In this document: positions 1-64,000 of the stretch, piece after piece
Layout of the letters: each line of letters begins with the position of its first letter
Position numbering within the stretch: the first letter of the stretch is position 1
Virus record (IMG/VR): IMGVR_UViG_3300021088_000005
Coordinates: 36,811 to 100,810 of that record
Source: a virus
DNA length: 64,000 bases
Strand: one strand, 5' to 3'
Position numbers and translations under genes: made by a program
The notes under the pieces: model-generated
Told to the model about the DNA's origin: nothing
What the model saw: only the letters and a program-made list of their open reading frames with translations
Databases searched by the model: none

Positions 1-3000
1 ATTGTTAGCTCCATTTTGTGCTCTCCGTTGAATTTCGTTATGCATTGCTCGAAGTCTATCTTCGCTATAGTGGAACTGACGAGATAGACCCGGCTCTCTA
101 AACCCTGCATTCTCCTTAATGATATCAGAAACTTCCGGTTTTGTCAAGTGAGATTTTGCAGAGTCTACTGCCTGATGTAGTTTTTCTTGAATCTCACCCT
201 CAGTATACCCCGCACGCAACATCATCCTACGCGCCATACCAGCGTCTGATCCTGGGCGCGTCGAGTCGAAATTGACATTATTGTCTCTTGGCTGCTCGTT
301 AAAAACCTCATCCGCAGCTATTCCACCCATCAAACTACGTACAAGACTAGGAACACTCTCTGGCTTTATAGCGCCACTAGGGTCGGATATATTATCGTAC
401 TCGAATCTTACAGCGCCCCTCTTCGCTCCTATGGCCTGCAAATCTGGATGAAGATGGCTAAGCATGCCGCGAACATCTAACCCGCTAGCAAGCCCCACAA
501 GAGCATGGCCTAGCTCATGTCGCTCTACATTTATATCCGGTTTTGTGAATTCCTGGTTAACTCCGGGGTTCCCAAAACGGTGCGACTTGCCAGTTGGAAC
601 CTTATACTCCCCCGCAGGAATCGGCTCGGGTCCGGTCGTGGTGCCCCAAGTAGACTCGCCTGGGAACTTCTTCTGCGCAACTCTGATAGCATCCTTACTA
701 CTGAACGCAGGAACTTTCTCAATGCGGGAGTTTCCCTGGGAGTCTATGACTTCAATAGGCCAGTTTTGTTTTCTGGCTGATTGAAGCTCATGCATCAGGT
801 CTTCGGATTCTTCCGCGCCTAGCTTTGGGTTTTCCGGCTTTAAATTTTCAATTGGCACGTATGCCTTTATAGTTTTATCCCCTCGCATATCTGCCGCAGC
901 TATTCTATGATTGCCATCTACAACTTCACCGTCTCGGTCAAGAACAATAGCTGGAAGAGGAGATTTCAACTTCGCGTATTTTTCAGCTAACGCTGGATTG
1001 TAATTATCTCCAGCATATACATATCCTTTTCTAGGAACAAAATTATCCAAATCTTCTTGGGTGTCGGGAACACGCTGTATAGGAACATCTTTTAAAGCGT
1101 ATTTTCCTGCACCGTATTGTTTAGTGAGATATCTCGCGTCCTCTTCAGATATCTTAGATGTCTTCATCAAGTGGTTAACTACATCGCTGCCGTCTACTAT
1201 TTTTGTCCCTAGCTTTGGGTTTGCTGGTCTGGGCTGGGGCTCTGTTGCGGCTGATTCATTTCTTCGTACGCCTTCGCCTTTTCCTTTAGCAGGTCCCTTC
1301 CCCTTCGGTCGAAGCTTTGCTGGATTCCCTTCCTCAGTTGCTGTTTCTGATCCGGCTCCATTCCCTGTAGCTGGTCCCTTAGCTCCTGGGCCATTTGCTG
1401 GAGGCTTCCCTGTTGGCTGTTCATTTGATGCTCCCTTAGTGTCCTGTATAATTTGTTGTAGCCTGCCAGGAGACACATGATGCTGATTGTCTAGTCCTGC
1501 TTCTCTAAACGACGCGTGATCTTCGATTACTTTCTGAACTCCGGGCTTAGACAGCACTGTCGCAGCATCTTCCTGTGCCTGACGTATCATCTTGTTAGCT
1601 TCTACTTCTGTGAACCCGGCGTCCTTAAATATGCCTTTCAACGCTTTCATATCCGCGCCTAGGTGATGGTTCTCTCCTGCTGGAATATCGTGGTAAAGGT
1701 CATTGGCGACCCCACCAGCCACGTATGTAGCCGCGATGTCCGCCATGCGTGATTTAATCTTGTTCCAGTCAATCTGTTTATCTTCACCTACGAAGTCGGT
1801 CCAGTCAATCGGAGTGCTCATTAAGCTACCCAAAGATACGTTCTCCGGGTGAATGTGACTTCTGATTCCGTCAGACACCTTAAGCCCGCGTGCATCTGCG
1901 ACAACCGCATGAGCTATGTCATGAACTATTCCCATTTGGGTGTCCATTCCCTTAGCTAACCCGGAACGCGGAGCCTGTAGTAGTGGCTCGACCTTCTCCG
2001 GAAGAGTAGCGGTTGGCAACTGCTTACCGGACTCTATGTTCTGCTGCATTTGCTTCTGCGCAGCTATTGTGTCTGCGGCATTCGCCTTGTTAATCTCGGT
2101 AACTATCTTCTTCTCATCCGGCTCTAGCGGCAATCCATGGCTCTGTTTATCTGCGACATCGTCCAGGAATCTCTTCTCTAGATCGACATAGCTAGACTTC
2201 CCTAAAATCTCACCGTAGTGGCTAGCGATAGCAACATGCAGTGGGGTGTTCTCGCGTTGCGGAACGAACATCTGCATAACCGGGCTAACGGGTTCCGGTG
2301 GGCCATATTGTCCCGCAGCTTTGCCTTCGTAGCCAAGGTTTGTTAACGCTACTCCCTTGTCCTTGACAGTGTGAATTCGGTCAGCTAGCTGATCTCGGGT
2401 CAGGTCTCCAGGAGCTATTCGCTTACCTAGTCGGTCTCCAAATGCTTTACCCATTCCATACCCGAGTGTTCCGCCGACTTCCGCACCTACTACTCCACCT
2501 ACATTGTATCCAATAGTTCCGCCTATTCCCGCTCCGCCTGCGGCTCCTAGGGTCGAAGCACCCTTCGCCAAGTTCTTAACAAACCATCCGGACTCTCCTG
2601 AACCTCGAACCGGCTGATCGCCCTTGCTGGCTACCTTCTCTAGAGCAGTCTTAACACGTATAATAGACGCTTGGTCTCTGCGCAGTCCTCTTACTCCGCT
2701 AACTCCACGTTCTTGCAGCGCACCGTCTATGCCAGTTCGGAGGCTATCCGCAGCCCAATACCTAGCTGCAAATTCCGGATCGGCGCGTAGTGCGGTAGCG
2801 ACATCCCAGAAATTTCTCTTAAGAGTAGCTCTATTCAGTGCGTTTATGTCTGTGAGTATCTTTTGTGCTTCTTCTACCGTAGGATCGGTTAGGTTGAACT
2901 TTTGTGACAGATGGTTCATTCCGTCTTCTACAAAATCCTGCTGCGGACTGTCAGCTAGTTTATCGCGAACGTCTTGATTAACATTTGTAGTGATCGCGTC

Positions 3001-4173
3001 CTTTCCATACTTGTCTACGTGTCTTCCTACTTCGGTGTCGATATCATCTGATAGCTGCTGAGCAGCGTTCACATGATCTTCTACCGTATGGATAGGATTA
3101 GTTTCATGCAGCTTCTCCGAAGCGCCTAAGAATATCTGTGCATCTTTATCCGAATATGCGCCTTGTGTTGTATTAGTCGGAGGAGCCATCTTCTTAAAGT
3201 TATCAACAGCTTGGCGAACTGCTCTATCCTGCTTCTCACTAGTCTTCGGTATGTTTTGAACCTTACGGTTTAGCCTATCCAGTTCTGCCCCGGCCTCTAT
3301 TCTTGCAGTGTGGGCGTCCTGTAGCGCAGTGCTTGCCTTACGTGAGTTTGCAGCCGCAGCGGACGCTCGGTTGTTCGCGTCGTCTACGTGCTGCTGAGTT
3401 ACATTCGGATCGCCGCTATCGTGGGCCTGGGTTATTCTCTCGGCTTCCTCGCGTGCTTTGACAGCCTGGTCGGTAGCGATCTGCTGTTCTCTCAAACGCT
3501 GATCGAACATAGCGGTCGCAGAATCATGCGTAGCGCTAGCGACCTGATGCGCACGGATATCTGACCGGAAGGTCTTAGCGATTCTCTCATGCTCGCCGCC
3601 GATTAACGTAGCTGCGATAGCAGGTACAGATTCTCCTACTATTCCTGCGATGTCTCCCTTGGCTGCTCTTTCGCGTATTCCTTCTGGGTCGAGACCAGCA
3701 ACTCCGCCGATACCGCTAGCGACTGAAGATATAACAGGCTGGCCTTCATCGCGAGCCCTAGTATATCCTTCGTATACGCCTTTCGCGCCTTCGTACGCGC
3801 TATAAACTCCGCCTGTCACAAGATTAGCAGCGACAGACTTTGCGGTTTCGGTTGCAGAACTAGGCAACATAGCCTTTGTTCCCGCAGCTACTCCGGAACC
3901 AAATCTAGACACCGCTCCCGGTTGCGCCTGCGGTTGATTATCGAACCCGAAATCGTATCCGGCCTGCGGAGTGGGCGCAGAAGCTGGTGCCGCAGCAACT
4001 GACTGAGGCTTCCCGAATCCGAAATCGAATCCGGACGATTGTGGCTGAGCCTGCGGGTCAACTGGCCCTAGTGGTTTGCCCGAAATGTCGTATGCAACAC
4101 CGTTTTCTACCCTGGTCGCGTTAGGATATTGCGCAGGGGTTTGAATCTGCTCTGGTTCTGGAGTATCAACCAT
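1..4173 (-). CDS. Giant polyvalent (probably ejected) virion protein, partial, >1391 aa; two M41/FtsH-like zinc-peptidase domains flanking a ParB-like domain
   Basis: Not in the ORF track because it has no stop inside the window. Manual translation from ATG 4173 (MVDTPEPEQ...) stays open to base 1. Motifs: HDIAH (1909-1923), PAIVLDRDGEVVDGNHRIAAA (~890-960), HELGH (505-519) followed by MGGIAADEVF and SDAG. Confidence 0.85.
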   Translation of the reverse strand, partial: MVDTPEPEQIQTPAQYPNATRVENGVAYDISGKPLGPVDPQAQPQSSGFDFGFGKPQSVAAAPASAPTPQAGYDFGFDNQPQAQPGAVSRFGSGVAAGTKAMLPSSATETAKSVAANLVTGGVYSAYEGAKGVYEGYTRARDEGQPVISSVASGIGGVAGLDPEGIRERAAKGDIAGIVGESVPAIAATLIGGEHERIAKTFRSDIRAHQVASATHDSATAMFDQRLREQQIATDQAVKAREEAERITQAHDSGDPNVTQQHVDDANNRASAAAANSRKASTALQDAHTARIEAGAELDRLNRKVQNIPKTSEKQDRAVRQAVDNFKKMAPPTNTTQGAYSDKDAQIFLGASEKLHETNPIHTVEDHVNAAQQLSDDIDTEVGRHVDKYGKDAITTNVNQDVRDKLADSPQQDFVEDGMNHLSQKFNLTDPTVEEAQKILTDINALNRATLKRNFWDVATALRADPEFAARYWAADSLRTGIDGALQERGVSGVRGLRRDQASIIRVKTALEKVASKGDQPVRGSGESGWFVKNLAKGASTLGAAGGAGIGGTIGYNVGGVVGAEVGGTLGYGMGKAFGDRLGKRIAPGDLTRDQLADRIHTVKDKGVALTNLGYEGKAAGQYGPPEPVSPVMQMFVPQRENTPLHVAIASHYGEILGKSSYVDLEKRFLDDVADKQSHGLPLEPDEKKIVTEINKANAADTIAAQKQMQQNIESGKQLPTATLPEKVEPLLQAPRSGLAKGMDTQMGIVHDIAHAVVADARGLKVSDGIRSHIHPENVSLGSLMSTPIDWTDFVGEDKQIDWNKIKSRMADIAATYVAGGVANDLYHDIPAGENHHLGADMKALKGIFKDAGFTEVEANKMIRQAQEDAATVLSKPGVQKVIEDHASFREAGLDNQHHVSPGRLQQIIQDTKGASNEQPTGKPPANGPGAKGPATGNGAGSETATEEGNPAKLRPKGKGPAKGKGEGVRRNESAATEPQPRPANPKLGTKIVDGSDVVNHLMKTSKISEEDARYLTKQYGAGKYALKDVPIQRVPDTQEDLDNFVPRKGYVYAGDNYNPALAEKYAKLKSPLPAIVLDRDGEVVDGNHRIAAADMRGDKTIKAYVPIENLKPENPKLGAEESEDLMHELQSARKQNWPIEVIDSQGNSRIEKVPAFSSKDAIRVAQKKFPGESTWGTTTGPEPIPAGEYKVPTGKSHRFGNPGVNQEFTKPDINVERHELGHALVGLASGLDVRGMLSHLHPDLQAIGAKRGAVRFEYDNISDPSGAIKPESVPSLVRSLMGGIAADEVFNEQPRDNNVNFDSTRPGSDAGMARRMMLRAGYTEGEIQEKLHQAVDSAKSHLTKPEVSDIIKENAGFREPGLSRQFHYSEDRLRAMHNEIQRRAQNGANN
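1209..1424 (-). CDS. Candidate nested 71-aa helical protein inside the giant ORF, in a different frame
   Basis: SD GGGAG 7 nt before ATG 1424; MNSQQGSLQQMAQELRDQLQG... is protein-like, while the main frame here is a low-complexity P/G/K linker. Confidence 0.5.
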   Translation of the reverse strand: MNSQQGSLQQMAQELRDQLQGMEPDQKQQLRKGIQQSFDRRGRDLLKEKAKAYEEMNQPQQSPSPDQQTQS

Positions 4174-4182
4174 CTTATATCC

Positions 4183-6375
4183 TTACAGCGGCTGTCCCGT
4201 CTGTTGACTATACTTCTTTCCTGTTGCGTCCTGAATCGAACCGTCAGACATCTTCCATACCGGAGTTCCGTTTGCAGCCTTTCCTGGGTTCGGGTTGACT
4301 GCGCCCTTAGGTGCTGCCGGAGTCTGATCTACTGGCTGACCTGCCATCTTAGCGAGAATATTACGCTGAGCATTCATAGTTGCCAGGTCCCCAGGCATGC
4401 GAGCCGCGTATTCCTTGCTTGGAGCACTCTCGTCCCATGTGTCCTTTAGGGTTCCAAACTTGTCCATCATAGACTGTGCCTGGGTTGTGATTGCTGCTTC
4501 GCGGCCTCCAGGAAGATTAGCTGCCAACGTAGATTTGATGTTGGCAATAGCCGGAACTGTACTATCTCCGTAGAATGCCGCCAATTCTGTTGACAAAGTG
4601 TCAATCTTGTTCATGTAGGCATTGTACGCAGGGGTTCCCGGAACGTGACTTGTGTTGGTGTTGAGTGCCATTGCTTCCTGCAAATGCTTCAACGCAGTGA
4701 CTCCGCTCTTAAGCTGATCTCCGGTCTTCCCAGAAGTGTACTTTGTGTAATTTTCCATATAACTCTTGATCTTGTCTGGTTCGAAATCCGGATATGCTCT
4801 TGTAACCGCGTTGATTACTTCTGGCTTACGCGATAGCAAGTAGCTCAAGTTATTAATAGGAGCCTTTCCTTGCCCGATCAAGTCCACTGTTGAGCGAGCC
4901 GCAGATGGCAAGCTAGCTCTAAATGCCTCTGGGGTTGTTGCGTTCTCGTCGCCCGCGAAGTCGCCGTTCTTAAGCTTGTCTGCCGCAGCCTTAGCATTTA
5001 TCTCCAAGACTTTGTTCTCTTCCTCTTGCTTATTGTGCCTCTCAACTTCGGTCTGCTTGCGATCTTCCTCTACCTTCTTCTCGTAGTTTTCCTTTGCAGC
5101 CGGGGTCAGTGCAGACATAGCTAAGTCAATCTTACGTGATGCGTCTTCCATCTGCTGTTTCTTCTGCTGCAATGCCTGGGTCACCGGATTCGGTTGTCCA
5201 GGTTGACTCGGGTTCTTCTTTTCTACAGCATCGATCATCTGATCTACCGCTGCTAGATGAGCGTCAGCGTTCTTACGTGCTTCGGTCAACCCGCCGACTG
5301 GATCGATGGCGATGTAGTGCTGAATCTGAGGATCGGTCAAAGCATCGTTAACTCTGCGAGACTGTTCCGCAGACATGTCTTCTTGGTTTGCTTTCTCCAT
5401 CCTAGTCTGAGCCGCCCGTACACCGTCGGCTTGTGATGATAGCGCGTCTAGCTCTGAGAAACTCAATGATGTGTTTGCTGGTATCTTCTTGCCTGTCCAT
5501 CTTGATAGATACTCGGCCTCGGCACTTGATATTGGCTGTCTCTTCTCGGTCATGTCAGTCTTAGAAATAGAATATGTCGGAGACATTACCGGATTTCCGT
5601 TCTTATCCACTGCTGGCTTGCCATCTTTGTAAACAGGCTGTTCTCCGGTAGGACGACCTGTGTGGGTCTTCCAGAAGTTTGGGTCTTTAGACAGCATGTC
5701 GTTTAACTGATCTTGGGTGACATCATCCTGATTGTTAGAAGTGTCGTACCTAGATCGCAGGTTCTTCATGAACGATGTGCCCTGGTCGTACTCGGTCTTT
5801 CTATCCTGCATGTCCTGACGGTACATGTTGCGGGTGTTCATTGCGATACGCTGAGTGGTTTCAGCACGTAGCAATTCCTGATTCTTCTCTTTCGAGATAG
5901 CTTCCTTCTCTTGAGCCTGACGCTGACCGCGTGCTTGTAGTGTTCTGGCAACTCCGGTCAGTGCTCCGCCGCCGTTCGGGGCGGGTTCTCCCGCAGCCGC
6001 AGCATCACTGATGCTGCCCATCATACCAGTCACTCCGGCTAGAACAGCCTTAGCCCATCCACCGGGCGCAGCAACCGCAGCCGGATTAGACTTAGCCGCA
6101 GCATCCATTCCCTGCGCCATCCTTGTAACAGCCGGAGACTTTACAGGTCGTAGGATGTTCTGTAGAGCCTGAACCCCAGGCAGGTCGCCTAAAGTAGCGC
6201 GGGTCTGGTCTTCGTCCTGGTTATCTTGGTCAGGTTGTTCCGCGTTCTGTGGTGCAGCTTGTAGCGCGGCGACCCCAGGGGCCATGGTCTGTCCGACCAT
6301 GCCTGCGGGAGTAGTATTTCCTAGAACGTCCGTGCTAGGAGAGCTAGGAAGTTGTCCTGGTACTATCTCTGTCAT
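4183..6375 (-). CDS. Internal virion/DNA ejection protein (730 aa)
   Basis: Helical, Q/A-rich, coiled-coil; lies between the small ejection protein and the giant protein, as in podoviruses. Confidence 0.6.
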   Translation of the reverse strand: MTEIVPGQLPSSPSTDVLGNTTPAGMVGQTMAPGVAALQAAPQNAEQPDQDNQDEDQTRATLGDLPGVQALQNILRPVKSPAVTRMAQGMDAAAKSNPAAVAAPGGWAKAVLAGVTGMMGSISDAAAAGEPAPNGGGALTGVARTLQARGQRQAQEKEAISKEKNQELLRAETTQRIAMNTRNMYRQDMQDRKTEYDQGTSFMKNLRSRYDTSNNQDDVTQDQLNDMLSKDPNFWKTHTGRPTGEQPVYKDGKPAVDKNGNPVMSPTYSISKTDMTEKRQPISSAEAEYLSRWTGKKIPANTSLSFSELDALSSQADGVRAAQTRMEKANQEDMSAEQSRRVNDALTDPQIQHYIAIDPVGGLTEARKNADAHLAAVDQMIDAVEKKNPSQPGQPNPVTQALQQKKQQMEDASRKIDLAMSALTPAAKENYEKKVEEDRKQTEVERHNKQEEENKVLEINAKAAADKLKNGDFAGDENATTPEAFRASLPSAARSTVDLIGQGKAPINNLSYLLSRKPEVINAVTRAYPDFEPDKIKSYMENYTKYTSGKTGDQLKSGVTALKHLQEAMALNTNTSHVPGTPAYNAYMNKIDTLSTELAAFYGDSTVPAIANIKSTLAANLPGGREAAITTQAQSMMDKFGTLKDTWDESAPSKEYAARMPGDLATMNAQRNILAKMAGQPVDQTPAAPKGAVNPNPGKAANGTPVWKMSDGSIQDATGKKYSQQTGQPL

Positions 6376-6384
6376 GTTATCCTC

Positions 6385-7083
6385 TTATCCCTTAAGTCCG
6401 CCAGCGAACCCGCTAAAGAAGTTACCTACCTGTTCGCCACCTGTCGAGGTTCCCGCTGTGTCTAGGTTACCTAAACCGCCACTAATACCGCCCATCAAGC
6501 CGCCAGCTAATGAAGTAATACCACCTGCGATAGCCATCTGCTCTTGATTCTTCTGTTCTTGGACTGTCTTAGCTTCACCGAACGCGCTTTGGTTTGACGC
6601 ACTAGTCTCGCCAGCTAGTTGACCCGGAGCGTAATCTGCTTGTAGAGCCTGCAACCCACCTGCGGCGGTCTGCCAGTTCTGTCTTCCCTGATTATAGTTC
6701 GCATTCGTGATGGCAAGGCTTTCTTGAGACGATTGGTTTGCCGCTGCGTTAGCTGCGGTTTGCCTTAAAGTGTCTTCTCCGCCAGTCGGAAGATACTCGT
6801 TTCCGCCGCCGCGTGCAGCCAAGGTATTGTTCAAACTTGTCTGAGCTTTCGCGTAGTTAGCAGCGACCCCTTCTCCCGCTTCGGTGTTCAGCGCAGCTAG
6901 TTGCTGTGGTTCGAACCCCTGCTGATCCGGACCTGCCTGGAATATAGGAGTGTAAACATTGTTCATGTTTTGCAACACCCCGGCCTGGTCAGCGAAGTTT
7001 GTTGCATACTGACCTTGCAGCAACCGACTGAACGCCGATTCCTGGGAAGCTAACTGTTTTTCTGAATCACTTGGTCCGCAAAT
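6385..7083 (-). CDS. Small ejection protein (T7 gp14/P22 gp7-like position), probable ATT start
   Basis: A/Q/G-rich with Gly-rich hydrophobic C-terminus; frame extends upstream of the track start to ATT-TGC-GGA-CCA (MCGPSDSEKQ) after SD-like GAGGGT. Confidence 0.6.
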   Translation of the reverse strand: MCGPSDSEKQLASQESAFSRLLQGQYATNFADQAGVLQNMNNVYTPIFQAGPDQQGFEPQQLAALNTEAGEGVAANYAKAQTSLNNTLAARGGGNEYLPTGGEDTLRQTAANAAANQSSQESLAITNANYNQGRQNWQTAAGGLQALQADYAPGQLAGETSASNQSAFGEAKTVQEQKNQEQMAIAGGITSLAGGLMGGISGGLGNLDTAGTSTGGEQVGNFFSGFAGGLKG

Positions 7084-7505
7084 ATGGCTACCCTCACCTG
7101 GTAATCGCTACCGCCTGCTGGTTCGAATCCGAATTTTCGTTTCATAAAATCAATAAGCAATTTACTAGTCGATTGGAATACGACCAGATTGGCTTGCTGC
7201 TGTTTACTGTAGTCAAGAACAATCGGAACACACTTAATCATTGCCTTAACCAATCGAAGCTTCTGCACATCTCCGCGAGGCGCGAACTGGGTGTGCAATC
7301 TGATCGCTCCGAATAAGTCTTTCGGGTCGAGTCTGACATAACAGATCGATCCGGTGTCATCGTCCAGTCTGAATGACAACAGACTTCCTGGAACGCCTGT
7401 CAGCCACCAGATCGGATCGAGGCAATCCTTATGGTAAGGATCGTTCTGAATCCATCTGGTAAGCTGATCGATGTCTTCCTGTGTTGATGGGATTAGTTTA
7501 ATCAT
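7050..7505 (-). CDS. GNAT-fold-like protein (T7 gp13-like position)
   Basis: 151 aa; MIKLIPSTQEDIDQL N-terminus and LIDFMKRKFGF C-terminal motif resemble acetyltransferases; directly precedes an MC-starting ejection protein. Confidence 0.5.
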   Translation of the reverse strand: MIKLIPSTQEDIDQLTRWIQNDPYHKDCLDPIWWLTGVPGSLLSFRLDDDTGSICYVRLDPKDLFGAIRLHTQFAPRGDVQKLRLVKAMIKCVPIVLDYSKQQQANLVVFQSTSKLLIDFMKRKFGFEPAGGSDYQVRVAIFADQVIQKNS

Positions 7506-9247
7506 TAGGTTATCGTTGTGTCTACAATTGTGTACTGGATAGACAAAGTTACAGTGCCGTCTCCGACGGTAGGATCGGCCACGTCCGTAAATGCGAACAA
7601 CGCTGTGTTAACCTGATCGGCTGTTGGTATATTGCGGTCAAAAGACCCACCGTTGTTGTAGGCATCCGTAGCTTGATCTATAAATCCAGCGTTAGACGCT
7701 AAAAACCACACGGATGAGGCTTGATTATTGTTAAAGCACAATCCGATTTGAGACGAACCGTTCAGTGTAAACGCCGTCGTGTTGTGACGGTAGTGTGCTA
7801 ACGTAGACACAATTAGATAGGTCTTGTTAGCTCCCGGTGCCGGAAGTACTTGTGTCGGCACTGAATGCAGGGTCTTTATCTGTGCTGCTGTCAGTGTAAA
7901 TGTCTTCGACTGGATGTACGCAGCGCTCCCGCTTGTAGAATTCTGGAACTGCAACGCACCCGATACAGATACTCCGCCCCAAGTGAACGCACCGGAGTTG
8001 CTGATATTAGTTGTCGTAGTAGCGTTGGTTCCCGCGCCGACCGTATCGTTTATAGATGTAGACGACAAAATGCCCGCAGAACCGTTCCACCATGAGCTAT
8101 CTACGATGAAACTTGTCGAATTGACATTTCCAATTGCAGTCGCTAACGCGGAAGTCAAAGTAACATTTCCACCGACAAACTGAGACTGAGTTGACAACTG
8201 ACCTGTAGACACTGAAACAGGCATACTTATTAATGAGTTAGCAAGACTCTGCTTATTTTTAATGGTCAGAGTCTGACCACCGATTCCTGCATTCCCCACG
8301 CCGACAGAAACCTGCATCGTGAACGAATCATCTTCGGTTGCCGATCCGGTCCATACCTGTCCGCCGATCTCGAATATCGGAGAGTTCTGGTTAGCAAGGC
8401 TTGTGGCTGCTGTGCGATTAAATATCTGCGTAGTTGTTGTGGCGGTTCCGCCAAAGAAGTTATTCGCGCTAGCGGAATAGAATCCGAAACCACTTCCTGT
8501 CTGAGGGTCCGCATGGAACGCCGCGCTTAAAGTATCGCCCGCCAATCCCTGGTCGTCAGAATGAAAACCGAAGTTATTGTGCATTGTTCCGGAGTTAGAA
8601 GCAGACACTGCCCAAAATGCCATATTGGTAGTAGTCGTACCTCCTTGGCAATTAGTTTCTCCAAGAACGCTGAACATCTTAGTAACTGTACCAGGGCCAT
8701 TATTTGCGGCGAAAGTTACAATTGCGCCGTTAAAAGATTGAACTGCTCCTATGCTAGGAGCGCTAAAAGTATCCGCTTCTACCGCGAACATACTAGAATC
8801 AGCAGTTCCTTCTGCTAATGTAGTAGAATAAACTCCTGACGAAGTAGTGTTATTTGTAGACTGCCCAACGGCCATTACAGCATACTGATTTCCAACCGAC
8901 CCGCTTATCAGCGCAGAAAATCTTGATGTTGTAGGCTGCGGTGTTATAGAAGAAAACAAAGGGTCGAGTCCACTGATAGACCCGACTTCTAGTTCTTGCG
9001 CAACCGTATTCCATGTGAAGTTAGGGTCGCCTATCAAGGTGTCCGTTCCGGAACCGAAACCTACTTGTCCCGCAGGTAAAGTAGCACCAGTACCAAATAG
9101 CAGACTACCCTGAAGATGTCCATCAGAATCGATCCACCCGAACACCTGTCCGCCCTGGCTATTTGCAAGCTGAAGGAAATCGAACGTGGCGCGGCGCGGA
9201 TTTACGAACTGACCTATAACTGTCTGTGTTGTTGGAGTAAGTCCCAT
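7505..9247 (-). CDS. Tail fibre/spike-like structural protein (580 aa)
   Basis: T/S/G-rich beta-rich sequence, GDPNFTWNT fibre-like motif, tail module location. Confidence 0.55.
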   Translation of the reverse strand: MGLTPTTQTVIGQFVNPRRATFDFLQLANSQGGQVFGWIDSDGHLQGSLLFGTGATLPAGQVGFGSGTDTLIGDPNFTWNTVAQELEVGSISGLDPLFSSITPQPTTSRFSALISGSVGNQYAVMAVGQSTNNTTSSGVYSTTLAEGTADSSMFAVEADTFSAPSIGAVQSFNGAIVTFAANNGPGTVTKMFSVLGETNCQGGTTTTNMAFWAVSASNSGTMHNNFGFHSDDQGLAGDTLSAAFHADPQTGSGFGFYSASANNFFGGTATTTTQIFNRTAATSLANQNSPIFEIGGQVWTGSATEDDSFTMQVSVGVGNAGIGGQTLTIKNKQSLANSLISMPVSVSTGQLSTQSQFVGGNVTLTSALATAIGNVNSTSFIVDSSWWNGSAGILSSTSINDTVGAGTNATTTTNISNSGAFTWGGVSVSGALQFQNSTSGSAAYIQSKTFTLTAAQIKTLHSVPTQVLPAPGANKTYLIVSTLAHYRHNTTAFTLNGSSQIGLCFNNNQASSVWFLASNAGFIDQATDAYNNGGSFDRNIPTADQVNTALFAFTDVADPTVGDGTVTLSIQYTIVDTTIT

Positions 9248-9255
9248 GTGTCCTC

Positions 9256-9507
9256 TTATGTCTTGCTAATACCTGTGAATCCTGGTCGTGTCCAGTCTTC
9301 TGGGTGCGCCGGAGCAGGCTCTGCCTTCCAGCCCGGTCCCGCCTTCGGGCTCGGAGAAATCTTGTCGTCCGCGTCTCCCGGCTTCGGAAGCGACTGATCG
9401 GTGTATGTTTTCGGCTTGGTCTGGTCTATGACACCTTCGATCTCCATAGACGATTCGCCCTTACGGGCGTTGCGAGCCGATTTATATGATGGTTTGTTGT
9501 CTGCCAT
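9256..9507 (-). CDS. Hypothetical protein (83 aa)
   Basis: ORF tightly packed in the operon. Confidence 0.5.
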   Translation of the reverse strand: MADNKPSYKSARNARKGESSMEIEGVIDQTKPKTYTDQSLPKPGDADDKISPSPKAGPGWKAEPAPAHPEDWTRPGFTGISKT

Positions 9508-9516
9508 AATATCTCT

Positions 9517-10377
9517 TTATAGATCAGAAACTATAAAAACTTGTTCGAGTGTAAGAGCGCTGGACCCGCTGGTAAAGCATTCACTTGACGCGCAATACCG
9601 CAAATTAGTACTAGCAGATGGGAGGTGTGTTGTAATAGTAGCAACAAGAGCGCCATTTATATAAAATGTAACATTAGGAATAGTATCATTAAAAATTATT
9701 CCGAATTCAACCGGACCGTTGATAATCGGGGCAATTCCAGAACTTACGATAGTCTGGGTCGTTCCATCTTTTGTAATACACTGCCACGATGTGTCGGGTA
9801 CTGTAGTATCATACCTAAATGCAGCGTAATTTCCGGCGGGATTAGCGCTTGCACCCTGCGTTGCAAGAGTTTGATCTGTTAACCCAAACCACCATCTTTC
9901 GTCTGTAATCCTTCCTCCGGGACCTGCTATCATCAAAAAAGCTATATTTCTTCCGGTTCTGTAGTTAGCGTTTCCGGATGCACCGCTTACAACATTATTG
10001 CTGTTTACGAAAATACCGATTGCCGGGCCTAGTGTTGCATTTACTATGTCTGCAACTGAACTTCCTGAAGTAGTGTTGACATCCCCTATTGTAGAAAATG
10101 TCGTAGTAGAACCGTCTGCGCTGCCTATGGTCTGTCGTCTATGGCCCAACACACCCGCTGTGGACCCGCTACCAGCGTTGGCCTGAACGAATGCGGTAGT
10201 CGCTATCTGATTTGTATTAGTGCCAAGTGTCGCTGTAGGAGCAGTTGGAATACTGGTCAGAGCAGGGGACACAGACAGAACAACTGTTCCCGACCCTGTA
10301 GTACCATCCGATAGGTCTGCCGCAGCGGGCTGCTGAAGACCTACCGGAGTCAGATACTTGTTAGTTGCATTGCTCAT
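9517..10377 (-). CDS. Tail fibre protein (286 aa) with C-terminal lectin-like domain
   Basis: PTAPTATLGTNTNQIATTAFV phage fibre repeat; NVTFYINGALV beta-sandwich-like motif. Confidence 0.65.
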   Translation of the reverse strand: MSNATNKYLTPVGLQQPAAADLSDGTTGSGTVVLSVSPALTSIPTAPTATLGTNTNQIATTAFVQANAGSGSTAGVLGHRRQTIGSADGSTTTFSTIGDVNTTSGSSVADIVNATLGPAIGIFVNSNNVVSGASGNANYRTGRNIAFLMIAGPGGRITDERWWFGLTDQTLATQGASANPAGNYAAFRYDTTVPDTSWQCITKDGTTQTIVSSGIAPIINGPVEFGIIFNDTIPNVTFYINGALVATITTHLPSASTNLRYCASSECFTSGSSALTLEQVFIVSDL

Positions 10378-11531
10378 TAGATTCCTATTGCTCTAGCTCT
10401 ATAGGCAAACTGCATCGGAGTAGCTCCGCTAGACGCATATGCGGTTACCTGCCCGACATCAAACTGGATATTTGTAGACGCCTTTGCGTTTACGACAAAT
10501 GTTCCCTGAACAAATGTCGATAAGGTGTTTGTCGTAAGCCCGGATGTCAACGGAACAGTAATCGTTGCTCCGCTATCTTGGTCCGTCCACTTGATTCTAG
10601 AATCCGGTAAGGTAGATGAAACAGTAGCGGCTTGACTTACTATCATGAATACTTCTATCAAATACAACCCCGCACTAACTACAGCAAACAGGGTTGTCGC
10701 TGCTATGTTAGCAGACTGTGCTGTTAAATTTGCGGAACCTGATACAGAAATTCCGCCGCCTGTGCCATTTGACACCGCTGTAATAATGCCCTGAGCATCT
10801 ACAGTTAGGTTTGTATTTGTGTACGATCCGGCTACAACTCCTGCCTGAGCCTTGACCGCTATTGTGTTATTCGGCCACGAACCTGTAATCGTTATATCCG
10901 CGCCCTGTACTAAACCAGGGGTCGCTGTTCCTGTACCACCAGATGCTATGCCAAGTATTCCGGATATGTCTGTGAACGCAAGCTGTCCCACAGTAAACGA
11001 TCCGCCAACTGTGCTTTGCTGGACAACTTGGTGCGCTCCACCAGTAGCCGATAGGATAGACCCCGTTCCACCAGATGCCACGCCTAGCGGATTGCTAATA
11101 GTCAAACTTCCTATAATTGATAGAGTGCTGGTACCGTTGTTCCACTCAAACTGCGCCGCTCCTGCAAGCGCTCCGCCGTTATTAAACTGAACAGCGCTGT
11201 TAGGACCTGCGGCAGCAGCGTTAACAAACTCCTGCACTGTAGATGTAACAGACGAAGCCGCTGCGGAGTTTATGCTTGGTATTCCGCTAGGCGGAAGCGG
11301 CGCGATACGGAATGAGCTAAGGCCGGGACGATTGTACTGCTTTAGAGTATCCGGCGAATACTGCAACGGCAGAGGAATCGTTGTACGTAAATAAGGTGAA
11401 GATTGAGTCTCTGCTGTCGGTGACTGGCTCGGTCCTGTCGGAGTAAGGTTCGGAATTTGCGGCTGCGGAACATCTGGTGGTGGCGCAGGCGTCCAGCCTT
11501 TCATTTCCGGGAAGAAATCGGAAAGAGCCAT
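10377..11531 (-). CDS. Tail fibre protein (384 aa)
   Basis: LGVASGGTG/LGIASGGTG repeats and AGSYTNTNLTVDAQGIITAVSNG fibre repeat. Confidence 0.65.
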   Translation of the reverse strand: MALSDFFPEMKGWTPAPPPDVPQPQIPNLTPTGPSQSPTAETQSSPYLRTTIPLPLQYSPDTLKQYNRPGLSSFRIAPLPPSGIPSINSAAASSVTSTVQEFVNAAAAGPNSAVQFNNGGALAGAAQFEWNNGTSTLSIIGSLTISNPLGVASGGTGSILSATGGAHQVVQQSTVGGSFTVGQLAFTDISGILGIASGGTGTATPGLVQGADITITGSWPNNTIAVKAQAGVVAGSYTNTNLTVDAQGIITAVSNGTGGGISVSGSANLTAQSANIAATTLFAVVSAGLYLIEVFMIVSQAATVSSTLPDSRIKWTDQDSGATITVPLTSGLTTNTLSTFVQGTFVVNAKASTNIQFDVGQVTAYASSGATPMQFAYRARAIGI

Positions 11532-11534
11532 CCT

Positions 11535-14500
11535 TTATTCCTCTGGAGGCTGCTCTACCGTACCGAAAACGGTTAGGGACAATACCTCGTTCGCAAAATT
11601 TTCCGCAGGGAAGCTTACCTTGACCTGCATGTGTTCCGCTAGAGCAGGAACTCCTGCCGCACGGAAGTAATACGCATTTGAATACAAACTTGTCGGCTGT
11701 TTAGTAGCCCCGTATATCTGCCACGGATACGCCTGAGACTGCGGGAATGTCGTGAATGTTCCGGATATTTCGTTCAACAAGAATCCGACAGTTGGGGTTG
11801 TTCCTACGCGAGTTGCTCGCAGGTTAACGAATGTCAATCCGGCGATCTGCCCTGGGTTTACCAGGTTGATGTTGCCCATCGTGAAACTGCAAGTATATGG
11901 GGTTCCGTCGTCCTCGTAAGTTGAGAAGTCTCTTTGCAAAATATGCTTGTTTGAGCCGATTCCGCCTACAAGTAGTCTGTGAACGCCATTAGAAACTTCG
12001 ATGCTCAACACTGCTCCCGCACCACCTGTAATTGTCGCAAACGGACTCCATACTGCAAGGTTGTTCGGGAATTGGCTCGGATTCAGTCGGTACCAGCCTG
12101 TTACTCCGTCTGATATATAGACAGCATTGTCATTGCCGCTTTCGTGAACGGTGACGAATACTTTGGTTGAATCGAACAATGCGAGCTTGTCCTGGATAGG
12201 ACCGCCCATACGCTGCGCACCACCGCTAGGGTCTAAACTGATAAACTGGTTGTCGGAAGTGTACATGTAAATAACGCCGCCATGAATATCCAGAGCGTTG
12301 TAGTGCAGCAATCCGACTCCTGGAATCATCGGGGTTGGGAAGAACGTAGTGAATACAGGTCCGCCCAATATAGCGTAAACATCTGATGTTAAGAATACCA
12401 AAATGCCTGTTGCTGTCGGCACAATCCTAGTTACCGGACTCGGGAACTCAAAGAAGTCCAACGGGTCGAACGCTTCGTTCGGATTTCCGGTCAATACATC
12501 CGGTCCGCCAGAAGCAAACACGAAGTTTCCTACCGCACCCCAAATTCTCTCGAAGTGATACGCCATAGGCAAGAATCCCGCAGGCGGAGGGTTGTTTTGG
12601 TTGTTGATCGGCGCTTCGATGAACTGGTTTATAACAGAATCCGGCTGCACGTCCTTGACAGTTTGGAACTGTTGAATTCCGCCAATCGGAGGAGTATTTG
12701 GAACTTCGGTCAAGAAGAACAAAGTGCTTCCGCCGTCTAGAGTTCTCCAGATTACGATAGTATCTACCTGAGGGTCAGGTGATCCCGGAATTGTCAACGT
12801 GACCACAGATGTAGGGAACGCAGACGAGAACGTAAACAACGGTGACGCAGTTGACACATGCCCGGTTCCCGACCCTGTCGGAGGTCCTAGAGCACTCGGC
12901 CAGTCTGGGGGAGCAGTCGTATTATAGATATCGTTTGCAGTACGACTCTTGTAGCTATACGCATACGACACACTCTTTGTGATCGAAAATCCTTGAGTCT
13001 GCGCTACTCCAAGATTGAACCAAACTAATCCGTGGGTTGCTATGCCAGAGTGGGTTTCGTTAACTTGGGTTGTGGTTGTGACAACCAATGTTGTTGCGGT
13101 TGAAGCTGTCACCTTTGCTATTACGTTATTTCCGAAGTTCGTGAACCCAGAGAACAAAAATGAGCTACCAGCATAAGCGTTTCCCGCACCGCCAGTTATT
13201 GTTCCGGTATACGTAGTTGACGGTCCGGCAACAGTTACTTGGGTCAGAGCAAAAATACTATCGCTGTCTGCTGTAAGATTTCCAGACGCAGCCCACGTAG
13301 GATGCGCACCTGTCTTACTTTGGCCTGACCTGACCGCAGCTTCGATATTGTTGTTGCTATCGATAATCAGCGCTCCGCCATATGGAACTGCTCCGCTAGG
13401 AGGGAACCATCCGGTAGTCGGCAAATACCATGTCTGATTAGCAGCCCAAGTTAACACTTGTCCTACGCAGGTCCATACTACAGTACCGTCTACAGTGGTC
13501 TGCCCGTATCCTTCTGCCCACGAAATACTTGATGTAGCCGTAGCAGACGAGACTCCGCTAGTGGTGCAAACCTGGAAGTTAGCGTTAGCATCAATGATTA
13601 CAGAGAATACCGTGCCTTGAGCGGTAAACGCCACATACGCAGTGTTTGTCAACCTTGTAGAAGACCCAAGGTTCAACCACGCAAGTTGGTTATCCCCGGT
13701 CACTGTTCCTGTGGTGATCGACCACGGTGGTGAAGTTCCACCTGCTCCGGTTGTCTGTGTTGACCCTGTGAAGTTTACCTGATAGAAAACCGTCTGATTA
13801 CTTGGCAATCCACCAGCTAGACCAACAGGCTCGACTACTGTGTTGGTTCGCGAACCGTCTAGTGTGGGAACAACCATTCCTGGCTTCCACGGCTGCGGAG
13901 TCTTCTGCACGCCAAAGTTAAACCAGATCAGGTTGTTATCTGGGACTGATCCGCCGACTGCTGCGGAGAAGTTCGGACGTGTTGTTCCGCTTGTTCCGGC
14001 GGGGTTAGCCTGCACCTGACAGCAATTTGTGATCGGATCAAATATGATGCAAGGGCTTAATAAAGTTCCACCTGTGGCACTGTTATTGTACGAATGCCCC
14101 GGTTGCCAGAACGTAATCGGGCCGAAGTTCGTCCAGTCCCACCCGTTATCTAGAGTGAATCCGCCGGGAGTCTGATTCCAGTTTGGCTCTCCGTTTCCGC
14201 CCAATCCGAAACGAGTAGAGTTAGGGTTTGTTGCTGGCTGCGCGTTAACTGAAATTAACTGCTCGATGTTTCCGTTAGAATCTAAGATCAGCCCCATCGT
14301 AGAGAATACGGTATCCTGCTGCCACTGCACTGTCGCAGATGCGCTCGGAGTGATTGTAACGACCGGAGCCGTAGGTCCGGCCACTATTCCCCAATTCGAT
14401 ACCTTACCGTTAGCCGGGTTGCAGTCCGCTCCGAGAATGAACTTCTGTAAATCAACTCCGTCTCCGTAATACAGGGTATCTGCTACGCCCTGGTACTGCC

Positions 14501-14891
14501 CCTGGTGCGCTCCCGCAGACTTCGTGAAGATCAGGTTCTGGGTTGTCGCACTCTGAATATAAGTAGACGTAGTTGTATCTACAACCACCTTAGGACCGCA
14601 AGACAAAGTTCTCCAATCGTAGAACCAGTTTATCTGATCTGGGACTGTGACTGAAGACCATTCGGACAATCCTGGGCGACGTATAAGAGTAAGCGCGTTG
14701 CTTATCTCCATGTTGCTGCCGTCGATCAATGCATCCGGATAGCCGCCATACTTTGAAATGTACCAAGACGCAGGATCGTGAAGTGGAGACCTATTGGTGA
14801 ACAACCCGGTCTCCATTCTCGCGATATGTATTGGCTTGCCACGCGAAGGATTTCTTACCTGCGCTCCGACAGCTTCCAGCATTCCTGTCAT
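11535..14891 (-). CDS. Tail nozzle/DNA-stabilisation protein (1118 aa) with inserted Trp-rich repeats
   Basis: N-terminal DGSNMEI...LIRRPG and C-terminal propeller-like part resemble gp10/gp12-like nozzles; central repeats PxW-x5-7-D-x3-W. Confidence 0.6.
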   Translation of the reverse strand: MTGMLEAVGAQVRNPSRGKPIHIARMETGLFTNRSPLHDPASWYISKYGGYPDALIDGSNMEISNALTLIRRPGLSEWSSVTVPDQINWFYDWRTLSCGPKVVVDTTTSTYIQSATTQNLIFTKSAGAHQGQYQGVADTLYYGDGVDLQKFILGADCNPANGKVSNWGIVAGPTAPVVTITPSASATVQWQQDTVFSTMGLILDSNGNIEQLISVNAQPATNPNSTRFGLGGNGEPNWNQTPGGFTLDNGWDWTNFGPITFWQPGHSYNNSATGGTLLSPCIIFDPITNCCQVQANPAGTSGTTRPNFSAAVGGSVPDNNLIWFNFGVQKTPQPWKPGMVVPTLDGSRTNTVVEPVGLAGGLPSNQTVFYQVNFTGSTQTTGAGGTSPPWSITTGTVTGDNQLAWLNLGSSTRLTNTAYVAFTAQGTVFSVIIDANANFQVCTTSGVSSATATSSISWAEGYGQTTVDGTVVWTCVGQVLTWAANQTWYLPTTGWFPPSGAVPYGGALIIDSNNNIEAAVRSGQSKTGAHPTWAASGNLTADSDSIFALTQVTVAGPSTTYTGTITGGAGNAYAGSSFLFSGFTNFGNNVIAKVTASTATTLVVTTTTQVNETHSGIATHGLVWFNLGVAQTQGFSITKSVSYAYSYKSRTANDIYNTTAPPDWPSALGPPTGSGTGHVSTASPLFTFSSAFPTSVVTLTIPGSPDPQVDTIVIWRTLDGGSTLFFLTEVPNTPPIGGIQQFQTVKDVQPDSVINQFIEAPINNQNNPPPAGFLPMAYHFERIWGAVGNFVFASGGPDVLTGNPNEAFDPLDFFEFPSPVTRIVPTATGILVFLTSDVYAILGGPVFTTFFPTPMIPGVGLLHYNALDIHGGVIYMYTSDNQFISLDPSGGAQRMGGPIQDKLALFDSTKVFVTVHESGNDNAVYISDGVTGWYRLNPSQFPNNLAVWSPFATITGGAGAVLSIEVSNGVHRLLVGGIGSNKHILQRDFSTYEDDGTPYTCSFTMGNINLVNPGQIAGLTFVNLRATRVGTTPTVGFLLNEISGTFTTFPQSQAYPWQIYGATKQPTSLYSNAYYFRAAGVPALAEHMQVKVSFPAENFANEVLSLTVFGTVEQPPEE

Positions 14892-16948
14892 TATCCGCGT
14901 CCTCTAGCTGCTTCGCCCTGTTGGGTTTGAATCTGGTTTATCAACTGCTGTGCGTTGACGTTCATGTAGCTCGCCATGAATGCTACACGATCCATCTGTG
15001 TTAATCCTTCTGTCTTGCCTAGAAGTCCTGCTACTCCACGAGCGATATACTGTGGTGCGCGTGGGTCTTGGCATGAGTCCATGTAATACCCTAAGCATAG
15101 ATTGTTGTATATATCCGAGAACGAATCCGGAATTGGGGACCAGGAGTCAGTAACCGCTGTGAACTGAACAGGTTTCTTCTGGTATATCAAGTTAACTGGA
15201 AATATCTTATTTGGTACGGCTGAAAATCTAAATATAGGAGAGACATTTCCTAGGCCGGGAAGTGTCGGATATCCGACAAGTACTGCCTGCCACTCCGCTG
15301 AGGACGCCTGCGTCCAACTTGATGAGTATGTACCCGCTGTAGAAGCCAGCAGCGCAGCAGTACTTAGTTGAACATTGACAAGAGCCGAATCCGCAATGGT
15401 CCCTGATTGTAGAAGGCTAAACGGCGCTGTAGCCGTAGCTGGCGGAGCGTACCCGGTTGTGAAGGATATTAAAACTTCATTATCCAGTGGGGTAACTATA
15501 GAAGTGGAAGACCAAGATGATCCGGTGCCCTGGCTGTTAACCGGAAATGTAAGCTGTATTGGACCGACTCCTGTTAGAAGCGCCCCCTGAACGAGGAAGT
15601 TTCTAGGTCCCGGTCCGGTGATAGTGATAACGCTGGTTCCGGAAGCCGTCACAGGCATATTGTATACAACAAATTGGTGATCGTCAACAACTGATGGAAC
15701 TGTCGCAACTGTGAGTGTAACCGCAGTTGCGATGGTAACAGCCCCGGAACTAGTTACTATGCCAGCTAGGGCTCGACCATTAAAAGTTCCGCCGCCAAGA
15801 GTAATACTCGTATTAGCCAGAATGTTGCCGTTAAATACTCCTATGGTTCCTACAGTGGTAGCAGAACTACCTACAAGCCAAACCACATTTTCAGCACGAG
15901 CACCGTTAACCAAAAGAATGGATGCCCCGCTCTCCAAAGTAAGCGTGCTTCCAGCCTTAAAAACGAACATGGCATTTGAATTTCCTTGCGCGTCCAATGT
16001 AATGCTGGTCGGAATGTCCATACTTGTACCAGCGGAATAATTGCCAGGAATATAGGTGCTAGCGTTAGAACCGTTTCCTAGAACAGATAGATTAGCAGAA
16101 GAACCGCTCAATGACGTAAAACTTAATGCGCTGTAAAAGTTATACGCAGTAAGCGCATCGGTTAACGCCGCAGAAGCACCAGTATTGTTGATTGCCGCAG
16201 GAGGGGTGAAATTTGCCCCGGTAAAGCCTGTCTCGGTAGCAGTCGGGAACGATCCGATATTACCGCCAGTAATTAGGGTTGCGCCGGAGTTCGTAATTCC
16301 CGCTGCGGCAAGGATAGCGTACGCAGCAGCCGTGCCTAGTTTCGTTGCTACCGGGTCCGATCCCGGAAATGACGCGTTCTGTGATGAAACTAGGGTTATC
16401 ACATTGCCCAAATTATCCGAAACACTTGTGGGATTCCCTACACCGTCACTCATATCAAGCCCGAATACGAGAGTATCTCCGGCTAAAATTGTTTGAGGTA
16501 CGGTAAAGCTAAAAGTTGTCTGTCCCGTAAAATTTGAAGAAGAGAAGCTAGTCTTGATTACGGAGTTCAGATTCGGCGTTAGCGGCGTTACTCCGAAACG
16601 CTGAACTGATATAACTTCAGGACGAGCCTGTGTTGAAGACTTTGCAAGAGACACGGTATTCTGAATGTCCTTCAACTCATAAAGTTTACCATCGGTATCC
16701 TGCACTGTAGTCTGTTCTAGGAACCCGAAATCCAGGATACTTGTCGGGTAATCTTGTTGAGATATAACTGTTGTGATACTGTCGTCAAAGTTACGATTGA
16801 ACGGCCAGGTGAACGGTGCAGATAGGATTAAGTTACGAACAATGTTCGCAATTCCTATGAATGGCATGCCGTTAGTGCCTATATTGGCTGGCATATACCG
16901 ACAGTACGGTACGACATAGTTGATGGTGTCTTGTAGAGTATTAGTCAT
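14891..16948 (-). CDS. Head-tail adaptor-like protein with inserted DUF3494 ice-binding domain (685 aa)
   Basis: Adaptor-like ends (WPFNR...QQDY; PVQFT...SPIPDSF) bracket LGTAAAYAILAAAGITNSG...ITLDAQGNSNAMFVFKAGSTL...NVVWLVGSSAT...GNILANTSITL...GRALA. Confidence 0.75.
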   Translation of the reverse strand: MTNTLQDTINYVVPYCRYMPANIGTNGMPFIGIANIVRNLILSAPFTWPFNRNFDDSITTVISQQDYPTSILDFGFLEQTTVQDTDGKLYELKDIQNTVSLAKSSTQARPEVISVQRFGVTPLTPNLNSVIKTSFSSSNFTGQTTFSFTVPQTILAGDTLVFGLDMSDGVGNPTSVSDNLGNVITLVSSQNASFPGSDPVATKLGTAAAYAILAAAGITNSGATLITGGNIGSFPTATETGFTGANFTPPAAINNTGASAALTDALTAYNFYSALSFTSLSGSSANLSVLGNGSNASTYIPGNYSAGTSMDIPTSITLDAQGNSNAMFVFKAGSTLTLESGASILLVNGARAENVVWLVGSSATTVGTIGVFNGNILANTSITLGGGTFNGRALAGIVTSSGAVTIATAVTLTVATVPSVVDDHQFVVYNMPVTASGTSVITITGPGPRNFLVQGALLTGVGPIQLTFPVNSQGTGSSWSSTSIVTPLDNEVLISFTTGYAPPATATAPFSLLQSGTIADSALVNVQLSTAALLASTAGTYSSSWTQASSAEWQAVLVGYPTLPGLGNVSPIFRFSAVPNKIFPVNLIYQKKPVQFTAVTDSWSPIPDSFSDIYNNLCLGYYMDSCQDPRAPQYIARGVAGLLGKTEGLTQMDRVAFMASYMNVNAQQLINQIQTQQGEAARGRG

Positions 16949-16951
16949 AAA

Positions 16952-18037
16952 TTATCTCGGGTACTGGAACGGCCACGCCGCCCCCTGATATCGACCGTTT
17001 CTTCCGCCTCCGCCCCTGCTGGTGACTCCCTGCTCCGGGACGAATCGGTTCTCTTCAAGTTCACGGTCTTCGTTCGCACGTAGGTCGTTCAAACTCTTTA
17101 GCCAAATCTGGTAGTTCTTCTCGAACTTCGCCTGGACAGATGCAACTGAACTGTAGCGATAGCACTGCGCGATAACTCCCTGGCGGAAGTACGGCTCGTA
17201 TCTATCCGGCATCGGAGCTAGGGTGTTATCCAAACTTGTAAATCGAACAGGAGGCATCTGTGCGACTAGCTTAAACTGGAACACTGGCCCGGTCTTTGAC
17301 GGCACTGGAAGAATACGGATGCCTACTCCGTCAGGGTCTACTACTGTCCAAACTGTGCCGCCGTCTACTGTGTTTGTTCCTGGTGCTGCGCCAGCGTTCG
17401 GCCAATTAGGTGCGGTTGCTCCGCAGGTGCCGTATGTTGTGACAACCTGAAGGTTGCCGTTCGGATCAATTATCTGTGTGATGGGGTTTGAAGGCTGGTC
17501 GTTCGCAGTTGCGTTCAATGGGTTTGTGTACACTGCGTTCGGGCCTGGGTTGTTTCCGATTGTAGGATTACCTGTGTCGGTAGCTCCCCATGTTCCGTAG
17601 TACAACATGCTGTTCGGAAACCAACTTGCCAAGAATGTCGGGTAAGACCATCCTGCAACCTGCTGGAAGGTTCCTGTGGCTTGCGCCAACTGGCGACCAC
17701 ACTCTACGTACCCAAATGGCTTCGGTATCGCATTATTGGTTGACATCAGAATAGCAACCCCGCGCTCAAGCCATTCAACATTGTAGACGCTAGTGCCGTT
17801 CGGATTCAATAGAGCATAGTCCTGTTGGTAGCTGTTTGTGTAGAAATCGGGCAGCTTGACTTCGTTCCACTTGTGAGGGAACGGAACCCCGCAGATTTCA
17901 GTCATAACATCGGTGCAGATAGTAATGAACGGCTCCAACTGGAAGCCGCCGACATTAGCTAAAACCGGGTTCACGTCTCCGAGAGGCTGAACCTTATCGA
18001 GAATGTTTTGTAGTGTGTATCTAGGTAGAGGAGCCAT
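16952..18037 (-). CDS. Second head-tail adaptor-like protein (about 361 aa)
   Basis: Shares QQDY and PVRFT...PMPD motifs with the neighbouring gene; ATG 18037 preferred over the track's TTG start. Confidence 0.55.
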   Translation of the reverse strand: MAPLPRYTLQNILDKVQPLGDVNPVLANVGGFQLEPFITICTDVMTEICGVPFPHKWNEVKLPDFYTNSYQQDYALLNPNGTSVYNVEWLERGVAILMSTNNAIPKPFGYVECGRQLAQATGTFQQVAGWSYPTFLASWFPNSMLYYGTWGATDTGNPTIGNNPGPNAVYTNPLNATANDQPSNPITQIIDPNGNLQVVTTYGTCGATAPNWPNAGAAPGTNTVDGGTVWTVVDPDGVGIRILPVPSKTGPVFQFKLVAQMPPVRFTSLDNTLAPMPDRYEPYFRQGVIAQCYRYSSVASVQAKFEKNYQIWLKSLNDLRANEDRELEENRFVPEQGVTSRGGGGRNGRYQGAAWPFQYPR

Positions 18038-18133
18038 GGTGTTCGACCAGGCTACGGAAAGGCGGGTCTCCAAGACCCATTGTGCCGTAGTCTTAGAGTG
18101 ATTCGGAATGGTATATCAGGGTCGATCTCCTAT

Positions 18134-18158
18134 AAAAGTTGGGGCTCGTGTGAGCCCC
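18134..18158 (-). terminator. Intrinsic terminator
   Basis: GGGGCTC-ACAC-GAGCCCC followed by AACTTTT on the minus strand. Confidence 0.6.
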
Positions 18159-18168
18159 TAGACTGCGC

Positions 18169-18699
18169 TTAGGCTAAATCTGCGGTATTGGTTTGGATCG
18201 GCTGCGTATTCAACTGAACTTCTGATGCTGCTGCCGTGTTTGTAGACTCCTGGACCATCGCATACGCTTGCTTCCAGCCTATTCCCGTATGGTTCGGAAC
18301 CTTCTGTCCCTTTCGGACTAGGGTTTCCGCTGTGTCCAAGCTACGCCACTTCATTCCGCAAATCTGGCAACGGATATAGCTTGAGGCATCGGTAAACGTA
18401 AAGAAATACACCGCGTAATCGGTCTTCGGTGACTTCAATCCTCTGCCGCCCTTCTTGTGAGTACACATTTGCTGAATCTTATTCTTTTCGGCAACTGAGT
18501 ACTCGGCGTTGATGCGGCGCTGCTCGTTCTTAGCCGCTAACGCTCGTGCTTTCTCTTGTCTATCTTGCAGTGCTTCCTGGCGCTCTGCCAATAGAAGCTG
18601 GACCAACATTTGTAAGGTCGCTGCATCGGTTGCTGCTGGTGTTGCTGGCGCTGGAGCAGGAGTGCCCTGTCCAGACGCAGGCTTCGTCTGATCTGTCAT
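18169..18699 (-). CDS. Hypothetical protein with possible Zn site
   Basis: 176 aa; coiled coil, then CTHKKG...CQICG. Confidence 0.6.
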   Translation of the reverse strand: MTDQTKPASGQGTPAPAPATPAATDAATLQMLVQLLLAERQEALQDRQEKARALAAKNEQRRINAEYSVAEKNKIQQMCTHKKGGRGLKSPKTDYAVYFFTFTDASSYIRCQICGMKWRSLDTAETLVRKGQKVPNHTGIGWKQAYAMVQESTNTAAASEVQLNTQPIQTNTADLA

Positions 18700-18777
18700 G
18701 ATGACTCACTTCAGGGCACTGCCCTGGTTTCCGGTTAACCCCGGTAAGGTTGTTTTCGGCTACAAGCCGTCGGAATT

Positions 18778-19428
18778 CTACTCCTGGTCCGCCCAGGTTG
18801 CATTGCTTGTTAGCTCTCGTCTATTACGGAGCCAGTACAAGCTTTTGCGGAATCGCCTGCTGACAGGTCCGTCAGTAGGGTGACCGAATATCTCATGGGC
18901 TCTTGCCTCTGAGACGATTCCTTTTTCGATCAACTGGACTTCGACTGTGCGCCATCCGCGAAATGCCTCTCCATTTGGCATGCCACGTTTGTCCAGTCGC
19001 AAGACAGACCATTCGTACATAGCGGGCACTTGGAGGTAGCACACTGGTACGACGTGATCTGTTCCTGGTTTGAAAGCCCATAATGCCACGGTAGCGGGCG
19101 GGAACCCGTTATCGATGGTGTAGCACTTAACGCCTTCGTTACGAAGTTTCTCTATGAAGTCCCGAGTACGGATGGGATTGACCTTCCTTGCTAATTCATT
19201 GATTAGCAATTCCTGATCTTCCATCTTGTACCGATACGCCATTTTATCTGACACTTCTTTGTCAGCGAGAATCGCTTCTTGGGCGAATGCTTTATAGTCT
19301 TTCGGCCACTTGAACCAATTTGGGGTTCCACCAGCGAGAAGTTTCTTGATTGTCTCTCGCGTAGTCTTCAAATCCCGATTAACCTCCCACGGTTTATCGA
19401 GGTTTTGCAGCGGCGGCTTATTAGCCAT
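18778..19428 (-). CDS. Hypothetical protein (216 aa)
   Basis: Long ORF in the head operon. Confidence 0.65.
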   Translation of the reverse strand: MANKPPLQNLDKPWEVNRDLKTTRETIKKLLAGGTPNWFKWPKDYKAFAQEAILADKEVSDKMAYRYKMEDQELLINELARKVNPIRTRDFIEKLRNEGVKCYTIDNGFPPATVALWAFKPGTDHVVPVCYLQVPAMYEWSVLRLDKRGMPNGEAFRGWRTVEVQLIEKGIVSEARAHEIFGHPTDGPVSRRFRKSLYWLRNRRELTSNATWADQE

Positions 19429-19430
19429 GT

Positions 19431-19958
19431 TCAGTCCTTTATTGCTCTTCGGCGCTGCTGCGCCAAAGACAAATTGTGTTTATGCTCTTCCGTAAAAACA
19501 CGACCTTTTGCCTTTTCAGACATCAGTCTTTTTGTTTCTTCGGAGTGCTTCATGCCGAGGCGAGCTTTATTGCCCATCTTAGCGACGGAAATCTTTTTGC
19601 AATGCTCATCAGACTTCACGTGCTCTGACATACGACGTTTGGTGTCTTCGGACAAACGGAAGCCTAACATCCCTCCGCCGCCGTCAGTTAGATTATACCC
19701 CTTTTCGGGGTTCCTCAAGTCTAAAAACTTAATTAATTCGCGTTCGTAGAAATCCATATCTTCTTTTGTTTTAACAAAAGCCAAGGTTTCTATCTCAAAA
19801 TTATCTATGCCGTACTTCTGAATGGCATTATATAAATACGATGGTCTGCGGTGAGTGAATGGCTTTTGATGCCTCTTCCACCGTTTGTCTAGGCTTTGAG
19901 ATGTTTGCCCAACATACTGCTTACCGTTAATTTTGTTTGTAACAATATAAATCTGCAT
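19431..19958 (-). CDS. Free-standing GIY-YIG homing endonuclease with NUMOD3 repeats
   Basis: MQIYIVTNKINGKQYVGQT...R, GYNLTDGG, repeated HSEETKRLMS-type motifs; SD GAGGAG before ATG 19958. Confidence 0.9.
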   Translation of the reverse strand: MQIYIVTNKINGKQYVGQTSQSLDKRWKRHQKPFTHRRPSYLYNAIQKYGIDNFEIETLAFVKTKEDMDFYERELIKFLDLRNPEKGYNLTDGGGGMLGFRLSEDTKRRMSEHVKSDEHCKKISVAKMGNKARLGMKHSEETKRLMSEKAKGRVFTEEHKHNLSLAQQRRRAIKD

Positions 19959-20016
19959 TTTGTTCTCCTCAAAAGAACGGGTCGGGAGATATGTTTGAGG
20001 CATATCTCCCACCCTA

Positions 20017-20046
20017 ATCCTAACACGGATGGCCGTCCGTTGTCAA
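20017..20046 (-). promoter_or_regulatory. Sigma70-type promoter for the GIY-YIG gene
   Basis: TTGACA-18 nt-TAGGAT with extended TG. Confidence 0.6.
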
Positions 20047-20053
20047 GAGTTAT

Positions 20054-20138
20054 TTACTGAATGGCCGGAACGCTGTCGATCCAACGCATTCTCTGCGTAT
20101 TGGCCCCGCGTGCCGGAGGAAGTGATACTGTTTGGTGG
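20054..20138 (-). CDS. Major capsid protein, exon 2
   Basis: After the intron's terminal G: C-CAC-CAA... gives (F)HQTVSLPPARGANTQRMRWIDSVPAIQ-stop, in frame with exon 1. Confidence 0.85.
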
Positions 20139-20385
20139 CAGTTTTGTTACCTCAATCTCTTGAGGGGTTAGTCATTTCTGCTAACCTCACACGGTTGTTA
20201 TTCCCGTGTAGCTCAGACTATTGCATCACCCTGTCGGGTGTTCTCTCGCTTAGTCGTTCAGGCTACCTTTCGGCTTGCCCCTCGTTGGCATTTCAGCGTT
20301 CGAGTCAATCAGAGAGAATTTTCTAACGATAGATTACGCTATCGCGAGTCCATTGTTAACGGATGTATCAAGTCCATTAACGTCA
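20139..20385 (-). ncRNA. Group I intron (247 nt, no internal ORF) in the major capsid gene
   Basis: 5' exon ends in U pairing with G (AAGUU/GACUU); P7 GACUA/UAGUC; P8 CACCC/GGGUG; P9 hairpins; terminal G (AAAACUG); splicing restores the frame. Confidence 0.88.
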
Positions 20386-21335
20386 AACTTATATGAGCAC
20401 CAGCCCCCGATTGTTGCTGTCGGGTCGAAGCTGGACGGTGGTGCATTGTCCACAACCTTACAGTCAATCGTGCGCCAGTCGCCTTCACCTAGGTCCACGT
20501 CGCCCGGAACTTCCAACCATACGCCGATCAAAGCGTAGTTACCGAACACATAGGTTCGATAGCCGATCTTACTAGTTGACTGGTAGTTCGCGGTTGTGGT
20601 AACGAACGGAGTCTGACGTAGCACTATGTTCGTACCCGGAAGCTCGATGTCCATCTTCTGGTCTGCACCAGCGATCTTGTCGAACTTCTCGATGTTGCCA
20701 AGCTTCCACAAGTCAACGATTGAGTTGTTCACTGTCGTTGCGTTGAAGATGTCGCCTAGCACGTTCGGGGAAACTGCGCCCATGAACTTCCCGGCCTTGC
20801 AAGGAAGCACGTTCTTTGAAACTAGCTGCTGCTTCAACTCACGGATTGTGCCCAAATCGAGCGTGTACGGAGATGATAGCAAGCTGCTTTGGTTAACCTG
20901 GGTGTCTACAGAAGATGCGCCTGCTGCGTCAGCTACTGCGCTGTACAACTCAGAGATGCTCTGTCCTGCCTGGTAGCCTAGCTCGACTGCGCTGTTTCCA
21001 ACTACGTCGTCTAGTGCGCTGGCAATAACAAAGGAACTGAAGTTGCTGTAATTGTTCCACTCACCCACCTGAGCAGGAGAACTGATCTGCCCGATGAATT
21101 CAGGTGAACCTACAACACCGTCTCCAACCTGGGTTGTGTCCCCGGTTAGGGTGTTGTACTGGAAGAACTGACGGTTGATACCAGCGTTCAACGGCTGGAC
21201 ACGTCGTTCTGCCGCCGCCAAGAATGCATCTGTTTCTCCCTTTAGGTTCGGGATAAGTTCCTTATCGAACAAGATGCTCTGTGCGGTCAATATATTTCCT
21301 ACGTTTGCTGCTGATGGGGTTGGTGATCCAGCCAT
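20386..21335 (-). CDS. Major capsid protein, exon 1 (spliced product 344 aa)
   Basis: Follows the scaffold; C-terminal DPTATIGGWCSYKF resembles N4-gp56-type capsid proteins. Confidence 0.8.
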
Positions 21336-21378
21336 GGCTGAACCTCGTGTGCGTTAACTCCGCTTGCGCGGGATGCGG

Positions 21379-22533
21379 TTATTTCTTAGCCTGCGAACGG
21401 GATGCGGCGAAAGCTTCTATTTGTGCTCTGATTGCGGGATTACGCATCTTCAGACGCATCGTCGCTCCGTCCCATGACTTAATTTCTTCCGCTGTGAGTC
21501 CTTTCGGGGCTGCTGCACTTGGACGAACGCCTGAGTTCTGTCCAGGTTCAATACCACCGTTGACTCCCGGCCTATGCGCGGCGACTACCGGATTTGCCGG
21601 AGACGCTGCTGGTGCCGGAGCAACTACCTGCGGCTGCACGCTCACAGGTGTTACTGGCTGTTGTACTACTGGTGCTACTACCGGAACCGGATTAGCCGGG
21701 GGTGTAGGCACGACTGGCTTCTCAACAGGAGCCAGTTCAGATTCCAATGCATGAAAAGCTAGCTCAAGGTTATCGGATGTCCAGGCGAGTTCGTTCTCCA
21801 CGAAATACGCCTCGATCATCTTGATATTGGCTTGGCAATTGTTGTAATCGTGCTTGTGATCCGCCAAGAACTTCTGACTTACCATTTGCTGGCGGTGCAA
21901 TTCCTGGGCTTCGGCAACTTTCTTGTCTGCCTCTGCCTGAATCTTTCGGGTGTCAGCTTCGTTAACCTTTCGAACAGCTTCTAGCTGCTTCTGAGGGTCG
22001 TCCGACTTCAAGTCCTTCATGTACGCCAATAGCTCTTCGTCTGTCGCCTTTGGAGCGGCTGGTGCTACTGGTTCTTTGAAGGTAAGCTTCTGCTTCTTCA
22101 AGCGGTGAAATGCTCGGGTCGCCTGAACGTGCGCTTCTATGATCTTGCCGCGCATCTCTTCTTCGGTTGCTGCTTCGAGGTGAGTCGGACGCCCAATCGG
22201 GTTTCCGTCTTCGTCCTTCACCTGATAGTCAACCACAATTTTCTTCGGTGCTACCGAGATTACGGGCTCTACCGGAACAACTTCTGCTACAGGGACTACC
22301 GGGGTCTCGACCACGGGCTCTGCAACGGTCTCGACTACAGGCTCCGCTACCGGAGTCCTGGACTCGATCTCTGCCTGTGCTGCCTCGACTTCTGCAATAG
22401 GCTTGGCTGCAATGACCTTATAGATGGCTTCGCGCATCTCTGGACGGCGCATCTGGTCTTTCATTGTCTGTCCGTCCCACGATTTAATGTGATCGAACGT
22501 GAGAGTTTCAGGCGTTACGCTTGGTGTTGTCAT
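21379..22533 (-). CDS. Capsid scaffolding protein
   Basis: Between portal and capsid genes; E/P/V-rich and coiled; IKSWDGxTM motif at both termini. Confidence 0.65.
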   Translation of the reverse strand: MTTPSVTPETLTFDHIKSWDGQTMKDQMRRPEMREAIYKVIAAKPIAEVEAAQAEIESRTPVAEPVVETVAEPVVETPVVPVAEVVPVEPVISVAPKKIVVDYQVKDEDGNPIGRPTHLEAATEEEMRGKIIEAHVQATRAFHRLKKQKLTFKEPVAPAAPKATDEELLAYMKDLKSDDPQKQLEAVRKVNEADTRKIQAEADKKVAEAQELHRQQMVSQKFLADHKHDYNNCQANIKMIEAYFVENELAWTSDNLELAFHALESELAPVEKPVVPTPPANPVPVVAPVVQQPVTPVSVQPQVVAPAPAASPANPVVAAHRPGVNGGIEPGQNSGVRPSAAAPKGLTAEEIKSWDGATMRLKMRNPAIRAQIEAFAASRSQAKK

Positions 22534-22864
22534 TATTTAATCCTTTTACTATTCGATTAGGTTCCGGCTTAAGCTCCTTCTCTTCCTGCTGGACAGTGAG
22601 TAATCGTTCTTGTAACTCAATAGTCTGTAGGATTAGAAGGGAGAATTCATTACGTTCGCGAGCCCGTGACTGGAGGGCTTTAAGCTTTCGCTCATAGCCC
22701 TCGTCAGTTGGATTCAAGCTTATAACTTCTTCGGTGGCTCTCTTGCAAGCCGCCATGAACAGCTTTTCTAGAACAGGATATCCAGGTTGATGTTTCAGAG
22801 CCGATAGAGACACTCTCTCGGTCTGGGTTAGATCACCCGGTTCCATTAGTAGCGGTACTGGCAT
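22508..22864 (-). CDS. Small head-assembly-region protein (118 aa)
   Basis: Helical ORF between portal and scaffold. Confidence 0.55.
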   Translation of the reverse strand: MPVPLLMEPGDLTQTERVSLSALKHQPGYPVLEKLFMAACKRATEEVISLNPTDEGYERKLKALQSRARERNEFSLLILQTIELQERLLTVQQEEKELKPEPNRIVKGLNNDNTKRNA

Positions 22865-22875
22865 TTATATTCCTT

Positions 22876-24996
22876 TTATAGCGAGGTCTCTGAGCCGAAT
22901 GACTCAGGATTATTGCTCGGCTGTCCCTGTTCTTCCATATTCAAACTATGCTCTGTAGCTGCACGTAGGGCTTCCGCGCCAGCCTTGCCCAAGGTCTTCT
23001 GATCTTCCAAAACCTGGTCTTGCTGGAACTTCTGCTGTTGCATAGCCTGCTGACCCTTGATCTGCTGCGCTTGCATTGCGGCAGGAGAGTTAGCTTCGTA
23101 TCTTTGTACTTGTTCCGGCGTCATCGGCTTCAAGAAGTCCTGACTGAACTTCCATCCTGCCGCGTCAGTAAATGCCTTGAAGATCGCCACTGCGTCAAAC
23201 ATCCAGTGCGCGTCATTGACACTCTTCTGGAACGTCGGGTTGTTCAACAACTGTATGATTACTGGTAGCGCCTGGGCCATTTCCTTCTTTGCGCCCAACT
23301 TTGCGCCTGCTAGGACTTCATACTCGAACTTCGCAGTGCGAAACTCGATATGATCCCCTAGATACTTAGTTCCCATCTCTTCGCCAAGAACTCGGCGGAG
23401 AACTGATGTTGGGAGCAACAGGTTGTTTAGCTCGTCCATCTGGTAGAGCCACGGTTCGAAAACCTGCTCTACTAAACGGCTGGTGGGTCCGTCCAATCGA
23501 GACGCATTAGCCTGTCCGACTAATGACGCTCCGGTTGCGGAACGCATTCCGGTTGTCTTAACACCCGGACTGCCTGCGCCCATCATAACTTGTTCGTTAG
23601 CGCCTGATGTCTGCTGCGCGGTAGACGCTGCCTGCTGCAAAAACTGCCACGCTTCGCCGGGAACCGGAGGCATCGTCAAGAACTTGAATGCCTTGTCCAC
23701 GTCGTCGTCCACGTCGATAATGCCGCCCTGCTTCCAGCGGGTCATCTGCGTAGGAACATTGAATCCCTTCTTACGAATAGCAGTTGGCTGCAACCCGTAT
23801 GCAAGTAGATCGAGAGCCAGGTTAGTGATACCCTGCTCTACAACTTGCTCAGGACCGATTAACTGACCGAGACCCTGGCCATAGAAGCTGTCAGGAAGAT
23901 CGCGCCAGTTTGCGCTAAAGAATGGAAGCTTACCGTATGGGTTAGCTTCATTCCTGATTAGAATGTTTATGCCGTTGAATGTCAGAACAACGATAACCCT
24001 ATCCTTATCCCATCGCTCAAGGATTTCCATCGGGTTGTCTAGAGGGTTGGCACTGGTCTTCCTGCTTCTCGGAAGAGCCTGCTGCAAATACCCCCACATG
24101 CCTTCCGGGATGGTCATGCTGATATTGTCTGCGCCGACTGTCGGGGCTGACAAAAAGAATGACTTCAAGTCTGCTTCGCTCGGGATGCTGTACCCCGGAA
24201 CACCACGGAGAATGTTTAGATCGTCGTAGGTCGCGTAGTCTCGGTAGATAACCCACTTAGCTTCGCGAATATCACCAACTCGACAACCCATGTCAACCAA
24301 AACCGTACGGATATCGCAGTACCTGATCCACGGTCGAGAAATCTTAACTGCTTCAACGAATACTTCGTACTCGTCGGAATCGGGCGTATCAATAGCGGGT
24401 GTTGGAGCTATCGAGTCGAGATTAAGCTGTTGAGCCTTGCGGCGAACACTCTTAACCTTATCGTCGCGCTCTAGGTAACCCCACTTGAATATGGTCGTTC
24501 CTAGTAGAGCCATCTGGTCTACGCCGCGCTGCATCTGGGTTCTGAACTTCATGTCCCATAGCTGTGCGGAGAACAGAGCAGTCTTGGCTCGGGTCACGTC
24601 TGGCTTCGTTCCCGGACGCGGGCGAAGCAAGAATGGTGGGTCTTCGTAAAACAAACCCTCTATGACCTTAGGGCTGATTGCGCTCAAATGATTTGATAGA
24701 GTAAACTTCGGAACATTAGCCTGAGCCACGTTTCCGCCGTCAAAAGCTGACGAGTCACGCGGGCTCTGCAAAAGAATCAAACTTTCAGTCCAGTTAGACG
24801 CCCACTGGTTAATGTTGGCGTAGGTGTCAGCAGCCGCAGCATCGTCTATAACAAGCTTTAACGCTGCTTCGTTATCGAACATGTACGCCCCGGTTTCGGC
24901 GTCCTGGGTCATGTTCTCTGATGTTATGGTGCCCACAGGCTCAACCGCTATCCTCTCGATAGTATCGGCTGCATGCTGGTTTAAGGCTTCCGTCAT
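22876..24996 (-). CDS. Portal protein (706 aa)
   Basis: Follows TerL; LLGTTIFKWG, NPYGKLPFF, FYGQGLG, RSATG motifs and Q-rich C-terminal tail typical of podovirus portals. Confidence 0.88.
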   Translation of the reverse strand: MTEALNQHAADTIERIAVEPVGTITSENMTQDAETGAYMFDNEAALKLVIDDAAAADTYANINQWASNWTESLILLQSPRDSSAFDGGNVAQANVPKFTLSNHLSAISPKVIEGLFYEDPPFLLRPRPGTKPDVTRAKTALFSAQLWDMKFRTQMQRGVDQMALLGTTIFKWGYLERDDKVKSVRRKAQQLNLDSIAPTPAIDTPDSDEYEVFVEAVKISRPWIRYCDIRTVLVDMGCRVGDIREAKWVIYRDYATYDDLNILRGVPGYSIPSEADLKSFFLSAPTVGADNISMTIPEGMWGYLQQALPRSRKTSANPLDNPMEILERWDKDRVIVVLTFNGINILIRNEANPYGKLPFFSANWRDLPDSFYGQGLGQLIGPEQVVEQGITNLALDLLAYGLQPTAIRKKGFNVPTQMTRWKQGGIIDVDDDVDKAFKFLTMPPVPGEAWQFLQQAASTAQQTSGANEQVMMGAGSPGVKTTGMRSATGASLVGQANASRLDGPTSRLVEQVFEPWLYQMDELNNLLLPTSVLRRVLGEEMGTKYLGDHIEFRTAKFEYEVLAGAKLGAKKEMAQALPVIIQLLNNPTFQKSVNDAHWMFDAVAIFKAFTDAAGWKFSQDFLKPMTPEQVQRYEANSPAAMQAQQIKGQQAMQQQKFQQDQVLEDQKTLGKAGAEALRAATEHSLNMEEQGQPSNNPESFGSETSL

Positions 24997-25008
24997 CTTG
25001 ATTCCCTA

Positions 25009-27285
25009 TTACCGTCCCCAATATTTCTTCTTGATATTATCGATTGGAGTTTCCGGCTTCTGTTGTTGCTCTATTTGTTCGGTTCTTCTTTGAAACACAT
25101 CGTAGTCTCTTCCGAACATCATGTCATGCTGTGCCTGAAGTAATTTAGCGCCTATTTCCCTATCTTCTTGTGCTAAATCTTGTTGCTGTTGTTCAGGTGA
25201 CTTCGGAGTACTGCTAGGAAGATATCGACTAATAAACGACATCGCATCCGGAATGTCATCTTTCCTCGTTCGAGTGCTCTTAGCTCCGGTGTACTGGCTC
25301 AACTGCGTAAAGGTCTCGTCATTCCACGGACCCATAGAGAAGAACAGCCTATCGGCTTTAAGAAGCACTTCGAGCCCTTTGATGCGGTTACGTTTTGCGT
25401 CGTACCCCTGCTCAACTGGTGCCCAATAGATGTGATAGCACGGCAAACCTGTCTGCTTGAACGCCATCGGGATAGCTAGCGAGATGAAGGACTCTAGACC
25501 GCCTGTATTCTCGATCTGAATCTTTCTCGGCAACCATTTCTGGTTCATTTTAGCCAAATGGGTTGCTATCTCGGTCTGCGTCCACTTTCCGTAGTCTACG
25601 TCCAACACTACGGTAGCCACGTCGCCGTCTTGAATCCCGGTGTCGGGATTCCTCTTTCTGAAAATCTTCATGGCAATGAAGGTTGACCAATCGGAGTTCT
25701 TCTTGGCTTCCTTCGCCATGTCGCCCATAATGTAGACATCGCCCTTGAGCGCCGCTGCCTCTGTTGGCAGCATCTGGCGACTCTTCAATAACTCTAGAGG
25801 GATGTTTACACCGTCGTCGCCCCAAACTGGCTCATTCAGATACTGACAACGGAACGTGTACTCGTTTCTTAGCTTGCCCTGAAGGAACTTCCAGCTTGCG
25901 TGCTCTGGAAAAGTCAGAGTGACCATGTGTTCTTCAAGTTCTTTAACCTTTCGGTTGCCTGGGTTAGCAAATTCAGGCTTAACATACCACGCTGCTCTCT
26001 TGAACAGCTTAATGCTAAGTTCTTCTGGTTTGTCTTTGGCTGATGTTTCGAGATACCCGTAATAATCATCAGGGAAGTAGCGGGTGCCGATGAAATCGAT
26101 CCAGCCCCAGGTATCGCACACAGACATAGTAGTATCTATGTGATTCTTAAGCTTCTCTCTGGTGATAGGAGTTTGACAGTTGGTATTAGATACCACGTCG
26201 TCAAACTTCAACACATCACAGTGCAATCCGGACAACGTGGAATCGATAGAGTCCGCCCAAAGAGTTGCGTAAGGACGTTCGATTCTGCGGGCGGGACACT
26301 CTAGCGGTTCATTAGACGTTCCCTTGACTCCACGCAATACGTATTCTGGGAATAATAGATGAAGTGGACTCGGCGTTGCGCCCGCCGCAAGAAAGAATTT
26401 CTTCTTGATCTCGTTCACGAATATCTCTGCAAGGTTGTTATCCGCGCAAAGAATAATCATGGTAATGTCAGGGCATGCAAGCATGTGCTGAATAGCATCA
26501 GCACGTCCAATGGTTGACTTAAAGAAATCGCGGGCGTCCTGAGTCAAAGAAATCCGGTCGTAATTGCACGGGTCTTCGACATCGGTTTGCGATTTCGGAA
26601 TATAGTTCTTGGTTTCCGGATTCCATCTCTGCGGAACGCGGTTTTGTCGCTGAATTGCGGAAGTTAGCTCGTGGATGAGATATCCAGGTCGATAAACTCC
26701 GTCATAGTTCTTTGAGACGAACTGATCGCAGACAGTCTGATGGACCCGTTCGATCACTAGGCTGTTACCTAGGACTTCTTGGTTCAGCCACAGCAAGTCT
26801 TTACGAGCCTGATCGCGTGCGTAAAGCCAATCCGGAAAGTCCAGATAGCCGTCGTCATGGAAGTGGGCACCGTACGTAAATCCGTTCGGTACTGGGATTC
26901 CATTCTTATCGAACACAGAAGTGAAGCAAACACGTCGTGCTTTGATTGGCTCTATCGCCAGGTCTTCACGACCTTTCTTGGCTTTCTTTGGTTTTTCCTT
27001 TCCGCGTAGCTGATCTTCTTCGGAAAGATACTGGACGCCGATATACAAGTACCACAACTCCTCCATCGGAGTCTTGCTGCTATTGTTTCCGTCTGCCGGA
27101 CTCACGTGACCTTCGCCACGAAAATACTTGCCTTCAAGACAACACTCTAGGATTTCCTTGTCCACCTTAGACAAGTCGAGACCTTCGATCTCGCCCTTGA
27201 CTAGTTTAGACCAAAATGGGGCTTGCTTCTTCGCACGGTAACTTACAAACTCCCAATCCTTCTTTTCTTGTCCTGATAGGCCCAT
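25009..27285 (-). CDS. terL: Terminase large subunit (758 aa)
   Basis: Walker A-like ARDFFKST, Walker B GLHCDVLKFDDVV, IGTRY, QYLNEP, nuclease motifs GDMA, SDW, IEN, KDDIPDA. Confidence 0.92.
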   Translation of the reverse strand: MGLSGQEKKDWEFVSYRAKKQAPFWSKLVKGEIEGLDLSKVDKEILECCLEGKYFRGEGHVSPADGNNSSKTPMEELWYLYIGVQYLSEEDQLRGKEKPKKAKKGREDLAIEPIKARRVCFTSVFDKNGIPVPNGFTYGAHFHDDGYLDFPDWLYARDQARKDLLWLNQEVLGNSLVIERVHQTVCDQFVSKNYDGVYRPGYLIHELTSAIQRQNRVPQRWNPETKNYIPKSQTDVEDPCNYDRISLTQDARDFFKSTIGRADAIQHMLACPDITMIILCADNNLAEIFVNEIKKKFFLAAGATPSPLHLLFPEYVLRGVKGTSNEPLECPARRIERPYATLWADSIDSTLSGLHCDVLKFDDVVSNTNCQTPITREKLKNHIDTTMSVCDTWGWIDFIGTRYFPDDYYGYLETSAKDKPEELSIKLFKRAAWYVKPEFANPGNRKVKELEEHMVTLTFPEHASWKFLQGKLRNEYTFRCQYLNEPVWGDDGVNIPLELLKSRQMLPTEAAALKGDVYIMGDMAKEAKKNSDWSTFIAMKIFRKRNPDTGIQDGDVATVVLDVDYGKWTQTEIATHLAKMNQKWLPRKIQIENTGGLESFISLAIPMAFKQTGLPCYHIYWAPVEQGYDAKRNRIKGLEVLLKADRLFFSMGPWNDETFTQLSQYTGAKSTRTRKDDIPDAMSFISRYLPSSTPKSPEQQQQDLAQEDREIGAKLLQAQHDMMFGRDYDVFQRRTEQIEQQQKPETPIDNIKKKYWGR

Positions 27286-27316
27286 ATATTTTGCCTCGGT
27301 ATTGTCAAACTATTTC

Positions 27317-27943
27317 CTACGACGCGTAGGCTGTGTCTTCCGATTCTTTCTTCGGCTTGAAAACTGGTTTCGCTTGAAACTTGTTGCCGTCGAACGTAAC
27401 CGCTACTACTCCGCCCGGTTCAACCAATGCGTGCTTGTGGTCGTTGTGAAGCAGATGGCCCAAGCTGTGAATAACCGATGAATGAACTGAAAAGTAGCTC
27501 GGCTTTCCTGATCTTAGCGCTGCTCGAAATCCCTTAAATAGGGGAGGACGGACACGATCATTAACACCGTCGATAGACTCTCCACCTGGGATACGCTTAT
27601 CGGTGTGCTCATGATAGTACTTCATATCTTCTTTGTGGTCGTCTTTGCTCAGTCCGGTGTATTTTCCGGAATCGAGAGGTCTAAGTTTTTCGGTGGAGTT
27701 GAGCCGGACGCCGCGTCCCTTTAGGACTGCCTTGCCTGTATCCTTAGCTCTGCTTAGGTCGCTAGTCCATGCTTGTCCAATCGGCTTGTCTGCCATGAAC
27801 TTAGCTTGGTCTTGCGCGTCCTGCCGACCCTGATCGTCCAAAGGAACATCCCTCTGACCACGATACTTGTTTTCTTTGTTGAGTTCCGTAGTCCCGTGCC
27901 TGCCGACATACGCGATGACTCTCTCATTCTGGTTTTCTGCCAT
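27317..27943 (-). CDS. Histidine phosphatase superfamily protein
   Basis: RHG motif (YVGRHGTT), SDLSRA, PGGES, second His (SVHSS). Confidence 0.88.
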   Translation of the reverse strand: MAENQNERVIAYVGRHGTTELNKENKYRGQRDVPLDDQGRQDAQDQAKFMADKPIGQAWTSDLSRAKDTGKAVLKGRGVRLNSTEKLRPLDSGKYTGLSKDDHKEDMKYYHEHTDKRIPGGESIDGVNDRVRPPLFKGFRAALRSGKPSYFSVHSSVIHSLGHLLHNDHKHALVEPGGVVAVTFDGNKFQAKPVFKPKKESEDTAYAS

Positions 27944-28331
27944 GGGCTCTCAAATACTCAATCGCTCTTTGTAGTAATACAACGCTATCGTTAAAGAAAC
28001 CGAGTGCCCTATTACACTTATGACACAATAGTTTCCTCAAGCAATTAGAGCAACTTTTCTTTCCTCCACAGCACTCATGATTGTGATCGTATACCAGAAC
28101 CTCTCCGCCTTTCGGAGGATTTCCACATATGGCGCATACTCCGCCTTGAGAATCTAAGTCCTGTTGATACTGCTCGATAGTCTTACCGTGATATCTCTTT
28201 AGATCAGCTTTTCGATAAGTGATTGAGCGAATAATTAAGATTCCCGTGGGGTTCTTTGCTACTCCCTTAAGAGCTTCGCTAATTGCGGTCTTGTGTTCTG
28301 GCGAACACGGTATTCCTTTTGGTCTTGACAT
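27924..28331 (-). CDS. Endonuclease VII-like HNH endonuclease
   Basis: QGGVCAIC...YDHNH...LRKLLCHKCNRALG; N-terminal NUMOD3-like motif. Confidence 0.85.
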   Translation of the reverse strand: MSRPKGIPCSPEHKTAISEALKGVAKNPTGILIIRSITYRKADLKRYHGKTIEQYQQDLDSQGGVCAICGNPPKGGEVLVYDHNHECCGGKKSCSNCLRKLLCHKCNRALGFFNDSVVLLQRAIEYLRAHGRKPE

Positions 28332-28415
28332 TTATTTTTCCCCTAAACAGAATCGACTAGTGGCGTGGTTTAGGCACGCCCTCAAGTCTGCTCTTCGGGA
28401 GCTACCCAAAGAATA

Positions 28416-28592
28416 TCATGATAGTTCTTGTATCCTTCTTTCGATCTCCTCGCTGCTAGGAACCTTAACTGAAAACGGCTCTAGAACAGAAAGTTTGACT
28501 AGAGCTTGGATAGCCTCAATTCTAAGGCGTCTCTCTTCCTCGACTTGCTGCATCAGCTTGCCGATGACTTTCTTAAGAAGTTCCTCGGACAT
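28416..28592 (-). CDS. Hypothetical 58-aa helical protein
   Basis: Manual translation MSEELLKKVIGKLMQQ...; below the track cut-off. Confidence 0.45.
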   Translation of the reverse strand: MSEELLKKVIGKLMQQVEEERRLRIEAIQALVKLSVLEPFSVKVPSSEEIERRIQELS

Positions 28593-28620
28593 TGTTTACC
28601 ATTTCCAGAATTCGATGACT

Positions 28621-28905
28621 TTAAGAAACCACTGCCACCAAGTTGGTGGGAGGTTGAATAGGCACCGTTACAGCGACTTCGTTCGAGTGAACGGATTCGA
28701 CGCCTTGTGCGGATACCGCCGTCACCACGTAGTCCAGTTTCTCTCCGCCTGTCACGTTAGGGTCAACAAATGTTGTTCCAGTGATTAGCGACGGATTGAT
28801 CGGGGTTGCCCCTTCGTTTCCTGGGGGATTTGTTCCACGGTATACGTTGTATCCTGCAACTGTGTCAGTAGATGCTACCCAATTAAGAGTTACGGAATGT
28901 GACAT
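28621..28905 (-). CDS. Single fibronectin type III domain protein
   Basis: VTLNW...AGYNVYR...FVD...YVVTAV...ES.HSNEV. Confidence 0.85.
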   Translation of the reverse strand: MSHSVTLNWVASTDTVAGYNVYRGTNPPGNEGATPINPSLITGTTFVDPNVTGGEKLDYVVTAVSAQGVESVHSNEVAVTVPIQPPTNLVAVVS

Positions 28906-28915
28906 TGGTCTCCTA

Positions 28916-29143
28916 TTACTTCTTTGAAAATGCTTCTACAGCCGAACCCACCTTGTTTGCTACATAGTGGGACGTGCTAAATGCAGTTACCCCGGCAGTC
29001 GCTACAGCGTCCGGCAGGGCATGAGTGTGATATACCACGTGCGATATCCAGACTATACTAGCCAATGCGCAGACCGCAGAAACAATGCGTGACGAGCTAG
29101 GCGTTCCGTTATCTGAAAATGCACCTTTGATGAACTGTTTCAT
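28916..29143 (-). CDS. Small membrane protein, possible holin
   Basis: 75 aa, SSSR motif followed by two hydrophobic segments. Confidence 0.45.
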   Translation of the reverse strand: MKQFIKGAFSDNGTPSSSRIVSAVCALASIVWISHVVYHTHALPDAVATAGVTAFSTSHYVANKVGSAVEAFSKK

Positions 29144-29149
29144 ATATCC

Positions 29150-29401
29150 CTATTGCGTAAATGTTCCTGCTGCCGTAACTGATGCAACTGCGGTTCCCGT
29201 AGGAGAAGGAATCTCTCCCGCCGCGATAGCCGCGTTCAGCATTAGTGGTGCTATAAAATTTTGGATAGCTGTCGTATTTGGCAAACCTGCGATTGCGCTA
29301 AACCATGGATTAATAGTGACAGGAAATCCGTCTACCGTTCCTGTTATAGTCATAATATCGCCAACGTGGACAGCACTTAAAACCACATATGTATGCGCCA
29401 T
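29150..29401 (-). CDS. Hypothetical protein (83 aa)
   Basis: SD GAGGA; packed in operon. Confidence 0.55.
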   Translation of the reverse strand: MAHTYVVLSAVHVGDIMTITGTVDGFPVTINPWFSAIAGLPNTTAIQNFIAPLMLNAAIAAGEIPSPTGTAVASVTAAGTFTQ

Positions 29402-29410
29402 TTAATCCTC

Positions 29411-29947
29411 TTATAGGTACCAAACCGAACCAGTCCATGTAATTTGGGTTGTCGTACCGTTAAGCGGAGTTGCCACGTTTATGGCAATACCTGTCGTGAA
29501 GTTCAACAACGCTATTTGCGATGGGCTCAGAATCACAGTTCCTGATGCTGCTATAGGAACGGCTAAAACTGCACCGCTTGTTGCCGTGGTCGCTGTATTA
29601 AAGAACTCAATAAATCCTGCCGTGGCTGTAGCGCTTACGATAGCAAACCCATATAAATTTCCAGCCGATGCTTTTATATTAACCGCAGTGGCTTGCGCGG
29701 AAAGCAATTTGCAGGACAGTGCTCCGCCTGCTCCGCTTGTAGGTACTGCAATATGGGCTAGATTATTAGTAGGCAATGTTCCGACCGCAGCGTCGAGAGA
29801 CGCCCCTGCATTTCCCAATATATCCACTTTACCGATTGTATTGGCCCCCGCTGGGATCGCGTTAACAGAAATAGTGCCGGAAACAGGTTGGGTTGCTGGA
29901 GATGCTCCAGGAGTAACCATGACATTTCCATTTGCGTCAAGATTCAT
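29411..29947 (-). CDS. Small beta-rich virion decoration-like protein
   Basis: AIPAGANTIGKVDI repeat and IKASAGNLYG domain; likely start MNLDANG. Confidence 0.55.
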   Translation of the reverse strand: MNLDANGNVMVTPGASPATQPVSGTISVNAIPAGANTIGKVDILGNAGASLDAAVGTLPTNNLAHIAVPTSGAGGALSCKLLSAQATAVNIKASAGNLYGFAIVSATATAGFIEFFNTATTATSGAVLAVPIAASGTVILSPSQIALLNFTTGIAINVATPLNGTTTQITWTGSVWYL

Positions 29948-29949
29948 GA

Positions 29950-32058
29950 TTATTCCTCTGTGCCCATAGCTATAATACGGCACACACCTGTCGCTAACGC
30001 TGAAGACAAGTTAACATTCAATACGTTATTAGCCGCAGCAGACAAAATTCCAAACTGGCCCAAGTCCAACTGAATTTCTGCTCCGTCACCTATTGTTGTG
30101 GTAACCGCAGTGGTTGGAACGAAAACACTGAAAGTTATGTTTGTAGTCGTGCTTGAATCTTGAATATCAACTGTTAAAACTCCGCCCGAAGCCAACGAAG
30201 CGTTATCGGTGACCTGAATAAACAATTTTAGTAATCTAAATTTATTTCCAGAACCTGGAGTCCAGATTGCTGTATTACCCGATGCGGTAGCCGAGACAGT
30301 TCTAAATACTGTCGGGGTACGCATCTTGCTCCAACCCTGTAAAGCAGCATTGGCTGCGCCGCTAAAAGCTCCTCCATATATAGAGTTTGCCGTATATAAA
30401 GGATTAGATGTTGAACCCGACGATTGAAAGAAATTCACTTGGGCCAAATCGTCTGCAACTGAGGCCCCGTTAACAGTACCTCTGACGTTAACTGGCGCGG
30501 TGGTGTTATTCACATTTACTTGTGAAAGAGCGGGAGACTGCGCTACTGCCTGTATTCCAACATTTACAGTCGCAGTACCAGACAGCGCCAAGGATAAGCG
30601 AACCCGAAAAGCTGCCCATCCAGCCACACTAAACTGAAAAGACGCATTAGTGTTTGCTACGAATGTATAAGTACTAGCGACTCCTGTTGCTGATGCTAAA
30701 GAAAATTGAGAAAGTCCAGATATAGAATACCAATTTGTTCCTGCAACTGTATCTGAAACTTCAAATGCAACCGTACCGCCAGTAATCGTTGATCCTTGGT
30801 TAAGAGTTAGTAATACGGTCCCGTATCCTATACAAGTTTGTTGCAATACCGTATTTAATGCCGTAGCACTTGTCCACGCGGCTGTGACTTGAGGAATATT
30901 AGAACCCATAGTTCGTAGACCGCCGTTAAGGTCTACCGATTCTAAAACCTGATTACCTTCTGTCCACAATGGTCCTGATGCATTAGCGATGGCACCCAAT
31001 GCACCCACATTCGTATTTGCTGAGGGGGCCGCGCTATTGTTAGTCTTAGTTCCGACTAATGTTGCGTTCAAGTTTGCTGCTGTTGCTTGAGCAACTGTAA
31101 AAGGACCAGCAGTGTTGGTGATATTCGCGTTAAGCGAAGTACCTGTAGCAGTGATGCCAGTTACGCCCGCAAATAGCGAAGCATTAACACCTGGAACAGC
31201 AGCCGCAGCAGGAGCGGAACCAAAGTTTGTTACTGCTGTTGCGCCGAGTGATGTTCCAGCCACTTGAGTTAAGTTATTAACCCATGGAGAAGTGCTCTGA
31301 GTTACCGCAACAGTCCCAGTAATTGTTGTGGAAGTTAAACTTACTGGTTGAGTTACACCACTTCCATCAACTCGCAATGCTCCCGCAGTCGTAAGTGACA
31401 ACGAATCACTTTTACCTGTCGTATATGTTGGGGCAGCCGTTGTTACCGCGCCGAATGCTGTTAAGCCTTTAACACCAGAAGTTGTGGCTTCTTGGGCAAT
31501 CAATGCCGCGTCAAGAGTCGCCTCTTGTACCGCAAATGTCCCTGTTCCTACTACAGTTGCATTCAGGTTTGCAGCAGTTGCCTGACGAATAAATACGTTT
31601 CCGTCTGCACCTTTTACATCAACAAATCCAGCAGTAGTAAACGCTGTGCCTAGAGTTCCTAGTAGATTTACATCGGCTGCAAACTTGCTAGTAAACGTAG
31701 TACTATTAGTCGTTATGTGCTGAAGATTTCCGCTACCATCAACTACACCGATTTCAGTGGCTGAAGTTGGAGCCGCTGCGCCGATAGTTCCGACAGATGC
31801 GTTTGACCCGCCGCCAGACACAACAGCAACATTCAAAGCGCCGGAGCCGTTAGAAAGTAATGAAGCGCCTGTAGTGTCCTCAATCTTAACTGTGCCGCTT
31901 GATCCGCCGCCTACTGCAACATTAACTAGAAGATTTCCGTTAGCATCTTGTTGAAGTGATAGAGACTGACCGTCTACTGGCGCAGGAGCTACAACATTAT
32001 AAGTTCCGCCTACTACTGACGCTGTAGGAATTTTCGCGCTATCTAACGGTCCTGACAT
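29950..32058 (-). CDS. Fibre/decoration-like structural protein (702 aa)
   Basis: A/T/G/S-rich with fibre-type repeats (VDGSGVTQPVS, QATAANLNAT x2). Confidence 0.6.
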   Translation of the reverse strand: MSGPLDSAKIPTASVVGGTYNVVAPAPVDGQSLSLQQDANGNLLVNVAVGGGSSGTVKIEDTTGASLLSNGSGALNVAVVSGGGSNASVGTIGAAAPTSATEIGVVDGSGNLQHITTNSTTFTSKFAADVNLLGTLGTAFTTAGFVDVKGADGNVFIRQATAANLNATVVGTGTFAVQEATLDAALIAQEATTSGVKGLTAFGAVTTAAPTYTTGKSDSLSLTTAGALRVDGSGVTQPVSLTSTTITGTVAVTQSTSPWVNNLTQVAGTSLGATAVTNFGSAPAAAAVPGVNASLFAGVTGITATGTSLNANITNTAGPFTVAQATAANLNATLVGTKTNNSAAPSANTNVGALGAIANASGPLWTEGNQVLESVDLNGGLRTMGSNIPQVTAAWTSATALNTVLQQTCIGYGTVLLTLNQGSTITGGTVAFEVSDTVAGTNWYSISGLSQFSLASATGVASTYTFVANTNASFQFSVAGWAAFRVRLSLALSGTATVNVGIQAVAQSPALSQVNVNNTTAPVNVRGTVNGASVADDLAQVNFFQSSGSTSNPLYTANSIYGGAFSGAANAALQGWSKMRTPTVFRTVSATASGNTAIWTPGSGNKFRLLKLFIQVTDNASLASGGVLTVDIQDSSTTTNITFSVFVPTTAVTTTIGDGAEIQLDLGQFGILSAAANNVLNVNLSSALATGVCRIIAMGTEE

Positions 32059-32077
32059 CCGACCTCTCTAATTCCAT

Positions 32078-32266
32078 TTAGTGCTTGAACTTGCCCATTG
32101 TCTTAGCAAAGTTCTTCATGTGCTTCATGTGCTCGCTATCGTTCTCGTGAACGGCTAGCTTTTCCTGTGGAATTGTCTCGCCCTCCGGTACTCCAAGAGC
32201 CTTATGAAGGCCTCCTTTTCGGAGATGATGCATAGCACGGTACAAACTTACATTATGCTTCGCCAT
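32078..32266 (-). CDS. Hypothetical protein
   Basis: KGGLHKALGVPEGETIP motif. Confidence 0.6.
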   Translation of the reverse strand: MAKHNVSLYRAMHHLRKGGLHKALGVPEGETIPQEKLAVHENDSEHMKHMKNFAKTMGKFKH

Positions 32267-32267
32267 T

Positions 32268-32519
32268 TTATGCCCCCATTGCAGGAAGTGGTGCTGGCGG
32301 TGCTGACGCTCCCGCTGGTGCTGCTTGCGGTTCCGCTTCTGCCTCTCCTGGGTTCGGAGCAGAAGTGTGGTCCATCATGCCGTCGAGCATGGTATCATGA
32401 TCCGCTGATGCATACTTCTTGTGCGACTTGCCATCTTCATGATGGTGAGTCGTTGTGTGACTGCCGTCATCATGGTGCTCTATCGTTGTATGTGTGAACT
32501 TGTGGTGCTTCTTAGCCAT
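32268..32519 (-). CDS. His-rich small protein
   Basis: MAKKHHKFTHTTIEHHDDGSHTTTHHHED; SD GAGG. Confidence 0.6.
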   Translation of the reverse strand: MAKKHHKFTHTTIEHHDDGSHTTTHHHEDGKSHKKYASADHDTMLDGMMDHTSAPNPGEAEAEPQAAPAGASAPPAPLPAMGA

Positions 32520-32832
32520 TTTCGTTTTCCTCAGGTGGATCGACAAACTCACAGCATCCACGCTCGATGTTTTCAATGCATAATCCTATATAATCGTGCT
32601 TAACTTCCGGGTCGCTTATGACAACAGGTTGATTACAGCGGCCTTTGCCGTTAGCGTCCTTAAACTTGGTTCCGTCCGGGTTCTTCTTCAAGAATGTGCA
32701 GTCTTCACAATGATACGGTCCGCTCTCTGCGTATCCGGAAAGCTTTGTGCTATTAGGCCACATCGGTCCTACTTCGCGTAGGAGCCTCTTAAGCGCCGCT
32801 ATCTTCTTTAGCCAACTCTTGGTCTCCGCCAT
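32512..32832 (-). CDS. Cys-rich small protein (possible metal or Fe-S binding)
   Basis: CEDCTF...GRC...GCCEF. Confidence 0.55.
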   Translation of the reverse strand: MAETKSWLKKIAALKRLLREVGPMWPNSTKLSGYAESGPYHCEDCTFLKKNPDGTKFKDANGKGRCNQPVVISDPEVKHDYIGLCIENIERGCCEFVDPPEENENG

Positions 32833-33001
32833 TTACTTATCCTTACGCATAGCCCGAGCCATGTGATATGAAATCTTGTCCCATCCTGCTGGAGGCTTGG
32901 GCGGCATTGGTTTGTCAGGCGCAGGGGTGTGATCTACGGTCTTGACAATATCGGTGCTCTCACCCGGCTTGACATTTAGTCCTGCAAAATCATTTGGCAT
33001 A

Positions 33002-33217
33002 TTACTTCCTGGCGTCTCGGGCTAACCCGTAGTCGCTCGTAACCTGTTCTGACTTCTGGCGATTTTCCATGCGTGCGGTTTCGTTAGCTGTGCCTTCGTA
33101 ATCCTTGTCCACATTGGCTGAGCCAGCAATATACGACTTGGCTTCTTCATGACCTAGACCAGCCGCCTGCTTGCCCCGCTCTAAAGTCAGCGCTGCCTTA
33201 TCTTGTTCAGTTGCCAT
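33002..33217 (-). CDS. Hypothetical protein
   Basis: Translationally coupled ORF. Confidence 0.55.
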   Translation of the reverse strand: MATEQDKAALTLERGKQAAGLGHEEAKSYIAGSANVDKDYEGTANETARMENRQKSEQVTSDYGLARDARK

Positions 33218-33402
33218 TAGGATTCCTTTCTAGCTTTTCTGGCGTGAGCGTATGTCGGAAGACCTTTGCGCGGAGTTGACGCGAAATCATGCAACTGCTT
33301 ATGCGACATCTCAAGCAAACCCTTATTCTCTGCGTGCAGTTTCTCCGGTTCGTGCTCGGCTATTGCCATGGCAATTTGCTGCTTCTTACTGACTGCTGGC
33401 AT
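33217..33402 (-). CDS. Hypothetical protein
   Basis: MPAVSKKQQIAMAIA...LHDFAST...GLP. Confidence 0.65.
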   Translation of the reverse strand: MPAVSKKQQIAMAIAEHEPEKLHAENKGLLEMSHKQLHDFASTPRKGLPTYAHARKARKES

Positions 33403-33411
33403 AACTACCCC

Positions 33412-33654
33412 TCAAAACTTCCAATGCAACCATTGGCCCAAATCGTGATGAACAAACGCACCCGCAGTCACGACAAGAGAGTGAATCCACTGGCGTGTTT
33501 CGGTCTTGTCCTGCTCTTCTTCTACAGCGCTTACGCGAGCCTCCATACTACCCTTGAAGCCAGAAAACTCTTGATGTAAATCACCAATTGCTTTCAGCAT
33601 CTCTGCTCGTGCATCGCTAATCGACTGCATTACTGCCTGGGTGTCCCCGTTCAT
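33412..33654 (-). CDS. Coiled-coil protein with hydrophobic C-terminus (lysis-associated?)
   Basis: RVSAVEE coiled coil, then a hydrophobic tail. Confidence 0.4.
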   Translation of the reverse strand: MNGDTQAVMQSISDARAEMLKAIGDLHQEFSGFKGSMEARVSAVEEEQDKTETRQWIHSLVVTAGAFVHHDLGQWLHWKF

Positions 33655-33770
33655 ATGAGCCTTATCAAAATGTGTCGGAGGCTTTCACTTCGACTGCTGT
33701 GGCTTTCACACGGTTTTCTGGAGGAGGGCTGGAATCTAATGTGTCCAGCCCGTCACAATCCAGGAAATGC

Positions 33771-34415
33771 TTATTCTTGAACGATCTTGAACTCAGTCAA
33801 GCTCGCGGTGTTGGCTGCGTTCGATGTGCTGAAGGTAATACCTACAACAAAGCCGAACTCAGTTGCGTACAATCCTCCGCCCACCAAACCAGTTACCGGA
33901 GTTATAGCTACCGGAACCTGGGATGAACTTGATCCGCCACCTGCACCCTGAGCATAAGTCCATTCCTGGAATCCACTCAATGTTCCAGAAGTCGGATCAA
34001 AGTATAGATCGCCAGACATAGACCAACCCAATGGTACAGTGGTTACAACTGCACTCGATGCTGTACCGCCCAAGAAGGTGGCATAGCTCGGAGAGGCAAT
34101 TGTTCCGGTGTTGATCTGAACAGTTGCTGTAATAGTTGGCGTGCCTGTTGCAGTCGCTGATCCGGATGCGTACATGTAGAAACGACCACCCTGCAACTTA
34201 AATGCAACTGAGTCAAAAGACAACTGACCCAATGCGCTTGTTGACGACGGGGTTGCTCCTAGCTGTGCGCTAGAAATCGGAGTGTTAACTCCGCTTACGC
34301 CTGTGTTCCAAAGGCTCTGCGGTGGGTTGCTATTGAAATACTTAATGGTTGTGCCCGTTCCGCCTACGACGCTCGGAAACGCTGCGCTTACCAAATACTG
34401 TTCTACTGTTGCCAT
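33771..34415 (-). CDS. Beta-rich structural protein (214 aa)
   Basis: T/S/G-rich; SD GGGAG. Confidence 0.6.
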   Translation of the reverse strand: MATVEQYLVSAAFPSVVGGTGTTIKYFNSNPPQSLWNTGVSGVNTPISSAQLGATPSSTSALGQLSFDSVAFKLQGGRFYMYASGSATATGTPTITATVQINTGTIASPSYATFLGGTASSAVVTTVPLGWSMSGDLYFDPTSGTLSGFQEWTYAQGAGGGSSSSQVPVAITPVTGLVGGGLYATEFGFVVGITFSTSNAANTASLTEFKIVQE

Positions 34416-34507
34416 GTGTTTCTCCCTTTATGTACGGTCTGCCGATGCTACCTTTATTGGTACTTACACCAAGCATCCGCTTTAATAGGACTGCGTTAAG
34501 CGCAACC

Positions 34508-35347
34508 CTAAACTCTTTCTAAGCTAGTCCCGCATTCGTTACAGAACTTAGCTGATGATTTGCTTGTCTTACCGCAAGTCTCGCACTCAAGCACAGTCTT
34601 GACGGTCTTGGCGACCTTGACAGGTGCTCCGTTGGTCTTGCCGATAAGATGAAGAACTAGCGCTTCCGCTGGTTCTGTGTCGAATCCTGAAACTTCTGTG
34701 AATTTCTGATTGCTGATCGAGCCTGGGACTGTGATTCCGGCGTTGTTCACAGCACAGTCCAACTGAACATTGGACTGCTGCGAGTACTTATACATGTCCG
34801 TCGTGCTGTTGCTATAAGAACAGTTGACAGCACCGCTAGCGCTGGTGTTCGTAACCGGAGCACTAAGACCGCGTGTTATTACTGTACCACTGAGCGAATT
34901 GCTCGTACAATAGCGCGTACGGGGATAGTAATGAGGCCAACCGTAGCAACCACCAGGATAATAATGATAGTAATCGTGATGGACAACCACCTTTGGACTT
35001 TCATATATCTTCTCGCGTTTGAACTCAACACGAATGAGTCCGTCTTCCGCCTTAACCCCGCGATGTTCCTCGACCGCTTCAGTGCGCTCGATAAACTTGA
35101 ATCTATTTCCCTTGTCCAGGTTCTTTACGAATCTTTCTACTTCGATGCTTTGACCAGCCGGAATAATCAGCCAGCCTGTTGCAGCTTGCCCGTCGATGGA
35201 AATTTGCGCCTGCATGCGAACTGTGTCTAGGTTCTTCAACAGAACCGAGTACTCAGAGCCGAACGGTAGTTCTACTTGGTTCTTAGACTCACGTAGGACT
35301 TTACCTTCGACCATAATCGCAGCTACAAAATTACTCTTATGCACCAT
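34508..35347 (-). CDS. Hypothetical protein with C-terminal zinc ribbon
   Basis: LPFGSEYSVLLKN N-domain; CETCG...FCNECG. Confidence 0.75.
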   Translation of the reverse strand: MVHKSNFVAAIMVEGKVLRESKNQVELPFGSEYSVLLKNLDTVRMQAQISIDGQAATGWLIIPAGQSIEVERFVKNLDKGNRFKFIERTEAVEEHRGVKAEDGLIRVEFKREKIYESPKVVVHHDYYHYYPGGCYGWPHYYPRTRYCTSNSLSGTVITRGLSAPVTNTSASGAVNCSYSNSTTDMYKYSQQSNVQLDCAVNNAGITVPGSISNQKFTEVSGFDTEPAEALVLHLIGKTNGAPVKVAKTVKTVLECETCGKTSKSSAKFCNECGTSLERV

Positions 35348-35429
35348 AGTTCACCTTTAACGGTTGACTGACTAGCAACCCGATTCTTAAAGTCAGTTGA
35401 TTTTCCTGTGATGGATCACAGAGAATACT

Positions 35430-35699
35430 TTAGAGATAGCCTTCAGCATCTCCCGCTGATTCGTTTCCAGCATTGCCGACCATGGACGGCTTCTTCTTAG
35501 CCATTCCGCCTAGAGCCTCATCCTTGTGGGATGTTGTTCCCGGCATGCTGTGAGCCATTGGCGGCTTCTTCTTTGACATCCCGCCTAGCGCTTCATCCTT
35601 GTGAGATGTTGTACCTGGCATAGAGTTGCCCATTGCTGGTTTCTTCTTTTGCATACCACCAAGTGCTTCGTGGTTAGAGCTATCTTTCATTGACGGCAT
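35430..35699 (-). CDS. Tandem-repeat peptide
   Basis: Three copies of EALGGMxKKKPxM; near-perfect 25-aa repeat. Confidence 0.65.
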   Translation of the reverse strand: MPSMKDSSNHEALGGMQKKKPAMGNSMPGTTSHKDEALGGMSKKKPPMAHSMPGTTSHKDEALGGMAKKKPSMVGNAGNESAGDAEGYL

Positions 35700-35710
35700 A
35701 AAATCTCCTA

Positions 35711-36091
35711 TTACTTGTAGTTCACAGTAACTGATACGTTCGATGCGGGTGATGAGCTACCAGCGGTTCCGCCAGCGGTGACGCAAATAGCTGACAACGC
35801 GGTGCCGAATGTGACTCCCGGTGCTGCTGCCGTGAAATATGTCTTGGTCACGACTGAGCTTCCAGGAATGTACAAAATTTCGTCCGGTGCGGTCGTGCCT
35901 ACAACAACTGAGCCGCTTGCCAAGTTATATAACTTGACATAGACTGCGCTACCGTTAAGGCTGTTGTCCACAGTTACGGAATATAGCAACGCGGAACTTG
36001 ACTTGATTCCGTCTGCGGTATTGCCCATCGCAGTATCGTTGAAGATGATTTCGTTTGTCGGTGATGATACGTTAATCTGGCTGATGCCCAT
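35711..36091 (-). CDS. Small beta-sandwich virion-like protein
   Basis: IKSSSALLY...VYVKLYN...GTTAPD; resembles the 29411-29947 domain. Confidence 0.55.
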   Translation of the reverse strand: MGISQINVSSPTNEIIFNDTAMGNTADGIKSSSALLYSVTVDNSLNGSAVYVKLYNLASGSVVVGTTAPDEILYIPGSSVVTKTYFTAAAPGVTFGTALSAICVTAGGTAGSSSPASNVSVTVNYK

Positions 36092-36112
36092 AATTTACTC
36101 CGTCTTATACTG

Positions 36113-36445
36113 TTAGTTCTGAACGTACCAAACAGTTCCACTAATCTGCACAGCGCCAGATTGGTTCAACACAAAGTTGTTTCCCGCTACCGCTGATTGA
36201 TACCAGTCCACTGTTGGATCGGGCGGCAATACCAGTGGAACTCCGGCTGCTAGCGGCATAGCGCCACTTAGCGCGGTCCCGCCAGTACCGTCCTTGACTG
36301 TTATATTTGTGGTACCTGTTGAAACTAATACCATAGAGACAATCGTGATAACCTTTCCTGCTACACCTGCGATAACCGTGTTATCTCCAGTAGTAGTGAA
36401 AGAGATTGCCGCTTGGTGAATTTGTTCACGAAGTGCGATTCCCAT
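36113..36445 (-). CDS. Small beta-sandwich virion-like protein
   Basis: GDNTVIAGVAGK motif; resembles the C-terminus of 29950-32058. Confidence 0.55.
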   Translation of the reverse strand: MGIALREQIHQAAISFTTTGDNTVIAGVAGKVITIVSMVLVSTGTTNITVKDGTGGTALSGAMPLAAGVPLVLPPDPTVDWYQSAVAGNNFVLNQSGAVQISGTVWYVQN

Positions 36446-37111
36446 TTAGATAGTTCCTCGACGCTTCATATCTAGTATCAAAGCGATTACTTGTTCTTTT
36501 GAAAGTCCTGGACCTGGGATTCCCTGTTCGCCTTCTGGACCCTGAGGACCTATCGGTCCTTGTGACCCCGACTCACCTTGAGGACCCTGCGGTCCTGCTT
36601 CTCCGCGCAGTCCTTGCTCGCCCTGCGGACCTTGTATGCTCAATCCTGTAGGGCCTTGTAACCCTTGAGGACCCTGCGGTCCTGCTTCGCCTTGAGGTCC
36701 TTGAGCGCCAACTGGTCCTTGAGGTCCTGGAATATCGGAAACTCCTGGCTCTCCCTGCGGACCTTGTAATCCTTGTTCTCCCTGCGGACCTTGATCGCCA
36801 TCGCGACCGTCTTTTCCGTCTACTCCGTCGCGACCGTCGCGACCTGCTGGTCCTGTGTCACCTTTTGGCCCTGGCACTGTGCTGTCTGAGCCGGTCGCTC
36901 CGGTTTCGCCCTTCTCGCCGCGTTCACCGCGAAGACCTTGCGGTCCAGGAATGTTAGAAACCCCCGGCTCACCTTGTAGACCTCGTGGACCTTCAAGACC
37001 TCTTCGAGAGTCTCTGTGTCTGTGCAGGTCATTTACTGCTGTTTCAAGTCTTGAGATTCGTTCGTCTAAAGTTAAATCCACAGTATCATCTCCAAATCCA
37101 TCCGCAGACAC
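36446..37111 (-). CDS. Collagen triple-helix repeat protein
   Basis: About 50 Gly-X-Y triplets (GPQGEQGLQ...) after a short coiled coil. Confidence 0.9.
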
Positions 37112-37190
37112 ACCTTACAATATCCAACGGGTTTTTCTTTTGTAGCAGACGTTTACACTGCGGGCAGTTTCGCGTCCACATCTAAACCTC

Positions 37191-38948
37191 TTATGAGCCA
37201 CTTGCGACTCCGTTGTGATCCAGAATATAAACTACATTGCCGCTGTTAGGAACGACTACGTGAACGATGTCTAGCAATGACGGGTTTGTGAATGCATCAG
37301 CGAACAACTGAGCAATTGTTGCCCCGCTGGTTAGGCGTGTGAAATACTGGCCTAGTCTGACCCCATTCGACGGAGTGAAGGACGCAGCAATGGTGGCGGT
37401 AGCAGCATGAGTTTCTGCTGTCTGCGTGGTCTCGGCTACAACTATGGTTGTGGCCGTGCTTGAGATTACAAGAACACTCGATACATTGTTGCCGCTGCTA
37501 GTGAAACCAGTAACTGTTATGAAACGACCAGCAAGACCGTTGGACGCACCGTTCGTTATGGTTCCGGTATATGTGGCCTTGTTGACTCCGGAGATACGAA
37601 CAGTTGCCGCATGCGTTTCAGCCGCTTGGCCCACTATGAAGGTACCAACCAAGGTTGTTGCTGTTGACGCCGTGATAACAAAGCTTACGTTGTTGCCGGA
37701 TGTTGTAAATCCGGCTACTGTCGCAGTAAAACCTACAAATGCGTTAGAAGCACCGCCTGTGATCGTTCCGGTGTAGGTGGTAAGTGATACCCCGGCTATC
37801 TCGGCAGTCGCAGCGTGAGTTTCGTCAACCTGAGTGTTCGGGGTAACCGTGATGGTTGTCGCAGTTGATGCAGTAATAGTGAATGTGCCGTTATTTCCAC
37901 CGTTCACGAAACCAGCGATTACAACCTGCTTACCAGCAAATGCGTTAGAAGCACCACCAGTAAATGTTCCGGTGTAGACACCTGTTGAACCGACAACAGA
38001 TGTGATTGTGAATGACGAAATAGCAACAGAGGTTAGCGCGAAGTCGTCTACCGCGACAGAAGTTAGCGGAGATGTAAACAAAGAACTGGTTGAGACATTG
38101 TGAACTGTTCCGATATTGTCAACCGAAACCAGGATGTCTCCGCCCTCTCCTACAATCTGAAGCAGGTCTAGGTTCTGTGGGCCAACACCGTTAGGGGTAA
38201 CTTGAGGATACGCAGATGGTACGCTTAAGCCGGGCTGAGACGCAATTAGCGCCTGAGCCACTCCGCCAGCAGTTGTTGGGGTGGCTGCGGAAGCAGGGGC
38301 TGTGATGTTTGTAGCTGTCGCGATAGTAACCGCGCCGCTAGACGTGACCAATCCTGCGAGAGCACGGCCCTTCAGGGTGCCGCCTCCCAATGTGATGCTA
38401 GTGTTGGCAAGAATATTACCAACCATGTTAGAAGTACCAGCAAAGATTGAAGTGAAGGAACTTCCTACTAGCCAAACCACGTTTGCAGCCTTAGCGCCAT
38501 TCACAAGCAATACAGACGCACCACTCTCTAAAGTAAGTGTAGAGCCTGCCTTAAAAATAAAAACAGCATTAGGGTTTCCCTGCGCATCTAGGGTAATAGA
38601 TGTCGGGATGTCCATTGATGATCCAGCGGAGTAATTGCCGGGTAGGTATGTGCTAGCCGTCCCGCCATTTCCTAGAGTAGATAGGTTGGCTGAAGACGCA
38701 GACAAAGATGTGAAGGAAAGTGCGGAGAAAGCGTTATAAGCAGTGAGGCCGTCTGCAATAGCTTGCGCGGCGTTTGGGGTATCAACTGCGGCAGGAGGAA
38801 TAAAGATCATCCCGTCCAAAGTATATGTCGCGGTTGGTGACGACCCGACATTGCCACCTGTGATGATGCTAGAGCCTGAGTTAGTAATACCAGCGCCTGC
38901 TAGAATGACATAATTAGCGGCGGTCAACAACTGAGACTGAATAGACAT
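37191..38948 (-). CDS. DUF3494 ice-binding domain protein with C-terminal repeats
   Basis: TAANYVILAGAGITNSG...ITLDAQGNPNAVFIFKAGSTL...NVVWLVGSS...GRALA, then three YTGTxTxGASN...GF...GNN...ETHAAT modules; SD AGGAG before ATG 38948. Confidence 0.85.
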   Translation of the reverse strand: MSIQSQLLTAANYVILAGAGITNSGSSIITGGNVGSSPTATYTLDGMIFIPPAAVDTPNAAQAIADGLTAYNAFSALSFTSLSASSANLSTLGNGGTASTYLPGNYSAGSSMDIPTSITLDAQGNPNAVFIFKAGSTLTLESGASVLLVNGAKAANVVWLVGSSFTSIFAGTSNMVGNILANTSITLGGGTLKGRALAGLVTSSGAVTIATATNITAPASAATPTTAGGVAQALIASQPGLSVPSAYPQVTPNGVGPQNLDLLQIVGEGGDILVSVDNIGTVHNVSTSSLFTSPLTSVAVDDFALTSVAISSFTITSVVGSTGVYTGTFTGGASNAFAGKQVVIAGFVNGGNNGTFTITASTATTITVTPNTQVDETHAATAEIAGVSLTTYTGTITGGASNAFVGFTATVAGFTTSGNNVSFVITASTATTLVGTFIVGQAAETHAATVRISGVNKATYTGTITNGASNGLAGRFITVTGFTSSGNNVSSVLVISSTATTIVVAETTQTAETHAATATIAASFTPSNGVRLGQYFTRLTSGATIAQLFADAFTNPSLLDIVHVVVPNSGNVVYILDHNGVASGS

Positions 38949-38964
38949 GATGCTCCTGAAATAC

Positions 38965-38993
38965 AAAAGCCGCCCAATCTAGGCGGCTTCTTT
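38965..38993 (-). terminator. Terminator ending the RNA array (possibly bidirectional)
   Basis: AAGCCGCC/GGCGGCTT stem with T tracts on both strands. Confidence 0.7.
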
Positions 38994-39006
38994 GATGCTT
39001 ATGTTT

Positions 39007-39085
39007 TGGTCGGGAAGGTGGGATTCGGACCCACGTGCTTTCGCTTCCGAAGCGAACGAGATAAGCCAAACTCCTCTACTTCCCG
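39007..39085 (-). tRNA. tRNA-Pro(CGG)
   Basis: TTCGC-TTCGGAA-GCGAA; CCA encoded; T-loop TCCGAAT. Confidence 0.85.
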
Positions 39086-39091
39086 TAAAAT

Positions 39092-39165
39092 TGGTCGGGG
39101 AACTGAGAATCGGACTCAGACCCTACGCTCCCAAAGCGTATGTGCTGCCATAACACTTCTCCCCG
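39092..39165 (-). tRNA. tRNA-Pro(TGG)
   Basis: TACGC-TTTGGGA-GCGTA; A8/U14; T-loop TCCGATT. Confidence 0.85.
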
Positions 39166-39171
39166 ATAAAA

Positions 39172-39936
39172 CTAAAAGAACGAAATTGTTTCTGCTTTCT
39201 CTGGATTAGCCGCGATGAACTTATCGACTGTATTATCCTGTAAGTCATTCAAGAAATCTAGAACACGGTCCGCCGGAGTCACTATATCGTAAGTACCGGA
39301 ATGGAAATCACCGACTGCAATACCGATTAGCGCACGTTCCTTAGCGCTGTAGATTCCGCTTCCACTAGACCCAGGCGCGATAGTCACGTCCATGGGCATT
39401 GTGTGAATCCAAAACGGATACTGCTCAATTATCTCTAGCGGCATGGCTAGGAATGCGGAAGACATGAATCGACCGTAGAATACCTGCTTGCCTGTGCCGT
39501 ACGGGAACGAAACATCAAATATCGGGTCGCCGGACTTTAATCCGCGTTCGTCTTTGATTCGAACTTCCGGGACGCCAGCGCCGTTCCTGATTAGCATCAA
39601 AGCTACATCGTCTGTCAAACTAATCGCAATAGGCATCGCGTCATAGAACGGTCCGCCCTCGTTATCTGAGAAGCTGACCTTCATGCTCTGATTGACGACA
39701 TTCGTGTCCGGGTCTGCTACGCAATGGCGTGCTGTCAAGAAAACACCGTCACCTGTCGAAGTGTGGCCGATTTCTGTGCCGCTGCAATTGAACCTGCGCT
39801 CAGCGCCTACGAATATGGCTCCGGTTGCTGCCCGAGCATCAATCTCGAACGGGTGCCGTGGTGCTCCACTAATCGCTAAGCCTGAGCCTAGGGCGAGTAG
39901 AACGGCTAAAGAAATCACTGCTAGCAACTTCTTCAT
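39172..39936 (-). CDS. Secreted trypsin-like serine protease
   Basis: Signal peptide; CSG, FLTARHC, DDVAL, APGSSGSG triad motifs. Confidence 0.85.
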   Translation of the reverse strand: MKKLLAVISLAVLLALGSGLAISGAPRHPFEIDARAATGAIFVGAERRFNCSGTEIGHTSTGDGVFLTARHCVADPDTNVVNQSMKVSFSDNEGGPFYDAMPIAISLTDDVALMLIRNGAGVPEVRIKDERGLKSGDPIFDVSFPYGTGKQVFYGRFMSSAFLAMPLEIIEQYPFWIHTMPMDVTIAPGSSGSGIYSAKERALIGIAVGDFHSGTYDIVTPADRVLDFLNDLQDNTVDKFIAANPEKAETISFF

Positions 39937-39961
39937 AGACTACCAACTCATTCGCAATACT

Positions 39962-40018
39962 TGGCGGAGCACTTATGCGAATGCATGCCGTTCGCTTATT
40001 GGAGCGAGCCTCTGCTCG
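39962..40018 (-). ncRNA. CCA-terminated tRNA-like small RNA (about 57 nt)
   Basis: GAGCA/TGCTC stem, two inner hairpins, ends GCCA. Confidence 0.45.
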
Positions 40019-40029
40019 GCTTGTAAAAA

Positions 40030-40104
40030 TGGCTGCGAGACTAGGACTCGAACCTAGATGCGCGGCTTCAGAGACCGCTATCCTACCAATTAGATGATCT
40101 CGCA
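40030..40104 (-). tRNA. tRNA-Gln(CTG)
   Basis: GCGGT-CTCTGAA-GCCGC; U1-A72; CCA. Confidence 0.9.
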
Positions 40105-40112
40105 ATAAATTT

Positions 40113-40176
40113 TGGAGGGTAGCCATTTCGTTCCCGCTAGGGCGAAGGGGTCGTTATCACTAGGGCAGTACTACCC
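40113..40176 (-). ncRNA. CCA-terminated small RNA (64 nt)
   Basis: GGGTAG/CTACCC terminal stem plus TCCA; no cloverleaf. Confidence 0.45.
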
Positions 40177-40222
40177 TGCTGTTGTTCCCTAATTACCTGA
40201 CCAACGATTTCACAGATCGAAC

Positions 40223-40298
40223 TGGTTGCCTCGACACGACTCGAACGTGTATAGCGGGATTCAAAGTCCCGCGTCCTACCAAATTAGACGACAAGGCA
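40223..40298 (-). tRNA. tRNA-Gln(TTG)
   Basis: CGGGA-CTTTGAA-TCCCG; CCA. Confidence 0.9.
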
Positions 40299-40304
40299 AT
40301 AAAA

Positions 40305-40376
40305 TGGAGCGAACTACTTACGGATTCGAACCGTCATCCGGTTGGCCTTCCGGATTACACCCTAGTGCGTGTTCGC
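40305..40376 (-). ncRNA. Atypical tRNA-like RNA (8-nt anticodon loop, 5-nt bulge between T arm and acceptor stem)
   Basis: GCGAAC/GTTCGC-TCCA; ATCCGG-AAGGCCAA-CCGGAT; ACGG-TTCGAAT-CCGT-AAGTA. Confidence 0.6.
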
Positions 40377-40382
40377 ATAAAC

Positions 40383-40459
40383 TGGACCAGCAAGTCAGAC
40401 TCGAACTGACTAAGAACAAGGTTGCAGCTTGTCGCCTCGACCGCTTCGGCATTTGCTGG
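40383..40459 (-). tRNA. tRNA-Cys(GCA)
   Basis: ACAAG-CTGCAAC-CTTGT; U73; CCA. Confidence 0.88.
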
Positions 40460-40460
40460 T

Positions 40461-40494
40461 TGGTCGCGGAACCGCCGTGAAGCTAAGTCCCACG
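40461..40494 (-). ncRNA. 34-nt ACCA-terminated minihelix 1
   Basis: CGTGGGAC-TTAGCTTCACGGCG-GTTCCGCG-ACCA. Confidence 0.55.
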
Positions 40495-40496
40495 AT

Positions 40497-40530
40497 TGGT
40501 GCCCCGCCAGGATTGCTCCGAAGCTAGGGC
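40497..40530 (-). ncRNA. 34-nt ACCA-terminated minihelix 2
   Basis: GCCCT-AGCTTC-GGA-GCAA-TCC-TGGC-GGGGC-ACCA. Confidence 0.55.
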
Positions 40531-40535
40531 ATAAA

Positions 40536-40622
40536 TGGCGGATGATGAAGGAATCGAACCCTCTTCACCTTTCGGTGAGGACAGTTTTCAAGACTGCTGC
40601 CCCCCATGGAGCCCAATCATCC
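40536..40622 (-). tRNA. tRNA-Ser(TGA)
   Basis: GCAGT-CTTGAAA-ACTGT; long variable arm; G73; short D arm. Confidence 0.82.
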
Positions 40623-40629
40623 GTAAAAA

Positions 40630-41145
40630 TTAAGTATGAAACACTGTAATCGGCAACCAAGCAACATGGATATCTACTTCAGTCCCGTTGACTGGTGCGG
40701 AACAAGTTGCGCTAACTCCTAGTCCGAATAGAGAAGACTGAACCGTGCTCCACAAAGACAATGGGTTAATTCCCCATAGATCAGTCGAACTACCAAGAGT
40801 ATAAAACTGTGGCTCGTTAGTTAAAGTAACATGTTTTCCGGTTCCGATTGGGTTGCCGTTCAAAGACATGGCAACATACAACTGACCGCTTCCGCCACCT
40901 GGCGAAGCATAGTACGCCCAGAATCCACCTTCAAGACCTGTTACACTCTGCTGCTCAGCTAATGTAAATCCGTATCGCTGACCGAAGACTGCTACCCCTG
41001 TGTTCTGACTACCGCCACTGAACTCTTTGTTCTGAGCGTAATCGCCTGGGGGCGATCCTACGAGACCACCGATATTAGTCCAGAGTACTTCATTACCGTT
41101 TGCGTACTGTACCGAATAGCCTGCGTATGCGCTTTCACTTGCCAT
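40630..41145 (-). CDS. Beta-rich hypothetical protein inside the RNA array
   Basis: SD GGAGG; YTLGSSTDLWG motif. Confidence 0.65.
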   Translation of the reverse strand: MASESAYAGYSVQYANGNEVLWTNIGGLVGSPPGDYAQNKEFSGGSQNTGVAVFGQRYGFTLAEQQSVTGLEGGFWAYYASPGGGSGQLYVAMSLNGNPIGTGKHVTLTNEPQFYTLGSSTDLWGINPLSLWSTVQSSLFGLGVSATCSAPVNGTEVDIHVAWLPITVFHT

Positions 41146-41174
41146 CTAGCCTCCGGCAATGCTAGTTAAAAATT

Positions 41175-41256
41175 TGGCGGAGAACCCCTTGCTAAGACTC
41201 CATGTCGCGTTTCCGCTGCAAGGTCCGCTGAAGCGTGTACCTGTTTAAGGTTCCCC
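41175..41256 (-). ncRNA. CCA-terminated branched RNA (82 nt) with G3-U70
   Basis: GGGGAACC/GGTTCTCC-GCCA; inner GCG-GAAA-CGC hairpin. Confidence 0.5.
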
Positions 41257-41279
41257 GGTCTTTCGACGGTTCTAATGTT

Positions 41280-41365
41280 TGGCGGAGAAGGAGGGACTTG
41301 AACCCCCACATCCTTTCGGATGCGAGTTTAGCAAACTCGTGCGTCTACCATTTCGCCACTTCTCC
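41280..41365 (-). tRNA. tRNA-Ser(GCT)
   Basis: CGAGT-TTGCTAA-ACTCG; long variable arm; CCA. Confidence 0.92.
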
Positions 41366-41374
41366 GTATTCAAC

Positions 41375-41666
41375 TGGTGACCAATAGCCAGGGTTCTGTC
41401 CAGCGCTTTCACGCTTGAACTGTCATTCGTCTTCGCTTCCAACCCGACCTTCGTCACGCTCAACAAGCGCTCTGGTCCTATTTGGAATTGCACCTACAGA
41501 GAGTCACTTCGCTCGAATGACCTATATGACGGTTGTTAAGTTTCTAATCGACCGCTATATGGGTACGAAGCCTTACTAGTCCGGTTACCCGGCCCGCAAC
41601 TTCCACGGTGTAGTGTTGAGATGTGCCCTGAACTTCCTCGGTTTCCCGCGACAGTTTAGGTCACCA
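41375..41666 (-). ncRNA. rnpB: RNase P RNA (type A-like, no P18, divergent S-domain)
   Basis: CR-I GAGGAAGTTCAGGGCAC and CR-V ACAGAACCCTGGCTA form P4 with bulged U; P1 TGGTGACC/GGTCACCA; P2 ACTGTCG/TGACAGT; P3; P5 GCAC/GTGC; P6 CTCAACA/TGTTGAG; P7 CTACA/TGTAG; P15 TTCC/GGAA; CR-IV AGACGAAT; P19. Confidence 0.9.
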
Positions 41667-41675
41667 AACTAAAAC

Positions 41676-41752
41676 TGGACGACCTGACTGGACTCGAACC
41701 AGCAAACATTTGTTTAGGAAACAAAGCCCCGATCCTTTCGGGGAACAGGTCG
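41676..41752 (-). tRNA. tRNA-Arg(CCT)
   Basis: TTTGT-TTCCTAA-ACAAA; CCA. Confidence 0.85.
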
Positions 41753-41756
41753 AAAC

Positions 41757-41831
41757 TGGAAGGCCGTAACGGAATCCAACCGTTGTCTCCCCGTTAGAAG
41801 CGGGGCGCATTTTGCACTATACTAACAGCCC
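41757..41831 (-). tRNA. tRNA-Arg(TCT)
   Basis: CCCCG-CTTCTAA-CGGGG; C19-G56. Confidence 0.85.
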
Positions 41832-41837
41832 ATAAAT

Positions 41838-41912
41838 TGGCAGGGGAAGAGAGATTCGAACTCCCATAACTGGTTTTGGAGACCAGAGTCCTAGCCGTTG
41901 GACGACTCCCCT
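41838..41912 (-). tRNA. tRNA-Trp(CCA)
   Basis: CTGGT-CTCCAAA-ACCAG; G73. Confidence 0.92.
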
Positions 41913-41917
41913 ATAAA

Positions 41918-42035
41918 CCTTTCCGATGTCACTTTCTCAGATCGCAGGCGCGTGACTGGCCGTGTCACAGTCCTTTGGGCTCGCGTGATCTGCTACGTTA
42001 GGCGATCATCGGTGCTAGTTTTCAAGGCTAGCAGG
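41918..42035 (-). ncRNA. Unknown structured RNA between tRNAs
   Basis: GCTAG/CTAGC, CCGATG/CATCGG, CAGATC/GATCTG, GTGAC/GTCAC stems. Confidence 0.45.
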
Positions 42036-42039
42036 AACT

Positions 42040-42113
42040 TGGAGCGACTGACGTGACTCGGACACGTTTCTCTGGATTGGAAGTCCAGGGCACAACCTAT
42101 ATACCACAGTCGC
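42040..42113 (-). tRNA. tRNA-Gly(TCC)
   Basis: CTGGA-CTTCCAA-TCCAG; U73; T-loop TCCGAGT. Confidence 0.88.
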
Positions 42114-42119
42114 AAAACT

Positions 42120-42194
42120 TGGAGCGGCTGACGGGAAATCGAACCCGTACCTGAACCTTGGCAAGGTTCCGTACTACCACTATACTACAGCCGC
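42120..42194 (-). tRNA. tRNA-Gly(GCC)
   Basis: GAACC-TTGCCAA-GGTTC; 8-nt T-loop. Confidence 0.9.
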
Positions 42195-42195
42195 A

Positions 42196-42271
42196 TGGTC
42201 GCTGTGGCTGGATTCGAACCAGCTATACCCGCCTTATGAGAGCGGTGCTTTTCCGGTTAAGCTACACAGCG
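42196..42271 (-). tRNA. tRNA(CAT), elongator Met or Ile2
   Basis: CCGCT-CTCATAA-GGCGG; paired 1-72. Confidence 0.85.
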
Positions 42272-42277
42272 TAAAAT

Positions 42278-42350
42278 TGGTTGCAGGGGTAGGAGTCGAA
42301 CCTACGTAAGCAAGTTTATGAGGCTTGCCTGAATCCCATTCTCCTCTGCA
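42278..42350 (-). tRNA. tRNA(CAT), possibly initiator-like, reduced D arm
   Basis: CTCATAA loop; TGCAG/CTGCA-ACCA; D arm GAAT-GGG-ATTC. Confidence 0.7.
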
Positions 42351-42358
42351 CAGAAATT

Positions 42359-42442
42359 TGGTGCGCGATGAGGGATTTGAACCCCCACGAGTTTCCCCAA
42401 TAGTTTCTAAGACTATCGTGTCTGCCGTTCCACCAATCGCGC
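42359..42442 (-). tRNA. tRNA-Leu(TAG)
   Basis: ATAGT-CTTAGAA-ACTAT; long variable arm. Confidence 0.92.
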
Positions 42443-42448
42443 AAAACT

Positions 42449-42524
42449 TGGTAGGGATGGAGAGATTCAAACTCTCGTCACTTGGCTTGAAGGGCCAGTA
42501 TCATTATCGCTAGACCACATCCCC
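42449..42524 (-). tRNA. tRNA-Glu(TTC)
   Basis: TGGC-CCTTCAA-GCCA; C33; A19-U56. Confidence 0.8.
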
Positions 42525-42530
42525 AAAACT

Positions 42531-42604
42531 TGGTCGCGCTGCGGGGAATCGGACCCCGGTTACACGGATGAGAACCGTGTGGCTTGCCACTAACCGACAA
42601 CGCG
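42531..42604 (-). tRNA. tRNA-Glu(CTC)
   Basis: CACGG-TTCTCAT-CCGTG; T-loop TCCGATT. Confidence 0.85.
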
Positions 42605-42605
42605 A

Positions 42606-42680
42606 TGGCGGAGATACCGGGGATCGGACCCGGACTTTACCCGTGACAGGGGTACGTCGTTACCAACTGACCCTATCTCC
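42606..42680 (-). tRNA. tRNA-Asp(GTC)
   Basis: TACCC-CTGTCAC-GGGTA; G73; T-loop TCCGATC. Confidence 0.85.
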
Positions 42681-42681
42681 G

Positions 42682-42755
42682 TGGAGCACCATAAAGGAAT
42701 CTAACCTTTTCTTCCGCTTTACCAAAGCGGTGGACTAACAATATCCTAATAGTGC
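42682..42755 (-). tRNA. tRNA-Thr(GGT)
   Basis: CCGCT-TTGGTAA-AGCGG; U19-A56. Confidence 0.85.
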
Positions 42756-42760
42756 GAAAC

Positions 42761-42834
42761 TGGAGCAGCGTCTGAGAATCGGACTCAGGCCAGCGGTTTA
42801 CGAAACCGCGATCATACCACTAGACCAACGCTGC
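42761..42834 (-). tRNA. tRNA-Thr(CGT)
   Basis: GCGGT-TTCGTAA-ACCGC; T-loop TCCGATT. Confidence 0.87.
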
Positions 42835-42839
42835 AAAAC

Positions 42840-42914
42840 TGGAGCACAATCGAGGAATCCAACCTCGGCTTCCGAGGTACAAGCTCGGCGTCATAGGCGC
42901 TAGACCAATCGTGC
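42840..42914 (-). tRNA. tRNA-Thr(TGT)
   Basis: CCGAG-CTTGTAC-CTCGG; C19-G56. Confidence 0.85.
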
Positions 42915-42920
42915 TTACAA

Positions 42921-43009
42921 AGGCTGGGGCAGCAGGATTCGAACCTGCAATGTGCTTACGCACTGTCTGGGTAACGGCCAGATGCTGTACCGGATTGAGC
43001 CACACCCCA
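42921..43009 (-). tRNA. tRNA-Asn(GTT) with long variable arm
   Basis: TCTGG-CCGTTAC-CCAGA; GTGC-GTAA-GCAC variable hairpin; G73; ends CCT. Confidence 0.78.
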
Positions 43010-43489
43010 ATAAAGTCTATCTTCTTCCTCTGCGTGGCAGTTAGCGCAGAGTAAATCACACTTATCTAATTCTAATTCTAATTTTACTTTTTCCCAGGCT
43101 ACAGTTTCTGGGCGCGATATAGCAAATTCTTTTTCTCCAGGTTCTCTATGATGAAATTGTAGTGCTCTTACACACTTACAGTACCCGCACTTCATGCACT
43201 TCCTGCCGAGATATTCAACAGCTCTCTGCTTTATATCTCTACGCCAGTCCATGACTCTTTTACTTACCGCTTTTCTCTTACGGTTAGCGGACTGTTCTTT
43301 CTTTATATTTCTGCACTCATCACTACAATAACTTAATACTGTCCGAATTGCCTTACCGCAAATCTTACAAGACCCTTCTGGTTTCCTCTTAGGAAAACGA
43401 TTGATATTGTTGTTCGCAGAATTGGCACACGTCTTAGAACAATATTTAGGATTGTCTGTGAGTACACCACATCCGTTACATGGGTGCAT
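42956..43489 (-). CDS. HNH endonuclease with Zn-finger repeats, 3' end overlaps tRNA-Asn
   Basis: CMKCGY...ALQFHH...KCDLLCANCHAEE. Confidence 0.88.
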   Translation of the reverse strand: MHPCNGCGVLTDNPKYCSKTCANSANNNINRFPKRKPEGSCKICGKAIRTVLSYCSDECRNIKKEQSANRKRKAVSKRVMDWRRDIKQRAVEYLGRKCMKCGYCKCVRALQFHHREPGEKEFAISRPETVAWEKVKLELELDKCDLLCANCHAEEEDRLYWGVAQSGTASGRYPDSA

Positions 43490-43522
43490 TCTAGTCTCCT
43501 AGTTTTAACTTCTAAACAAAAA

Positions 43523-43598
43523 TGGAGACCCTGGAGAGATTCCAACTCCCGACGCCCACGTTCGAAGCGTGGCGCTCTGTGCGCTGAGCTACAGGGTC
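43523..43598 (-). tRNA. tRNA-Arg(TCG)
   Basis: CCACG-CTTCGAA-CGTGG; C19-G56; A20. Confidence 0.87.
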
Positions 43599-43608
43599 AA
43601 ACTAATCA

Positions 43609-43764
43609 TCAGCGAGGAAACCTACGAATCAACTCCAACTGATGTGTTTCATCTTGGTACCAAACATGAGTGTCCATGTACTTCTTAGAATACCAAAGCA
43701 TAATAGGTAACGGGACCAACCAATAAATCCAAGGTCTCCATGACCAATATATTTTACTCTTCAT
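43609..43764 (-). CDS. Small Trp-rich membrane peptide
   Basis: MKSKIYWSWRPWIYWLVPLPIMLWY; ATG 3 nt after a tRNA CCA, no SD. Confidence 0.4.
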   Translation of the reverse strand: MKSKIYWSWRPWIYWLVPLPIMLWYSKKYMDTHVWYQDETHQLELIRRFPR

Positions 43765-43767
43765 ATC

Positions 43768-43843
43768 TGGTGATCCTATGTGGACTCGAACCACAGCATC
43801 GAGCTTCGCAGGCTCGCACTCTTTCCATCTGAGTTATAGGACC
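43768..43843 (-). tRNA. tRNA-Arg(GCG)
   Basis: CGAGC-CTGCGAA-GCTCG; A20. Confidence 0.88.
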
Positions 43844-43912
43844 ATAAACTTTTAGGGTTACGATCCCTCAACGGCTGCTTATTTCCGGTCTACAGCAAGA
43901 CGATCATTAAAC

Positions 43913-43987
43913 TGGTACGCCGCCGAGGAGTTGAACCTCGCTCTTCCGGGTGTAAACCGGGTGCATCTGCCGATCTGCCAGCAGCGT
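43913..43987 (-). tRNA. tRNA-Val(TAC)
   Basis: CCGG-TTTACAC-CCGG; A73. Confidence 0.85.
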
Positions 43988-43988
43988 A

Positions 43989-44052
43989 TGGTGGAGTCGG
44001 TGTGCCACGGTATCCCGGAAGGTTCTACCTTCTGTAGGTCTTGCCGTGCTCC
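43989..44052 (-). ncRNA. CCA-terminated small RNA (64 nt)
   Basis: GGAG/CTCC-ACCA, CACGG/CCGTG, GAAGGT/ACCTTC. Confidence 0.45.
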
Positions 44053-44138
44053 ATAATGTCCGGCGCGGATTGCATGTTGCTCCGCGTCGTCCGATGTGTC
44101 AGATAGTTCGTTGTATACTATCTCACACATCGTAAAAT

Positions 44139-44212
44139 TGGTGTAGGCGAAGGGAATCGAACCCTCAAATTCTCGGTGCAAGCGAGACAGTTTCCCGTTA
44201 GCTTACGCCCAC
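44139..44212 (-). tRNA. tRNA-Ala(TGC)
   Basis: TCTCG-CTTGCAC-CGAGA; G3-U70; A73. Confidence 0.9.
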
Positions 44213-44219
44213 ATAAAAT

Positions 44220-44293
44220 TGGTAGTCGGCCAGTGACTCGAACACTGATCTCACGTTAATCGGACGCGGGTCCTACCTTTGAACGAGCCGACT
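44220..44293 (-). tRNA. tRNA-Ile(GAT)
   Basis: CGCGT-CCGATTA-ACGTG; unusual C33 and U37. Confidence 0.78.
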
Positions 44294-44411
44294 ATAAACT
44301 TTACCGCTACACTTCTTCATATGAAACCAAAGAGCATCAGCCGGATTTATCTTGGCTGTTATCTCTTGCCCACATTTACTGCATCGAAGTACGCGTAGCT
44401 TTGACATAAAC

Positions 44412-44500
44412 TGGTGGAGAAGGAGTGAATCGAACACTCTACGTCTCAAGGACGGTTGGTTTTACAGACCAATGCGACTCTCCAACTTCGCCGCTTCTCC
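44412..44500 (-). tRNA. tRNA-Tyr(GTA)
   Basis: TTGGT-CTGTAAA-ACCAA; long variable arm. Confidence 0.9.
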
Positions 44501-44506
44501 AAAACT

Positions 44507-44582
44507 TGGTGGGACATGACGGGCTCGAACCGTCAACCGACTCCTTAAAAGGGAGCTATGTTGCCACTAACACCTATGTCCC
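44507..44582 (-). tRNA. tRNA-Lys(TTT)
   Basis: GCTCC-CTTTTAA-GGAGT; A8/U14. Confidence 0.88.
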
Positions 44583-44588
44583 GAAACT

Positions 44589-44663
44589 TGGTGCGCCTCC
44601 CGTGAATTAAACACGGTCCCGACGGGTTAAGAGCCCGCTGTGCTATCGTAACACCTGAAGCGC
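44589..44663 (-). tRNA. tRNA-Lys(CTT)
   Basis: GCGGG-CTCTTAA-CCCGT; A8/U14; A19-U56. Confidence 0.85.
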
Positions 44664-44673
44664 AAAACTTAAT

Positions 44674-44770
44674 AACCTGTGGAGGAATCGAACCTCTACT
44701 GACATTAGCGCGTAGACGTTATCGGTCAGCAAGCACCCGAGGTATCTACGTACCCGCCGTGCTCACGGTC
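44674..44770 (-). ncRNA. tRNA-shaped RNA with kissing loops, no CCA
   Basis: T arm GAGG-TTCGATT-CCTC; loops CGTAGA and TCTACG complementary. Confidence 0.55.
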
Positions 44771-44771
44771 T

Positions 44772-44858
44772 TGGTGCGCTGCCCCGGATTTGAACCGGGA
44801 CGGGGTTTAGTCCAGCGGGTTTTAAGTCCGCTATGTCTGCCTGTTCCATCAGCAGCGC
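44772..44858 (-). tRNA. tRNA-Leu(TAA)
   Basis: GCGG-ACTTAAAAC-CCGC; long variable arm. Confidence 0.9.
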
Positions 44859-44867
44859 AAAATCATA

Positions 44868-44936
44868 GATGGCGTCCTATCCGTTAGACGATACACGCCG
44901 ATAGCATGCACCGGGACTCGAACCCGGATTTCCACC
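44868..44936 (-). ncRNA. Circularly permuted, anticodon-less tRNA (YrlA Y-RNA-like)
   Basis: Order: GGTGG, AAAT, T arm, TGCATGC, TATCG loop, GCGTGTA, D arm, CCATC. Confidence 0.8.
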
Positions 44937-44941
44937 TTACT

Positions 44942-45035
44942 TGGTAGTCTCGAAGAGATTCGAACTCTTATCGCGCCCCAATCTAGGGCTTATCCAGTTT
45001 ATAAGGCTGGCGCTCTGCCGTTGAGCTACGAGACT
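44942..45035 (-). tRNA. tRNA-Ile(TAT) with long variable arm
   Basis: CCAG-CCTTATAAA-CTGG; GCCCT-AGATT-GGGGC variable hairpin; A73. Confidence 0.82.
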
Positions 45036-45041
45036 AAAATC

Positions 45042-45136
45042 TTGAACCTTCCCGAGCTTTACTAGCGTGACACTCGGTCTTGATTAACAAGTCGTGCCTT
45101 CCACGCTAGCGGTTGCACGATCAATGAACGGTTCAA
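45042..45136 (-). ncRNA. Unknown multi-stem RNA with 8-bp kissing loops
   Basis: TTGAACC/GGTTCAA; TCGTGC/GCACGA; CCGAG/CTCGG; loops CTAGCGTG/CACGCTAG. Confidence 0.6.
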
Positions 45137-45142
45137 ACTTGA

Positions 45143-45229
45143 TTCGGGACCCGGCATCAACCTTCCCAGGAAGTGCCACGTCGGTTAGAAGCTTGACACT
45201 TACTACCAACGTCGTCAAGGTTTCCCGAA
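45143..45229 (-). ncRNA. Unknown pseudoknotted RNA
   Basis: TTCGGGA/TCCCGAA; CTTGAC/GTCAAG; ACGTTGGT/ACCGACGT; GGCA/TGCC; CTTCC/GGAAG. Confidence 0.55.
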
Positions 45230-45232
45230 AAC

Positions 45233-45317
45233 TGGTGCGACAGAGGGGAGTTGAACCCCTATGAGACAAGCTCGGCGGTTTTTGAGACCGCTGCGTATGC
45301 CATTCCGCCACTATCGC
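45233..45317 (-). tRNA. tRNA-Leu(CAA)
   Basis: GCGGT-CTCAAAA-ACCGC; long variable arm. Confidence 0.92.
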
Positions 45318-45385
45318 ATAATCTTTAGGGCTCTTAGCCCAAGGTAAGACTTCATCCATGTAGGAGAAGCTTTCTTACCTAAACT

Positions 45386-45460
45386 TGGTCCGGACTCACG
45401 GAATTGAACCGCGTACGCCCACCTCTTCAGGGTGGCGCTCTACCGATGAGCTAAGCCCGG
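45386..45460 (-). tRNA. tRNA-Phe(GAA)
   Basis: CCACC-CTGAAGA-GGTGG. Confidence 0.9.
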
Positions 45461-45468
45461 ATAAAATA

Positions 45469-45639
45469 GTATTCATCGTGACAAACGTCTTAAGCCGGAT
45501 GCCTTCGTCACAACGGGTGACCAGCCATATAGAGTTCACGCCCCACCGGGGAATGACTCTAGTCTAAGCAAACTCACCAGATTGGCCTGCGCAAGCCTTA
45601 GCATCTCTCCGGCAAGAAGCAAGTCTCGATTACAAATAC
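45469..45639 (-). ncRNA. 6S RNA-like rod (about 170 nt)
   Basis: End-to-end hairpin ATCG/CGAT, GAC/GTC, TCTT/AAGA, GCCGGA/TCCGGC, central bubble, GGTGA/TCACC, TAGAGT/ACTCTA, CCCC/GGGG. Confidence 0.5.
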
Positions 45640-45668
45640 ATTGTACCACAACTTTCGAATCTTGTCAA
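45640..45668 (-). promoter_or_regulatory. Sigma70-type promoter for the RNA array
   Basis: TTGACA-17 nt-TACAAT with extended TG. Confidence 0.85.
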
Positions 45669-45987
45669 GCGATTTCTTCGACCATCTCAAGAAATATTTC
45701 CATCGCTTCGATCATTCTGCTGCGCCCAAACTCGTCAGCCAGGACATAAACCTCAGCGTCGGACATCTTGCTTGTTATGACTACGCCGTCTTCCAGGGAT
45801 GTCCACACCATCGGTTCCTCCACCCGCCTGGGGGTTGGACCCGGCGGACAGAATCTAATCCAGTGGCGGAGAAAGGATCGTAACCGCTACGCCGGACGCT
45901 CTTATGAGCACACTGGAAACTTTGGGTGGCTGATTGCGCTCTGACAGCCGAAGTTTCAGCGTATGTTTCAGCGTATGTTTCTAATTT

Positions 45988-46063
45988 TGGGGTGTCCCGC
46001 CGGAATCGGACCGAGCGCTACAGGATTCACAGTCCCGTGTGCTTCCATTACACCACGGACACC
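45988..46063 (-). tRNA. tRNA-His(GTG)
   Basis: CGGGA-CTGTGAA-TCCTG; G-1:C73; T-loop TCCGATT. Confidence 0.85.
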
Positions 46064-46077
46064 ATCGATCTAGATAC

Positions 46078-46106
46078 ATTCTATCACAACTTCTAAAATC
46101 TGTCAA
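46078..46106 (-). promoter_or_regulatory. Sigma70-type promoter at the start of the RNA array
   Basis: TTGACA-17 nt-TAGAAT with extended TG; shares GAA(A)GTTGTG spacer sequence with the 45640 promoter. Confidence 0.85.
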
Positions 46107-46113
46107 GCTTTAT

Positions 46114-46293
46114 TTACAGCTTTGCTTTGACTGCTGCAACTAGTGCCTTTACTTCGGCTACTGTAGATGCTTCGACCTTGGCTAGCTCTGCGCGAACTGC
46201 GGCAAGCTTGCCTGCGTTCTTAACTCTTCCGCCTGCAAAACCCAATGCCAAACTAACAATGACTGTAATCGCAACGTAAGCCAAGTGTACCAT
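46114..46293 (-). CDS. Small membrane-anchored protein (59 aa)
   Basis: Manual translation MVHLAYVAITVIVSLALGFAGG...; SD GGAG. Confidence 0.55.
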   Translation of the reverse strand: MVHLAYVAITVIVSLALGFAGGRVKNAGKLAAVRAELAKVEASTVAEVKALVAAVKAKL

Positions 46294-46313
46294 AATCGGG
46301 TCTCCGTGTCAAG

Positions 46314-46637
46314 CTAATTGTTTACTTTTAAGTCCGACGGATTATCGGTCGGGTTGTTGAAATTCTTCTTAAATGACTGCGGACCCTTCTGCTGCATCTG
46401 GTCATGTCCGTAGCGCTTCCAATTCAATTCGATGTTTGTCCCGAGTTGTTCTTTGCAGGCGTCTTCCACTTTGGAGTCCGGCGCACACTCTGCTACCGTG
46501 GTAGCATTACGCTTGAAGCGGCTCGGGTTTCCTAGAGCATCATTCTTGATATCGCCGGATACCTTACTAGCCGGGGTGGTTGCGCCAGCGCTTGGGTGGG
46601 CTACCTGGTCATAAACTGAATCGTAACGCTTTGCCAT
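46314..46637 (-). CDS. Hypothetical protein
   Basis: 107-aa ORF with SD GGAG. Confidence 0.6.
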   Translation of the reverse strand: MAKRYDSVYDQVAHPSAGATTPASKVSGDIKNDALGNPSRFKRNATTVAECAPDSKVEDACKEQLGTNIELNWKRYGHDQMQQKGPQSFKKNFNNPTDNPSDLKVNN

Positions 46638-46639
46638 GA

Positions 46640-47050
46640 TTACTCCGGGAAGTACTTTCTGGTGTCTACCCCCATATGCTTCAGGGCGACGATCACCTGG
46701 GTCTTGAATCTTTCGAATTCTGTTCTGCTGACAATAAGGCTGTCCAAAGTTGCCTTTACAATGTTGACGTTACCGATGTTGTCGTTCGGGTCGTCCGCTG
46801 GAGACCCGTACTCATGGATAGCTGTATTTGTACCGTCTTCACGATGCTCGATGGACGTAGACACCAATAGCCCATACGGGTCGGTTGGCGATTCGAATAC
46901 CGGGGCGGGTCCTACTTTGTCCAGTTTTGGCTCCGGGTCTTCGGACGGTGTAGCAATCTGATCTACAGCAGCTCCGGTTTCTTCAACAGGCTTAAGTGCT
47001 TCAAAATGCGGGCCTTGATTGACTCTATTCACGTATGACTCGGTGCTCAT
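46640..47050 (-). CDS. Hypothetical protein
   Basis: 136-aa ORF, first gene of the leftward block. Confidence 0.6.
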   Translation of the reverse strand: MSTESYVNRVNQGPHFEALKPVEETGAAVDQIATPSEDPEPKLDKVGPAPVFESPTDPYGLLVSTSIEHREDGTNTAIHEYGSPADDPNDNIGNVNIVKATLDSLIVSRTEFERFKTQVIVALKHMGVDTRKYFPE

Positions 47051-47380
47051 TAGAAGTCCTTTGGTTTCAGTCCGGTCTTAAATTCAGATTGGGCATTGTG
47101 TAAGTGCTTTAGAATCAACAACGTACAGGTACCGTATGCGGCAGGAAGTTTGGCACGTTCGTATGCGTGCTCGGCGCCAGACGCCCCTGGGGCGACCCTG
47201 CCTGCGGCAAGCCCACCCGGATACACTTTAGAATCAACGACATACAGAAAATATCTCTAACCTACACATAATCAACAGCGCTCTAACTAGTTTAGAATCA
47301 ACACAATAGCGCGTTATGCTTCGGATGCGACCAGAACACAGCATTTATTGCAATTCCTTGCAAACAAACGAGTTAAAATC

Positions 47381-47409
47381 ATTGCGTATAATGAAACATT
47401 ATGCGGATT
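47381..47409. other. dif-like Xer recombination site candidate
   Basis: ATTGCGTATAA-TGAAACA-TTATGCGGATT resembles XerC/XerD arms, with a 7-bp spacer. Confidence 0.4.
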
Positions 47410-47585
47410 CTCTGCTATATGTGCTCGAATATGCTGCTAAATGCAGTGTTTTCAGTGTTTTGCGCGGTTTTTCGCGTGTTTTGAGAGTTTTTCCGCGAAT
47501 ATTTCCGAAAATTTTGTGCTGCGAATTTTGCCGAGTGTCCTACAGGCTCCCTACTAGTGGTTCCAATAGCCCCGGCATTATTCTA

Positions 47586-47636
47586 GTACTAGTACCATTT
47601 TGTTGTTGACAAGCGTACGCTATAGTATGGTATAGT
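47586..47636 (+). promoter_or_regulatory. Early promoter family member 1
   Basis: GTACTAGTAC-CATTTTGTTG-TTGACA; TATAGT 19 nt downstream. Confidence 0.65.
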
Positions 47637-47657
47637 CTAGGCAAGGAGAAACACCTA

Positions 47658-48371
47658 ATGAAACTATTAAGCGTATCATCGGATGCAAAGACGGTCAAAG
47701 GTGAGAAACAAGGATACTTAACTGGCATTCTGTATCTTGCTCCGGCGAACACAAGCGGCACTAACGTGTGTGCAATGGCCACAGACGGATGCAAACGCGG
47801 ATGTTTAGCATTCTCTGGACGCAGCGCAATATTCCCTGCTATCATGGAAGCACGGATTCGCAAAACTCGCGAGTTATTCGCGGACCGTCAAGCTTTCATC
47901 GCGCAATTGCGTAAGGATATCGCGGCGCTAGTGCGCAAAGCAACACGCGAGAACCTTATCCCTTGCGTACGAATCAATGGTACATCTGACCTGCCATGGC
48001 TTGCATTGACGCTAGCGCGTGAGTTTACCGCCGTCCAATTCTACGATTATACTAAACTCCCAGGCGCACATACTCGCACACTCCCGAATTATCACCTTAC
48101 CTTTAGTCATTCCGAGTCAAACGAGCAAGAGTGTGTCAATGAATTGTCCCATGGTATCAATTGCGCTGTAGTCTTCGCGGTCAAACGTGGTCATGTGTTG
48201 CCTACACACTGGCATGGTTTCGAAGTATTGGACGGAGACCTATCGGACCTAAGATTCCTTGACGAATCCGGTAAAGTTATCGGTCTCCGCGCAAAAGGTA
48301 CTAAGGCGAAGAATGATTGCAGTGGATTCGTTGTATCTCCGCTAGTTCAGATTGGACAGGCTATCAGGTAG
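47658..48371 (+). CDS. GP88-family phage protein
   Basis: LAPA...VC...GC...CL, RINGTSDL, QFYDYTK, YHLTFS, DGDLSDLRFLD, GLRAKG. Confidence 0.8.
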   Translation: MKLLSVSSDAKTVKGEKQGYLTGILYLAPANTSGTNVCAMATDGCKRGCLAFSGRSAIFPAIMEARIRKTRELFADRQAFIAQLRKDIAALVRKATRENLIPCVRINGTSDLPWLALTLAREFTAVQFYDYTKLPGAHTRTLPNYHLTFSHSESNEQECVNELSHGINCAVVFAVKRGHVLPTHWHGFEVLDGDLSDLRFLDESGKVIGLRAKGTKAKNDCSGFVVSPLVQIGQAIR

Positions 48372-48439
48372 AATATTCAAGGTGTAGGGTAGCTAGTCTA
48401 CCCTTATCCTTGAGGATTCTATCCTCACTAGGAGACCAT

Positions 48440-48682
48440 ATGTCGGGCACAATCAAGGTAAAGAATCTTTGTGGCAAAACACGGAAACAAGATAATCCAT
48501 ATGAAGTATGGCAATCGTTCGATGGCACATGGACATGGAATGTACTTAAGAAGTGGCAAACGGATGATAGCAAACCATACGCAAGGTGGTTCTGCAATGT
48601 AGTTACTCCTATCTGTCCCAACGGCGAATTAGGCGACGTGTACGTTGCAGAGATTAAGTCTAACGCACGGCGAATTAGCTAG
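48440..48682 (+). CDS. Hypothetical protein (DUF2958-like)
   Basis: WTWNV...WFC.V...ELGDVYVAEI; SD AGGAG. Confidence 0.5.
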   Translation: MSGTIKVKNLCGKTRKQDNPYEVWQSFDGTWTWNVLKKWQTDDSKPYARWFCNVVTPICPNGELGDVYVAEIKSNARRIS

Positions 48683-49202
48683 AGTATTCTAGCCTGGGCT
48701 CACAGAGTCTAGGCTAGAGCATTCTTGCTCTATAGGAGACCTATGTCTACCCTGTACCACGTTCAAACCTTGCGCGGGTTGTATTCGATTGCATTAGACC
48801 GTGGCACCCTAGGCTATTCAATTAGGGAGTATAAGCACGGCAATCTACAGGGATGCGCTAGCCTAGGCAATGCTAGCCTAGAGGATTCTATCCTCGAATA
48901 CAATCGGCGGATATCAGACGCGGCAAAATACGACCAAATCTACTATGTCCGGAAAGTCAACCCGGAACAAATTTGATCGGGTTTCCAATTTTGCGGGTAT
49001 TTTGACTGGCCGGACATTTTCATGGCTATCTAAGCGGCCCGAAGTTCTCCCTCTCCCCAGGACTCTCCCGCAGACCTGGTAGCGCTATCGCTCTATTATA
49101 CGGATAGGTTTACCCGGTAATTAGCGCTGTAGTGCTTAAGCGTCCGACCAGGGAGATTAAATCGTTGCACTTGTTTGTTGCAAATCGTTGCAGTTCTTTG
49201 CG

Positions 49203-49505
49203 TTATTTCTTGTACGTGATGTTAGCTACAGGCTTGTGCAAGCGGATTAGCCTAATCTCTTCTTGATTGGCTTCCTCTTTGTTGTCGAAGACTGTTATAC
49301 GTACCTCATCCGCTTTCCAGAATGCCTGTACCCTAGTCGGCCCAGGGTTGAGGGCGCTGGAATACAGTCCGCTGTATTTGTCGAAGACTCTGGTAAACCC
49401 GATGTAGGATCGTCCGACATACATGACCTTACCATCCGCGATAAACTCATAGACGCAGGGCATGCGGAACTTCTTACCAGATACCGTTAATGTGCCTAAT
49501 CTCAT
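49203..49505 (-). CDS. Small GIY-YIG-like nuclease
   Basis: CVYEF...MYVGRS...R...EEIRLIRLHKPVAN; own promoter TTGACA...TATGAT upstream. Confidence 0.7.
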   Translation of the reverse strand: MRLGTLTVSGKKFRMPCVYEFIADGKVMYVGRSYIGFTRVFDKYSGLYSSALNPGPTRVQAFWKADEVRITVFDNKEEANQEEIRLIRLHKPVANITYKK

Positions 49506-49550
49506 GCTCGAATCATACCACAAAACCGATAATTTGTCAATATAAATCGT

Positions 49551-49594
49551 GTGGCGAAATATCGTCACTTAATTAAGTGGCGAAATATCGTCAC
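49551..49594. repeat. Two exact 18-bp direct repeats separated by TTAATTAA
   Basis: GTGGCGAAATATCGTCAC x2, each an imperfect palindrome. Confidence 0.9.
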
Positions 49595-49876
49595 CTTGCA
49601 GCCCTAAAAACACGTAGCTCGTAAGTTATTGAAAACACACATGTGGCACCAACCGGGTATTAGAGAGGAAAAGTTATTATGTGTGAGGGTTATTGTAAGG
49701 TTAAAACTATGACAAATAACGACTTGGAGCTATTAAAAAGATAATTATAATTAGCGCGTGTCTCCCTCTTACGGCCTAGTTGGTGACACATATTATACGG
49801 AATATTTTGCTTCTTGTTTTCCGTATAATAAGTGTCACCAACCCACTTGGTGCCACTTATTATACACAATATTTTG

Positions 49877-49925
49877 GTACTAGTACCATTTTGTTGTTGA
49901 CATATCTCCGAGCATATGAGACTAT
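49877..49925 (+). promoter_or_regulatory. Early promoter family member 2
   Basis: GTACTAGTAC-CATTTTGTTG-TTGACA-17 nt-GACTAT. Confidence 0.75.
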
Positions 49926-50337
49926 ACGCACATGGCAACCAGAAAGTGCTTCGCATGCGGTCGCAAGCTAGGCAAGAACCCATACCGTGCGGTATGCGAA
50001 GACGAGCAGATCGTGTTTATAGGCTCCGAGTGCTTTAAGCTGATCGGTCCTGATGGGTTCCAGCTAGACCACGGCCCCAGGCTGTACAGAGGCATATTCG
50101 CGCCTAATGGAGTCCTGTTACAGGTTATCGGACTAGACTCGCATCCGAGCATTGGAAAGCAGTACTAATGCACAAGATCATCAAGCGCAACCGAAACTAT
50201 GAGATTCCCAGGCGGGATAAGATCGAATTTGAGGTCTATCTGGACGGTCAACTAGTCGCGGTGTTCGACTCCAAGCGGGAAGCTATTGATTGGGTTATGG
50301 CCCAGGAGTACCCTAAATCCGTATAATAAGGAGACCT

Positions 50338-50658
50338 ATGTACAAATCATTGATCGTCGCAATGTTCGTTGCCAGCACGGTATCGGCAGCACCGAAGCCA
50401 AAGAAAGTCTATAAGGTCACCCCGGTATCTGACTCGGAAGCCATTATAGTCTGCTCGAACGGCGCGGACCCTACTTTTAAGGCGGTCACTTCCGGCGCTG
50501 TCCTGGTCTCATGCGGCGCTACTGTCAAGGCAACCTGGGACGGCACCAAGTTCACATGTCCTGCGAGCGCCCCGTATGTTTGGGCCGATGAGGGCGAAGC
50601 TCTCAATGGTAAGTCGGACTATGTGTATTGTGGCAAGACCCCGCTGTTAGGCCAGTAG
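50338..50658 (+). CDS. Small secreted Cys-containing protein
   Basis: Signal-peptide-like N-terminus, 4 Cys. Confidence 0.6.
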   Translation: MYKSLIVAMFVASTVSAAPKPKKVYKVTPVSDSEAIIVCSNGADPTFKAVTSGAVLVSCGATVKATWDGTKFTCPASAPYVWADEGEALNGKSDYVYCGKTPLLGQ

Positions 50659-51310
50659 TACTTAATCGGTACTAAAGTACTATTGCATTCAATCCAAGAC
50701 TGTGAGACTATAGCGCCATGGACAACAAACAACTTCGGAAGATAGGAGCTAACATGGAAGAAACTCCAAGATGGATTGGCGCTCATTCAGTGAACTGCGC
50801 AGTCTGCGACACTTTGGTGGACGAACGGGACTGCGCCCCTAGTGCTGACGGTGACGTTTGTCCCGAGTGTCAAGTGCTCGATGCCATCGAATCTGAACGG
50901 ACAGACTAGGAGACAATATGGAAGTCGGCACATATGTCGAGATTATCGGAATGGACTTGCGCGGACGGATTATCAGCATTCGACTGGACGACCGCCGCGA
51001 ATTGATTATCACAGTGGAACTGGACGACCAAACATCTACACCGTCGGGACTATACTACGCACGTGTGTACGAATTGGACGTAATATGAATCCGCGATACC
51101 TAGCGTATTGTCGAGCGCATAATATGAGCCCACAGCAGATGATGCAGCACGACCGCGATAAGTATCCCGGCGGGTGTATGTGTGGCTTTATTATCTGGCA
51201 TAGTGCCAAGCTAAGCGAAGCACGGCATGCGCACCCGGAGTTTTTCTACATTGAGATTGGCGGAACCGCAGGCGGGTTACTTAATCATAAGGCCTATGAT
51301 AGGTGGTTAA

Positions 51311-51700
51311 ATGAAAACTAAACTCACAGTCGAAATTGACATAGACACCGAACGTGACGGAGCAACCTGTCTAGCCGGAACACACATTCCCGGACTATAT
51401 CAGATTGAAGTAAGAAAAGACATAATGGATGCATTCGGCGCGTCCCCGCTGTCACCCGGTGTAGCACTGGCCCATGAGCTAGGACATTTGATAGCGCATG
51501 TATTTCAGATGCCCGGTAGCGTTCGCGAACCCAGGCCCCTATATCCGAATCAATGGGGGCAATTCGTCCCTGATTATAGTTTGAGAGTATTAGCGTCCGA
51601 AAAGGAAGCCTGGGACGTAGCCGAGCTAATCTTCCAAACCAAACACGCTAAGATCGAAGCGCTTAAGACGTACGAGAAAGGATTCAAGCTATGGGAATAG
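51311..51700 (+). CDS. Zinc metallopeptidase-like protein (HExxH)
   Basis: ALAHELGHLIAH...EKEAW. Confidence 0.65.
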   Translation: MKTKLTVEIDIDTERDGATCLAGTHIPGLYQIEVRKDIMDAFGASPLSPGVALAHELGHLIAHVFQMPGSVREPRPLYPNQWGQFVPDYSLRVLASEKEAWDVAELIFQTKHAKIEALKTYEKGFKLWE

Positions 51701-52027
51701 ACTTCGGCCAGGCTAAGAAAATGAAGCCACGAAAATTTCGCTTACACTTCAATAGAGTCAACATGCAACGCGGCAATCCAAATATCTGGACTGTCCATAC
51801 TTCGGACCGATGTTATCAGGTTAAGCGCGTGGTAACATACGTCCAATTGGAAACCGTATTCAAGCCGGACGGCCCGCAGCCGCGTGCTTATTTATCAGGA
51901 CGCGGTACGGTAGTAATCGACGGAGACACAGCGTACTTGACCTAGTACTTTAGTACCATCAAAATCGGTACTTTCGTACTATTGTGTTTATTTCTGTTTC
52001 TGGTATGATCGTCATATAGGAGATTAC

Positions 52028-52546
52028 ATGGCACTCAAAACAACCTATACCGACGGTGGCAAGACCACAGAAGGATTCGCTCATGAGCACAACGACTGTG
52101 GTGTTCGAGCGCTGGCAATAGCAGCCGCCATCCCATACTCTGAGGCTCACGGTCTACTCAAGGCAGAGGGTAGACGAGACCGTAAGGGCACAAAGGCAAA
52201 CTGGATTATATCCGCGATGCGCAAATCTGGAATCCAAGCGGAAGAGATCACAGTACGCGACCCTAAGCTGCACTGGTATGGTGGTAACTCATACACTAAT
52301 CCAACCCTGGCAGAGATAATCCGGGCACATCAGACCGGGCGCTATCTTGTTATAGTCAACGGGCACGCTCTCGCAATGATCGATGGGGTTATACACGACA
52401 AGGGCGAAATCGCAGGCGCACGTTCGCGAGTCCGGATGATGTACCGCGTGACTCCGAAGACCCAGGAAACAGCGCAACCACAGATAACCCAGGGACAGAT
52501 CAATGAACTGTGGGAGCGCATGAACCGCCTAGCAGCGAAGCTGTAG
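52028..52546 (+). CDS. Hypothetical protein, possible papain-like Cys/His peptidase fold
   Basis: NDCGVRALAIA...GHALAMIDG.IHD. Confidence 0.5.
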   Translation: MALKTTYTDGGKTTEGFAHEHNDCGVRALAIAAAIPYSEAHGLLKAEGRRDRKGTKANWIISAMRKSGIQAEEITVRDPKLHWYGGNSYTNPTLAEIIRAHQTGRYLVIVNGHALAMIDGVIHDKGEIAGARSRVRMMYRVTPKTQETAQPQITQGQINELWERMNRLAAKL

Positions 52547-52594
52547 TACTGGTACCATTTTGTTGTTGACATTATTCCGGATCGGTGAGACAAT
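52546..52594 (+). promoter_or_regulatory. Early promoter family member
   Basis: GTACTGGTAC-CATTTTGTTG-TTGACA-17 nt-GACAAT. Confidence 0.75.
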
Positions 52595-53022
52595 CTCTAT
52601 ATGAAAAGCATACAAGCAACAGTAGGACAACACAAACGGCAACACCCGGAGCAATACTGTCCGGTTCGTGATTGCCTGTGGAAGACCAACGGCGGGCTGT
52701 GCCCGCGTCATATCTCGAAAGGTGAACCCGATGGCTATGTCTTCGGCCACCCGGTATGGCTTCCCGAAGTAGCAAAGCGAAAGGCGGTGCGATAATGTTT
52801 AAGTCAATTACTCCTGTTGTGCTGTTGACAGTGGCCGAAGCCGAGTACAGGGCGCTAATTCAGAAGCACTGGCAATCAATGTGGCGCACGTACATGTGGT
52901 CTGCTGATGGCTGCGGAGACAACCTGTACAGGACTGCGGGCGATGCGCTACAGGCCTACAAAGCATACCAGATGTTGGCGGTCGTAATGACCCAATACGA
53001 CATCGATACAGAGCACGCCTAA

Positions 53023-53071
53023 GTACTAGTACGTTTTTGTTGTTGACAAGCTTTCGAGTTCATGAGATACT
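53023..53071 (+). promoter_or_regulatory. Early promoter family member
   Basis: GTACTAGTAC-GTTTTTGTTG-TTGACA-17 nt-GATACT. Confidence 0.75.
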
Positions 53072-53111
53072 CAGTACATCAAAAGCGGCACAGCCGCAGA
53101 AAAGAGATAAA

Positions 53112-53933
53112 ATGAGATTCCAACGCAATCGTAACTTCAACAACGAACCCTTGACGAATGACCAGATTCAGAAGGTCGCTCCGTCAGCATTCGCGGGACA
53201 GCCGCATGAGTCCCGGTCAGATCGTTACGCGTTCGTTCCCACCGTGGATGTTATCGACGGCTTGCGCAATGCAGGCTTCGCTCCGATGTTCGCTACTCAG
53301 TCGTCTTCCCGTATCGCGGGGAAGTCGTTTTTCACAAAGCATCAATTGCGCTTCCGGTCCCTAGGTCAGACTTTGACCGTAGTTGGCGATACAGCCGTGG
53401 AAGCGATCATGACCAATTCCCACGATGGCACTTCGGTGTTCGAGATGGCGCTTGGCGCTTTCCGGCTGGCTTGCTTGAACGGCATGACCGTAAGTGAGGG
53501 CATGGTTCAGTCTATCAAGGTTCGCCACACCGGGAATATCATTGAGCAGGTTGTCGAATCCGTCCACCACCTGATTACGATGGCCCCAAAGGTTGTCGAA
53601 GCTATCCAGACTTGGAAGCGCATTGAGATGTCCGATGAAGAGCAGATGATCCTGGCAGAGGGCGCTTTGGCTCTCCGCTACGAAGACAACGCTCCTATCA
53701 CTGCCGATAAGCTTCTGATTGCGAATCGCAACCAAGACACGGCTAATGACCTGTGGACCGTGTTCAATCGTGTCCAGGAGAATGCAGTGCGCGGTGGTAT
53801 CAAGTACAAGACCGAAACCGATTCGCAGACCCGGCGGATGCGTACCCGCGAAGTCAAAGGGATCGATCAGAACAGCCGTTTGAACCGCGAACTGTGGGCT
53901 CTCGCGGAGAAGATGGCCGAACTCAAGAGCTAG
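53112..53933 (+). CDS. DUF932-family protein
   Basis: HESRSDRYAFVPT, NSHDG, GAFRLACLNG, DLWTVFNRVQEN, LNRELW. Confidence 0.88.
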   Translation: MRFQRNRNFNNEPLTNDQIQKVAPSAFAGQPHESRSDRYAFVPTVDVIDGLRNAGFAPMFATQSSSRIAGKSFFTKHQLRFRSLGQTLTVVGDTAVEAIMTNSHDGTSVFEMALGAFRLACLNGMTVSEGMVQSIKVRHTGNIIEQVVESVHHLITMAPKVVEAIQTWKRIEMSDEEQMILAEGALALRYEDNAPITADKLLIANRNQDTANDLWTVFNRVQENAVRGGIKYKTETDSQTRRMRTREVKGIDQNSRLNRELWALAEKMAELKS

Positions 53934-53997
53934 CTATCCAGGGTGAGGGGCAGTTAGCTGCCCCGATCCCTAGGCAACTAGCCTACTAGGAGCTACA

Positions 53998-54420
53998 ATG
54001 GGAACCAGGTCGTTGACAATTTTCCAGTCGGACAAAAAGGATGTTTGCGTGATGTATCGCCAGTACGACGGATATCTCTCGGGTCACGGCAAGGAATTGA
54101 AAGAGTTCTTGGCCAGCTTTGACGCTATCACCAACGGTATCGCAGTCGGTGAGACCCGTAAGACCGCCAACGGAATGGGCTGTTTAGCGGCGCAGGCAGT
54201 CATGCACTTCAAATCACAGAACCCTGTCGGCGGGTTTTACTTGGAGCCTTCCGGGACTCGGGACGCTGGCGCGGAGTACCGCTACTTTGTCACATTGAGT
54301 GACGAATCCGAAATGAGGTGTCCCAAAATCATGCTCAAGGTTCAAAGCGGATATGGCCGGAAGTGGAAGACAATCTATAACGGTCCCGTATCCGCAATGC
54401 CGACCGAAGACAACGAATAG
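53998..54420 (+). CDS. Hypothetical phage protein
   Basis: MGTRS...YRQYDGY...NGMGCLAAQ. Confidence 0.7.
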   Translation: MGTRSLTIFQSDKKDVCVMYRQYDGYLSGHGKELKEFLASFDAITNGIAVGETRKTANGMGCLAAQAVMHFKSQNPVGGFYLEPSGTRDAGAEYRYFVTLSDESEMRCPKIMLKVQSGYGRKWKTIYNGPVSAMPTEDNE

Positions 54421-54486
54421 GTTATTCTGCCTAGGGCTCTAGGTCACGTGAGCCCCAGGTTGAGCAACTTGCTCAGAGGAGAACAC

Positions 54487-54894
54487 ATGTTTACTGATAA
54501 GCAAATCAGGCGCTTCCGCAAGGTTATCAAGTTCATCATTGCTGAGCCCCGGCGATTCAACATGGTGGCAGGAGTCGAGTACGCATCCGCCCACCGTGAT
54601 ACTCAACTGGAGACTCCGCCTTGCGGTACTGCGTGCTGCATCGGTGGCGCTGCGTTCATTGTCGGCCAACGCATCAAGCTTGATATGCCTGTCCGATTGG
54701 GATGGAATCCAGTTGCGGAATATGCAATGGAGTATCTTGGATTGGACCGTGGGCAACGCGAGCGCTTGTTTTATACCGCATATTGGCCTGCGACATTCAA
54801 GACTGCTTACGAACAATCGAGGTCAGCGCAAGAGCGTGCGTATGTCGGCGCGGCTCGCTTCGAGCACTTCATTGCGACCAATGGCGCAGAGTAA
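54487..54894 (+). CDS. Hypothetical phage protein
   Basis: CGTACCIGG motif; SD GAGGAG. Confidence 0.65.
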   Translation: MFTDKQIRRFRKVIKFIIAEPRRFNMVAGVEYASAHRDTQLETPPCGTACCIGGAAFIVGQRIKLDMPVRLGWNPVAEYAMEYLGLDRGQRERLFYTAYWPATFKTAYEQSRSAQERAYVGAARFEHFIATNGAE

Positions 54895-54908
54895 CGGAGG
54901 CACATACT

Positions 54909-55394
54909 GTGACAAACCAACAAGTCATAGCGATATTCGAGCAACACAAGCCAAGCGAGCCCGAGCAGGTCAAAGACCTGGGATTCGGTCTAGAGCATGT
55001 TGGTTCAGGTGGAGCTAGACTAGTCTACCGCGTCATACGCGGCAAGCAAAAGACCGGGCTCGTAATCAAGTTCGATCAGAACGGTGGATTGCAGAACCAG
55101 CGCGAGATACAAGCGATGAAGAAGTTCCATAATGACCCACAGATGGAAATGTTGCGGGTTCACACCCCGCCGCTGTATTATGAGTCTCCCGATCAAAAGC
55201 TGATTGTGACAAAGTACTATGCTACTAAACTTCCGCCCGGAGACGACCCAGAGTTGAATAATTTCATGAGCAAGATGGAACAAGCCGGAGTAGGCGATTT
55301 GTTCTACAAGAATGTCAGCAAGGATCGACACGGTAGGTTTGTTGCAATTGACCTGGGCTATTATCGGGGAACACCGGAGCCCGAGAACGATTAA
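54909..55394 (+). CDS. Minimal protein-kinase-like protein
   Basis: VGSGGARLVY, VIK, QNQRE, DLFYKNV, IDLG. Confidence 0.7.
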   Translation: MTNQQVIAIFEQHKPSEPEQVKDLGFGLEHVGSGGARLVYRVIRGKQKTGLVIKFDQNGGLQNQREIQAMKKFHNDPQMEMLRVHTPPLYYESPDQKLIVTKYYATKLPPGDDPELNNFMSKMEQAGVGDLFYKNVSKDRHGRFVAIDLGYYRGTPEPEND

Positions 55395-55446
55395 GCTTGA
55401 CAAGTTTCGTATTTCTGATAGACTATACAAGTGAGGATGATGGCAA

Positions 55447-55803
55447 GTGACACAGAGGCATAGAACTAAGGGCCAACGAAAGTGCGAGCAAAGATATGAG
55501 AAGTCCGCCAGAGGGCGATACAGAAGGTATAAAGACGATGCCAGAAGCAAGGGTCATCGTTTCGCCATATCTCTTGCATACTTCGACACTCTAATAAATC
55601 AAGTTTGCACTTATTGTGGTAGTAAGGACCCACGTAAACTAAATGGCATAGACCGGGTAGATAACAGGCGCGGGTATATTCGCGGAAATGTTGTCTCCTG
55701 CTGCACCGATTGTAATTTTGCAAAGAGGATTCGATCTAAGGAAGATTTTATAGACCACTGCATCAAAGTGGCTGAATACCAGAAGAGTTTGAACCGCACT
55801 TAG
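55447..55803 (+). CDS. HNH endonuclease
   Basis: CTYCG...NGIDRVDNRRGYIRGNVVSCCTDCNFAK. Confidence 0.88.
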   Translation: MTQRHRTKGQRKCEQRYEKSARGRYRRYKDDARSKGHRFAISLAYFDTLINQVCTYCGSKDPRKLNGIDRVDNRRGYIRGNVVSCCTDCNFAKRIRSKEDFIDHCIKVAEYQKSLNRT

Positions 55804-56034
55804 ACTACGCTTAAGAATCAGGTAGAGGTCGAATGGTTTACGCCAGCGACCCAAATGCTGCGGAAGCCCTGGGCGTAGGAGGTTCGAAACCATGAGCGGG
55901 CGGGAACACTCGACACCGAAATGGTTAAAGACCAGCGGCGAGCAGCGCGGAGTGGCGATTCTGCATTGGCTGAGAAGCCCCCAGGAGCCATCGGTCAGCG
56001 ACTAAGCGGCTGGCAAAATTAATCGGAGGATTAT

Positions 56035-56418
56035 ATGTGGACACGATTCATGGACATGCATTCAGGCGGCGAGACAAAGGAACGAAATCTAAAGACAGGC
56101 CGTGGGTATGAATACATCTACATCGAAGCTACGCTAGAGCAAGCGAAGTTAATTTTCTGTAGTAGATTTGGGCACGATCCCGAGCATGTCACATGCGATT
56201 GCTGCGGCGAAGATTACAGTATCAGCGAAGAACAATCGTTGCAGCAAGCGACTGCATTTGAACGTGGCTGCTATTTTGATATGGAAGTGAACGACTATGT
56301 TGAGCACGGAGACCCGGACAAGTCCTATCGTCCGTATCGCACGCTCGAAGACTATCTAACCGACCCTGAGGTTTGTGTGATCCGGGCGGAAGACATTCCA
56401 CATGGGAGACTAGTGTGA
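56035..56418 (+). CDS. Hypothetical protein
   Basis: SD GGAGG; TCDCCGEDY. Confidence 0.65.
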   Translation: MWTRFMDMHSGGETKERNLKTGRGYEYIYIEATLEQAKLIFCSRFGHDPEHVTCDCCGEDYSISEEQSLQQATAFERGCYFDMEVNDYVEHGDPDKSYRPYRTLEDYLTDPEVCVIRAEDIPHGRLV

Positions 56419-57936
56419 GCGAAACCAAGACCGAGCGCATCGAAGCAGTCAACAAAAAGATTGTCTACTTGATGTTGATGCGTGCCAAAGAGCGCAGGCA
56501 CGGAACATGGGCGAAAGAGTGTGAGATCAACGACCAGATAGCCGCGCTAGAGCTACAAATCAAATCTATCAGAGCAGAGGGCCGCGATGTCGAAGTCGAA
56601 TAACTCGATGCTATGGGTTCTGATATTGTGGTTCTTGATAATCTTGATGCTGGTCGCTTTGTACGGCTGCGGAGCCCGCGAAGTATCGTCAACCGATCAT
56701 CATGACCGAGTTCCCGAAGTTCATTGCGTATTAGTAAAGTACCAGGGACAGATCAAACAACTATGCTGCGAATCAGGGAGATGTGCATTTACTAACTAGG
56801 AGACATATGACAGAACAACAGATCAAACAACAGTACGAACAAAAGCACGGCAGACCGATGTCGCAGGGAGACTATGAAGCTTTCCTGAAACTAACCGCGA
56901 TGCTAGGGGTCACCACGTATGTATCGTACGTGGACGCCCAAGAGCAGGTTATTCAAGCTATCGCATCTCGTTTCAATGTTGCTGCTAAATATCCAGAAAG
57001 CGAATACATTAACTAAGGGAGATCACATGTCTTACTCACGCAAGAGTATCAAAGTATTCGCAGCAAAGAAAGTCACAGACACAGGAAATAAAGCGGTCAA
57101 CGAAGACATCAAACCGAACACAGGAATTGTCGTCCAGGCGTCACCGTACGGAGATGAGATGCTAGGAACCCCAGGAACGAAGTGCGAGCATGGAGTCTAC
57201 ATCCCTGCTAGCGCGTCGAACCCGAATCTCGCACCGTTCTGTTCATGGTGCCATCCGTACCTGATTAAACCTAACTAGGAGACCATATGGCACGTCCAGA
57301 GTACGACGGAGAGAAGTGGGACAGATTCATTACGCACAGACGGATATTTGTCCGCACATGGATTGACAAACAACGCAAGCGAGATTCTGACGAAGATATT
57401 CGCGAAGCAATGCGACAGTCGCCGTCGGAGTATCTAAGGGAGACTAAATGAAGAAACCGTTTATTGCATACGACAACGAGAACACCACCACAATGGGCGC
57501 ACTAGCATACAGCGAGTATGAGATACTTGTGGGCCGAAATTGGTACGGAATCAATCCAGCCGAACCTATACTGCCGCAATTGCGCGGCATGCGTGCATAC
57601 CGTCTGATAGGTACATACGGAGACATGAAGTACTCGACAATAAATCCGTCATACGAATAGGAGACCAAATGCGTCAGCTTACGGGCCTTCCCCAGGTGGT
57701 CCGATGCTCCGGGTGTCAGCAAGAGTTTACCGCAGGAAGCTTGCCACATGTCAGTGCGTCGGGCAGACTTCTGGATATTGTTTACGAAGATCAGGAATTG
57801 TTCTACTGCGAACAATGCGCGGCGAAGGTGTCCGAAGCAGTTGATACCACGCGTTCTGTCACGCAATTTTACGCTGATACAGCGGGCGAAATCATACAGT
57901 AATACCGGGGCCATAGGAACCTCTAATAGAGGGACT

Positions 57937-58338
57937 ATGGACGCGCGGGAACGTCACTTAAACACAGCATTCGACATCACGTCCGCAGAGTGGGACGAAG
58001 TACTGCGGTATCAACGCGGTTGTTGCGCCATTTGCGGCAAGCAAATTACTGGCAAGCCAAGACCCCACACAGATCACGATCACGACAACGGAAACCTACG
58101 CGGACTGTTGTGTAGCCAGTGCAACCGTGCGCTTGGGAAGGCTCAGGACAAGCGATGGGCATGGACCCCGGTGTGTTTCCTCAAAGCGTATTTATATCTC
58201 ATCCAGCACCCTGCCAAGCTCGCTTTAGGGCGTCAACCCGTAGGGTATCCTGGCAAGATCGGAACCGGGGTTTATCGCAAGTGGGCAAAGAAGAAAAATG
58301 CCGGGGCCATAAGGACACCCAATAGGAGAGCATGTTAG
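57937..58338 (+). CDS. Endonuclease VII-like protein
   Basis: QRGCCAIC...DHDH...RGLLCSQCNRALG. Confidence 0.85.
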   Translation: MDARERHLNTAFDITSAEWDEVLRYQRGCCAICGKQITGKPRPHTDHDHDNGNLRGLLCSQCNRALGKAQDKRWAWTPVCFLKAYLYLIQHPAKLALGRQPVGYPGKIGTGVYRKWAKKKNAGAIRTPNRRAC

Positions 58339-59012
58339 ACAAATATATAACTTTCGTTAAGGCGCATGAGAAGCTGCTGATTGTCGGTCTTGCCGGACTT
58401 TTGTTGTTCAAGACCGGACAGGGCATCGAGAACATGTGGATTCGTCATGACGATCATGTGGCGCAGCAAGCGGCTATACAGGTCACGACCGATACCACGT
58501 CTAACAAGGCCCTGGCGGATATTTTAGCAGCGTCAAAGGCAAATCAAGATGCGGCATTCGCGAAGATTAATCAAAGCATCGCTCAGGCCGAAGCAGACTT
58601 AAAGAAACAACAGGCAGTAGATTCAATAGCAACACAACAACAAATCCTAGATAGATGGAAGCTTTTGCTCCCATTGAAACCAGGGGCAGTCCAATCCAAC
58701 GGCAGCACCGACACAATCACTACAGAAGCGGCAACACAAACGGTGCAGGCGTTAGAGAAAATACCAGTGCTCGAATTGCAGGTGAGTGATTTAAATGCCA
58801 AGCTTCTAATCGATGATGGCATCATTGGAAAGCAAGACGATTTAATCACCGGGCTTAACAAGCAAATTGTGGACGAGAAAGCTTCACATGTCGCGGATGT
58901 TAACCTGGAAAAGGCAAAAGCAAAGCGCAGTTGGTTCCGTGGATTCAAGATCGGCGTGATAGTTAGCGCTGTAGGAACCGAAGCGATTCGAGTCTGGGTT
59001 GGACACCCTTGA
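58332..59012 (+). CDS. Membrane-anchored coiled-coil protein (spanin-like?)
   Basis: Hydrophobic segments at both ends, long coiled coil. Confidence 0.45.
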   Translation: MLDKYITFVKAHEKLLIVGLAGLLLFKTGQGIENMWIRHDDHVAQQAAIQVTTDTTSNKALADILAASKANQDAAFAKINQSIAQAEADLKKQQAVDSIATQQQILDRWKLLLPLKPGAVQSNGSTDTITTEAATQTVQALEKIPVLELQVSDLNAKLLIDDGIIGKQDDLITGLNKQIVDEKASHVADVNLEKAKAKRSWFRGFKIGVIVSAVGTEAIRVWVGHP

Positions 59013-59755
59013 TTATGCAAACACAAGTCAAAGTTTTGCTGTTAGATATTGAAACCGCCCCGTCTCTAGGATGGGTGTGGGAGAAGTACGAAACAAACGT
59101 GATCGATTTTAAGTCCGATTGGTACATTCTTTCCTACGCGTACAAGTGGCTAGGAGACAAGAAAGTCACAGCCGTTGGTTTGGTTGACTACCCGAGCTAT
59201 GACCGAGATCGCGAGAACGATAAGCAGTTGATGAAGTCATTGTGGAAGTTGTTAGACGAAGCAGACATTATTATTGCGCACAACGGAGACAAGTTCGACC
59301 TTAAGAAGATCAACACCCGGTTCTTAACCCACGGTCTTAAGCCGCCTACACCGTACAAGACAGTGGACACCTTGAAGATCGCTCGCAGTAACTTCGCGTT
59401 CGATTCGAACAAGCTAGACGATCTAGGGCGGTACCTGGGAGTCGGACGCAAGTTGCCTAACACAGGGTTCCATCTGTGGAAGGGCTGCATGATCGGTGAC
59501 CGCAAGTCGTGGCAGCAAATGAAGGAATACAATGCTCACGATGTGGAACTACTAGAGCAGGTTTACAACATCGTGTTCCCTTGGGACAAGAAACACCCGG
59601 CAGTTAATCTTGGAATAGCTGAGACCTGTCCGAAGTGCGGAAGTAACAAGGTTCAGAAGCGTGGTTACAACTTCACACTGCTATCAAGGGCTCAGCGTTA
59701 TCAATGCCGCGAATGCGCGGGCTGGTTCCAGGGTAGCTCGAAGAGGATTAAGTAG
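59009..59755 (+). CDS. DEDD 3'-5' exonuclease-like protein with Zn ribbon
   Basis: LLLDIET, AHNGDKFD, DTL, SNKLD, YNAHDV; CPKCG...CREC. Confidence 0.85.
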   Translation: MIMQTQVKVLLLDIETAPSLGWVWEKYETNVIDFKSDWYILSYAYKWLGDKKVTAVGLVDYPSYDRDRENDKQLMKSLWKLLDEADIIIAHNGDKFDLKKINTRFLTHGLKPPTPYKTVDTLKIARSNFAFDSNKLDDLGRYLGVGRKLPNTGFHLWKGCMIGDRKSWQQMKEYNAHDVELLEQVYNIVFPWDKKHPAVNLGIAETCPKCGSNKVQKRGYNFTLLSRAQRYQCRECAGWFQGSSKRIK

Positions 59756-60472
59756 ATGTTGATTATAGGTTTCGGCAATAAGGCACGGCAGGGGAAAGAT
59801 TCCGCAGCGGAAGCGATCTGCGAGCACTACACCAAAGAGAATCGCTTCGCTGATGTTTACACTTTCAAGCCAACTAGAGTCGGTACATTCAAGTTCGCGA
59901 CCGCGCTGTACCAAGAAGTCAACCAGGCTTTATCTGAGGGAATCTGGGAATCACGTATCGCTAAGGATGTGGAAGTAGATCGATGGGTTTATTGTAACTG
60001 CGAAAAACATCCGCCGCATGAACATAGTATGTTTTCAACCACATCTTTGCCAGATTGGGTTCAGCCAGAGCCGAACCCAGAAGTCAACGAACTAGCGCCA
60101 TACGGAAAGCATCCGAAGTTATTGCAGTGGTGGGGTACAGAATTTCGCCGTGCGCAGGACCCGGACTATTGGGTTAAGCAGACATTCGCGAGTATTCCAG
60201 CTAATCTGGATATCGCACTTATCACCGATGTTCGATTCCCTAATGAAGCGCAAGCGGTGGAACAACGGGACGGTTATAACGTCAACGTACAAAGACTGCG
60301 CGAAGACGGAGCACAGTATTATGCAACTGACCGCCCTGTTGACCATCCTTCGGAGACCGCCCTGGACGGCTATAATTGGGACTTCAAGCTGATTAACTCA
60401 GCAGGACACCAAGCGTTGCTAGGAGAGCAGGCAATCACCCTGGCAGCGTACTTAAGGGGACTAACCAAGTGA
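59756..60472 (+). CDS. Deoxynucleoside monophosphate kinase-like protein
   Basis: IIGFGNKARQGKDSAA, LLQWWGTEFRR, ITDVRFPNE, HPSE. Confidence 0.88.
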   Translation: MLIIGFGNKARQGKDSAAEAICEHYTKENRFADVYTFKPTRVGTFKFATALYQEVNQALSEGIWESRIAKDVEVDRWVYCNCEKHPPHEHSMFSTTSLPDWVQPEPNPEVNELAPYGKHPKLLQWWGTEFRRAQDPDYWVKQTFASIPANLDIALITDVRFPNEAQAVEQRDGYNVNVQRLREDGAQYYATDRPVDHPSETALDGYNWDFKLINSAGHQALLGEQAITLAAYLRGLTK

Positions 60473-60640
60473 ACAAGCCCAGGAAGCAGAAGGACTACAA
60501 GCCGATAGGGTCTGTTAATGGCTTGATGCAATGCCAGCGGACGCATAGATGGGATGTCTTCGATCTGAATCTAGAGCGCAAGACAGTCAACTGCCCGGTC
60601 TGTGGTGGATATACTAGCATCTCAGAAGGGTTAATACGAA

Positions 60641-61213
60641 ATGATGGACCTCAAGGGTAACGACACAAAGAAGGCGTATATCGCCACTGTTAGCGGTAAG
60701 AAGTTTTACCTGCTAGAGCCCAGGCTCGAAGACATCGATATTCACGATATAGCGCATGCTCTAGCGCTACAATGCCGATGGACAGGACACTGTAAGTTTC
60801 ACTATTCAGTGGCGCAGCATAGCTACTATTGCAGTTTCCTAGGACCGGACGCAGAAGCATTCGATAGACTGATGCACGATGCCCCGGAAGCATATATCGG
60901 TGACATGAACCGACCGCTTAAGCACTACACTGAAGCCGGAAAGTTCTATCGCCAGCAAGAGACAGTAATTCAAAAGGCGATTGCAGAGAGATTCGGATTT
61001 TCCGTAGTTGAGCCGCCATCGGTTAAGCTAGCAGACAATTCGATGCTGTACGCAGAAAAGAAACAGATCATGGGATACAAGTTCGAGGAAGCAGAAAATT
61101 GGGAGCACTATGACGAGAACAATGGAATAGTGATCGCAGAGTGGACCCCGCAACAAGCAAAACAAATGTTTCTCAAGAGATTTGAGGAACTATATTCAGG
61201 TAGGCTTAATTAA
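60641..61213 (+). CDS. HD-domain phosphohydrolase (YfdR/YfbR-like)
   Basis: DIAHAL, YSVAQHS, LMHDAPEAYIGD, VKLAD. Confidence 0.9.
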   Translation: MMDLKGNDTKKAYIATVSGKKFYLLEPRLEDIDIHDIAHALALQCRWTGHCKFHYSVAQHSYYCSFLGPDAEAFDRLMHDAPEAYIGDMNRPLKHYTEAGKFYRQQETVIQKAIAERFGFSVVEPPSVKLADNSMLYAEKKQIMGYKFEEAENWEHYDENNGIVIAEWTPQQAKQMFLKRFEELYSGRLN

Positions 61214-61225
61214 AGGAGAACTACA

Positions 61226-61561
61226 TTGGGCACAATAGTAACTAGTTTCGTAACGATTTCTTGCGATACTCCGTCTTGCGACAAAACAATCACGTTTCCG
61301 CAGACCGAGCAAGGCGAGAAGGAAACAATCGCGGCTAATCCATGGATGAACTCCATCCGATTCGCTAATACACTTGACGGGCGTAAGTTCACTTACTGTT
61401 CTGACGAGTGCGAAGCCAAGGCAGTAGGATTCGGCCAACACAATAAGAAGGTCATTGTCCCACCGACAGGCGCTAACACAGTTGATCTAGCGGCGCAGGC
61501 TCAAGAAGCTGCACGCAAGGCAACCGAAGAACTAAAGAAGGGTCCGGTCACACTAGCATAG
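61226..61561 (+). CDS. Hypothetical Zn-binding protein
   Basis: CDTPSC...YCSDEC; SD AAGGAG. Confidence 0.6.
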   Translation: MGTIVTSFVTISCDTPSCDKTITFPQTEQGEKETIAANPWMNSIRFANTLDGRKFTYCSDECEAKAVGFGQHNKKVIVPPTGANTVDLAAQAQEAARKATEELKKGPVTLA

Positions 61562-61727
61562 GAGAAACAATGAGAATATACGAAGTAAACATCGAGCACA
61601 AAAAAGCGGGTCTAAACTGGCGCTCAGAGAAAGTTGCTGCCAACACTGCGGAAGAAGCCATAAAGAAGATAAAGTTCGAGTCATTTGAACGACTTGAAAG
61701 TATCGAACTTTTGGCGTCCACAGATTA

Positions 61728-62006
61728 ATGCTATACAACGGAAATCATGGTCCGAGTCTGGTGTCGGAAGAGTTTAATCAGATGTGCATAGACAATCATG
61801 TCGAAGCCACTGTGCAAGCTTTTCCGAACCCAGGCAGTCCGTTCAAAGCAATGCGGCTGGTCACGTTCCGCAATTTTAACGAGACAACAATTCGCGTAAT
61901 TCAGTTCGACCGCGACGGTAAGACGCACGACATTCCAGGTAAGGGCACAGTCCAGGTTATGCTAATGCCAGACGAGCCTCTTCCCATATTCGAAAAGGTG
62001 GAATAA
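61728..62006 (+). CDS. Hypothetical protein
   Basis: Coupled ORF. Confidence 0.55.
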   Translation: MLYNGNHGPSLVSEEFNQMCIDNHVEATVQAFPNPGSPFKAMRLVTFRNFNETTIRVIQFDRDGKTHDIPGKGTVQVMLMPDEPLPIFEKVE

Positions 62007-62374
62007 TGTCCTCAAGTTACTTTGTAGACTTTACGGGATACATCGATGAACGCAAACGTCCTGAGGGATTCCCGAAGCAAGTGCATGTCAAGGATGTGTA
62101 CGATTCGATAGAGAGCATCATACATCTTCAGGCAGTAGTCAACACCCGATTCATCGATTTAATCAAGGCAGCGGGACTGGTGGTGCTCAAGGACGAAGAC
62201 GAGCCTATAGAGACCGGGCACATTACATTCGATAAGCGAATATTCGTACCGTGGCACATGATAACCCACATGACCCTGGACGTAAAGCACATCCCTAATC
62301 AGGCAGGCCCAGAGGATTTGTTAATACCGCTGACAACCGAGCCGGATAAGAAGCCGAAAGAAGTGGTGAACTAA
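62006..62374 (+). CDS. Hypothetical protein
   Basis: Coupled ORF. Confidence 0.55.
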   Translation: MSSSYFVDFTGYIDERKRPEGFPKQVHVKDVYDSIESIIHLQAVVNTRFIDLIKAAGLVVLKDEDEPIETGHITFDKRIFVPWHMITHMTLDVKHIPNQAGPEDLLIPLTTEPDKKPKEVVN

Positions 62375-63097
62375 ATGATTTTGATGAGTTTGGACTTCGA
62401 AACAACAGGGCTCGATGTTGTCAATGATCGCGTCATAGAATTTGGGGCGGTGTTGTATAGCACGACCCAGAAGAAATGTCTGGATAACCAGGGGATGCTA
62501 GTCAGTGCAGATGTTCCGGTAACTCCGCAGATCACAAAGATCACAGGGATCACCCAGGCAGCGGTAGATCGATTTGGATACGCACCGGACGATGCACTCG
62601 GGGTCATTCTTGACATGGCAATGAATGCCGACGCAATGATCGGATTCAACGTCAAGCGGTTCGATAAGCATGTCTTCGAGAATTGGGCGAAGCGTGCGGG
62701 GCGTACGCACGGTGTCAGTCTGTGGATCGATCTGTACACAGACCTTCCGTGGCAAGTCCCGATGGGCAAGCTGTCCCATGTCGCCGCAGATCACGGAATC
62801 CTGAACCTGTTCCCACACTCCGCATTAGCTGATGCTCAGACCGTATTAGCTATCGCAGAGAAGTATGACGCGGAAGAGTTACTACACCGGGCGCAGTCAC
62901 AAGTCGTGGTATTGCAGGCACGCCAGGATCGTAGTCAGAACGAGCTAGTCAAGCAGGCACCGTTCAAGTTTCGGTGGTGCCCAAGTCACAAGATTTGGTG
63001 GAAGGGAGTCAAGCAGCAAGATGTAGACGAAGTAATACAATCGGCCCCGTTCGCAATATCAATAGAGCGGTGGACCCCAGAGGAGCTAGAAAACTAA
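62375..63097 (+). CDS. DEDDh 3'-5' exonuclease (DnaQ-like)
   Basis: LDFETTGLD, GFNVKRFD, HSALAD. Confidence 0.9.
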   Translation: MILMSLDFETTGLDVVNDRVIEFGAVLYSTTQKKCLDNQGMLVSADVPVTPQITKITGITQAAVDRFGYAPDDALGVILDMAMNADAMIGFNVKRFDKHVFENWAKRAGRTHGVSLWIDLYTDLPWQVPMGKLSHVAADHGILNLFPHSALADAQTVLAIAEKYDAEELLHRAQSQVVVLQARQDRSQNELVKQAPFKFRWCPSHKIWWKGVKQQDVDEVIQSAPFAISIERWTPEELEN

Positions 63098-63291
63098 TGG
63101 CACAACAGGCACAAAAGGCGTTAGCAATAGGAGATGTAGTCAGGCTGAACGGTACGACCGGACCAGCTTTGACAGTGATTAATATTCCGTCGCCGCAAAC
63201 AGTACAAGTGGCGTGGTTCAATGAAGAACTATCTTTGCGTCTAGCAGAAGTCACTATCAATGCTGTGACTCTGTTGAAGGTGAGGAAGTAA
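63097..63291 (+). CDS. YodC/DUF2158-like small protein
   Basis: IGDVVRL...GPALTV...VAWF. Confidence 0.7.
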   Translation: MAQQAQKALAIGDVVRLNGTTGPALTVINIPSPQTVQVAWFNEELSLRLAEVTINAVTLLKVRK

Positions 63292-63782
63292 TGAACAGAG
63301 GCGGAGACCAACTGGCTAGTGGCGCAGCAAGTGCGCAGTTCAGTCCGGCGAACGTGTCGGAAGAGAAGTGGAAGGAAATATTTGGTGAGGAAGGCTATCG
63401 TAAGCTTAACGCGATGTCCCAAGAAGATCGTGAAAAGCTACAGCAGCAAGCGGTCGCTGAAGTCGAGAAGATCGAACAGCAAGCTAAGCCAATTCCAGTA
63501 AAGTTTCGCGCAGTCCAGGATCGAATCGTCGTGACTCGTTTTGAGGAAGAGGAGAAACGCAACGGACTGTTCGTACCCGATGAAGGCAAGGAAAAGCCTG
63601 CAAAGGGGATCGTTGTAGCAGTTGGGCCAGGTAAGTATGTGAACGGGACATTGCAGAAACCAGGCGTCGAAGTTGGCGAGAAGGTGGCTTTCGGTAAGTT
63701 CTCGGGCGCAGAGATTCAAATCGGATTTGAACACTACCTTGTGCTACGGGAAGAAGATATTTTCGTAGTCGAGGAAAACTAG
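63291..63782 (+). CDS. groES: Co-chaperonin GroES homologue with N-terminal extension
   Basis: DRIVV...GLFVPDEGKEKP..G.VVAVGPG...VGEKVAFGKFSG.E...LREEDI. Confidence 0.9.
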   Translation: MNRGGDQLASGAASAQFSPANVSEEKWKEIFGEEGYRKLNAMSQEDREKLQQQAVAEVEKIEQQAKPIPVKFRAVQDRIVVTRFEEEEKRNGLFVPDEGKEKPAKGIVVAVGPGKYVNGTLQKPGVEVGEKVAFGKFSGAEIQIGFEHYLVLREEDIFVVEEN

Positions 63783-63790
63783 GAGATAGC

Positions 63791-64000
63791 ATGACATTCA
63801 TTATTCCCACAAAAACGTACGAAAAGCCAGAAAGCGGACAGTACTTCGCAGTGTTGGCGGATATCGTTGACTTGGGTGAAGTAACGACAACTTATAACAA
63901 TCAAGTTAAGAAGTTTCCGGCAGTCCGATTTGTCTGGATTCTCAACGTGAACGGTAAAGATGGAAAGCCTCTTCAGGTGCAACAGCGCTTCAATGTCACC
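63791..64000 (+). CDS. Partial phage replication/ssDNA-binding-like protein
   Basis: SD AGGAG; MTFIIPTKTYEKPESGQYFAVLADIVDLG...; runs off the window. Confidence 0.5.
   Translation, partial: MTFIIPTKTYEKPESGQYFAVLADIVDLGEVTTTYNNQVKKFPAVRFVWILNVNGKDGKPLQVQQRFNVT

Follow-up and report, generated by a model that had tools for sequence, protein, structure and literature searches.

The genome of an uncultured soil phage of about 100 kb contains a block of RNA genes that is best explained, with a probability of approximately 70%, as a translation-support RNA operon with an embedded, functional, reduced class A RNase P RNA. The block was analysed within a stretch of 64,000 nucleotides (the window) from an IMG/VR record rated 95% complete. 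Because genes for a large terminase and for a portal protein are present in the same genome, the DNA belongs to a phage, as had been assumed in a preliminary description made from the sequence alone. A description of a phage-encoded RNase P RNA was not found in the searchable papers.

Organization of the RNA block

The block occupies approximately 7 kb of the minus strand (46106-38960), on which all the features described here are located, and has two promoters and one terminator. It looks like a single RNA operon. Promoter P1 (46078-46106; TTGACA-17-TAGAAT) is positioned upstream of tRNA-His, and its region is 88% conserved in the related phage G001. Promoter P2 (45640-45668) reads TTGACA-17-TACAAT. 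Both are near-consensus sigma-70 promoters (11/12 each) with the TG of an extended -10 element, exactly where they had been placed before. The terminator previously put at 38965 is also borne out as an intrinsic terminator with a GC hairpin followed by the U-tract UUUUGUAUUU (38960-38989), although it is not among the outputs of the promoter/terminator pattern scan and rests on other evidence. The first gene of the operon is tRNA-His(GUG) (45988-46062), which also leads the array in relatives, and the main array (39007-45460) contains 34 further tRNA genes and interspersed elements. Linkers of the type (A)(A/G)UUU(U/A) separate the units of the array, and every unit is flanked by an AGUUU-type linker.

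ARAGORN identified 32 tRNAs in the region 39007-46062. Rfam together with relaxed ARAGORN searches added tRNA-Glu(UUC) (42449-42524) and tRNA-Lys(CUU) (44589-44663). These 34 genes are above the threshold of the RF00005/ARAGORN test, whereas a weak tRNA with the anticodon CAU (42278-42350) scores below it with 26 bits; it is conserved, and its counterparts in relatives are recognized as tRNA-Met by ARAGORN. The total of 35 tRNAs for all 20 amino acids agrees with the preliminary count, and 34 of them have an encoded CCA.

Protein genes, which had previously been left out, account for about 1.9 kb of the block. They are an HNH homing-endonuclease gene (42956-43489), the stop codon of which is in the variable-arm loop of tRNA-Asn; the orphan gene ORF171 (40630-41145), with a GGAGG ribosome-binding site; and a gene for a secreted trypsin-like protease (39172-39936); five relatives encode homologues of the protease, with approximately 22-25% identity, at their own tRNA-array loci. 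A possible ORF of 48 amino acids (45665-45811) also has a GGAGG ribosome-binding site, and it is not conserved, as a tblastn search against the relatives produced no hit.

A reduced class A RNase P RNA of phages

The RNase P RNA (41370-41667) is 298 nt long. It matches the full RF00010 model (model positions 1-367) with 72.7 bits, which is below the Rfam gathering score of 100, and an E-value of 4.6e-21; the match confirms that the block contains such an RNA. The RNA starts 8 nt past tRNA-Arg(CCU) and is separated by 4 nt from tRNA-Ser(GCU). Helices P1-P12 and P15-P17 are present, and P13, P14, and P18 are absent. Reduced RNase P RNAs without P13, P14, and P18 occur in CPR bacteria (PMC8172020).

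Like the bacterial class A form (E. coli M1 RNA/rnpB, RF00010), the phage RNA contains the P4 and P6 pseudoknots, with a bulged U in P4, and retains J18/2 and the GGU of L15, the motif that binds the 3'-CCA (3'-RCCA) of tRNA. The P4 pseudoknot (CR-I/CR-V) has eight of eight pairs formed in all 20 distinct sequences, in which two P4 pairs show all four Watson-Crick types and U106 is unpaired. The CGGGU of L15 is invariant (25/25 sequences), and RNAalifold detected compensatory change at 28 of the 41 pairs in the alignment of the phage RNAs. Unlike those of its bacterial counterparts, the gene of this RNA is part of a phage tRNA array and has no accompanying rnpA gene: the phage genome contains no match to the RnpA family PF00825. 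The phage members are 260-339 nt long, and most score below the Rfam threshold. The proximal P4 signature of the phage clade is GAGGAAGUUC instead of the bacterial consensus GAGGAAAGUCC, with two proximal pairs altered to G-C and U.G. In the specificity domain, P7-P12 are present and covary; J11/12 is reduced to about 2 nt, and a conserved UCAUUCGAG replaces the canonical T-loop junctions by which the tRNA elbow is recognized. The UUCGA within UCAUUCGAG may be read as a T-loop-like pentamer. With P13 and P14 missing and the junctions very short, the specificity domain may recognize substrates differently from that of the bacterial form.

The signature pattern identified the RNase P RNA in 24 further IMG/VR contigs and two phage-like contigs of a metagenome-assembled genome (MAG). 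The relatives score 66-132 bits, with 7 of the 24 exceeding 100, and some of the contigs have terminal repeats and are rated complete. All 25 contigs carry the RNA inside the array and on the tRNA strand, and in 12 of them the next tRNA is at most 16 nt downstream. A search of 185,579 species genomes found the phage variant nowhere except in two phage-like contigs that had been binned into a MAG. Three of the four soil RNA libraries contained contigs identical to the ribozyme core (41422-41647), but these are weak evidence, since DNA carry-over is possible and the ends are not resolvable. Related phages with 24-37 tRNAs have no RF00010 match, and the ribozyme is therefore not required for a large array. 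The gene for the RNase P RNA is genuine, is under selection, and is conserved in at least 25 related phage contigs; its sequences form a phage lineage. It is therefore reasonable to read it as a maturase supplied by the phage, as originally suggested.

Structured RNAs between the tRNA genes

The RNA that follows promoter P2 (45474-45625) had been described as a 6S-like rod. Like 6S RNA (RF00013), this leader RNA has a length of about 170 nt and is positioned directly behind a strong promoter, and the copy in the window can fold end to end. However, it has no conserved closing stem or central bubble. Searches with nhmmer matched it in seven distinct phages, in which compensatory changes affect 15 of 29 pairs and the closing rod is absent. 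The consensus of the seven homologues contains only two local covarying hairpins around a variable middle, and RF00013 gave no match to the leader at E up to 10. The 6S identity was therefore rejected, and the end-to-end pairing is not conserved.

A 71-nt module (44867-44937) has the circularly permuted tRNA order noticed previously: the 3' strand of the anticodon stem, the T arm, a loop-closed acceptor stem, the D arm, and the 5' strand of the anticodon stem. The same architecture is found in L103 (G064) and L057. A permuted tRNA gene matured by circularisation was rejected, because the acceptor stem is closed by a loop and both the CCA and the anticodon loop are missing. The module is a mimic and not a decodable tRNA. 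Its T arm, closed acceptor-like stem, and D arm, and the anticodon-stem equivalent formed by its ends, resemble the tRNA-like domain of YrlA/bacterial Y RNA (RF02553). However, the module has only 71 nt and lacks the long Ro60-binding stem. RF02553 has no match at 44867-44937, its single hit (18.8 bits, 42247-42306) overlaps two tRNAs, and a TROVE/Ro60 gene was not found in the phage genome; membership in the Y RNAs was thus rejected.

Seven NCCA-ended elements that are not tRNAs had been counted; six such elements are clear, and three are marginal. Known comparators are the pseudoknotted tRNA-like structures of plant RNA viruses and tRNA acceptor minihelices. The element at 40208-40113, between two tRNA-Gln genes, is a three-way-junction RNA with 20 pairs (92.5% paired, 10 compensatory), which a covariance model finds in seven phages of the clade. 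Its 3' tail ends in UCCA and pairs with the P3 loop, which produces a 7-bp helix beside the NCCA through a loop-to-tail pseudoknot, as in the plant-virus structures. The pseudoknot tail is present in three of the seven family members, and its strands differ among the three sequences and still pair in all. Two tandem hairpins of about 34 nt (40530-40497 and 40495-40461), ending in ACCA and CCA, are positioned between tRNA-Ser(UGA) and tRNA-Cys and are helix-NCCA units of minihelix size. Unlike the plant-virus structures, the phage elements are DNA-encoded and operon-internal. The remaining elements are a 72-nt cloverleaf with a UCCA end, 8 nt in its anticodon loop, and 4 nt in its D loop (40376-40305), which is not called as a tRNA and is unique to this phage; a non-conserved 83-nt stem-closed RNA with a CCA end (41257-41175), 29 nt upstream of ORF171; and the 3' hairpin, ending in ACCA (44053-43989), of a structured spacer (43989-44132, z = -6.1), the 5' hairpin region of which is conserved in three other phages. 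Elsewhere in the array, a 41-nt hairpin (41947-41987) is nearly invariant in sequence between the window and four other distinct phages, and a tRNA-shaped RNA without CCA (44676-44768), with a canonical T arm and the other arms enlarged, is conserved in G070, the closest relative. Conservation extends to at least four of the spacer RNAs, and covariation is clear for two of these; for roughly half of the odd spacer elements, no counterpart was detectable in any relative, the closest syntenic one included.

It is possible, if rather unlikely, that the CCA-ended helices and stem-closed spacers serve as processing punctuation, providing defined cut sites for RNase P and RNase E that free mRNAs and protect neighbouring 3' ends. 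The three larger ORFs each start 25-33 nt past a CCA end (41175 to the ATG at 41145, 39962 to the ATG at 39936, and 43523 of tRNA-Arg to the ATG at 43489) and end at most 7 nt from, or inside, the next tRNA, and the ubiquitous AGUUU-type linkers fit this function. However, the elements at 40530-40461, 40376-40305, and 40208-40113 adjoin no ORF, and both of those that do are not conserved. The function as punctuation is compatible with that of a translation-support operon.

Variant tRNAs and a possible role in defence

Two tRNAs contain an extra hairpin in the variable region. In tRNA-Asn(GUU) (42922-43009), which also has C33 and a CCU 3' end, the stem of this arm covaries in seven phages. In tRNA-Ile(UAU) (44942-45035), the arm is found in 13 of 16 phages, with a covarying stem and a conserved loop. 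The combination of a class-I anticodon, UAU, with a long variable arm is known from the nematode nev-tRNA-Ile(UAU) (PMC3333845). Unlike in the nematode tRNA, the acceptor-end pairs AGUC...GACU-A are those of the phage tRNA-Ile(GAU), which suggests isoleucine identity rather than mischarging with leucine.

In six tRNAs of the window, the elbow pair G19-C56 is replaced by another Watson-Crick pair. The re-wiring announced in the preliminary description is thus real and compensatory, and across arrays every non-C56 class pairs with a matching D-loop base. Dense same-strand tRNA genes among HNH endonuclease genes are also characteristic of T4/T5-type and mycobacteriophage clusters. The array differs from known phage tRNA clusters in its near-complete decoding set (35 tRNAs for 20 amino acids), the RNase P RNA, the swapped elbow pairs in 17% of the tRNAs of this phage, and the variable-arm versions of tRNA-Asn and tRNA-Ile. 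For large phage tRNA arrays, codon supply has been proposed as a role, as has escape from tRNA-cleaving defences, which phage tRNAs are known to counter (PMC10264068, PMC11555353).

The preliminary description went further and proposed tRNAs re-wired against host enzymes, a maturase matched to them, and CCA-ended or permuted RNAs acting as decoys for tRNA-targeting effectors or synthetases. This system is improbable, even though the compensatory elbow swaps, the covarying variable-arm insertions, and the known defence function of phage tRNAs are in its favour. The syntenic gap of G070 again contains two tandem CCA-ended hairpins, without sequence similarity to those at 40461-40530, and among the trinucleotides in 195 spacers CCA most frequently follows a helix (22.9% versus an average of 14.4%), an enrichment that is modest and includes tRNAs missed by the caller. 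However, most of the CCA-ended elements are unique to this phage, and the swaps do not track the ribozyme: they affect 27 of 658 tRNAs (4.1%) in RNase-P-bearing phages and 2 of 113 (1.8%) in related phages without it (Fisher p = 0.29), and no elbow is swapped in G070, G001, and G036, which all possess the ribozyme. The notion of a matching maturase is therefore not supported.

Function of the operon

An RNase P RNA that acts mainly as a competitor, capturing host RnpA or pre-tRNAs and starving host tRNA maturation, is very unlikely. The lack of a phage-encoded protein subunit and the reduced specificity domain would suit this role, but a sponge would not need a catalytic core (bulged U in P4, P6, J18/2, GGU of L15) that is conserved and covarying in 25 copies. 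Least credible is the view that the block is an ordinary tRNA cluster in which the spacers have decayed and a fragment of host rnpB was captured and is inert: the spacer elements without counterparts, the C33 and CCU end of tRNA-Asn, and the HNH endonucleases that litter these arrays and could generate debris would suit it, but the ribozyme, for which this reading is already largely refuted, is full length, covarying, phage-specific, and always in arrays, and conserved, in part covarying, RNAs persist in the spacers.

From the genes, their conservation, structures, and synteny, we infer the following scheme for the translation-support operon, including its transcription units, the order of processing, the reliance on host RnpA, and the advantage for the phage. 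Transcription by the sigma-70 RNA polymerase of the host would begin at P1 and P2 and yield one long precursor with the 35 tRNAs. The short A/G-UUU linkers resemble RNase E sites with a U-rich RNase P leader behind each. Once the tRNAs on either side were processed, the RNase P RNA would be released and would bind host RnpA, as the phage encodes none; compatibility with the host protein is assumed. The resulting enzyme would remove the 5' leaders from phage pre-tRNAs and likewise from the CCA-ended tRNA-like helices. The array would also have passengers: mobile HNH endonuclease genes, the protease gene, orphan ORFs situated between CCA ends and the 5' ends of tRNAs, and fast-turning-over small stem-closed RNAs, a few of them conserved structured RNAs. 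With wobble, the 35 phage tRNAs would read nearly every sense codon, and RNase P capacity would be secured or enlarged in the burst of tRNA synthesis.

The array encodes a class-A RNase P RNA

The minus-strand RNA operon at positions 46106-38960 of the window contains the phage's own RNase P RNA, as the preliminary description had proposed. The segment 41667-41370 matches the Rfam model of class-A bacterial RNase P RNA (RF00010) from end to end, with a score of 72.7 bits and an E-value of 4.6e-21. In the alignment to the model, P3 is short, P18 is missing, and the specificity domain is about 30 nucleotides shorter. RF00010 matches are also present in two of 50 phages related via a neighbouring GP88-family gene. 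The window ribozyme and these two copies have a common signature, GAGGAAGUUC...GUGGAAGYUGC, which is unlike the bacterial consensus. A pattern based on the signature was used to search IMG/VR and retrieved 24 contigs; full-length RF00010 matches, scoring 66-132 bits, are present in all 22 that were new.

The ribozyme alignment comprises 25 sequences, 20 of them distinct. Compensatory changes occur in 28 of the 41 predicted pairs. All eight pairs of the P4 pseudoknot are formed in every aligned sequence, and two of them show all four Watson-Crick combinations. P4 retains the bulged U, as in bacteria. The P6 helix (CUCAACA/UGUUGAG) covaries, judged by eye, and the L15 motif CGGGU is invariant. 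A contig from a soil RNA library (run X11, record 3) matches both flanks of the P12 region (window 41484-41572) with 84 different letters between them, and from its sequence is a putative ribozyme variant from the same habitat whose P12 hairpin differs.

Setting, distribution and possible expression of the ribozyme

The ribozyme is on the tRNA strand within a tRNA array in all 25 contigs, and the next tRNA is at most 16 nucleotides away in 12 of them. In the window, it is positioned 8 nucleotides past tRNA-Arg(CCU) and 4 nucleotides ahead of tRNA-Ser(GCU). Therefore, tRNA processing would release the ribozyme. Related phages with 24-37 tRNAs give no RF00010 match, which indicates that the ribozyme is optional rather than necessary for a large array.

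The pattern was also run against 185,579 species genomes, where its only matches are two tRNA-array contigs in one metagenome-assembled genome and two chance sites. Contigs L155 and L157 (CABMCB010000059.1 and CABMCB010000038.1, assigned to "uncultured archaeon LFW-28") carry phage-like tRNA arrays bearing this RNase P RNA; one of the two is 99.9 kb long and syntenic with the window, and both are probably mis-binned phage DNA. Contigs L154 and L156 were rejected as ribozyme carriers: their matches are due to chance in high-GC coding DNA, and the RF00010 signal is absent.

Of four soil RNA libraries, which stem from separate studies, three contain contigs identical to 41422-41647, 41426-41647 and 41355-41627. 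The RNA-library contigs cover the operon only in part, and one ribozyme contig is the deepest of all exact-match pieces. This result hints weakly at a stable ribozyme RNA, with DNA carry-over possible.

The viral record is 100,810 bp long and 95% complete according to CheckV. The window, its right-hand 64 kb, encodes the large terminase and portal protein. Comparison of terminases identifies Tunturiibacter phage Tunturi_3, a phage from soil whose host is an acidobacterium, as the nearest cultured phage (25% identity); RNase P RNA is absent from its genome. DNA of the window's phage is contained in soil metagenomes. A megablast search of the operon against 50,697 GenBank phages gave no matches, and in blastn comparisons with the two related ribozyme-bearing phages G001 and G036 the stretches shared with the window are limited to tRNAs and the first promoter. 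Searches of the phage genome for genes encoding RnpA (the RNase P protein subunit), Ro60/TROVE, a CCA-adding enzyme, RtcB or a TilS-type protein found none. In the literature searched, no description of an RNase P RNA encoded by a phage was found.

Promoters, terminator and protein genes of the operon

Both sigma70 promoters (46106-46078 and 45668-45640) were recovered exactly where they had been predicted; they agree with the consensus at 11 of 12 positions each, and both include an extended -10 element. A third promoter (TTGACA-17-TACACT with TG, 10/12) is located at 46284-46312, just before the first and upstream of a 59-aa ORF. At its end near 38960 the operon has a GC hairpin followed by UUUUGUAUUU. 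Directly downstream of the operon, a 591-aa protein that contains a PF11999 (ice-binding-like) domain is encoded at 37191-38966, and a 221-aa collagen-repeat protein at 36446-37111, also just past the operon end. The two proteins probably belong to the virion surface or fibres.

The proposed RNA operon does not consist of RNA genes alone: an HNH endonuclease, a secreted trypsin-like protease and an orphan 171-aa ORF (41145-40630) are also encoded inside it. HNH genes are scattered through the arrays of nearly all relatives. IMG/VR and a collection of 5.8 billion proteins contain no homologues of the 171-aa ORF. ORFs of 48 (45811-45665), 51 and 44 residues in the spacers are possible genes, for which tblastn found no counterpart in relatives. 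The stop codon of the HNH ORF is supplied by the variable-arm loop of tRNA-Asn (42956-43009), and a possible 44-aa zinc-ribbon ORF starting at 44407 extends into tRNA-Ile(GAU) (44273-44293).

tRNAs with swapped elbow pairs and added variable arms

ARAGORN identifies 32 minus-strand tRNAs between the promoters and terminator; Rfam and relaxed ARAGORN searches add Glu-UUC and Lys-CUU. A conserved CAU tRNA at 42278-42350 scores 26 bits, and its counterparts in relatives are called tRNA-Met. Together, these bring the total to the 35 tRNAs for all 20 amino acids counted previously, with 34 distinct anticodons. CCA is encoded in 34 of the 35. Linkers between most units are 5-8 nucleotides long and have the form (A)(A/G)UUU(U/A). 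Weak Rfam matches (mir-BART15, Plastid-ycf2, YrlA at 42247-42306, and others) all overlap tRNAs and were dismissed as chance. A 102-nucleotide tRNA-Arg(tct) called by ARAGORN at 12450-12551, within an 1118-aa ORF far from the array, has no Rfam support and is probably a false positive. The array of G036 (contig L084), with 47 tRNAs and RNase P RNA, also contains a tmRNA gene and an amber-reading tRNA with anticodon CUA (4842-5194, 9531-9602).

The near-universal G19-C56 elbow pair is replaced in six window tRNAs, which confirms their description as re-wired: by C19-G56 in Arg-UCU, Thr-UGU and Arg-UCG, by U19-A56 in Thr-GGU, and by A19-U56 in Glu-UUC and Lys-CUU. In a set of about 690 tRNA calls, drawn from 23 arrays, positions 19 and 56 covary almost perfectly. 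The matching D-loop base, without GG, is present in 11 of 11 tRNAs with G56, 5 of 5 with A56 and 13 of 15 with U56. The ribozyme had been suggested to be a maturase matched to these tRNAs. However, elbow swaps occur in 27 of 658 tRNAs of ribozyme-bearing phages and 2 of 113 of ribozyme-free relatives (p = 0.29), and the closest syntenic relative, the ribozyme-bearing G070, has none. Elbow swaps thus do not track the ribozyme, and the co-occurrence test counts against a matched maturase.

In seven window tRNAs (for example at 39007-39165, 42531-42680 and 45988-46062) the T loop is UCCGA, with C55 in place of the universal U55. C55 is present in 46 of 658 tRNAs of ribozyme-bearing phages and 0 of 113 of ribozyme-free relatives, a difference that may be caused by shared ancestry.

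Although normally class I, tRNA-Asn(GUU) at 42922-43009 and tRNA-Ile(UAU) at 44942-45035 have an additional variable-region hairpin. The stem of this arm covaries in seven phages for tRNA-Asn and in 13 of 16 for tRNA-Ile; its loop is a GNRA tetraloop in the former and a conserved YAGAUUR in the latter. Relatives of these tRNAs are found in L137, L138, L155 and other contigs. L155 encodes a normal tRNA-Asn alongside the one with the variable arm, and some relatives have Met, Pro and Cys tRNAs of 88-89 nucleotides.

Spacer RNAs

Six clear non-tRNA elements ending in NCCA can be distinguished, where seven had been counted, and the permuted tRNA-like module at 44937-44867 is confirmed. The spacer RNA located between the two tRNA-Gln genes (40208-40113) has 20 pairs, which are 92.5% paired, with 10 compensatory, compared with 38-55% in slid controls. 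Its covariance model matches seven phages, all from the clade of the window. The 3' tail, which ends in NCCA, pairs with the P3 loop in three of them, with differing sequences.

The leader RNA behind the second promoter (45625-45474) is present in seven phages and contains two covarying hairpins. It has neither a conserved rod nor a 6S match, and the earlier reading of a 6S-like rod is not upheld. A loop-loop pairing GAYGCU/GGCRUC, with one covarying position, is hypothesized for the leader RNA; it clashes with predicted local pairs.

The sequence of a 41-nucleotide hairpin is nearly unchanged between the window and four further, distinct phages, and a tRNA-shaped RNA lacking CCA is common to the window and G070. 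The tandem CCA minihelices (40530-40461) have no sequence match elsewhere; the corresponding gap of G070 contains two CCA-ended hairpins. Permuted modules of like design occur in two other phages. The remaining spacer elements belong to this phage alone. Iterative nhmmer searches found no counterpart of the permuted module, the 45229-45042 modules, the minihelices, a cloverleaf with an 8-nucleotide loop, or the spacers upstream of the 171-aa ORF, 48-aa ORF and protease gene. In 195 spacers, a helix precedes CCA more often than any other trinucleotide, in modest excess (22.9% vs. 14.4% on average).

Interpretation

The best-supported reading is that the phage has a tRNA operon which includes an RNase P ribozyme of its own, one that would function with host RnpA, and in which mobile genes and small RNAs, some of them conserved, are also present. 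A decoy role of the extra RNAs and a matched maturase are speculation. It is improbable that the operon is a self-processing unit in which the phage-specific ribozyme would excise tRNAs and a shifting set of CCA-ended minihelices, and pseudoknotted and permuted tRNA mimics, the minihelices and mimics would sponge up host proteins or other factors recognising the acceptor end or elbow (defence toxins modifying or cutting CCA, for instance), and the tRNAs with swapped elbows and variable arms would escape the same factors.

RNase P RNA is usually viewed as a cellular housekeeping ribozyme. If the conserved, phage-specific lineage within tRNA arrays holds, some phages would supply a tRNA-maturing catalytic RNA besides tRNAs. 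Its members would serve as naturally occurring minimal ribozymes in which the P4 helix is altered and the specificity domain stripped down. The arrays, with repeated compensatory swaps of G19-C56, hairpin insertions in class-I tRNAs, and unnamed conserved small RNAs, constitute a compact natural test bed for recognition of the tRNA elbow and acceptor end, both by cellular factors and by anti-phage defences.

Follow-up and report, generated by a model that had tools for sequence, protein, structure and literature searches.

Rewritten tRNA elbows are unusually common across a phage clade and preserve the tRNA fold

We identify frequent rewriting of the tRNA elbow, where the T-loop meets the D-loop, across a whole clade of related phages, in forms that preserve the fold. 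In the window, by which we mean the whole 64,000-nt stretch of phage DNA analysed, the U55-C56 dinucleotide is absent from 13 of 35 tRNAs (37%), seven of which carry C55 and six a base other than C56. We propose, with a probability of roughly 40%, that this pattern reflects fold-preserving, nearly neutral turnover at positions 55 and 56, where base identity would be weakly constrained.

Results

tRNA genes were drawn from ARAGORN cloverleafs, Rfam tRNA (RF00005) matches and Infernal. They form an array at 39007..46062 on the minus strand, the strand of every gene given below, with 35 tRNA genes (32 from ARAGORN and 3 from Infernal), nearly all of which encode CCA. An earlier note on this DNA had read the T-loop TCCGA in seven tRNAs, and both ARAGORN and Rfam uphold that reading: Pro(CGG) (39007..39085; TCCGAAT, C55 at 39028), Pro(TGG) (39092..39165; TCCGATT, C55 at 39113), Gly(TCC) (42040..42113; TCCGAGT, C55 at 42061), Glu(CTC) (42531..42604; TCCGATT, C55 at 42552), Asp(GTC) (42606..42680; TCCGATC, C55 at 42627), Thr(CGT) (42761..42834; TCCGATT, C55 at 42782) and His(GTG) (45988..46062; TCCGATT, C55 at 46009). 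In the ARAGORN models each has a 7-bp acceptor, an unambiguous 5-bp T stem and a 7-nt loop TCCGANN, and RF00005 scores are 41-55 bits (lowest 41.4) against a cut-off of 29. The plus-strand letter at every one of the seven positions 55 is G, and each of the seven genes encodes CCA and retains GG in its D-loop.

The other six rewritten tRNAs have an exchanged 19-56 pair and share no member with the C55 set, as the earlier note had also stated. The pair is C19-G56 in Arg(TCT) (41757..41831; D-loop GC, T-loop TTGGATT), Thr(TGT) (42840..42914) and Arg(TCG) (43523..43598), U19-A56 in Thr(GGT) (42682..42755; T-loop TTAGATT), and A19-U56 in Glu(TTC) (42449..42524; T-loop TTTGAAT, with C33) and Lys(CTT) (44589..44663; T-loop TTTAATT), the last two called by Infernal only. 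Measured against canonical bacterial and phage elongator tRNAs (RF00005; G18-pseudouridine 55, G19-C56, T54-A58), the phage tRNAs share the cloverleaf, the 7-nt T-loop, U54, A58, G53-C61, a matching D-loop partner dinucleotide and an encoded CCA, but carry C55 in seven cases and a reversed or replaced 19-56 pair in six. Every window tRNA whose T-loop has 7 nt (34 of 34) contains U54, A58 and the G53-C61 pair. With 13 of 35 tRNAs rewritten, 12 amino acids are served solely by canonical tRNAs in the window.

The wider sample comprised ten related genomes of ~100 kb with 275 tRNAs, set against two baselines, 616 tRNAs of other environmental phages and 92 tRNAs of three cultured tRNA-rich phages. 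The source phage comes from soil metagenomes, and a close cultured relative was not found. Across the clade 27% of tRNAs are without U55-C56, and the D-loop partner covaries in 72 of 73 rewritten tRNAs: G56 stands with D-loop GC (15/15), U56 with GA (13/13), A56 with GU (7/7), C55 with GG (32/32) and G55 with AG (6/7). G55 occurs in 7 of the 275 clade tRNAs and in none of those in the window. Positions 55 and 56 are never changed together, where about five such tRNAs would be expected (P 0.003).

Relative to the 616 environmental phage tRNAs, of which 1% have C55 and 95% retain U55-C56, the clade is enriched 13-fold for C55 and 9-fold for non-C56 (odds ratios), and rewritten elbows number 0 among the 92 tRNAs of the three cultured phages. 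Seven C55 tRNAs among the window's 35 are far beyond chance at the 1% baseline (binomial ~1e-7, our estimate). Changes at 55 and 56 are far commoner than at the other conserved positions 53, 54, 58 and 61, a comparison that the earlier note had called for; clade deviations amount to 1.8% for non-U54, 1.1% for non-A58 and 3.6% for non-G53/C61. Positions 8, 14, 33, 54 and 58 lie at the environmental baseline, and enrichment is confined to 55 and the 19-56 pair, so that a general relaxation is not what is seen. The rewritten load ranges from 3/33 to 17/32 per genome (chi-square P 0.001), so the selection regime differs by lineage. Leu, Ser and Tyr tRNAs are seldom rewritten in the clade (4/52 versus 70/223 for the others, P 2e-4), which shows that function restricts the places open to change.

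Which tRNAs are rewritten differs from genome to genome, even among the four closest, and the clade pattern is a shifting mosaic rather than a uniform replacement. Of the 39 anticodon families in the ten genomes, 21 are variable at position 55 and 20 at position 56, which upholds the earlier proposal that the UUC T-loop sequence was lost repeatedly and independently. A comparison of 109 orthologue pairs gives a difference at position 55 in 20% of them and at position 56 in 28%, by our estimate close to the values expected if each base were drawn independently at its observed frequency, and stems differ in 50-68%.

Individual families illustrate this mosaic. C55 is common to the Pro(CGG) orthologues in G001 and G003, is found for Gly(TCC) in G002 and G003, and recurs identically with G8/G14 in Asp(GTC) of G003. 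The G001 orthologue of Glu(CTC) has U19-A56 in place of C55, that of Thr(CGT) has identical acceptor and T stems with D-loop GU and T-loop TTAGATT, and Thr(GGT) reads UA, UG or CC at positions 55-56 across the closest genomes.

Cellular tRNAs can be in these states too. At least 100 species of bacteria and archaea share one exact C55 T arm, in tRNAs that are normal in other respects, and C55 or A18-G55 tRNAs occur in CPR/Patescibacteria, in tRNA-Met of Ca. Enterousia, in tRNA-Arg of Desulfobulbaceae and in tRNA-Thr/Arg of Thermoplasmata. These share both the alternative elbow states and the covariation of the phage tRNAs, and they do so in tRNAs that are necessarily functional. Four small CPR-type genomes (two named as CPR, two assigned by small size and tRNA likeness) have rewritten elbows in 4/43, 5/36, 5/36 and 6/39 tRNAs, and the covariation is the same. 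Their rewritten share is 9-15%, against 37% for this phage and as much as 53% for one relative. T-arm-word matches in cells amount to one tRNA per 8-kb stretch, and in the cells U8, A14 and U33 are almost invariant, unlike in the phage tRNAs.

Discussion

We propose that these are working phage tRNAs, as judged from their sequences, in which the elbow is rewritten and not broken. The two elbow contacts, 18-55 and 19-56, each occur in this clade as variants that leave the contact intact: G18 pairs with C55 in the seven window tRNAs and A18 with G55 in relatives, and 19-56 is met by C-G, U-A or A-U, with the T-loop-building bases G53, U54, A58 and C61 held fixed. On chemical grounds C55 should be unable to become pseudouridine, and the U55-C56 dinucleotide that T-loop enzymes recognise would be lost. 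As the likeliest cause, selection in this phage-host system may be weak on the identity of 55 and 56 and strong on the fold, such that fold-preserving alternatives could arise, spread and revert fast enough to leave a different mosaic in each genome. We infer both the near-neutrality of the variants and the reason for the weak constraint. Against weak constraint stands the strictness with which most phages, cultured and environmental, keep U55-C56; weak constraint must therefore be peculiar to this clade or its host. The confinement of the enrichment to 55 and 19-56, the uneven load among genomes and the mutual exclusivity of 55 and 56 changes count against it as well. A yeast suppressor tRNA tolerated no single mutation in either G18-U55 or G19-C56 (PMC4117946), a result confounded by the eukaryotic B-box promoter.

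The main alternative, possible if somewhat unlikely, is counter-defence. On this view a host nuclease directed at the T-loop (U-turn), for example an effector of the Schlafen/Cash type or a tRNase like CdiA-CT(E479), depends on the U55-C56 motif, and the rewrites were selected because they remove it, so that rewritten phage tRNAs would outlast cut host tRNAs. Escape by phage tRNAs from anticodon nucleases has reportedly been seen, in work that PMC13462974 cites, for T5 tRNA-Lys against PARIS (AriB), for T5 tRNA-Tyr against PtuAB (retron-Eco7) and for mycobacteriophage tRNAs. Those tRNAs are likewise phage-encoded and differ from the host type at a site that a defence nuclease could read. In those cases it is the anticodon loop that is altered, in a single species or a few, and resistance was demonstrated experimentally, whereas the changes described here lie in the T-/D-loop elbow of most class I families, touch part of the set and are known from sequence alone.

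The earlier note had proposed a T-loop-specific nuclease or modifier as the selective pressure, and the nuclease has since gained a concrete and testable candidate. CbCash, a Chloroflexi protein studied in E. coli and published in 2026, is a Schlafen nuclease that is activated by cA4 and belongs to type III CRISPR systems (PMC13462974). It cuts many tRNAs directly 5' of U55, leaving a UC motif after the cut, and single U54 or U55 mutations abolish cleavage; its authors leave open whether it targets phage tRNAs (PMC13462974). Its cut site and the bases it requires (U54, U55, then UC) fall on the dinucleotide missing from 13 of 35 window tRNAs. U55 is replaced by C in seven of these, a substitution that may, but need not, block CbCash, as may changes at C56. 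CdiA-CT(E479), for its part, cleaves between T and pseudouridine of the T-loop (PMC9086364). CbCash is a possible antagonist, and not a relative, of the rewritten elbow, and its link to this phage's host is hypothetical.

Several of our results suit such a nuclease: every rewritten state breaks UC yet preserves the fold, the enrichment is specific to 55/56 and to this clade, and the load is strongly uneven among its genomes. The mutual exclusivity of 55 and 56 changes is likewise compatible with one hit being enough. However, a broad T-loop nuclease would demand that all tRNAs be resistant, and 22 of the 35 in the window are canonical; a narrow one predicts the same tRNAs changed in relatives, and the sets differ. 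A partial set that varies among relatives thus fits neither simply. No tRNA-repair genes were found among the phage's large ORFs, and cells carry these variants in essential tRNAs, for which dodging the cell's own suicide nuclease has no obvious benefit. Given partial coverage, differing sets and cellular occurrence, weak constraint on 55/56 fits at least as well as a nuclease.

Co-evolution with a phage-encoded RNase P RNA appears improbable. On this reading the clade would process its pre-tRNAs with that RNA, the reduced specificity domain of which would no longer need the canonical elbow or would read it differently and so free 55/56. The array does contain, as context, a compact bacterial type-A RNase P RNA (41370..41667, minus strand; 72.7 bits, E 4.5e-21). 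In its alignment P18 is missing and the part matched to the S-domain is shortened, with 75 nt where the model has 105 positions. An RNA of this type, of ~300-350 nt, is present in all ten clade genomes; it lies between tRNA-Ser(GCT) and tRNA-Arg(CCT) in G000-G004 and is matched in five further relatives. The RNase P S-domain docks on the T-loop/D-loop elbow, and in the T. maritima RNase P-tRNA structure docking proceeds by stacking and backbone contacts without reading bases 55/56, so host RNase P should not, from that structure, enforce U55-C56. Moreover, seven of nine near-complete other viral records with a C55 tRNA have no type-A RNase P RNA, and jumbo-phage records that have an RNase P RNA show just a few C55 tRNAs. 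We reject dependence on the phage's own RNase P RNA.

RNA editing, by which genomic C55 would be deaminated to U after transcription and yield canonical mature tRNAs, strikes us as very improbable. Genomic C at an invariant U has one precedent, the C8-to-U8 change reportedly made by CDAT8 in Methanopyrus kandleri tRNAs, and the window itself offers no support. A scan of ORFs revealed no deaminase, and editing leaves unexplained both G55 with A18 and the 19-56 swaps, whose compensation is already present in the DNA. Exact contigs from three RNA libraries match parts of the array at a depth of 2-5, with DNA carry-over possible; where contigs of two of these libraries span position 55 in Glu(CTC) and Asp, they show the same letter as the genome, weak evidence given the low depth and possible carry-over.

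It is scarcely more credible that the C55 genes are dying pseudogenes, and we reject gene decay: tRNA-His(GTG), the weakest of the seven calls at 41 bits, has one mismatch at a stem junction (T-stem top or acceptor-stem base), but the seven score as their neighbours do, with stems, loops, core bases, D-loop GG and CCA intact, and C55 is kept in orthologues despite 50-60% stem divergence by compensated changes. Restriction-site avoidance and TruB loss were likewise rejected.

The A8-U14 swap stands apart from the elbow rewrites and is an ordinary trait of phage tRNAs. A8 with U14, read earlier in three tRNAs, is indeed present in Pro(TGG) (A8 at 39158, U14 at 39152), Lys(TTT) (44507..44582; A8 at 44575, U14 at 44569; canonical U55-C56) and Lys(CTT), and the three other tRNAs said to be without U8 have A8 (Cys), G8 with G14 (Asp) and C8 (Tyr). 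The swap gives no sign of a special pressure, since the frequency of deviations at positions 8 and 14 is the usual one for phage tRNAs: non-U8 stands at 13.1% in the clade versus 11.9% in environmental phage tRNAs, and non-A14 at 14.9% versus 13.3%. The A8/U14 combination is mildly enriched (4.0% versus 1.5%, P 0.03), and the G002 orthologue of Pro(TGG) retains it, yet has U55.

Results

The window forms the right-hand 64 kb of a 100,810-base record of an uncultured virus from soil metagenomes. The rest of the genome is that of a tailed phage, with genes for terminase, portal, capsid, Prim-Pol, family A polymerase, UvrD-type helicase, ThyX, ligase, and an NAD-salvage pair. Among its large ORFs no gene for tRNA repair or modification was seen, and neither megablast nor blastn returned a cultured relative in the phage collection. 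An array of 35 tRNA genes occupies window positions 39007-46062 on the minus strand (32 called by ARAGORN and three more by Infernal), interspersed with an HNH endonuclease gene and a trypsin-like protease gene, for which a search for related loci found none. The 3' end of the HNH ORF (42956-43489) overlaps the 5' half of tRNA-Asn (42922-43009), which at 88 nt has a long extra arm, unusual for Asn. ARAGORN also called a 102-nt tRNA-Arg(TCT) at 12450-12551, which lies within a 1118-aa structural ORF, lacks Rfam support, and is probably a false call.

We identify rewriting of the tRNA elbow, the D-loop/T-loop contacts 18-55 and 19-56, within this array. Seven tRNAs, Pro(CGG), Pro(TGG), Gly(TCC), Glu(CTC), Asp, Thr(CGT), and His, carry the T-loop TCCGANN in a perfectly framed 5-bp T stem. 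The G19-C56 pair is replaced by C-G in Arg(TCT), Thr(TGT), and Arg(TCG), by U-A in Thr(GGT), and by A-U in Glu(TTC) and Lys(CTT). Cloverleaf framing of the sequence thus bears out the earlier note, which had described seven C55 tRNAs distinct from six with 19-56 swaps; because the two sets do not overlap, 13 of the 35 tRNAs lack the U55-C56 dinucleotide. All seven C55 tRNAs retain D-loop GG, U54, A58, G53-C61, and an encoded CCA, and score 41-55 bits against the Rfam tRNA model, features on which, together with C55 in orthologues, gene decay is rejected. The spread of C55 by one duplicated T arm is also rejected, as the T arms of Pro(TGG) and Thr(CGT) are the one identical pair and the other five differ.

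A terminase search returned many metagenomic matches on ~100-kb contigs, alignment of which yielded 80 IMG/VR loci. tRNA arrays are present in nine related records (terminase identity 35-76%), with gene order largely like that of the window in the four nearest. Across these ten genomes, hereafter the clade, 275 tRNAs could be placed on standard numbering; 32 carry C55, seven G55, and 35 a base other than C56, and none is changed at both positions. The D-loop partner follows the T-loop state closely: GC accompanies G56 (15/15), GA accompanies U56 (13/13), GU accompanies A56 (7/7), AG accompanies G55 (6/7), and GG accompanies C55 (32/32). The T-loop core is fixed, with non-U54 in 1.8%, non-A58 in 1.1%, non-G53/C61 in 3.6%, and a purine at position 57 throughout. 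This covariation around a fixed core indicates that change is limited to the two inter-loop contacts, which are themselves kept (for A18-G55, in six of seven). Leu, Ser, and Tyr tRNAs are seldom rewritten (4/52 vs 70/223 in the others, P 2e-4), and the rewritten load per genome ranges from 3/33 to 17/32 (P 0.001). A18-G55 occurs not only in relatives but also in other IMG/VR loci and in small genomes of the CPR type; the window's version is a mosaic in which G18-C55 and Watson-Crick swaps predominate.

Departures from U55-C56 are absent (0/92) from three cultured phages rich in tRNAs, namely Streptomyces phage Wakanda, Aeromonas phage AhP_Mru1, and Microbacterium phage A3Wally. Exact-word matches to C55 T arms in IMG/VR or GTDB establish presence rather than frequency, and 14-mers also match by chance; the environmental baseline therefore consists of the remaining tRNAs (616 in 75 loci) of loci that were picked by a T-arm word in canonical form. 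C55 makes up 1.0% of this baseline, G55 2.4%, non-C56 1.6%, and any non-UC state 5.0%, the non-UC cases clustering in few loci (9/22 in one). Relative to it, the clade is 13-fold enriched for C55 (P 5e-12) and 9-fold for non-C56 (P 4e-11). Non-U54 and non-A58 are not enriched, nor are non-U8 (13.1% vs 11.9%), non-A14 (14.9% vs 13.3%), or non-U33 (6.5% vs 6.3%). The change at positions 55 and 56 is thus special to the clade, and positions 8 and 14 deviate as they usually do in phage tRNAs.

The earlier note had set A8-U14 in Pro(TGG), Lys(TTT), and Lys(CTT) beside the elbow changes. These bases are present, as are A8 in Cys, G8/G14 in Asp, and C8 in Tyr, but of the positions compared with the environmental baseline only 55 and 56 stand out, and the A8/U14 combination shows a mild excess at most (4.0% in the clade vs 1.5%). 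All three A8/U14 tRNAs of the window (39092-39165, 44507-44582, and 44589-44663) have the D stem GUGU, as do most of those inspected in the clade (Pro TGG, Lys, and Trp; L082, L084, L086, L087, and L089), a pattern suggesting that the two features are structurally coupled or that these tRNAs have a common origin followed by anticodon change. Separately, C33 replaces the near-universal U33 in clean 7-nt anticodon loops of Asn (42922-43009), Ile(GAT) (44220-44293), and Glu(TTC) (42449-42524), and in several relatives it recurs in the orthologues of Asn, Ile(GAT), Val(TAC), and Thr(TGT), at the baseline rate overall (18/275).

Elbow states turn over repeatedly. Among 39 anticodon families in the ten genomes, 21 vary at position 55 and 20 at position 56, and different sets of tRNAs are rewritten even in close relatives, in agreement with the repeated independent loss proposed in the earlier note. 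Thr(GGT) reads UA, UG, and CC at 55-56 in three of the four nearest genomes, and Thr(CGT) pairs D-loop GG with TCCGATT in the window and GU with TTAGATT in an orthologue whose acceptor and T stems are identical. C55 in Pro(CGG), Gly(TCC), Asp, and Thr(CGT) is common to one near relative (G003) and so was probably inherited; C55 in Glu(CTC), Pro(TGG), and His is not shared within the nearest group. In 109 orthologue pairs from the four nearest genomes, stem positions differ in 50-68%, as against 20% for position 55 and 28% for position 56; no pair differs at 54 or 58. Turnover at 55 and 56 is therefore quick relative to genome divergence, yet free positions change faster still.

C55 occurs in cells as well as in phages. 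A single 17-base C55 T arm was matched exactly in tRNAs that are otherwise of textbook form, in at least 100 GTDB stretches (100 of the 120 among the matches listed, L212-L331). Among these listed matches, recurrent lineages include elongator tRNA-Met(CAT) in many Ca. Enterousia, tRNA-Arg(TCG/ACG) in Desulfobulbaceae, tRNA-Arg in Chthonomonadaceae, tRNA-Thr and tRNA-Arg, including Arg(CCT), in Thermoplasmata, and various tRNAs in CPR bacteria. Entire cellular lineages are fixed for C55 in certain essential tRNAs. tRNA sets were examined for four small genomes of 0.5-0.9 Mb, two named as CPR and two taken as CPR-like from size and tRNA likeness. Their rewritten elbows include C55, A18-G55, and 19-56 swaps with the same covariation, and U8, A14, and U33 are almost invariant in them. 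Loss of TruB, the U55 pseudouridine enzyme, shows no clear link to these states: rewritten elbows number 4/43 in a TruB-positive Saccharibacteria chromosome and 5/36, 5/36, and 6/39 in genomes without a TruB match, so that TruB presence does not separate the loads, with MAG incompleteness as a caveat. A TruB_N domain was found in 13 of 20 genomes with a C55 tRNA, the seven without a match being small and CPR-like.

Discussion

Textbooks treat U55 (pseudouridine 55) and the G19-C56 pair as "invariant" in tRNA. Here, a quarter to half of the apparently working tRNAs of a phage clade carry compensated alternatives, a natural mutagenesis experiment that separates what the fold needs (contacts) from what cellular enzymes need (base identities). 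A literature search found no description of such elbow rewriting in a phage clade. We propose, with a probability of roughly 0.4, that base identity at 55 and 56 is under weak constraint in this clade while the fold is under strong constraint. Weak constraint would account for the mosaic pattern, for the turnover, for the confinement to states that preserve the contacts, and for the parallels in cells, but would need a further reason for the clade to differ from most phages.

The earlier note favored a T-loop-specific nuclease or modifier as the selective pressure, and we rank nuclease escape second, as a possible but less likely explanation. Under it, C55, G55, and 19-56-swapped elbows would be natural nuclease-resistant designs, the footprint left by an arms race of soil phages with T-loop (U-turn) tRNA nucleases, prokaryotic Schlafen/Cash effectors for instance, with each lineage at a different stage of replacement. 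CbCash, a cA4-activated Schlafen nuclease of type III CRISPR, cuts 5' of U55, requires U54 and U55, and prefers UC to follow (PMC13462974); CdiA-CT(E479) cleaves the same bond (PMC9086364). Escape would explain why each observed state breaks UC, why changes at 55 and 56 exclude one another, and why they are restricted to these positions and to certain lineages. It accounts poorly for the 22 of 35 tRNAs, serving 12 amino acids, that are still canonical, and for the differences in the rewritten set between genomes.

Whether phage tRNAs are targets is a question raised by those who described the first T-loop defence nuclease (PMC13462974). With natural C55 and 19-56-swapped tRNAs and close orthologues in other elbow states, the window offers defined substrates for that question. 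If the variants are instead nearly neutral, as weak constraint would imply, they would mark phage-host systems in which elbow-reading enzymes matter little and would give a new way into the host biology of uncultured phages.

A link to RNase P is attractive but weakened. A compact bacterial type-A RNase P RNA, without P18 and with a short S-domain, lies inside the tRNA array (41370-41667, minus strand), and every clade member carries one (among the IMG/VR relatives, L081 2640-2947, L083 4762-5068, L084 7600-7918, and L082 about 1440-1840), placed between tRNA-Ser(GCT) and tRNA-Arg(CCT) in the four nearest genomes. Most of the other viral records that have C55 tRNAs carry no such RNA, which weakens the link without excluding it, since many are fragments. 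RNase P, moreover, docks on the elbow and is not known to read bases 55 and 56. The L082 copy has a large insertion in P3, and type-A matches of 142-277 bits occur in four unrelated large viral records (G010, G024, G026, and G042).

Restriction-site avoidance, through destruction of TCGA in TTCGA by U55C, is rejected: across the genome TCGA occurs 1.08 times as often as expected and TTCGAA is found 36 times, and the array itself still contains 41 TCGA sites, although the genome purges other palindromes. In the full 100.8-kb genome (G000; the window with L332 and L333), 19 of 64 six-base palindromes, including CGATCG, CCCGGG, CTGCAG, GGATCC, and GTCGAC, are wholly absent where 8-35 copies each are expected. 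Of the 4032 non-palindromic hexamers just 5 are missing, and GGCC reaches 0.57 of its expected count. This palindrome loss is very strong restriction-site avoidance. RNA editing has nothing in its favor and would leave the compensated changes unexplained.

Contigs from RNA libraries span portions of the array, among them the RNase P RNA and three C55 tRNAs, at a depth of 2-5; ORF stretches are covered at similar depth, and we do not take these contigs as a sign of array transcription. The NAD-salvage pair, a nicotinamide phosphoribosyltransferase gene adjoining a PRPP-synthetase-like gene, lies directly left of the window (L333 12723-15280, genome 32723-35280) and is presumably of the kind used by phages against NAD-depleting defences. 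Just upstream of the array are a collagen-repeat tail-fibre protein (36446-37111) and, at 37191-38966, a 591-aa protein with an ice-binding-like domain (PF11999).

What the first reader, a model, noticed from the sequence alone, without database searches (positions are those of the whole stretch)
39962..44052. Four more non-cloverleaf RNAs with acceptor-like stems and NCCA ends
Seen: 39962-40018, 40113-40176, 41175-41256 and 43989-44052 each sit like a tRNA gene, have paired ends followed by NCCA, and contain hairpins but no T-loop. The 41175-41256 element has G1-C72, G2-C71 and G3-U70. Known: G3-U70 is the AlaRS identity element. Inference: a diversified family of acceptor-stem mimics; intact terminal stems around unrelated interiors fit poorly with simple pseudogene decay.
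Basis: partly seen in the sequence, partly recalled or inferred. Interest (0 to 1): 0.7.

Follow-up and report, generated by a model that had tools for sequence, protein, structure and literature searches.

The report
Structured spacer RNAs in phage tRNA array
Of four supposed tRNA-end mimics in a soil phage's tRNA gene array, two are parts of real, conserved, folded non-coding RNAs of unknown job, one is a piece of a conserved gene leader, and one cannot be told from chance.

Summary
The window is part of a 100.8-kb soil phage. Its minus strand carries about 36 tRNA genes and an RNase P RNA (39007-46062).

The four elements are four unrelated things.

- **E3 (41175-41256):** the core of a conserved RNA of about 105 nt (41169-41272). 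It occurs in 4 of about 30 related phages. Eleven of its 22 base pairs show compensatory changes, five of them in the 7-bp terminal stem.
- **E2 (40113-40176):** part of a 118-nt RNA between the two tRNA-Gln genes, with five distinct versions. Its acceptor-like stem is an extra helix seen only in this phage and one relative, with two compensatory changes.
- **E1 (39962-40018):** wrongly delimited. Its "NCCA" lies in the conserved loop of a covarying hairpin in a gene leader shared by eight phages.
- **E4 (43989-44052):** only a 4-bp terminal stem and no relative anywhere.

None resembles a tRNA by sequence or fold. The encoded NCCA is not conserved (E3: 2 of 4 copies; E2: UACA in the relative). 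G3:U70 occurs only in this phage, so the alanine-identity reading fails.

Most likely E2 and E3 are co-transcribed with the tRNAs and cut out by tRNA-processing enzymes, as is thought for T4 RNAC and RNAD. That step is inferred, and their function is unknown. This scan has noted similar tRNA-framed RNAs on other phage DNA.

The parts
41169..41272 (-). E3-family RNA: a small upstream GAAA-loop hairpin plus the core 41175-41256. The core has P1 (41249-41256 with 41179-41186), P2 (a short hairpin, much longer in two relatives), P3 (41218-41223 with 41187-41192), P3a (GAAA loop) and P3b. P3 directly abuts the 3' strand of P1. The tail is G-CCA (41175-41178).
   Evidence: Covariance model R1 scores it at 111 bits and finds homologues in L164, L019 and L049 only. 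In alignment A4, 11 of 22 pairs change on both sides, 98.9% of cells are paired and 0 of 500 shuffles reach this. An RNA-library contig identical to 41122-41272 exists; this is weak evidence.
40105..40222 (-). Spacer RNA between tRNA-Gln(UUG) and tRNA-Gln(CUG). The family scaffold is H1 (TCGTT/AACGA), H2 (GGTC/GACC), H3 ((A)TTAGGG/CCCTAG(T)) and H4 (CCC/GGG).
   Evidence: Alignment A8 holds 5 distinct sequences. 98.2% of cells are paired, 6 of 7 H3 pairs are compensatory, and 0 of 500 shuffles reach this. The spacer is 93% identical to G002, higher than the neighbouring tRNAs.
40113..40176 (-). Its 7-bp acceptor-like helix (40170-40176 with 40117-40123) pairs the enlarged H3 loop with a 3' extension, followed by U-CCA. 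With the scaffold it forms a pseudoknot, or else an alternative fold. It exists only in this phage and G002.
   Evidence: There are 7 differences from G002 in 64 nt. Four of them make two compensatory pairs (G-C to A-U, A-U to G-C), and CCA becomes ACA. The helix and the 3' extension are absent in L178, L180 and L181.
39937..40020 (-). Conserved 5' leader of the trypsin-like protease gene (ATG at 39936). It has box A GARCAGAGG (40009-40017), hairpin 1, and hairpin 2 (stem 39976-39981 with 39951-39956, and a 19-nt conserved loop at 39957-39975).
   Evidence: Alignment A9 covers 8 phages. All 6 pairs of the hairpin-2 stem change on both sides, 93.8% of cells are paired, and 0 of 500 shuffles reach this. 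The GCCA of E1 (39962-39965) lies inside the loop. Five of the 8 phages have no CCA there.
43989..44052 (-). E4: an orphan 64-nt hairpin-rich stretch 1 nt upstream of tRNA-Val. It is preceded by CATTAT, which resembles the leaders of the tRNAs in this array. Its terminal pairing is only 4 bp, followed by A-CCA.
   Evidence: Fold z-score is -1.8. No homologue was found in 3.1 Mb of related loci by blastn or nhmmer. The tRNA-Ala to tRNA-Val spacer is 7-9 nt in L164, L018 and L019. Leader motif.
44053..44132 (-). Two-hairpin module just upstream of E4. It is a separate sporadic spacer element.
   Evidence: A homologue lies in L018 between tRNA-Glu and tRNA-Leu, with compensatory changes at the top of hairpin A.
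41370..41667 (-). Phage RNase P RNA (class A-like). This is context: the likely 5' processing activity for the array.
   Evidence: Rfam RF00010 gives 72.7 bits here and 76-132 bits in 23 related IMG/VR records.

Best explanation
The four elements are not one family of acceptor-stem mimics.

E3 and E2 belong to two unrelated families of small structured non-coding RNAs. These families sit in the spacers of the tRNA array in some members of a group of soil phages. Each has a terminal helix whose 3' strand runs straight on from a 3'-proximal hairpin. In E3 that gives 8 + 6 bp in this phage. This copies the acceptor/T-arm stack that RNase P, RNase Z and the CCA-adding enzyme recognise.

I infer that both RNAs are transcribed with the tRNAs as one precursor. 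I further infer that tRNA-processing enzymes, including the phage's own RNase P RNA, cut them out as stable small RNAs. Where CCA is not encoded it could be added afterwards. What they do next is unknown. Their conserved single strands and loops would be the working parts.

E1 is a fragment of a conserved leader upstream of the first protein gene after tRNA-Gln(CUG). E4 is an orphan that cannot be told from chance or from a decayed slot.

Shown: the structures, the covariation, the sporadic distribution, and the lack of conservation of NCCA and G3:U70 (about 0.85 confidence). Inferred: co-transcription, cleavage by RNase P, and stability (about 0.4 confidence). The overall figure of 0.55 blends the two.
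For: - E3: 4 homologues. 11 of 22 pairs are compensatory, 5 of them among the 7 P1 pairs.
- E3 lies between tRNA-Ser(GCU) and tRNA-Ser(UGA) in three phages, but between tRNA-Thr and tRNA-Asp in L164.
- E2 spacer family: 5 distinct sequences with a covarying scaffold.
- The acceptor-like helix of E2 has 2 compensatory pairs among only 7 differences.
- In both families the 3' hairpin is contiguous with the 3' strand of the terminal helix (structures).
- Almost all tRNAs in these arrays encode CCA, followed by A/U-rich trailers. E2 and E3 have the same kind of trailer.
- RNase P RNA is conserved in all relatives.
- GNRA tetraloops point to RNA-level rather than DNA-level folding.
- There is no Rfam family match at E<=10 and no tRNA similarity.
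- E1: loop placement and covarying stem.
- A soil RNA-library contig is identical to 41122-41272. This is weak, since DNA carry-over is not excluded.
- Precedent: T4 RNAC and RNAD are small RNAs from the T4 tRNA region with unknown roles (PMC3014915). RNase P has non-tRNA substrates, among them phage regulatory RNAs (PMC4919922).
Against: - No RNA ends are known. Only assembled contigs of RNA libraries were available.
- The 5' ends of E2 and E3 lack the RTTTAT-type leader seen before the tRNAs. E3 is preceded by a hairpin only 1-3 nt away.
- The encoded CCA is missing in half of the E3 copies and in the G002 copy of E2.
- Most members of the E2 spacer family have no acceptor-like helix at all.
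- In this phage that helix must form a pseudoknot with the scaffold or compete with it.
- There are few homologues (4 and 5), and all are related phages.
- As a class, non-cloverleaf stems followed by NCCA are not enriched over controls.
- CCA near spacer 3' ends is only a trend: 5 of 14 against 2.5 expected, P = 0.08.
Confidence: 0.55

Rival explanations
1. The spacer RNAs act only in cis. They would be folded punctuation that guides or blocks RNase E, RNase P or exonuclease cuts, and so sets the yield of neighbouring tRNAs or of the downstream mRNA. They would not be released as working RNAs.
For: They sit between tRNAs. In this phage E3 precedes an inserted ORF (40630-41145), and E1 precedes a protein gene. 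Presence is sporadic, so they are dispensable. Most members of the E2 family end in a U-rich run directly before the next tRNA.
Against: The long unpaired stretches and loops are conserved in sequence: UUAAAYAGNUA in E3, and AGGUA and the CGCCC-UAGN-GGG hairpin in the E2 family. That is more than a simple processing signal needs. In L019, L164 and G002, E3 is followed by a tRNA, not an ORF.
Confidence: 0.25
2. They are degenerate tRNA genes. Old duplicates would have kept the acceptor helix while their interiors decayed.
For: The helix order of E3 (terminal stem, small arm, short link, arm abutting the 3' strand) echoes that of a tRNA. Its acceptor sequence resembles that of the adjacent tRNA-Ser(GCU): GGAGAAG/CUUCUCC-G-CCA against GGGGAAC/GUUCUCC-G-CCA (read). 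E4 occupies a tRNA-like slot with a tRNA-like leader. Relatives hold many odd tRNAs that ARAGORN misses.
Against: Local alignment scores against about 220 tRNAs are within the shuffle range for all four. Nothing is detected as an armless tRNA. Compensatory changes in the interior helices (P2, P3, P3a, P3b, H3) show selection on the non-tRNA fold. The roughly 85-nt elements at the E3 position in G1, L018, L017, L020 and L021 are intact type-II tRNA-Ser genes, not E3 relatives.
Confidence: 0.1
3. They are aminoacylatable acceptor-stem mimics. In particular, E3 would be an alanine-accepting minihelix through G3:U70.
For: In this phage E3 has G3-U70 in a stem followed by NCCA. Minihelices with G3:U70 are known AlaRS substrates (established knowledge).
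Against: The pair is G-C in L019 and L164 and A-U in G002. The discriminator is G or U, whereas the phage's tRNA-Ala has A73. Two of the four copies encode no CCA.
Confidence: 0.03
4. The elements are DNA-level mobile cassettes. Their folded single strands would be recognised by a recombinase or homing enzyme, and the RNA would be irrelevant.
For: Presence is sporadic. E3 and the two-hairpin module each occur at two different inter-tRNA positions. HNH-type ORFs lie in the arrays.
Against: All copies are on the tRNA strand. The folds are branched junctions with GNRA loops. G-U pairs are tolerated on this strand only, for example G3-U in E3 and U-G in E2 and H3. No target-site duplications were noticed by eye; no formal search was made.
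Confidence: 0.07

Closest known systems
Phage T4 RNAC and RNAD (species 1 and 2 RNAs) from the T4 tRNA region
   Same: Small non-tRNA RNAs encoded among phage tRNA genes and transcribed with them, with biological roles unknown (PMC3014915). From my own knowledge, not checked here: they have paired ends and are matured by tRNA-processing enzymes.
   Different: No sequence relation was found: blastn against 50,697 phage records matched only tRNAs. The E3 and Gln-spacer folds are new. No expression or processing data exist here.
Non-tRNA substrates of bacterial RNase P (precursor of 4.5S RNA, tmRNA, C4 antisense RNA of phages P1 and P7)
   Same: A helix with a 3' tail that copies the acceptor/T-arm stack is enough for recognition (PMC4919922). 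E3 in this phage offers 8 + 6 stacked pairs plus GCCA.
   Different: Cleavage was not tested. Half of the E3 copies encode no CCA. The leaders are structured.
tRNA (Rfam RF00005) and tRNA pseudogenes
   Same: Position in a tRNA array, a terminal 7-8 bp helix, NCCA in this phage, and an A/U-rich trailer.
   Different: No cloverleaf, T-loop, D-loop or anticodon loop. No model hit at E<=10. No sequence similarity.
Large ncRNAs found next to tRNA genes in phages and prophages (GOLLD, ROOL) and YrlA Y-RNA-like tRNA mimics
   Same: Structured ncRNAs of unknown or partly known function that ride in phage-derived tRNA clusters. GOLLD inside a 32-tRNA cluster is described in PMC6582537.
   Different: Those are much larger, or in the case of YrlA keep a true T-loop/D-loop elbow. 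There is no Rfam match here beyond a 18.8-bit chance hit to YrlA elsewhere in the array.

Membership tests
tRNA (RF00005) | Cloverleaf with T-loop and anticodon loop, scoring at or above 29 bits against the Rfam model | tested here: not met
   No hit at E<=10 on any of the four. ARAGORN in standard, relaxed and mitochondrial modes finds nothing on the right strand.
tRNA remnant or pseudogene | Alignable to a normal tRNA of the same or sister arrays | tested here: not met
   Best local scores of 24-27.5 against about 220 tRNAs are within the shuffle maxima of 23.6-25.1 +/- 2-3.
AlaRS minihelix substrate | G3:U70 conserved in the acceptor helix, with a 3' NCCA (A73 usual) | tested here: not met
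   G-U only in this phage; G-C, G-C and A-U in the three homologues. The discriminator is G or U, and CCA is absent in two copies.
RNase P minihelix-type substrate | Coaxial helix of about 12 bp ending in a single-stranded 3' RCCA | tested here: inconclusive
   E3 has P1 + P3 = 14 bp with GCCA here and U-CCA in G002, but 13 bp with GAGCA in L019 and L164. In E2 the helix plus UCCA occurs here only.
RNase P minihelix-type substrate | Cleavage by RNase P at the 5' base of the helix | not testable with these tools
   Needs an in vitro assay or RNA 5'-end mapping. Only contigs of RNA libraries were available.
T4 RNAC/RNAD-type stable RNAs of phage tRNA regions | Encoded inside a phage tRNA cluster on the tRNA strand | tested here: met
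T4 RNAC/RNAD-type stable RNAs of phage tRNA regions | Accumulates as a discrete stable RNA | not testable with these tools
   One identical 151-nt RNA-library contig over E3 does not show ends or stability.
Any Rfam 15 family | Match to a curated covariance model | tested here: not met
   Nothing at E<=10 over 39900-40222, 41146-41279 or 43988-44138.

The most novel reading that the evidence does not exclude
The E3 RNA and the Gln-spacer RNA are trans-acting phage small RNAs. They would be made through the tRNA-maturation route, perhaps with help from a phage RNase P RNA whose substrate rules are relaxed. They would be gained, lost and moved between spacers as independent RNA cassettes. The array would then be a mixed RNA operon rather than a set of tRNAs with junk between them.
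Probability: 0.25. Interest if true: 0.7.

Novelty: new variant of a known kind. Interest (0 to 1): 0.45.

Why it matters
Phage tRNA clusters are usually read as tRNAs plus spacer. Here at least three spacer elements are under clear selection for RNA structure: the E3 RNA, the Gln-Gln spacer RNA and the leader hairpin. None matches any Rfam family.

This adds new RNA motifs to the small and poorly understood class of non-tRNA RNAs carried in phage tRNA arrays. T4 RNAC and RNAD in that class have had no known role for decades. The arrays also offer natural test substrates for a phage-encoded RNase P RNA.

The result removes a more exciting but unsupported claim, that these are alanine-accepting mimics. 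It also shows that a stem followed by NCCA is not evidence on its own.

Tried and rejected
- **Phage records:** megablast of 39900-44400 against phage records gave no match. The distant mode matched only tRNAs.
- **Small ORFs as anchors:** the 171-aa and 254-aa ORFs found no related loci.
- **Metagenome scan:** the scan with the ice-binding-like protein returned one short true relative and otherwise bacterial domain hits.
- **E2 core pattern:** the genome-contig scan gave six chance hits without the family context.
- **tRNA-Val pattern to reach E4 relatives:** only G012 and two unrelated phages were found, and none has E4.
- **E4 homology:** blastn-short and nhmmer of E4 against 3.1 Mb of loci found nothing.
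- **Further E3 copies:** covariance model R1 found no E3 copy beyond its four training sequences in 477 kb.
- **Elements after tRNA-Ser(GCU):** I first took the roughly 85-nt elements in G1, L018, L017, L020 and L021 for E3 homologues. They are type-II tRNA-Ser(UGA/CGA) genes that ARAGORN missed.
- **E3 and tRNA-Ser(GCU):** the D-loop resemblance I saw by eye is not significant.
- **Class-level enrichment:** non-cloverleaf stems followed by NCCA are not enriched.
- **CCA in spacers:** CCA is not enriched overall (22 observed, 26 expected). Near spacer 3' ends it is only a trend (P = 0.08).
- **Promoter and terminator scan:** at chance level.
- **Processing enzymes:** no CCA-adding enzyme and no RNase P protein is encoded in the phage record.
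- **RNA libraries:** the RNA-library contigs laid on the stretch gave no cover over E1 or E4 and only marginal cover over E2. This says nothing either way.
- **Earlier notes of this scan:** look-ups by sequence found no look-alikes of E3 or the E2 spacer on other DNA.

Full report
**Setting**

The window is bases 36811-100810 of a 100,810-bp IMG/VR virus record. It has a terminase and a portal.

On the minus strand, 39007-46062 holds 33 tRNA genes by ARAGORN. Rfam adds three more (42452-42524, 44592-44663 and a weak one at 42281-42350). Rfam also finds a class-A RNase P-like RNA at 41370-41667 (72.7 bits). All four elements of the finding lie on this strand.

**Relatives**

No close relative exists among 50,697 phage records. 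IMG/VR relatives were reached in four ways:
- through the terminase;
- through the ice-binding-like protein next to the array;
- through a pattern from E3;
- through a pattern from the RNase P RNA.

That gave about 30 arrays with the same general gene order. Twenty-three further records carry the RNase P RNA at 76-132 bits. Nearly every tRNA in these arrays encodes CCA.

**Is a stem plus NCCA more than chance?**

It is not, taken alone. In 112 kb of spacer from 27 arrays, a 7-bp stem followed by NCCA occurs 63 times on the tRNA strand. The opposite strand has 37, and shuffles have 26.5 +/- 4.5.

Twenty-nine of the 62 in a repeat scan are cloverleaf-like tRNAs with odd T-loops that ARAGORN missed. 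The remaining 33 match the controls of 35 and 27. With stems of only 4-5 bp, as in E1 and E4, a partner is expected near almost any CCA.

CCA is not enriched in this phage's spacers. Its clustering near spacer 3' ends is only a trend (P = 0.08).

**E3 (41175-41256)**

The description is correct. It has an 8-bp stem with G3-U, then G-CCA (z -2.3).

At first sight every relative has an element of about 85 nt in the same place. In G1, L018, L017, L020 and L021 these are simply type-II tRNA-Ser(UGA/CGA) genes.

True homologues exist in three phages:
- L019, between tRNA-Ser(GCU) and tRNA-Ser(UGA);
- G002, in the same position;
- L164 (= G012), between tRNA-Thr(GGU) and tRNA-Asp.

A covariance model built from the four finds no others in 477 kb.

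The shared fold has these parts:
- a small GAAA-loop hairpin just upstream;
- P1 (7 bp, 8 in this phage and G002);
- a conserved single strand UUAAAYAGNUA;
- P2, short here and long in L019 and G002;
- P3 (6 bp), which carries P3a (GNRA loop) and P3b.

The 3' strand of P3 runs directly into the 3' strand of P1. Eleven of the 22 pairs change on both sides, five of them among the seven P1 pairs. 98.9% of cells are paired and 0 of 500 shuffles reach this.

The 3' tails are G-CCA (this phage), U-CCA (G002) and GAGCA (L019 and L164). The G-U pair is G-C, G-C and A-U in the other three copies. The phage's own tRNA-Ala has G3:U70 with A73. E3 is therefore a real RNA, but neither the alanine identity element nor the encoded CCA defines it.

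**E2 (40113-40176)**

The 7-bp stem plus U-CCA is there. The whole 118-nt spacer between the two tRNA-Gln genes is 93% identical in G002, which is more than the flanking tRNAs.

Of the 7 differences within E2, four form two compensatory pairs in the stem, and CCA becomes ACA.

A pattern from the conserved core found three more versions in the same spacer of other phages: L178/L179, L180 and L181/L182. In G1, L018, L019, L025 and L164 the spacer is only 7-8 nt.

The five distinct sequences share a scaffold of H1, H2, H3 and H4. H3 has 6 of 7 pairs compensatory, and overall 98.2% of cells are paired with 0 of 500 shuffles reaching this.

Both exist only in this phage and G002. With the scaffold this makes a pseudoknot, or else an alternative fold. 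The other members end in a U-rich run before the next tRNA. E2 is thus a lineage-specific addition to a conserved spacer RNA.

**E1 (39962-40018)**

Only GAGCA/UGCUC can pair, and two nucleotides precede CCA.

The same motifs recur once per genome in eight phages, about 20-30 nt before a start codon. The alignment shows three parts:
- box A, GARCAGAGG;
- a variable first hairpin;
- a second hairpin whose 6-bp stem changes on both sides at all six pairs (93.8% paired, 0 of 500 shuffles), and whose 19-nt loop is conserved.

Five of the eight phages have no CCA there. E1 is a fragment of a gene leader, either an operator or a processing signal.

**E4 (43989-44052)**

Only 4 bp close it. It has no homologue. 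tRNA-Ala and tRNA-Val are 7-9 nt apart in L164, L018 and L019.

In its favour, it is preceded by CATTAT, like the RTTTAT leaders of the tRNAs, and it ends 1 nt before tRNA-Val. The two hairpins upstream of it (44053-44132) are a separate module, with a homologue in L018 between tRNA-Glu and tRNA-Leu. E4 stays undecided between chance, a decayed slot and a private RNA.

**tRNA descent**

None of the four aligns with any of about 220 tRNAs above shuffle level. None is seen as an armless tRNA. The helix order of E3 echoes that of a tRNA, so remote descent cannot be excluded. Its present fold, however, is under selection as such.

**Expression**

Three soil RNA libraries hold contigs identical to parts of the array: the RNase P RNA, the 171-aa ORF, several tRNAs, and 41122-41272, which includes E3. 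These are contigs, and DNA carry-over is possible. This is only a hint.

**Mechanism**

What is shown is structure under selection, on the tRNA strand, in dispensable and movable spacer units.

From the acceptor/T-like stacking, the tRNA-type trailers and the RNase P RNA in every relative, I infer co-transcription and excision by tRNA-processing enzymes. Phage precedents point the same way: T4 RNAC and RNAD (PMC3014915) and the non-tRNA RNase P substrates (PMC4919922). For that step I give about 0.4. The phage encodes no CCA-adding enzyme and no RNase P protein, so host factors would be needed.

**Relation to other notes of this scan**

Other agents have reported tRNA-framed, non-decoding RNAs in phage tRNA arrays on other DNA. 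No look-alike of E3 or of the E2 spacer was on record.

Noticed in passing
window 41370-41667 (-); 23 IMG/VR records (G003-G025): A shortened class-A RNase P RNA lies inside the tRNA array. It is conserved in every relative found (76-132 bits, 7 above Rfam's cut-off). No RNase P protein gene is in this phage record.
   Followed up: partly
window 39937-40020 (-): A conserved leader motif, one copy per genome in eight phages. It has box A GARCAGAGG, a variable hairpin, and a hairpin with a fully covarying stem and a 19-nt conserved loop containing UGCUCUG, about 20 nt before a start codon. The loop is partly complementary to box A (CAGAG with CUCUG).
   Followed up: partly
window 44053-44132 (-); L018 cluster position 4406-4495: A two-hairpin spacer module occurs between tRNA-Ala and E4 here, but between tRNA-Glu and tRNA-Leu in L018. 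There are compensatory changes at the top of the first hairpin.
   Followed up: partly
window 41947-41986 (-) and 43873-43912 (-): The core of the tRNA-Trp to tRNA-Gly spacer is 89-92% identical in L161, L158 and L165/L174. Forty nt after tRNA-Val are 100% identical in L164. These may be further conserved spacer elements.
   Followed up: no
window 40305-40376 (-): A tRNA-like gene with a canonical T arm (GGTTCGAATCC), a 6-bp acceptor and U-CCA, but an 8-nt AAGGCCAA loop where the anticodon loop should be. ARAGORN and Rfam both miss it. G002 has an 84-nt spacer in the same place with no detectable similarity.
   Followed up: no
L016, L017, L018, L020, L021 after tRNA-Ser(GCU); many loci: Relatives carry type-II tRNA-Ser(UGA/CGA), tRNA-Glu and other tRNAs with unusual T-loops (for example GGGTCAGTACC) that ARAGORN does not call. 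tRNA counts for this phage group are therefore underestimates.
   Followed up: partly
window 39007-46062 (-): Spacers end in RTTTAT or ATTTT directly before each tRNA 5' end, and CCA is followed by A(A/G/T)TTT. This looks like a shared leader/trailer signal across the array.
   Followed up: no
window 37191-38966 (-): A 591-aa protein with an ice-binding-like (DUF3494) domain lies directly downstream of the array. It is conserved at 62-68% identity in relatives and served as the anchor for finding them.
   Followed up: no
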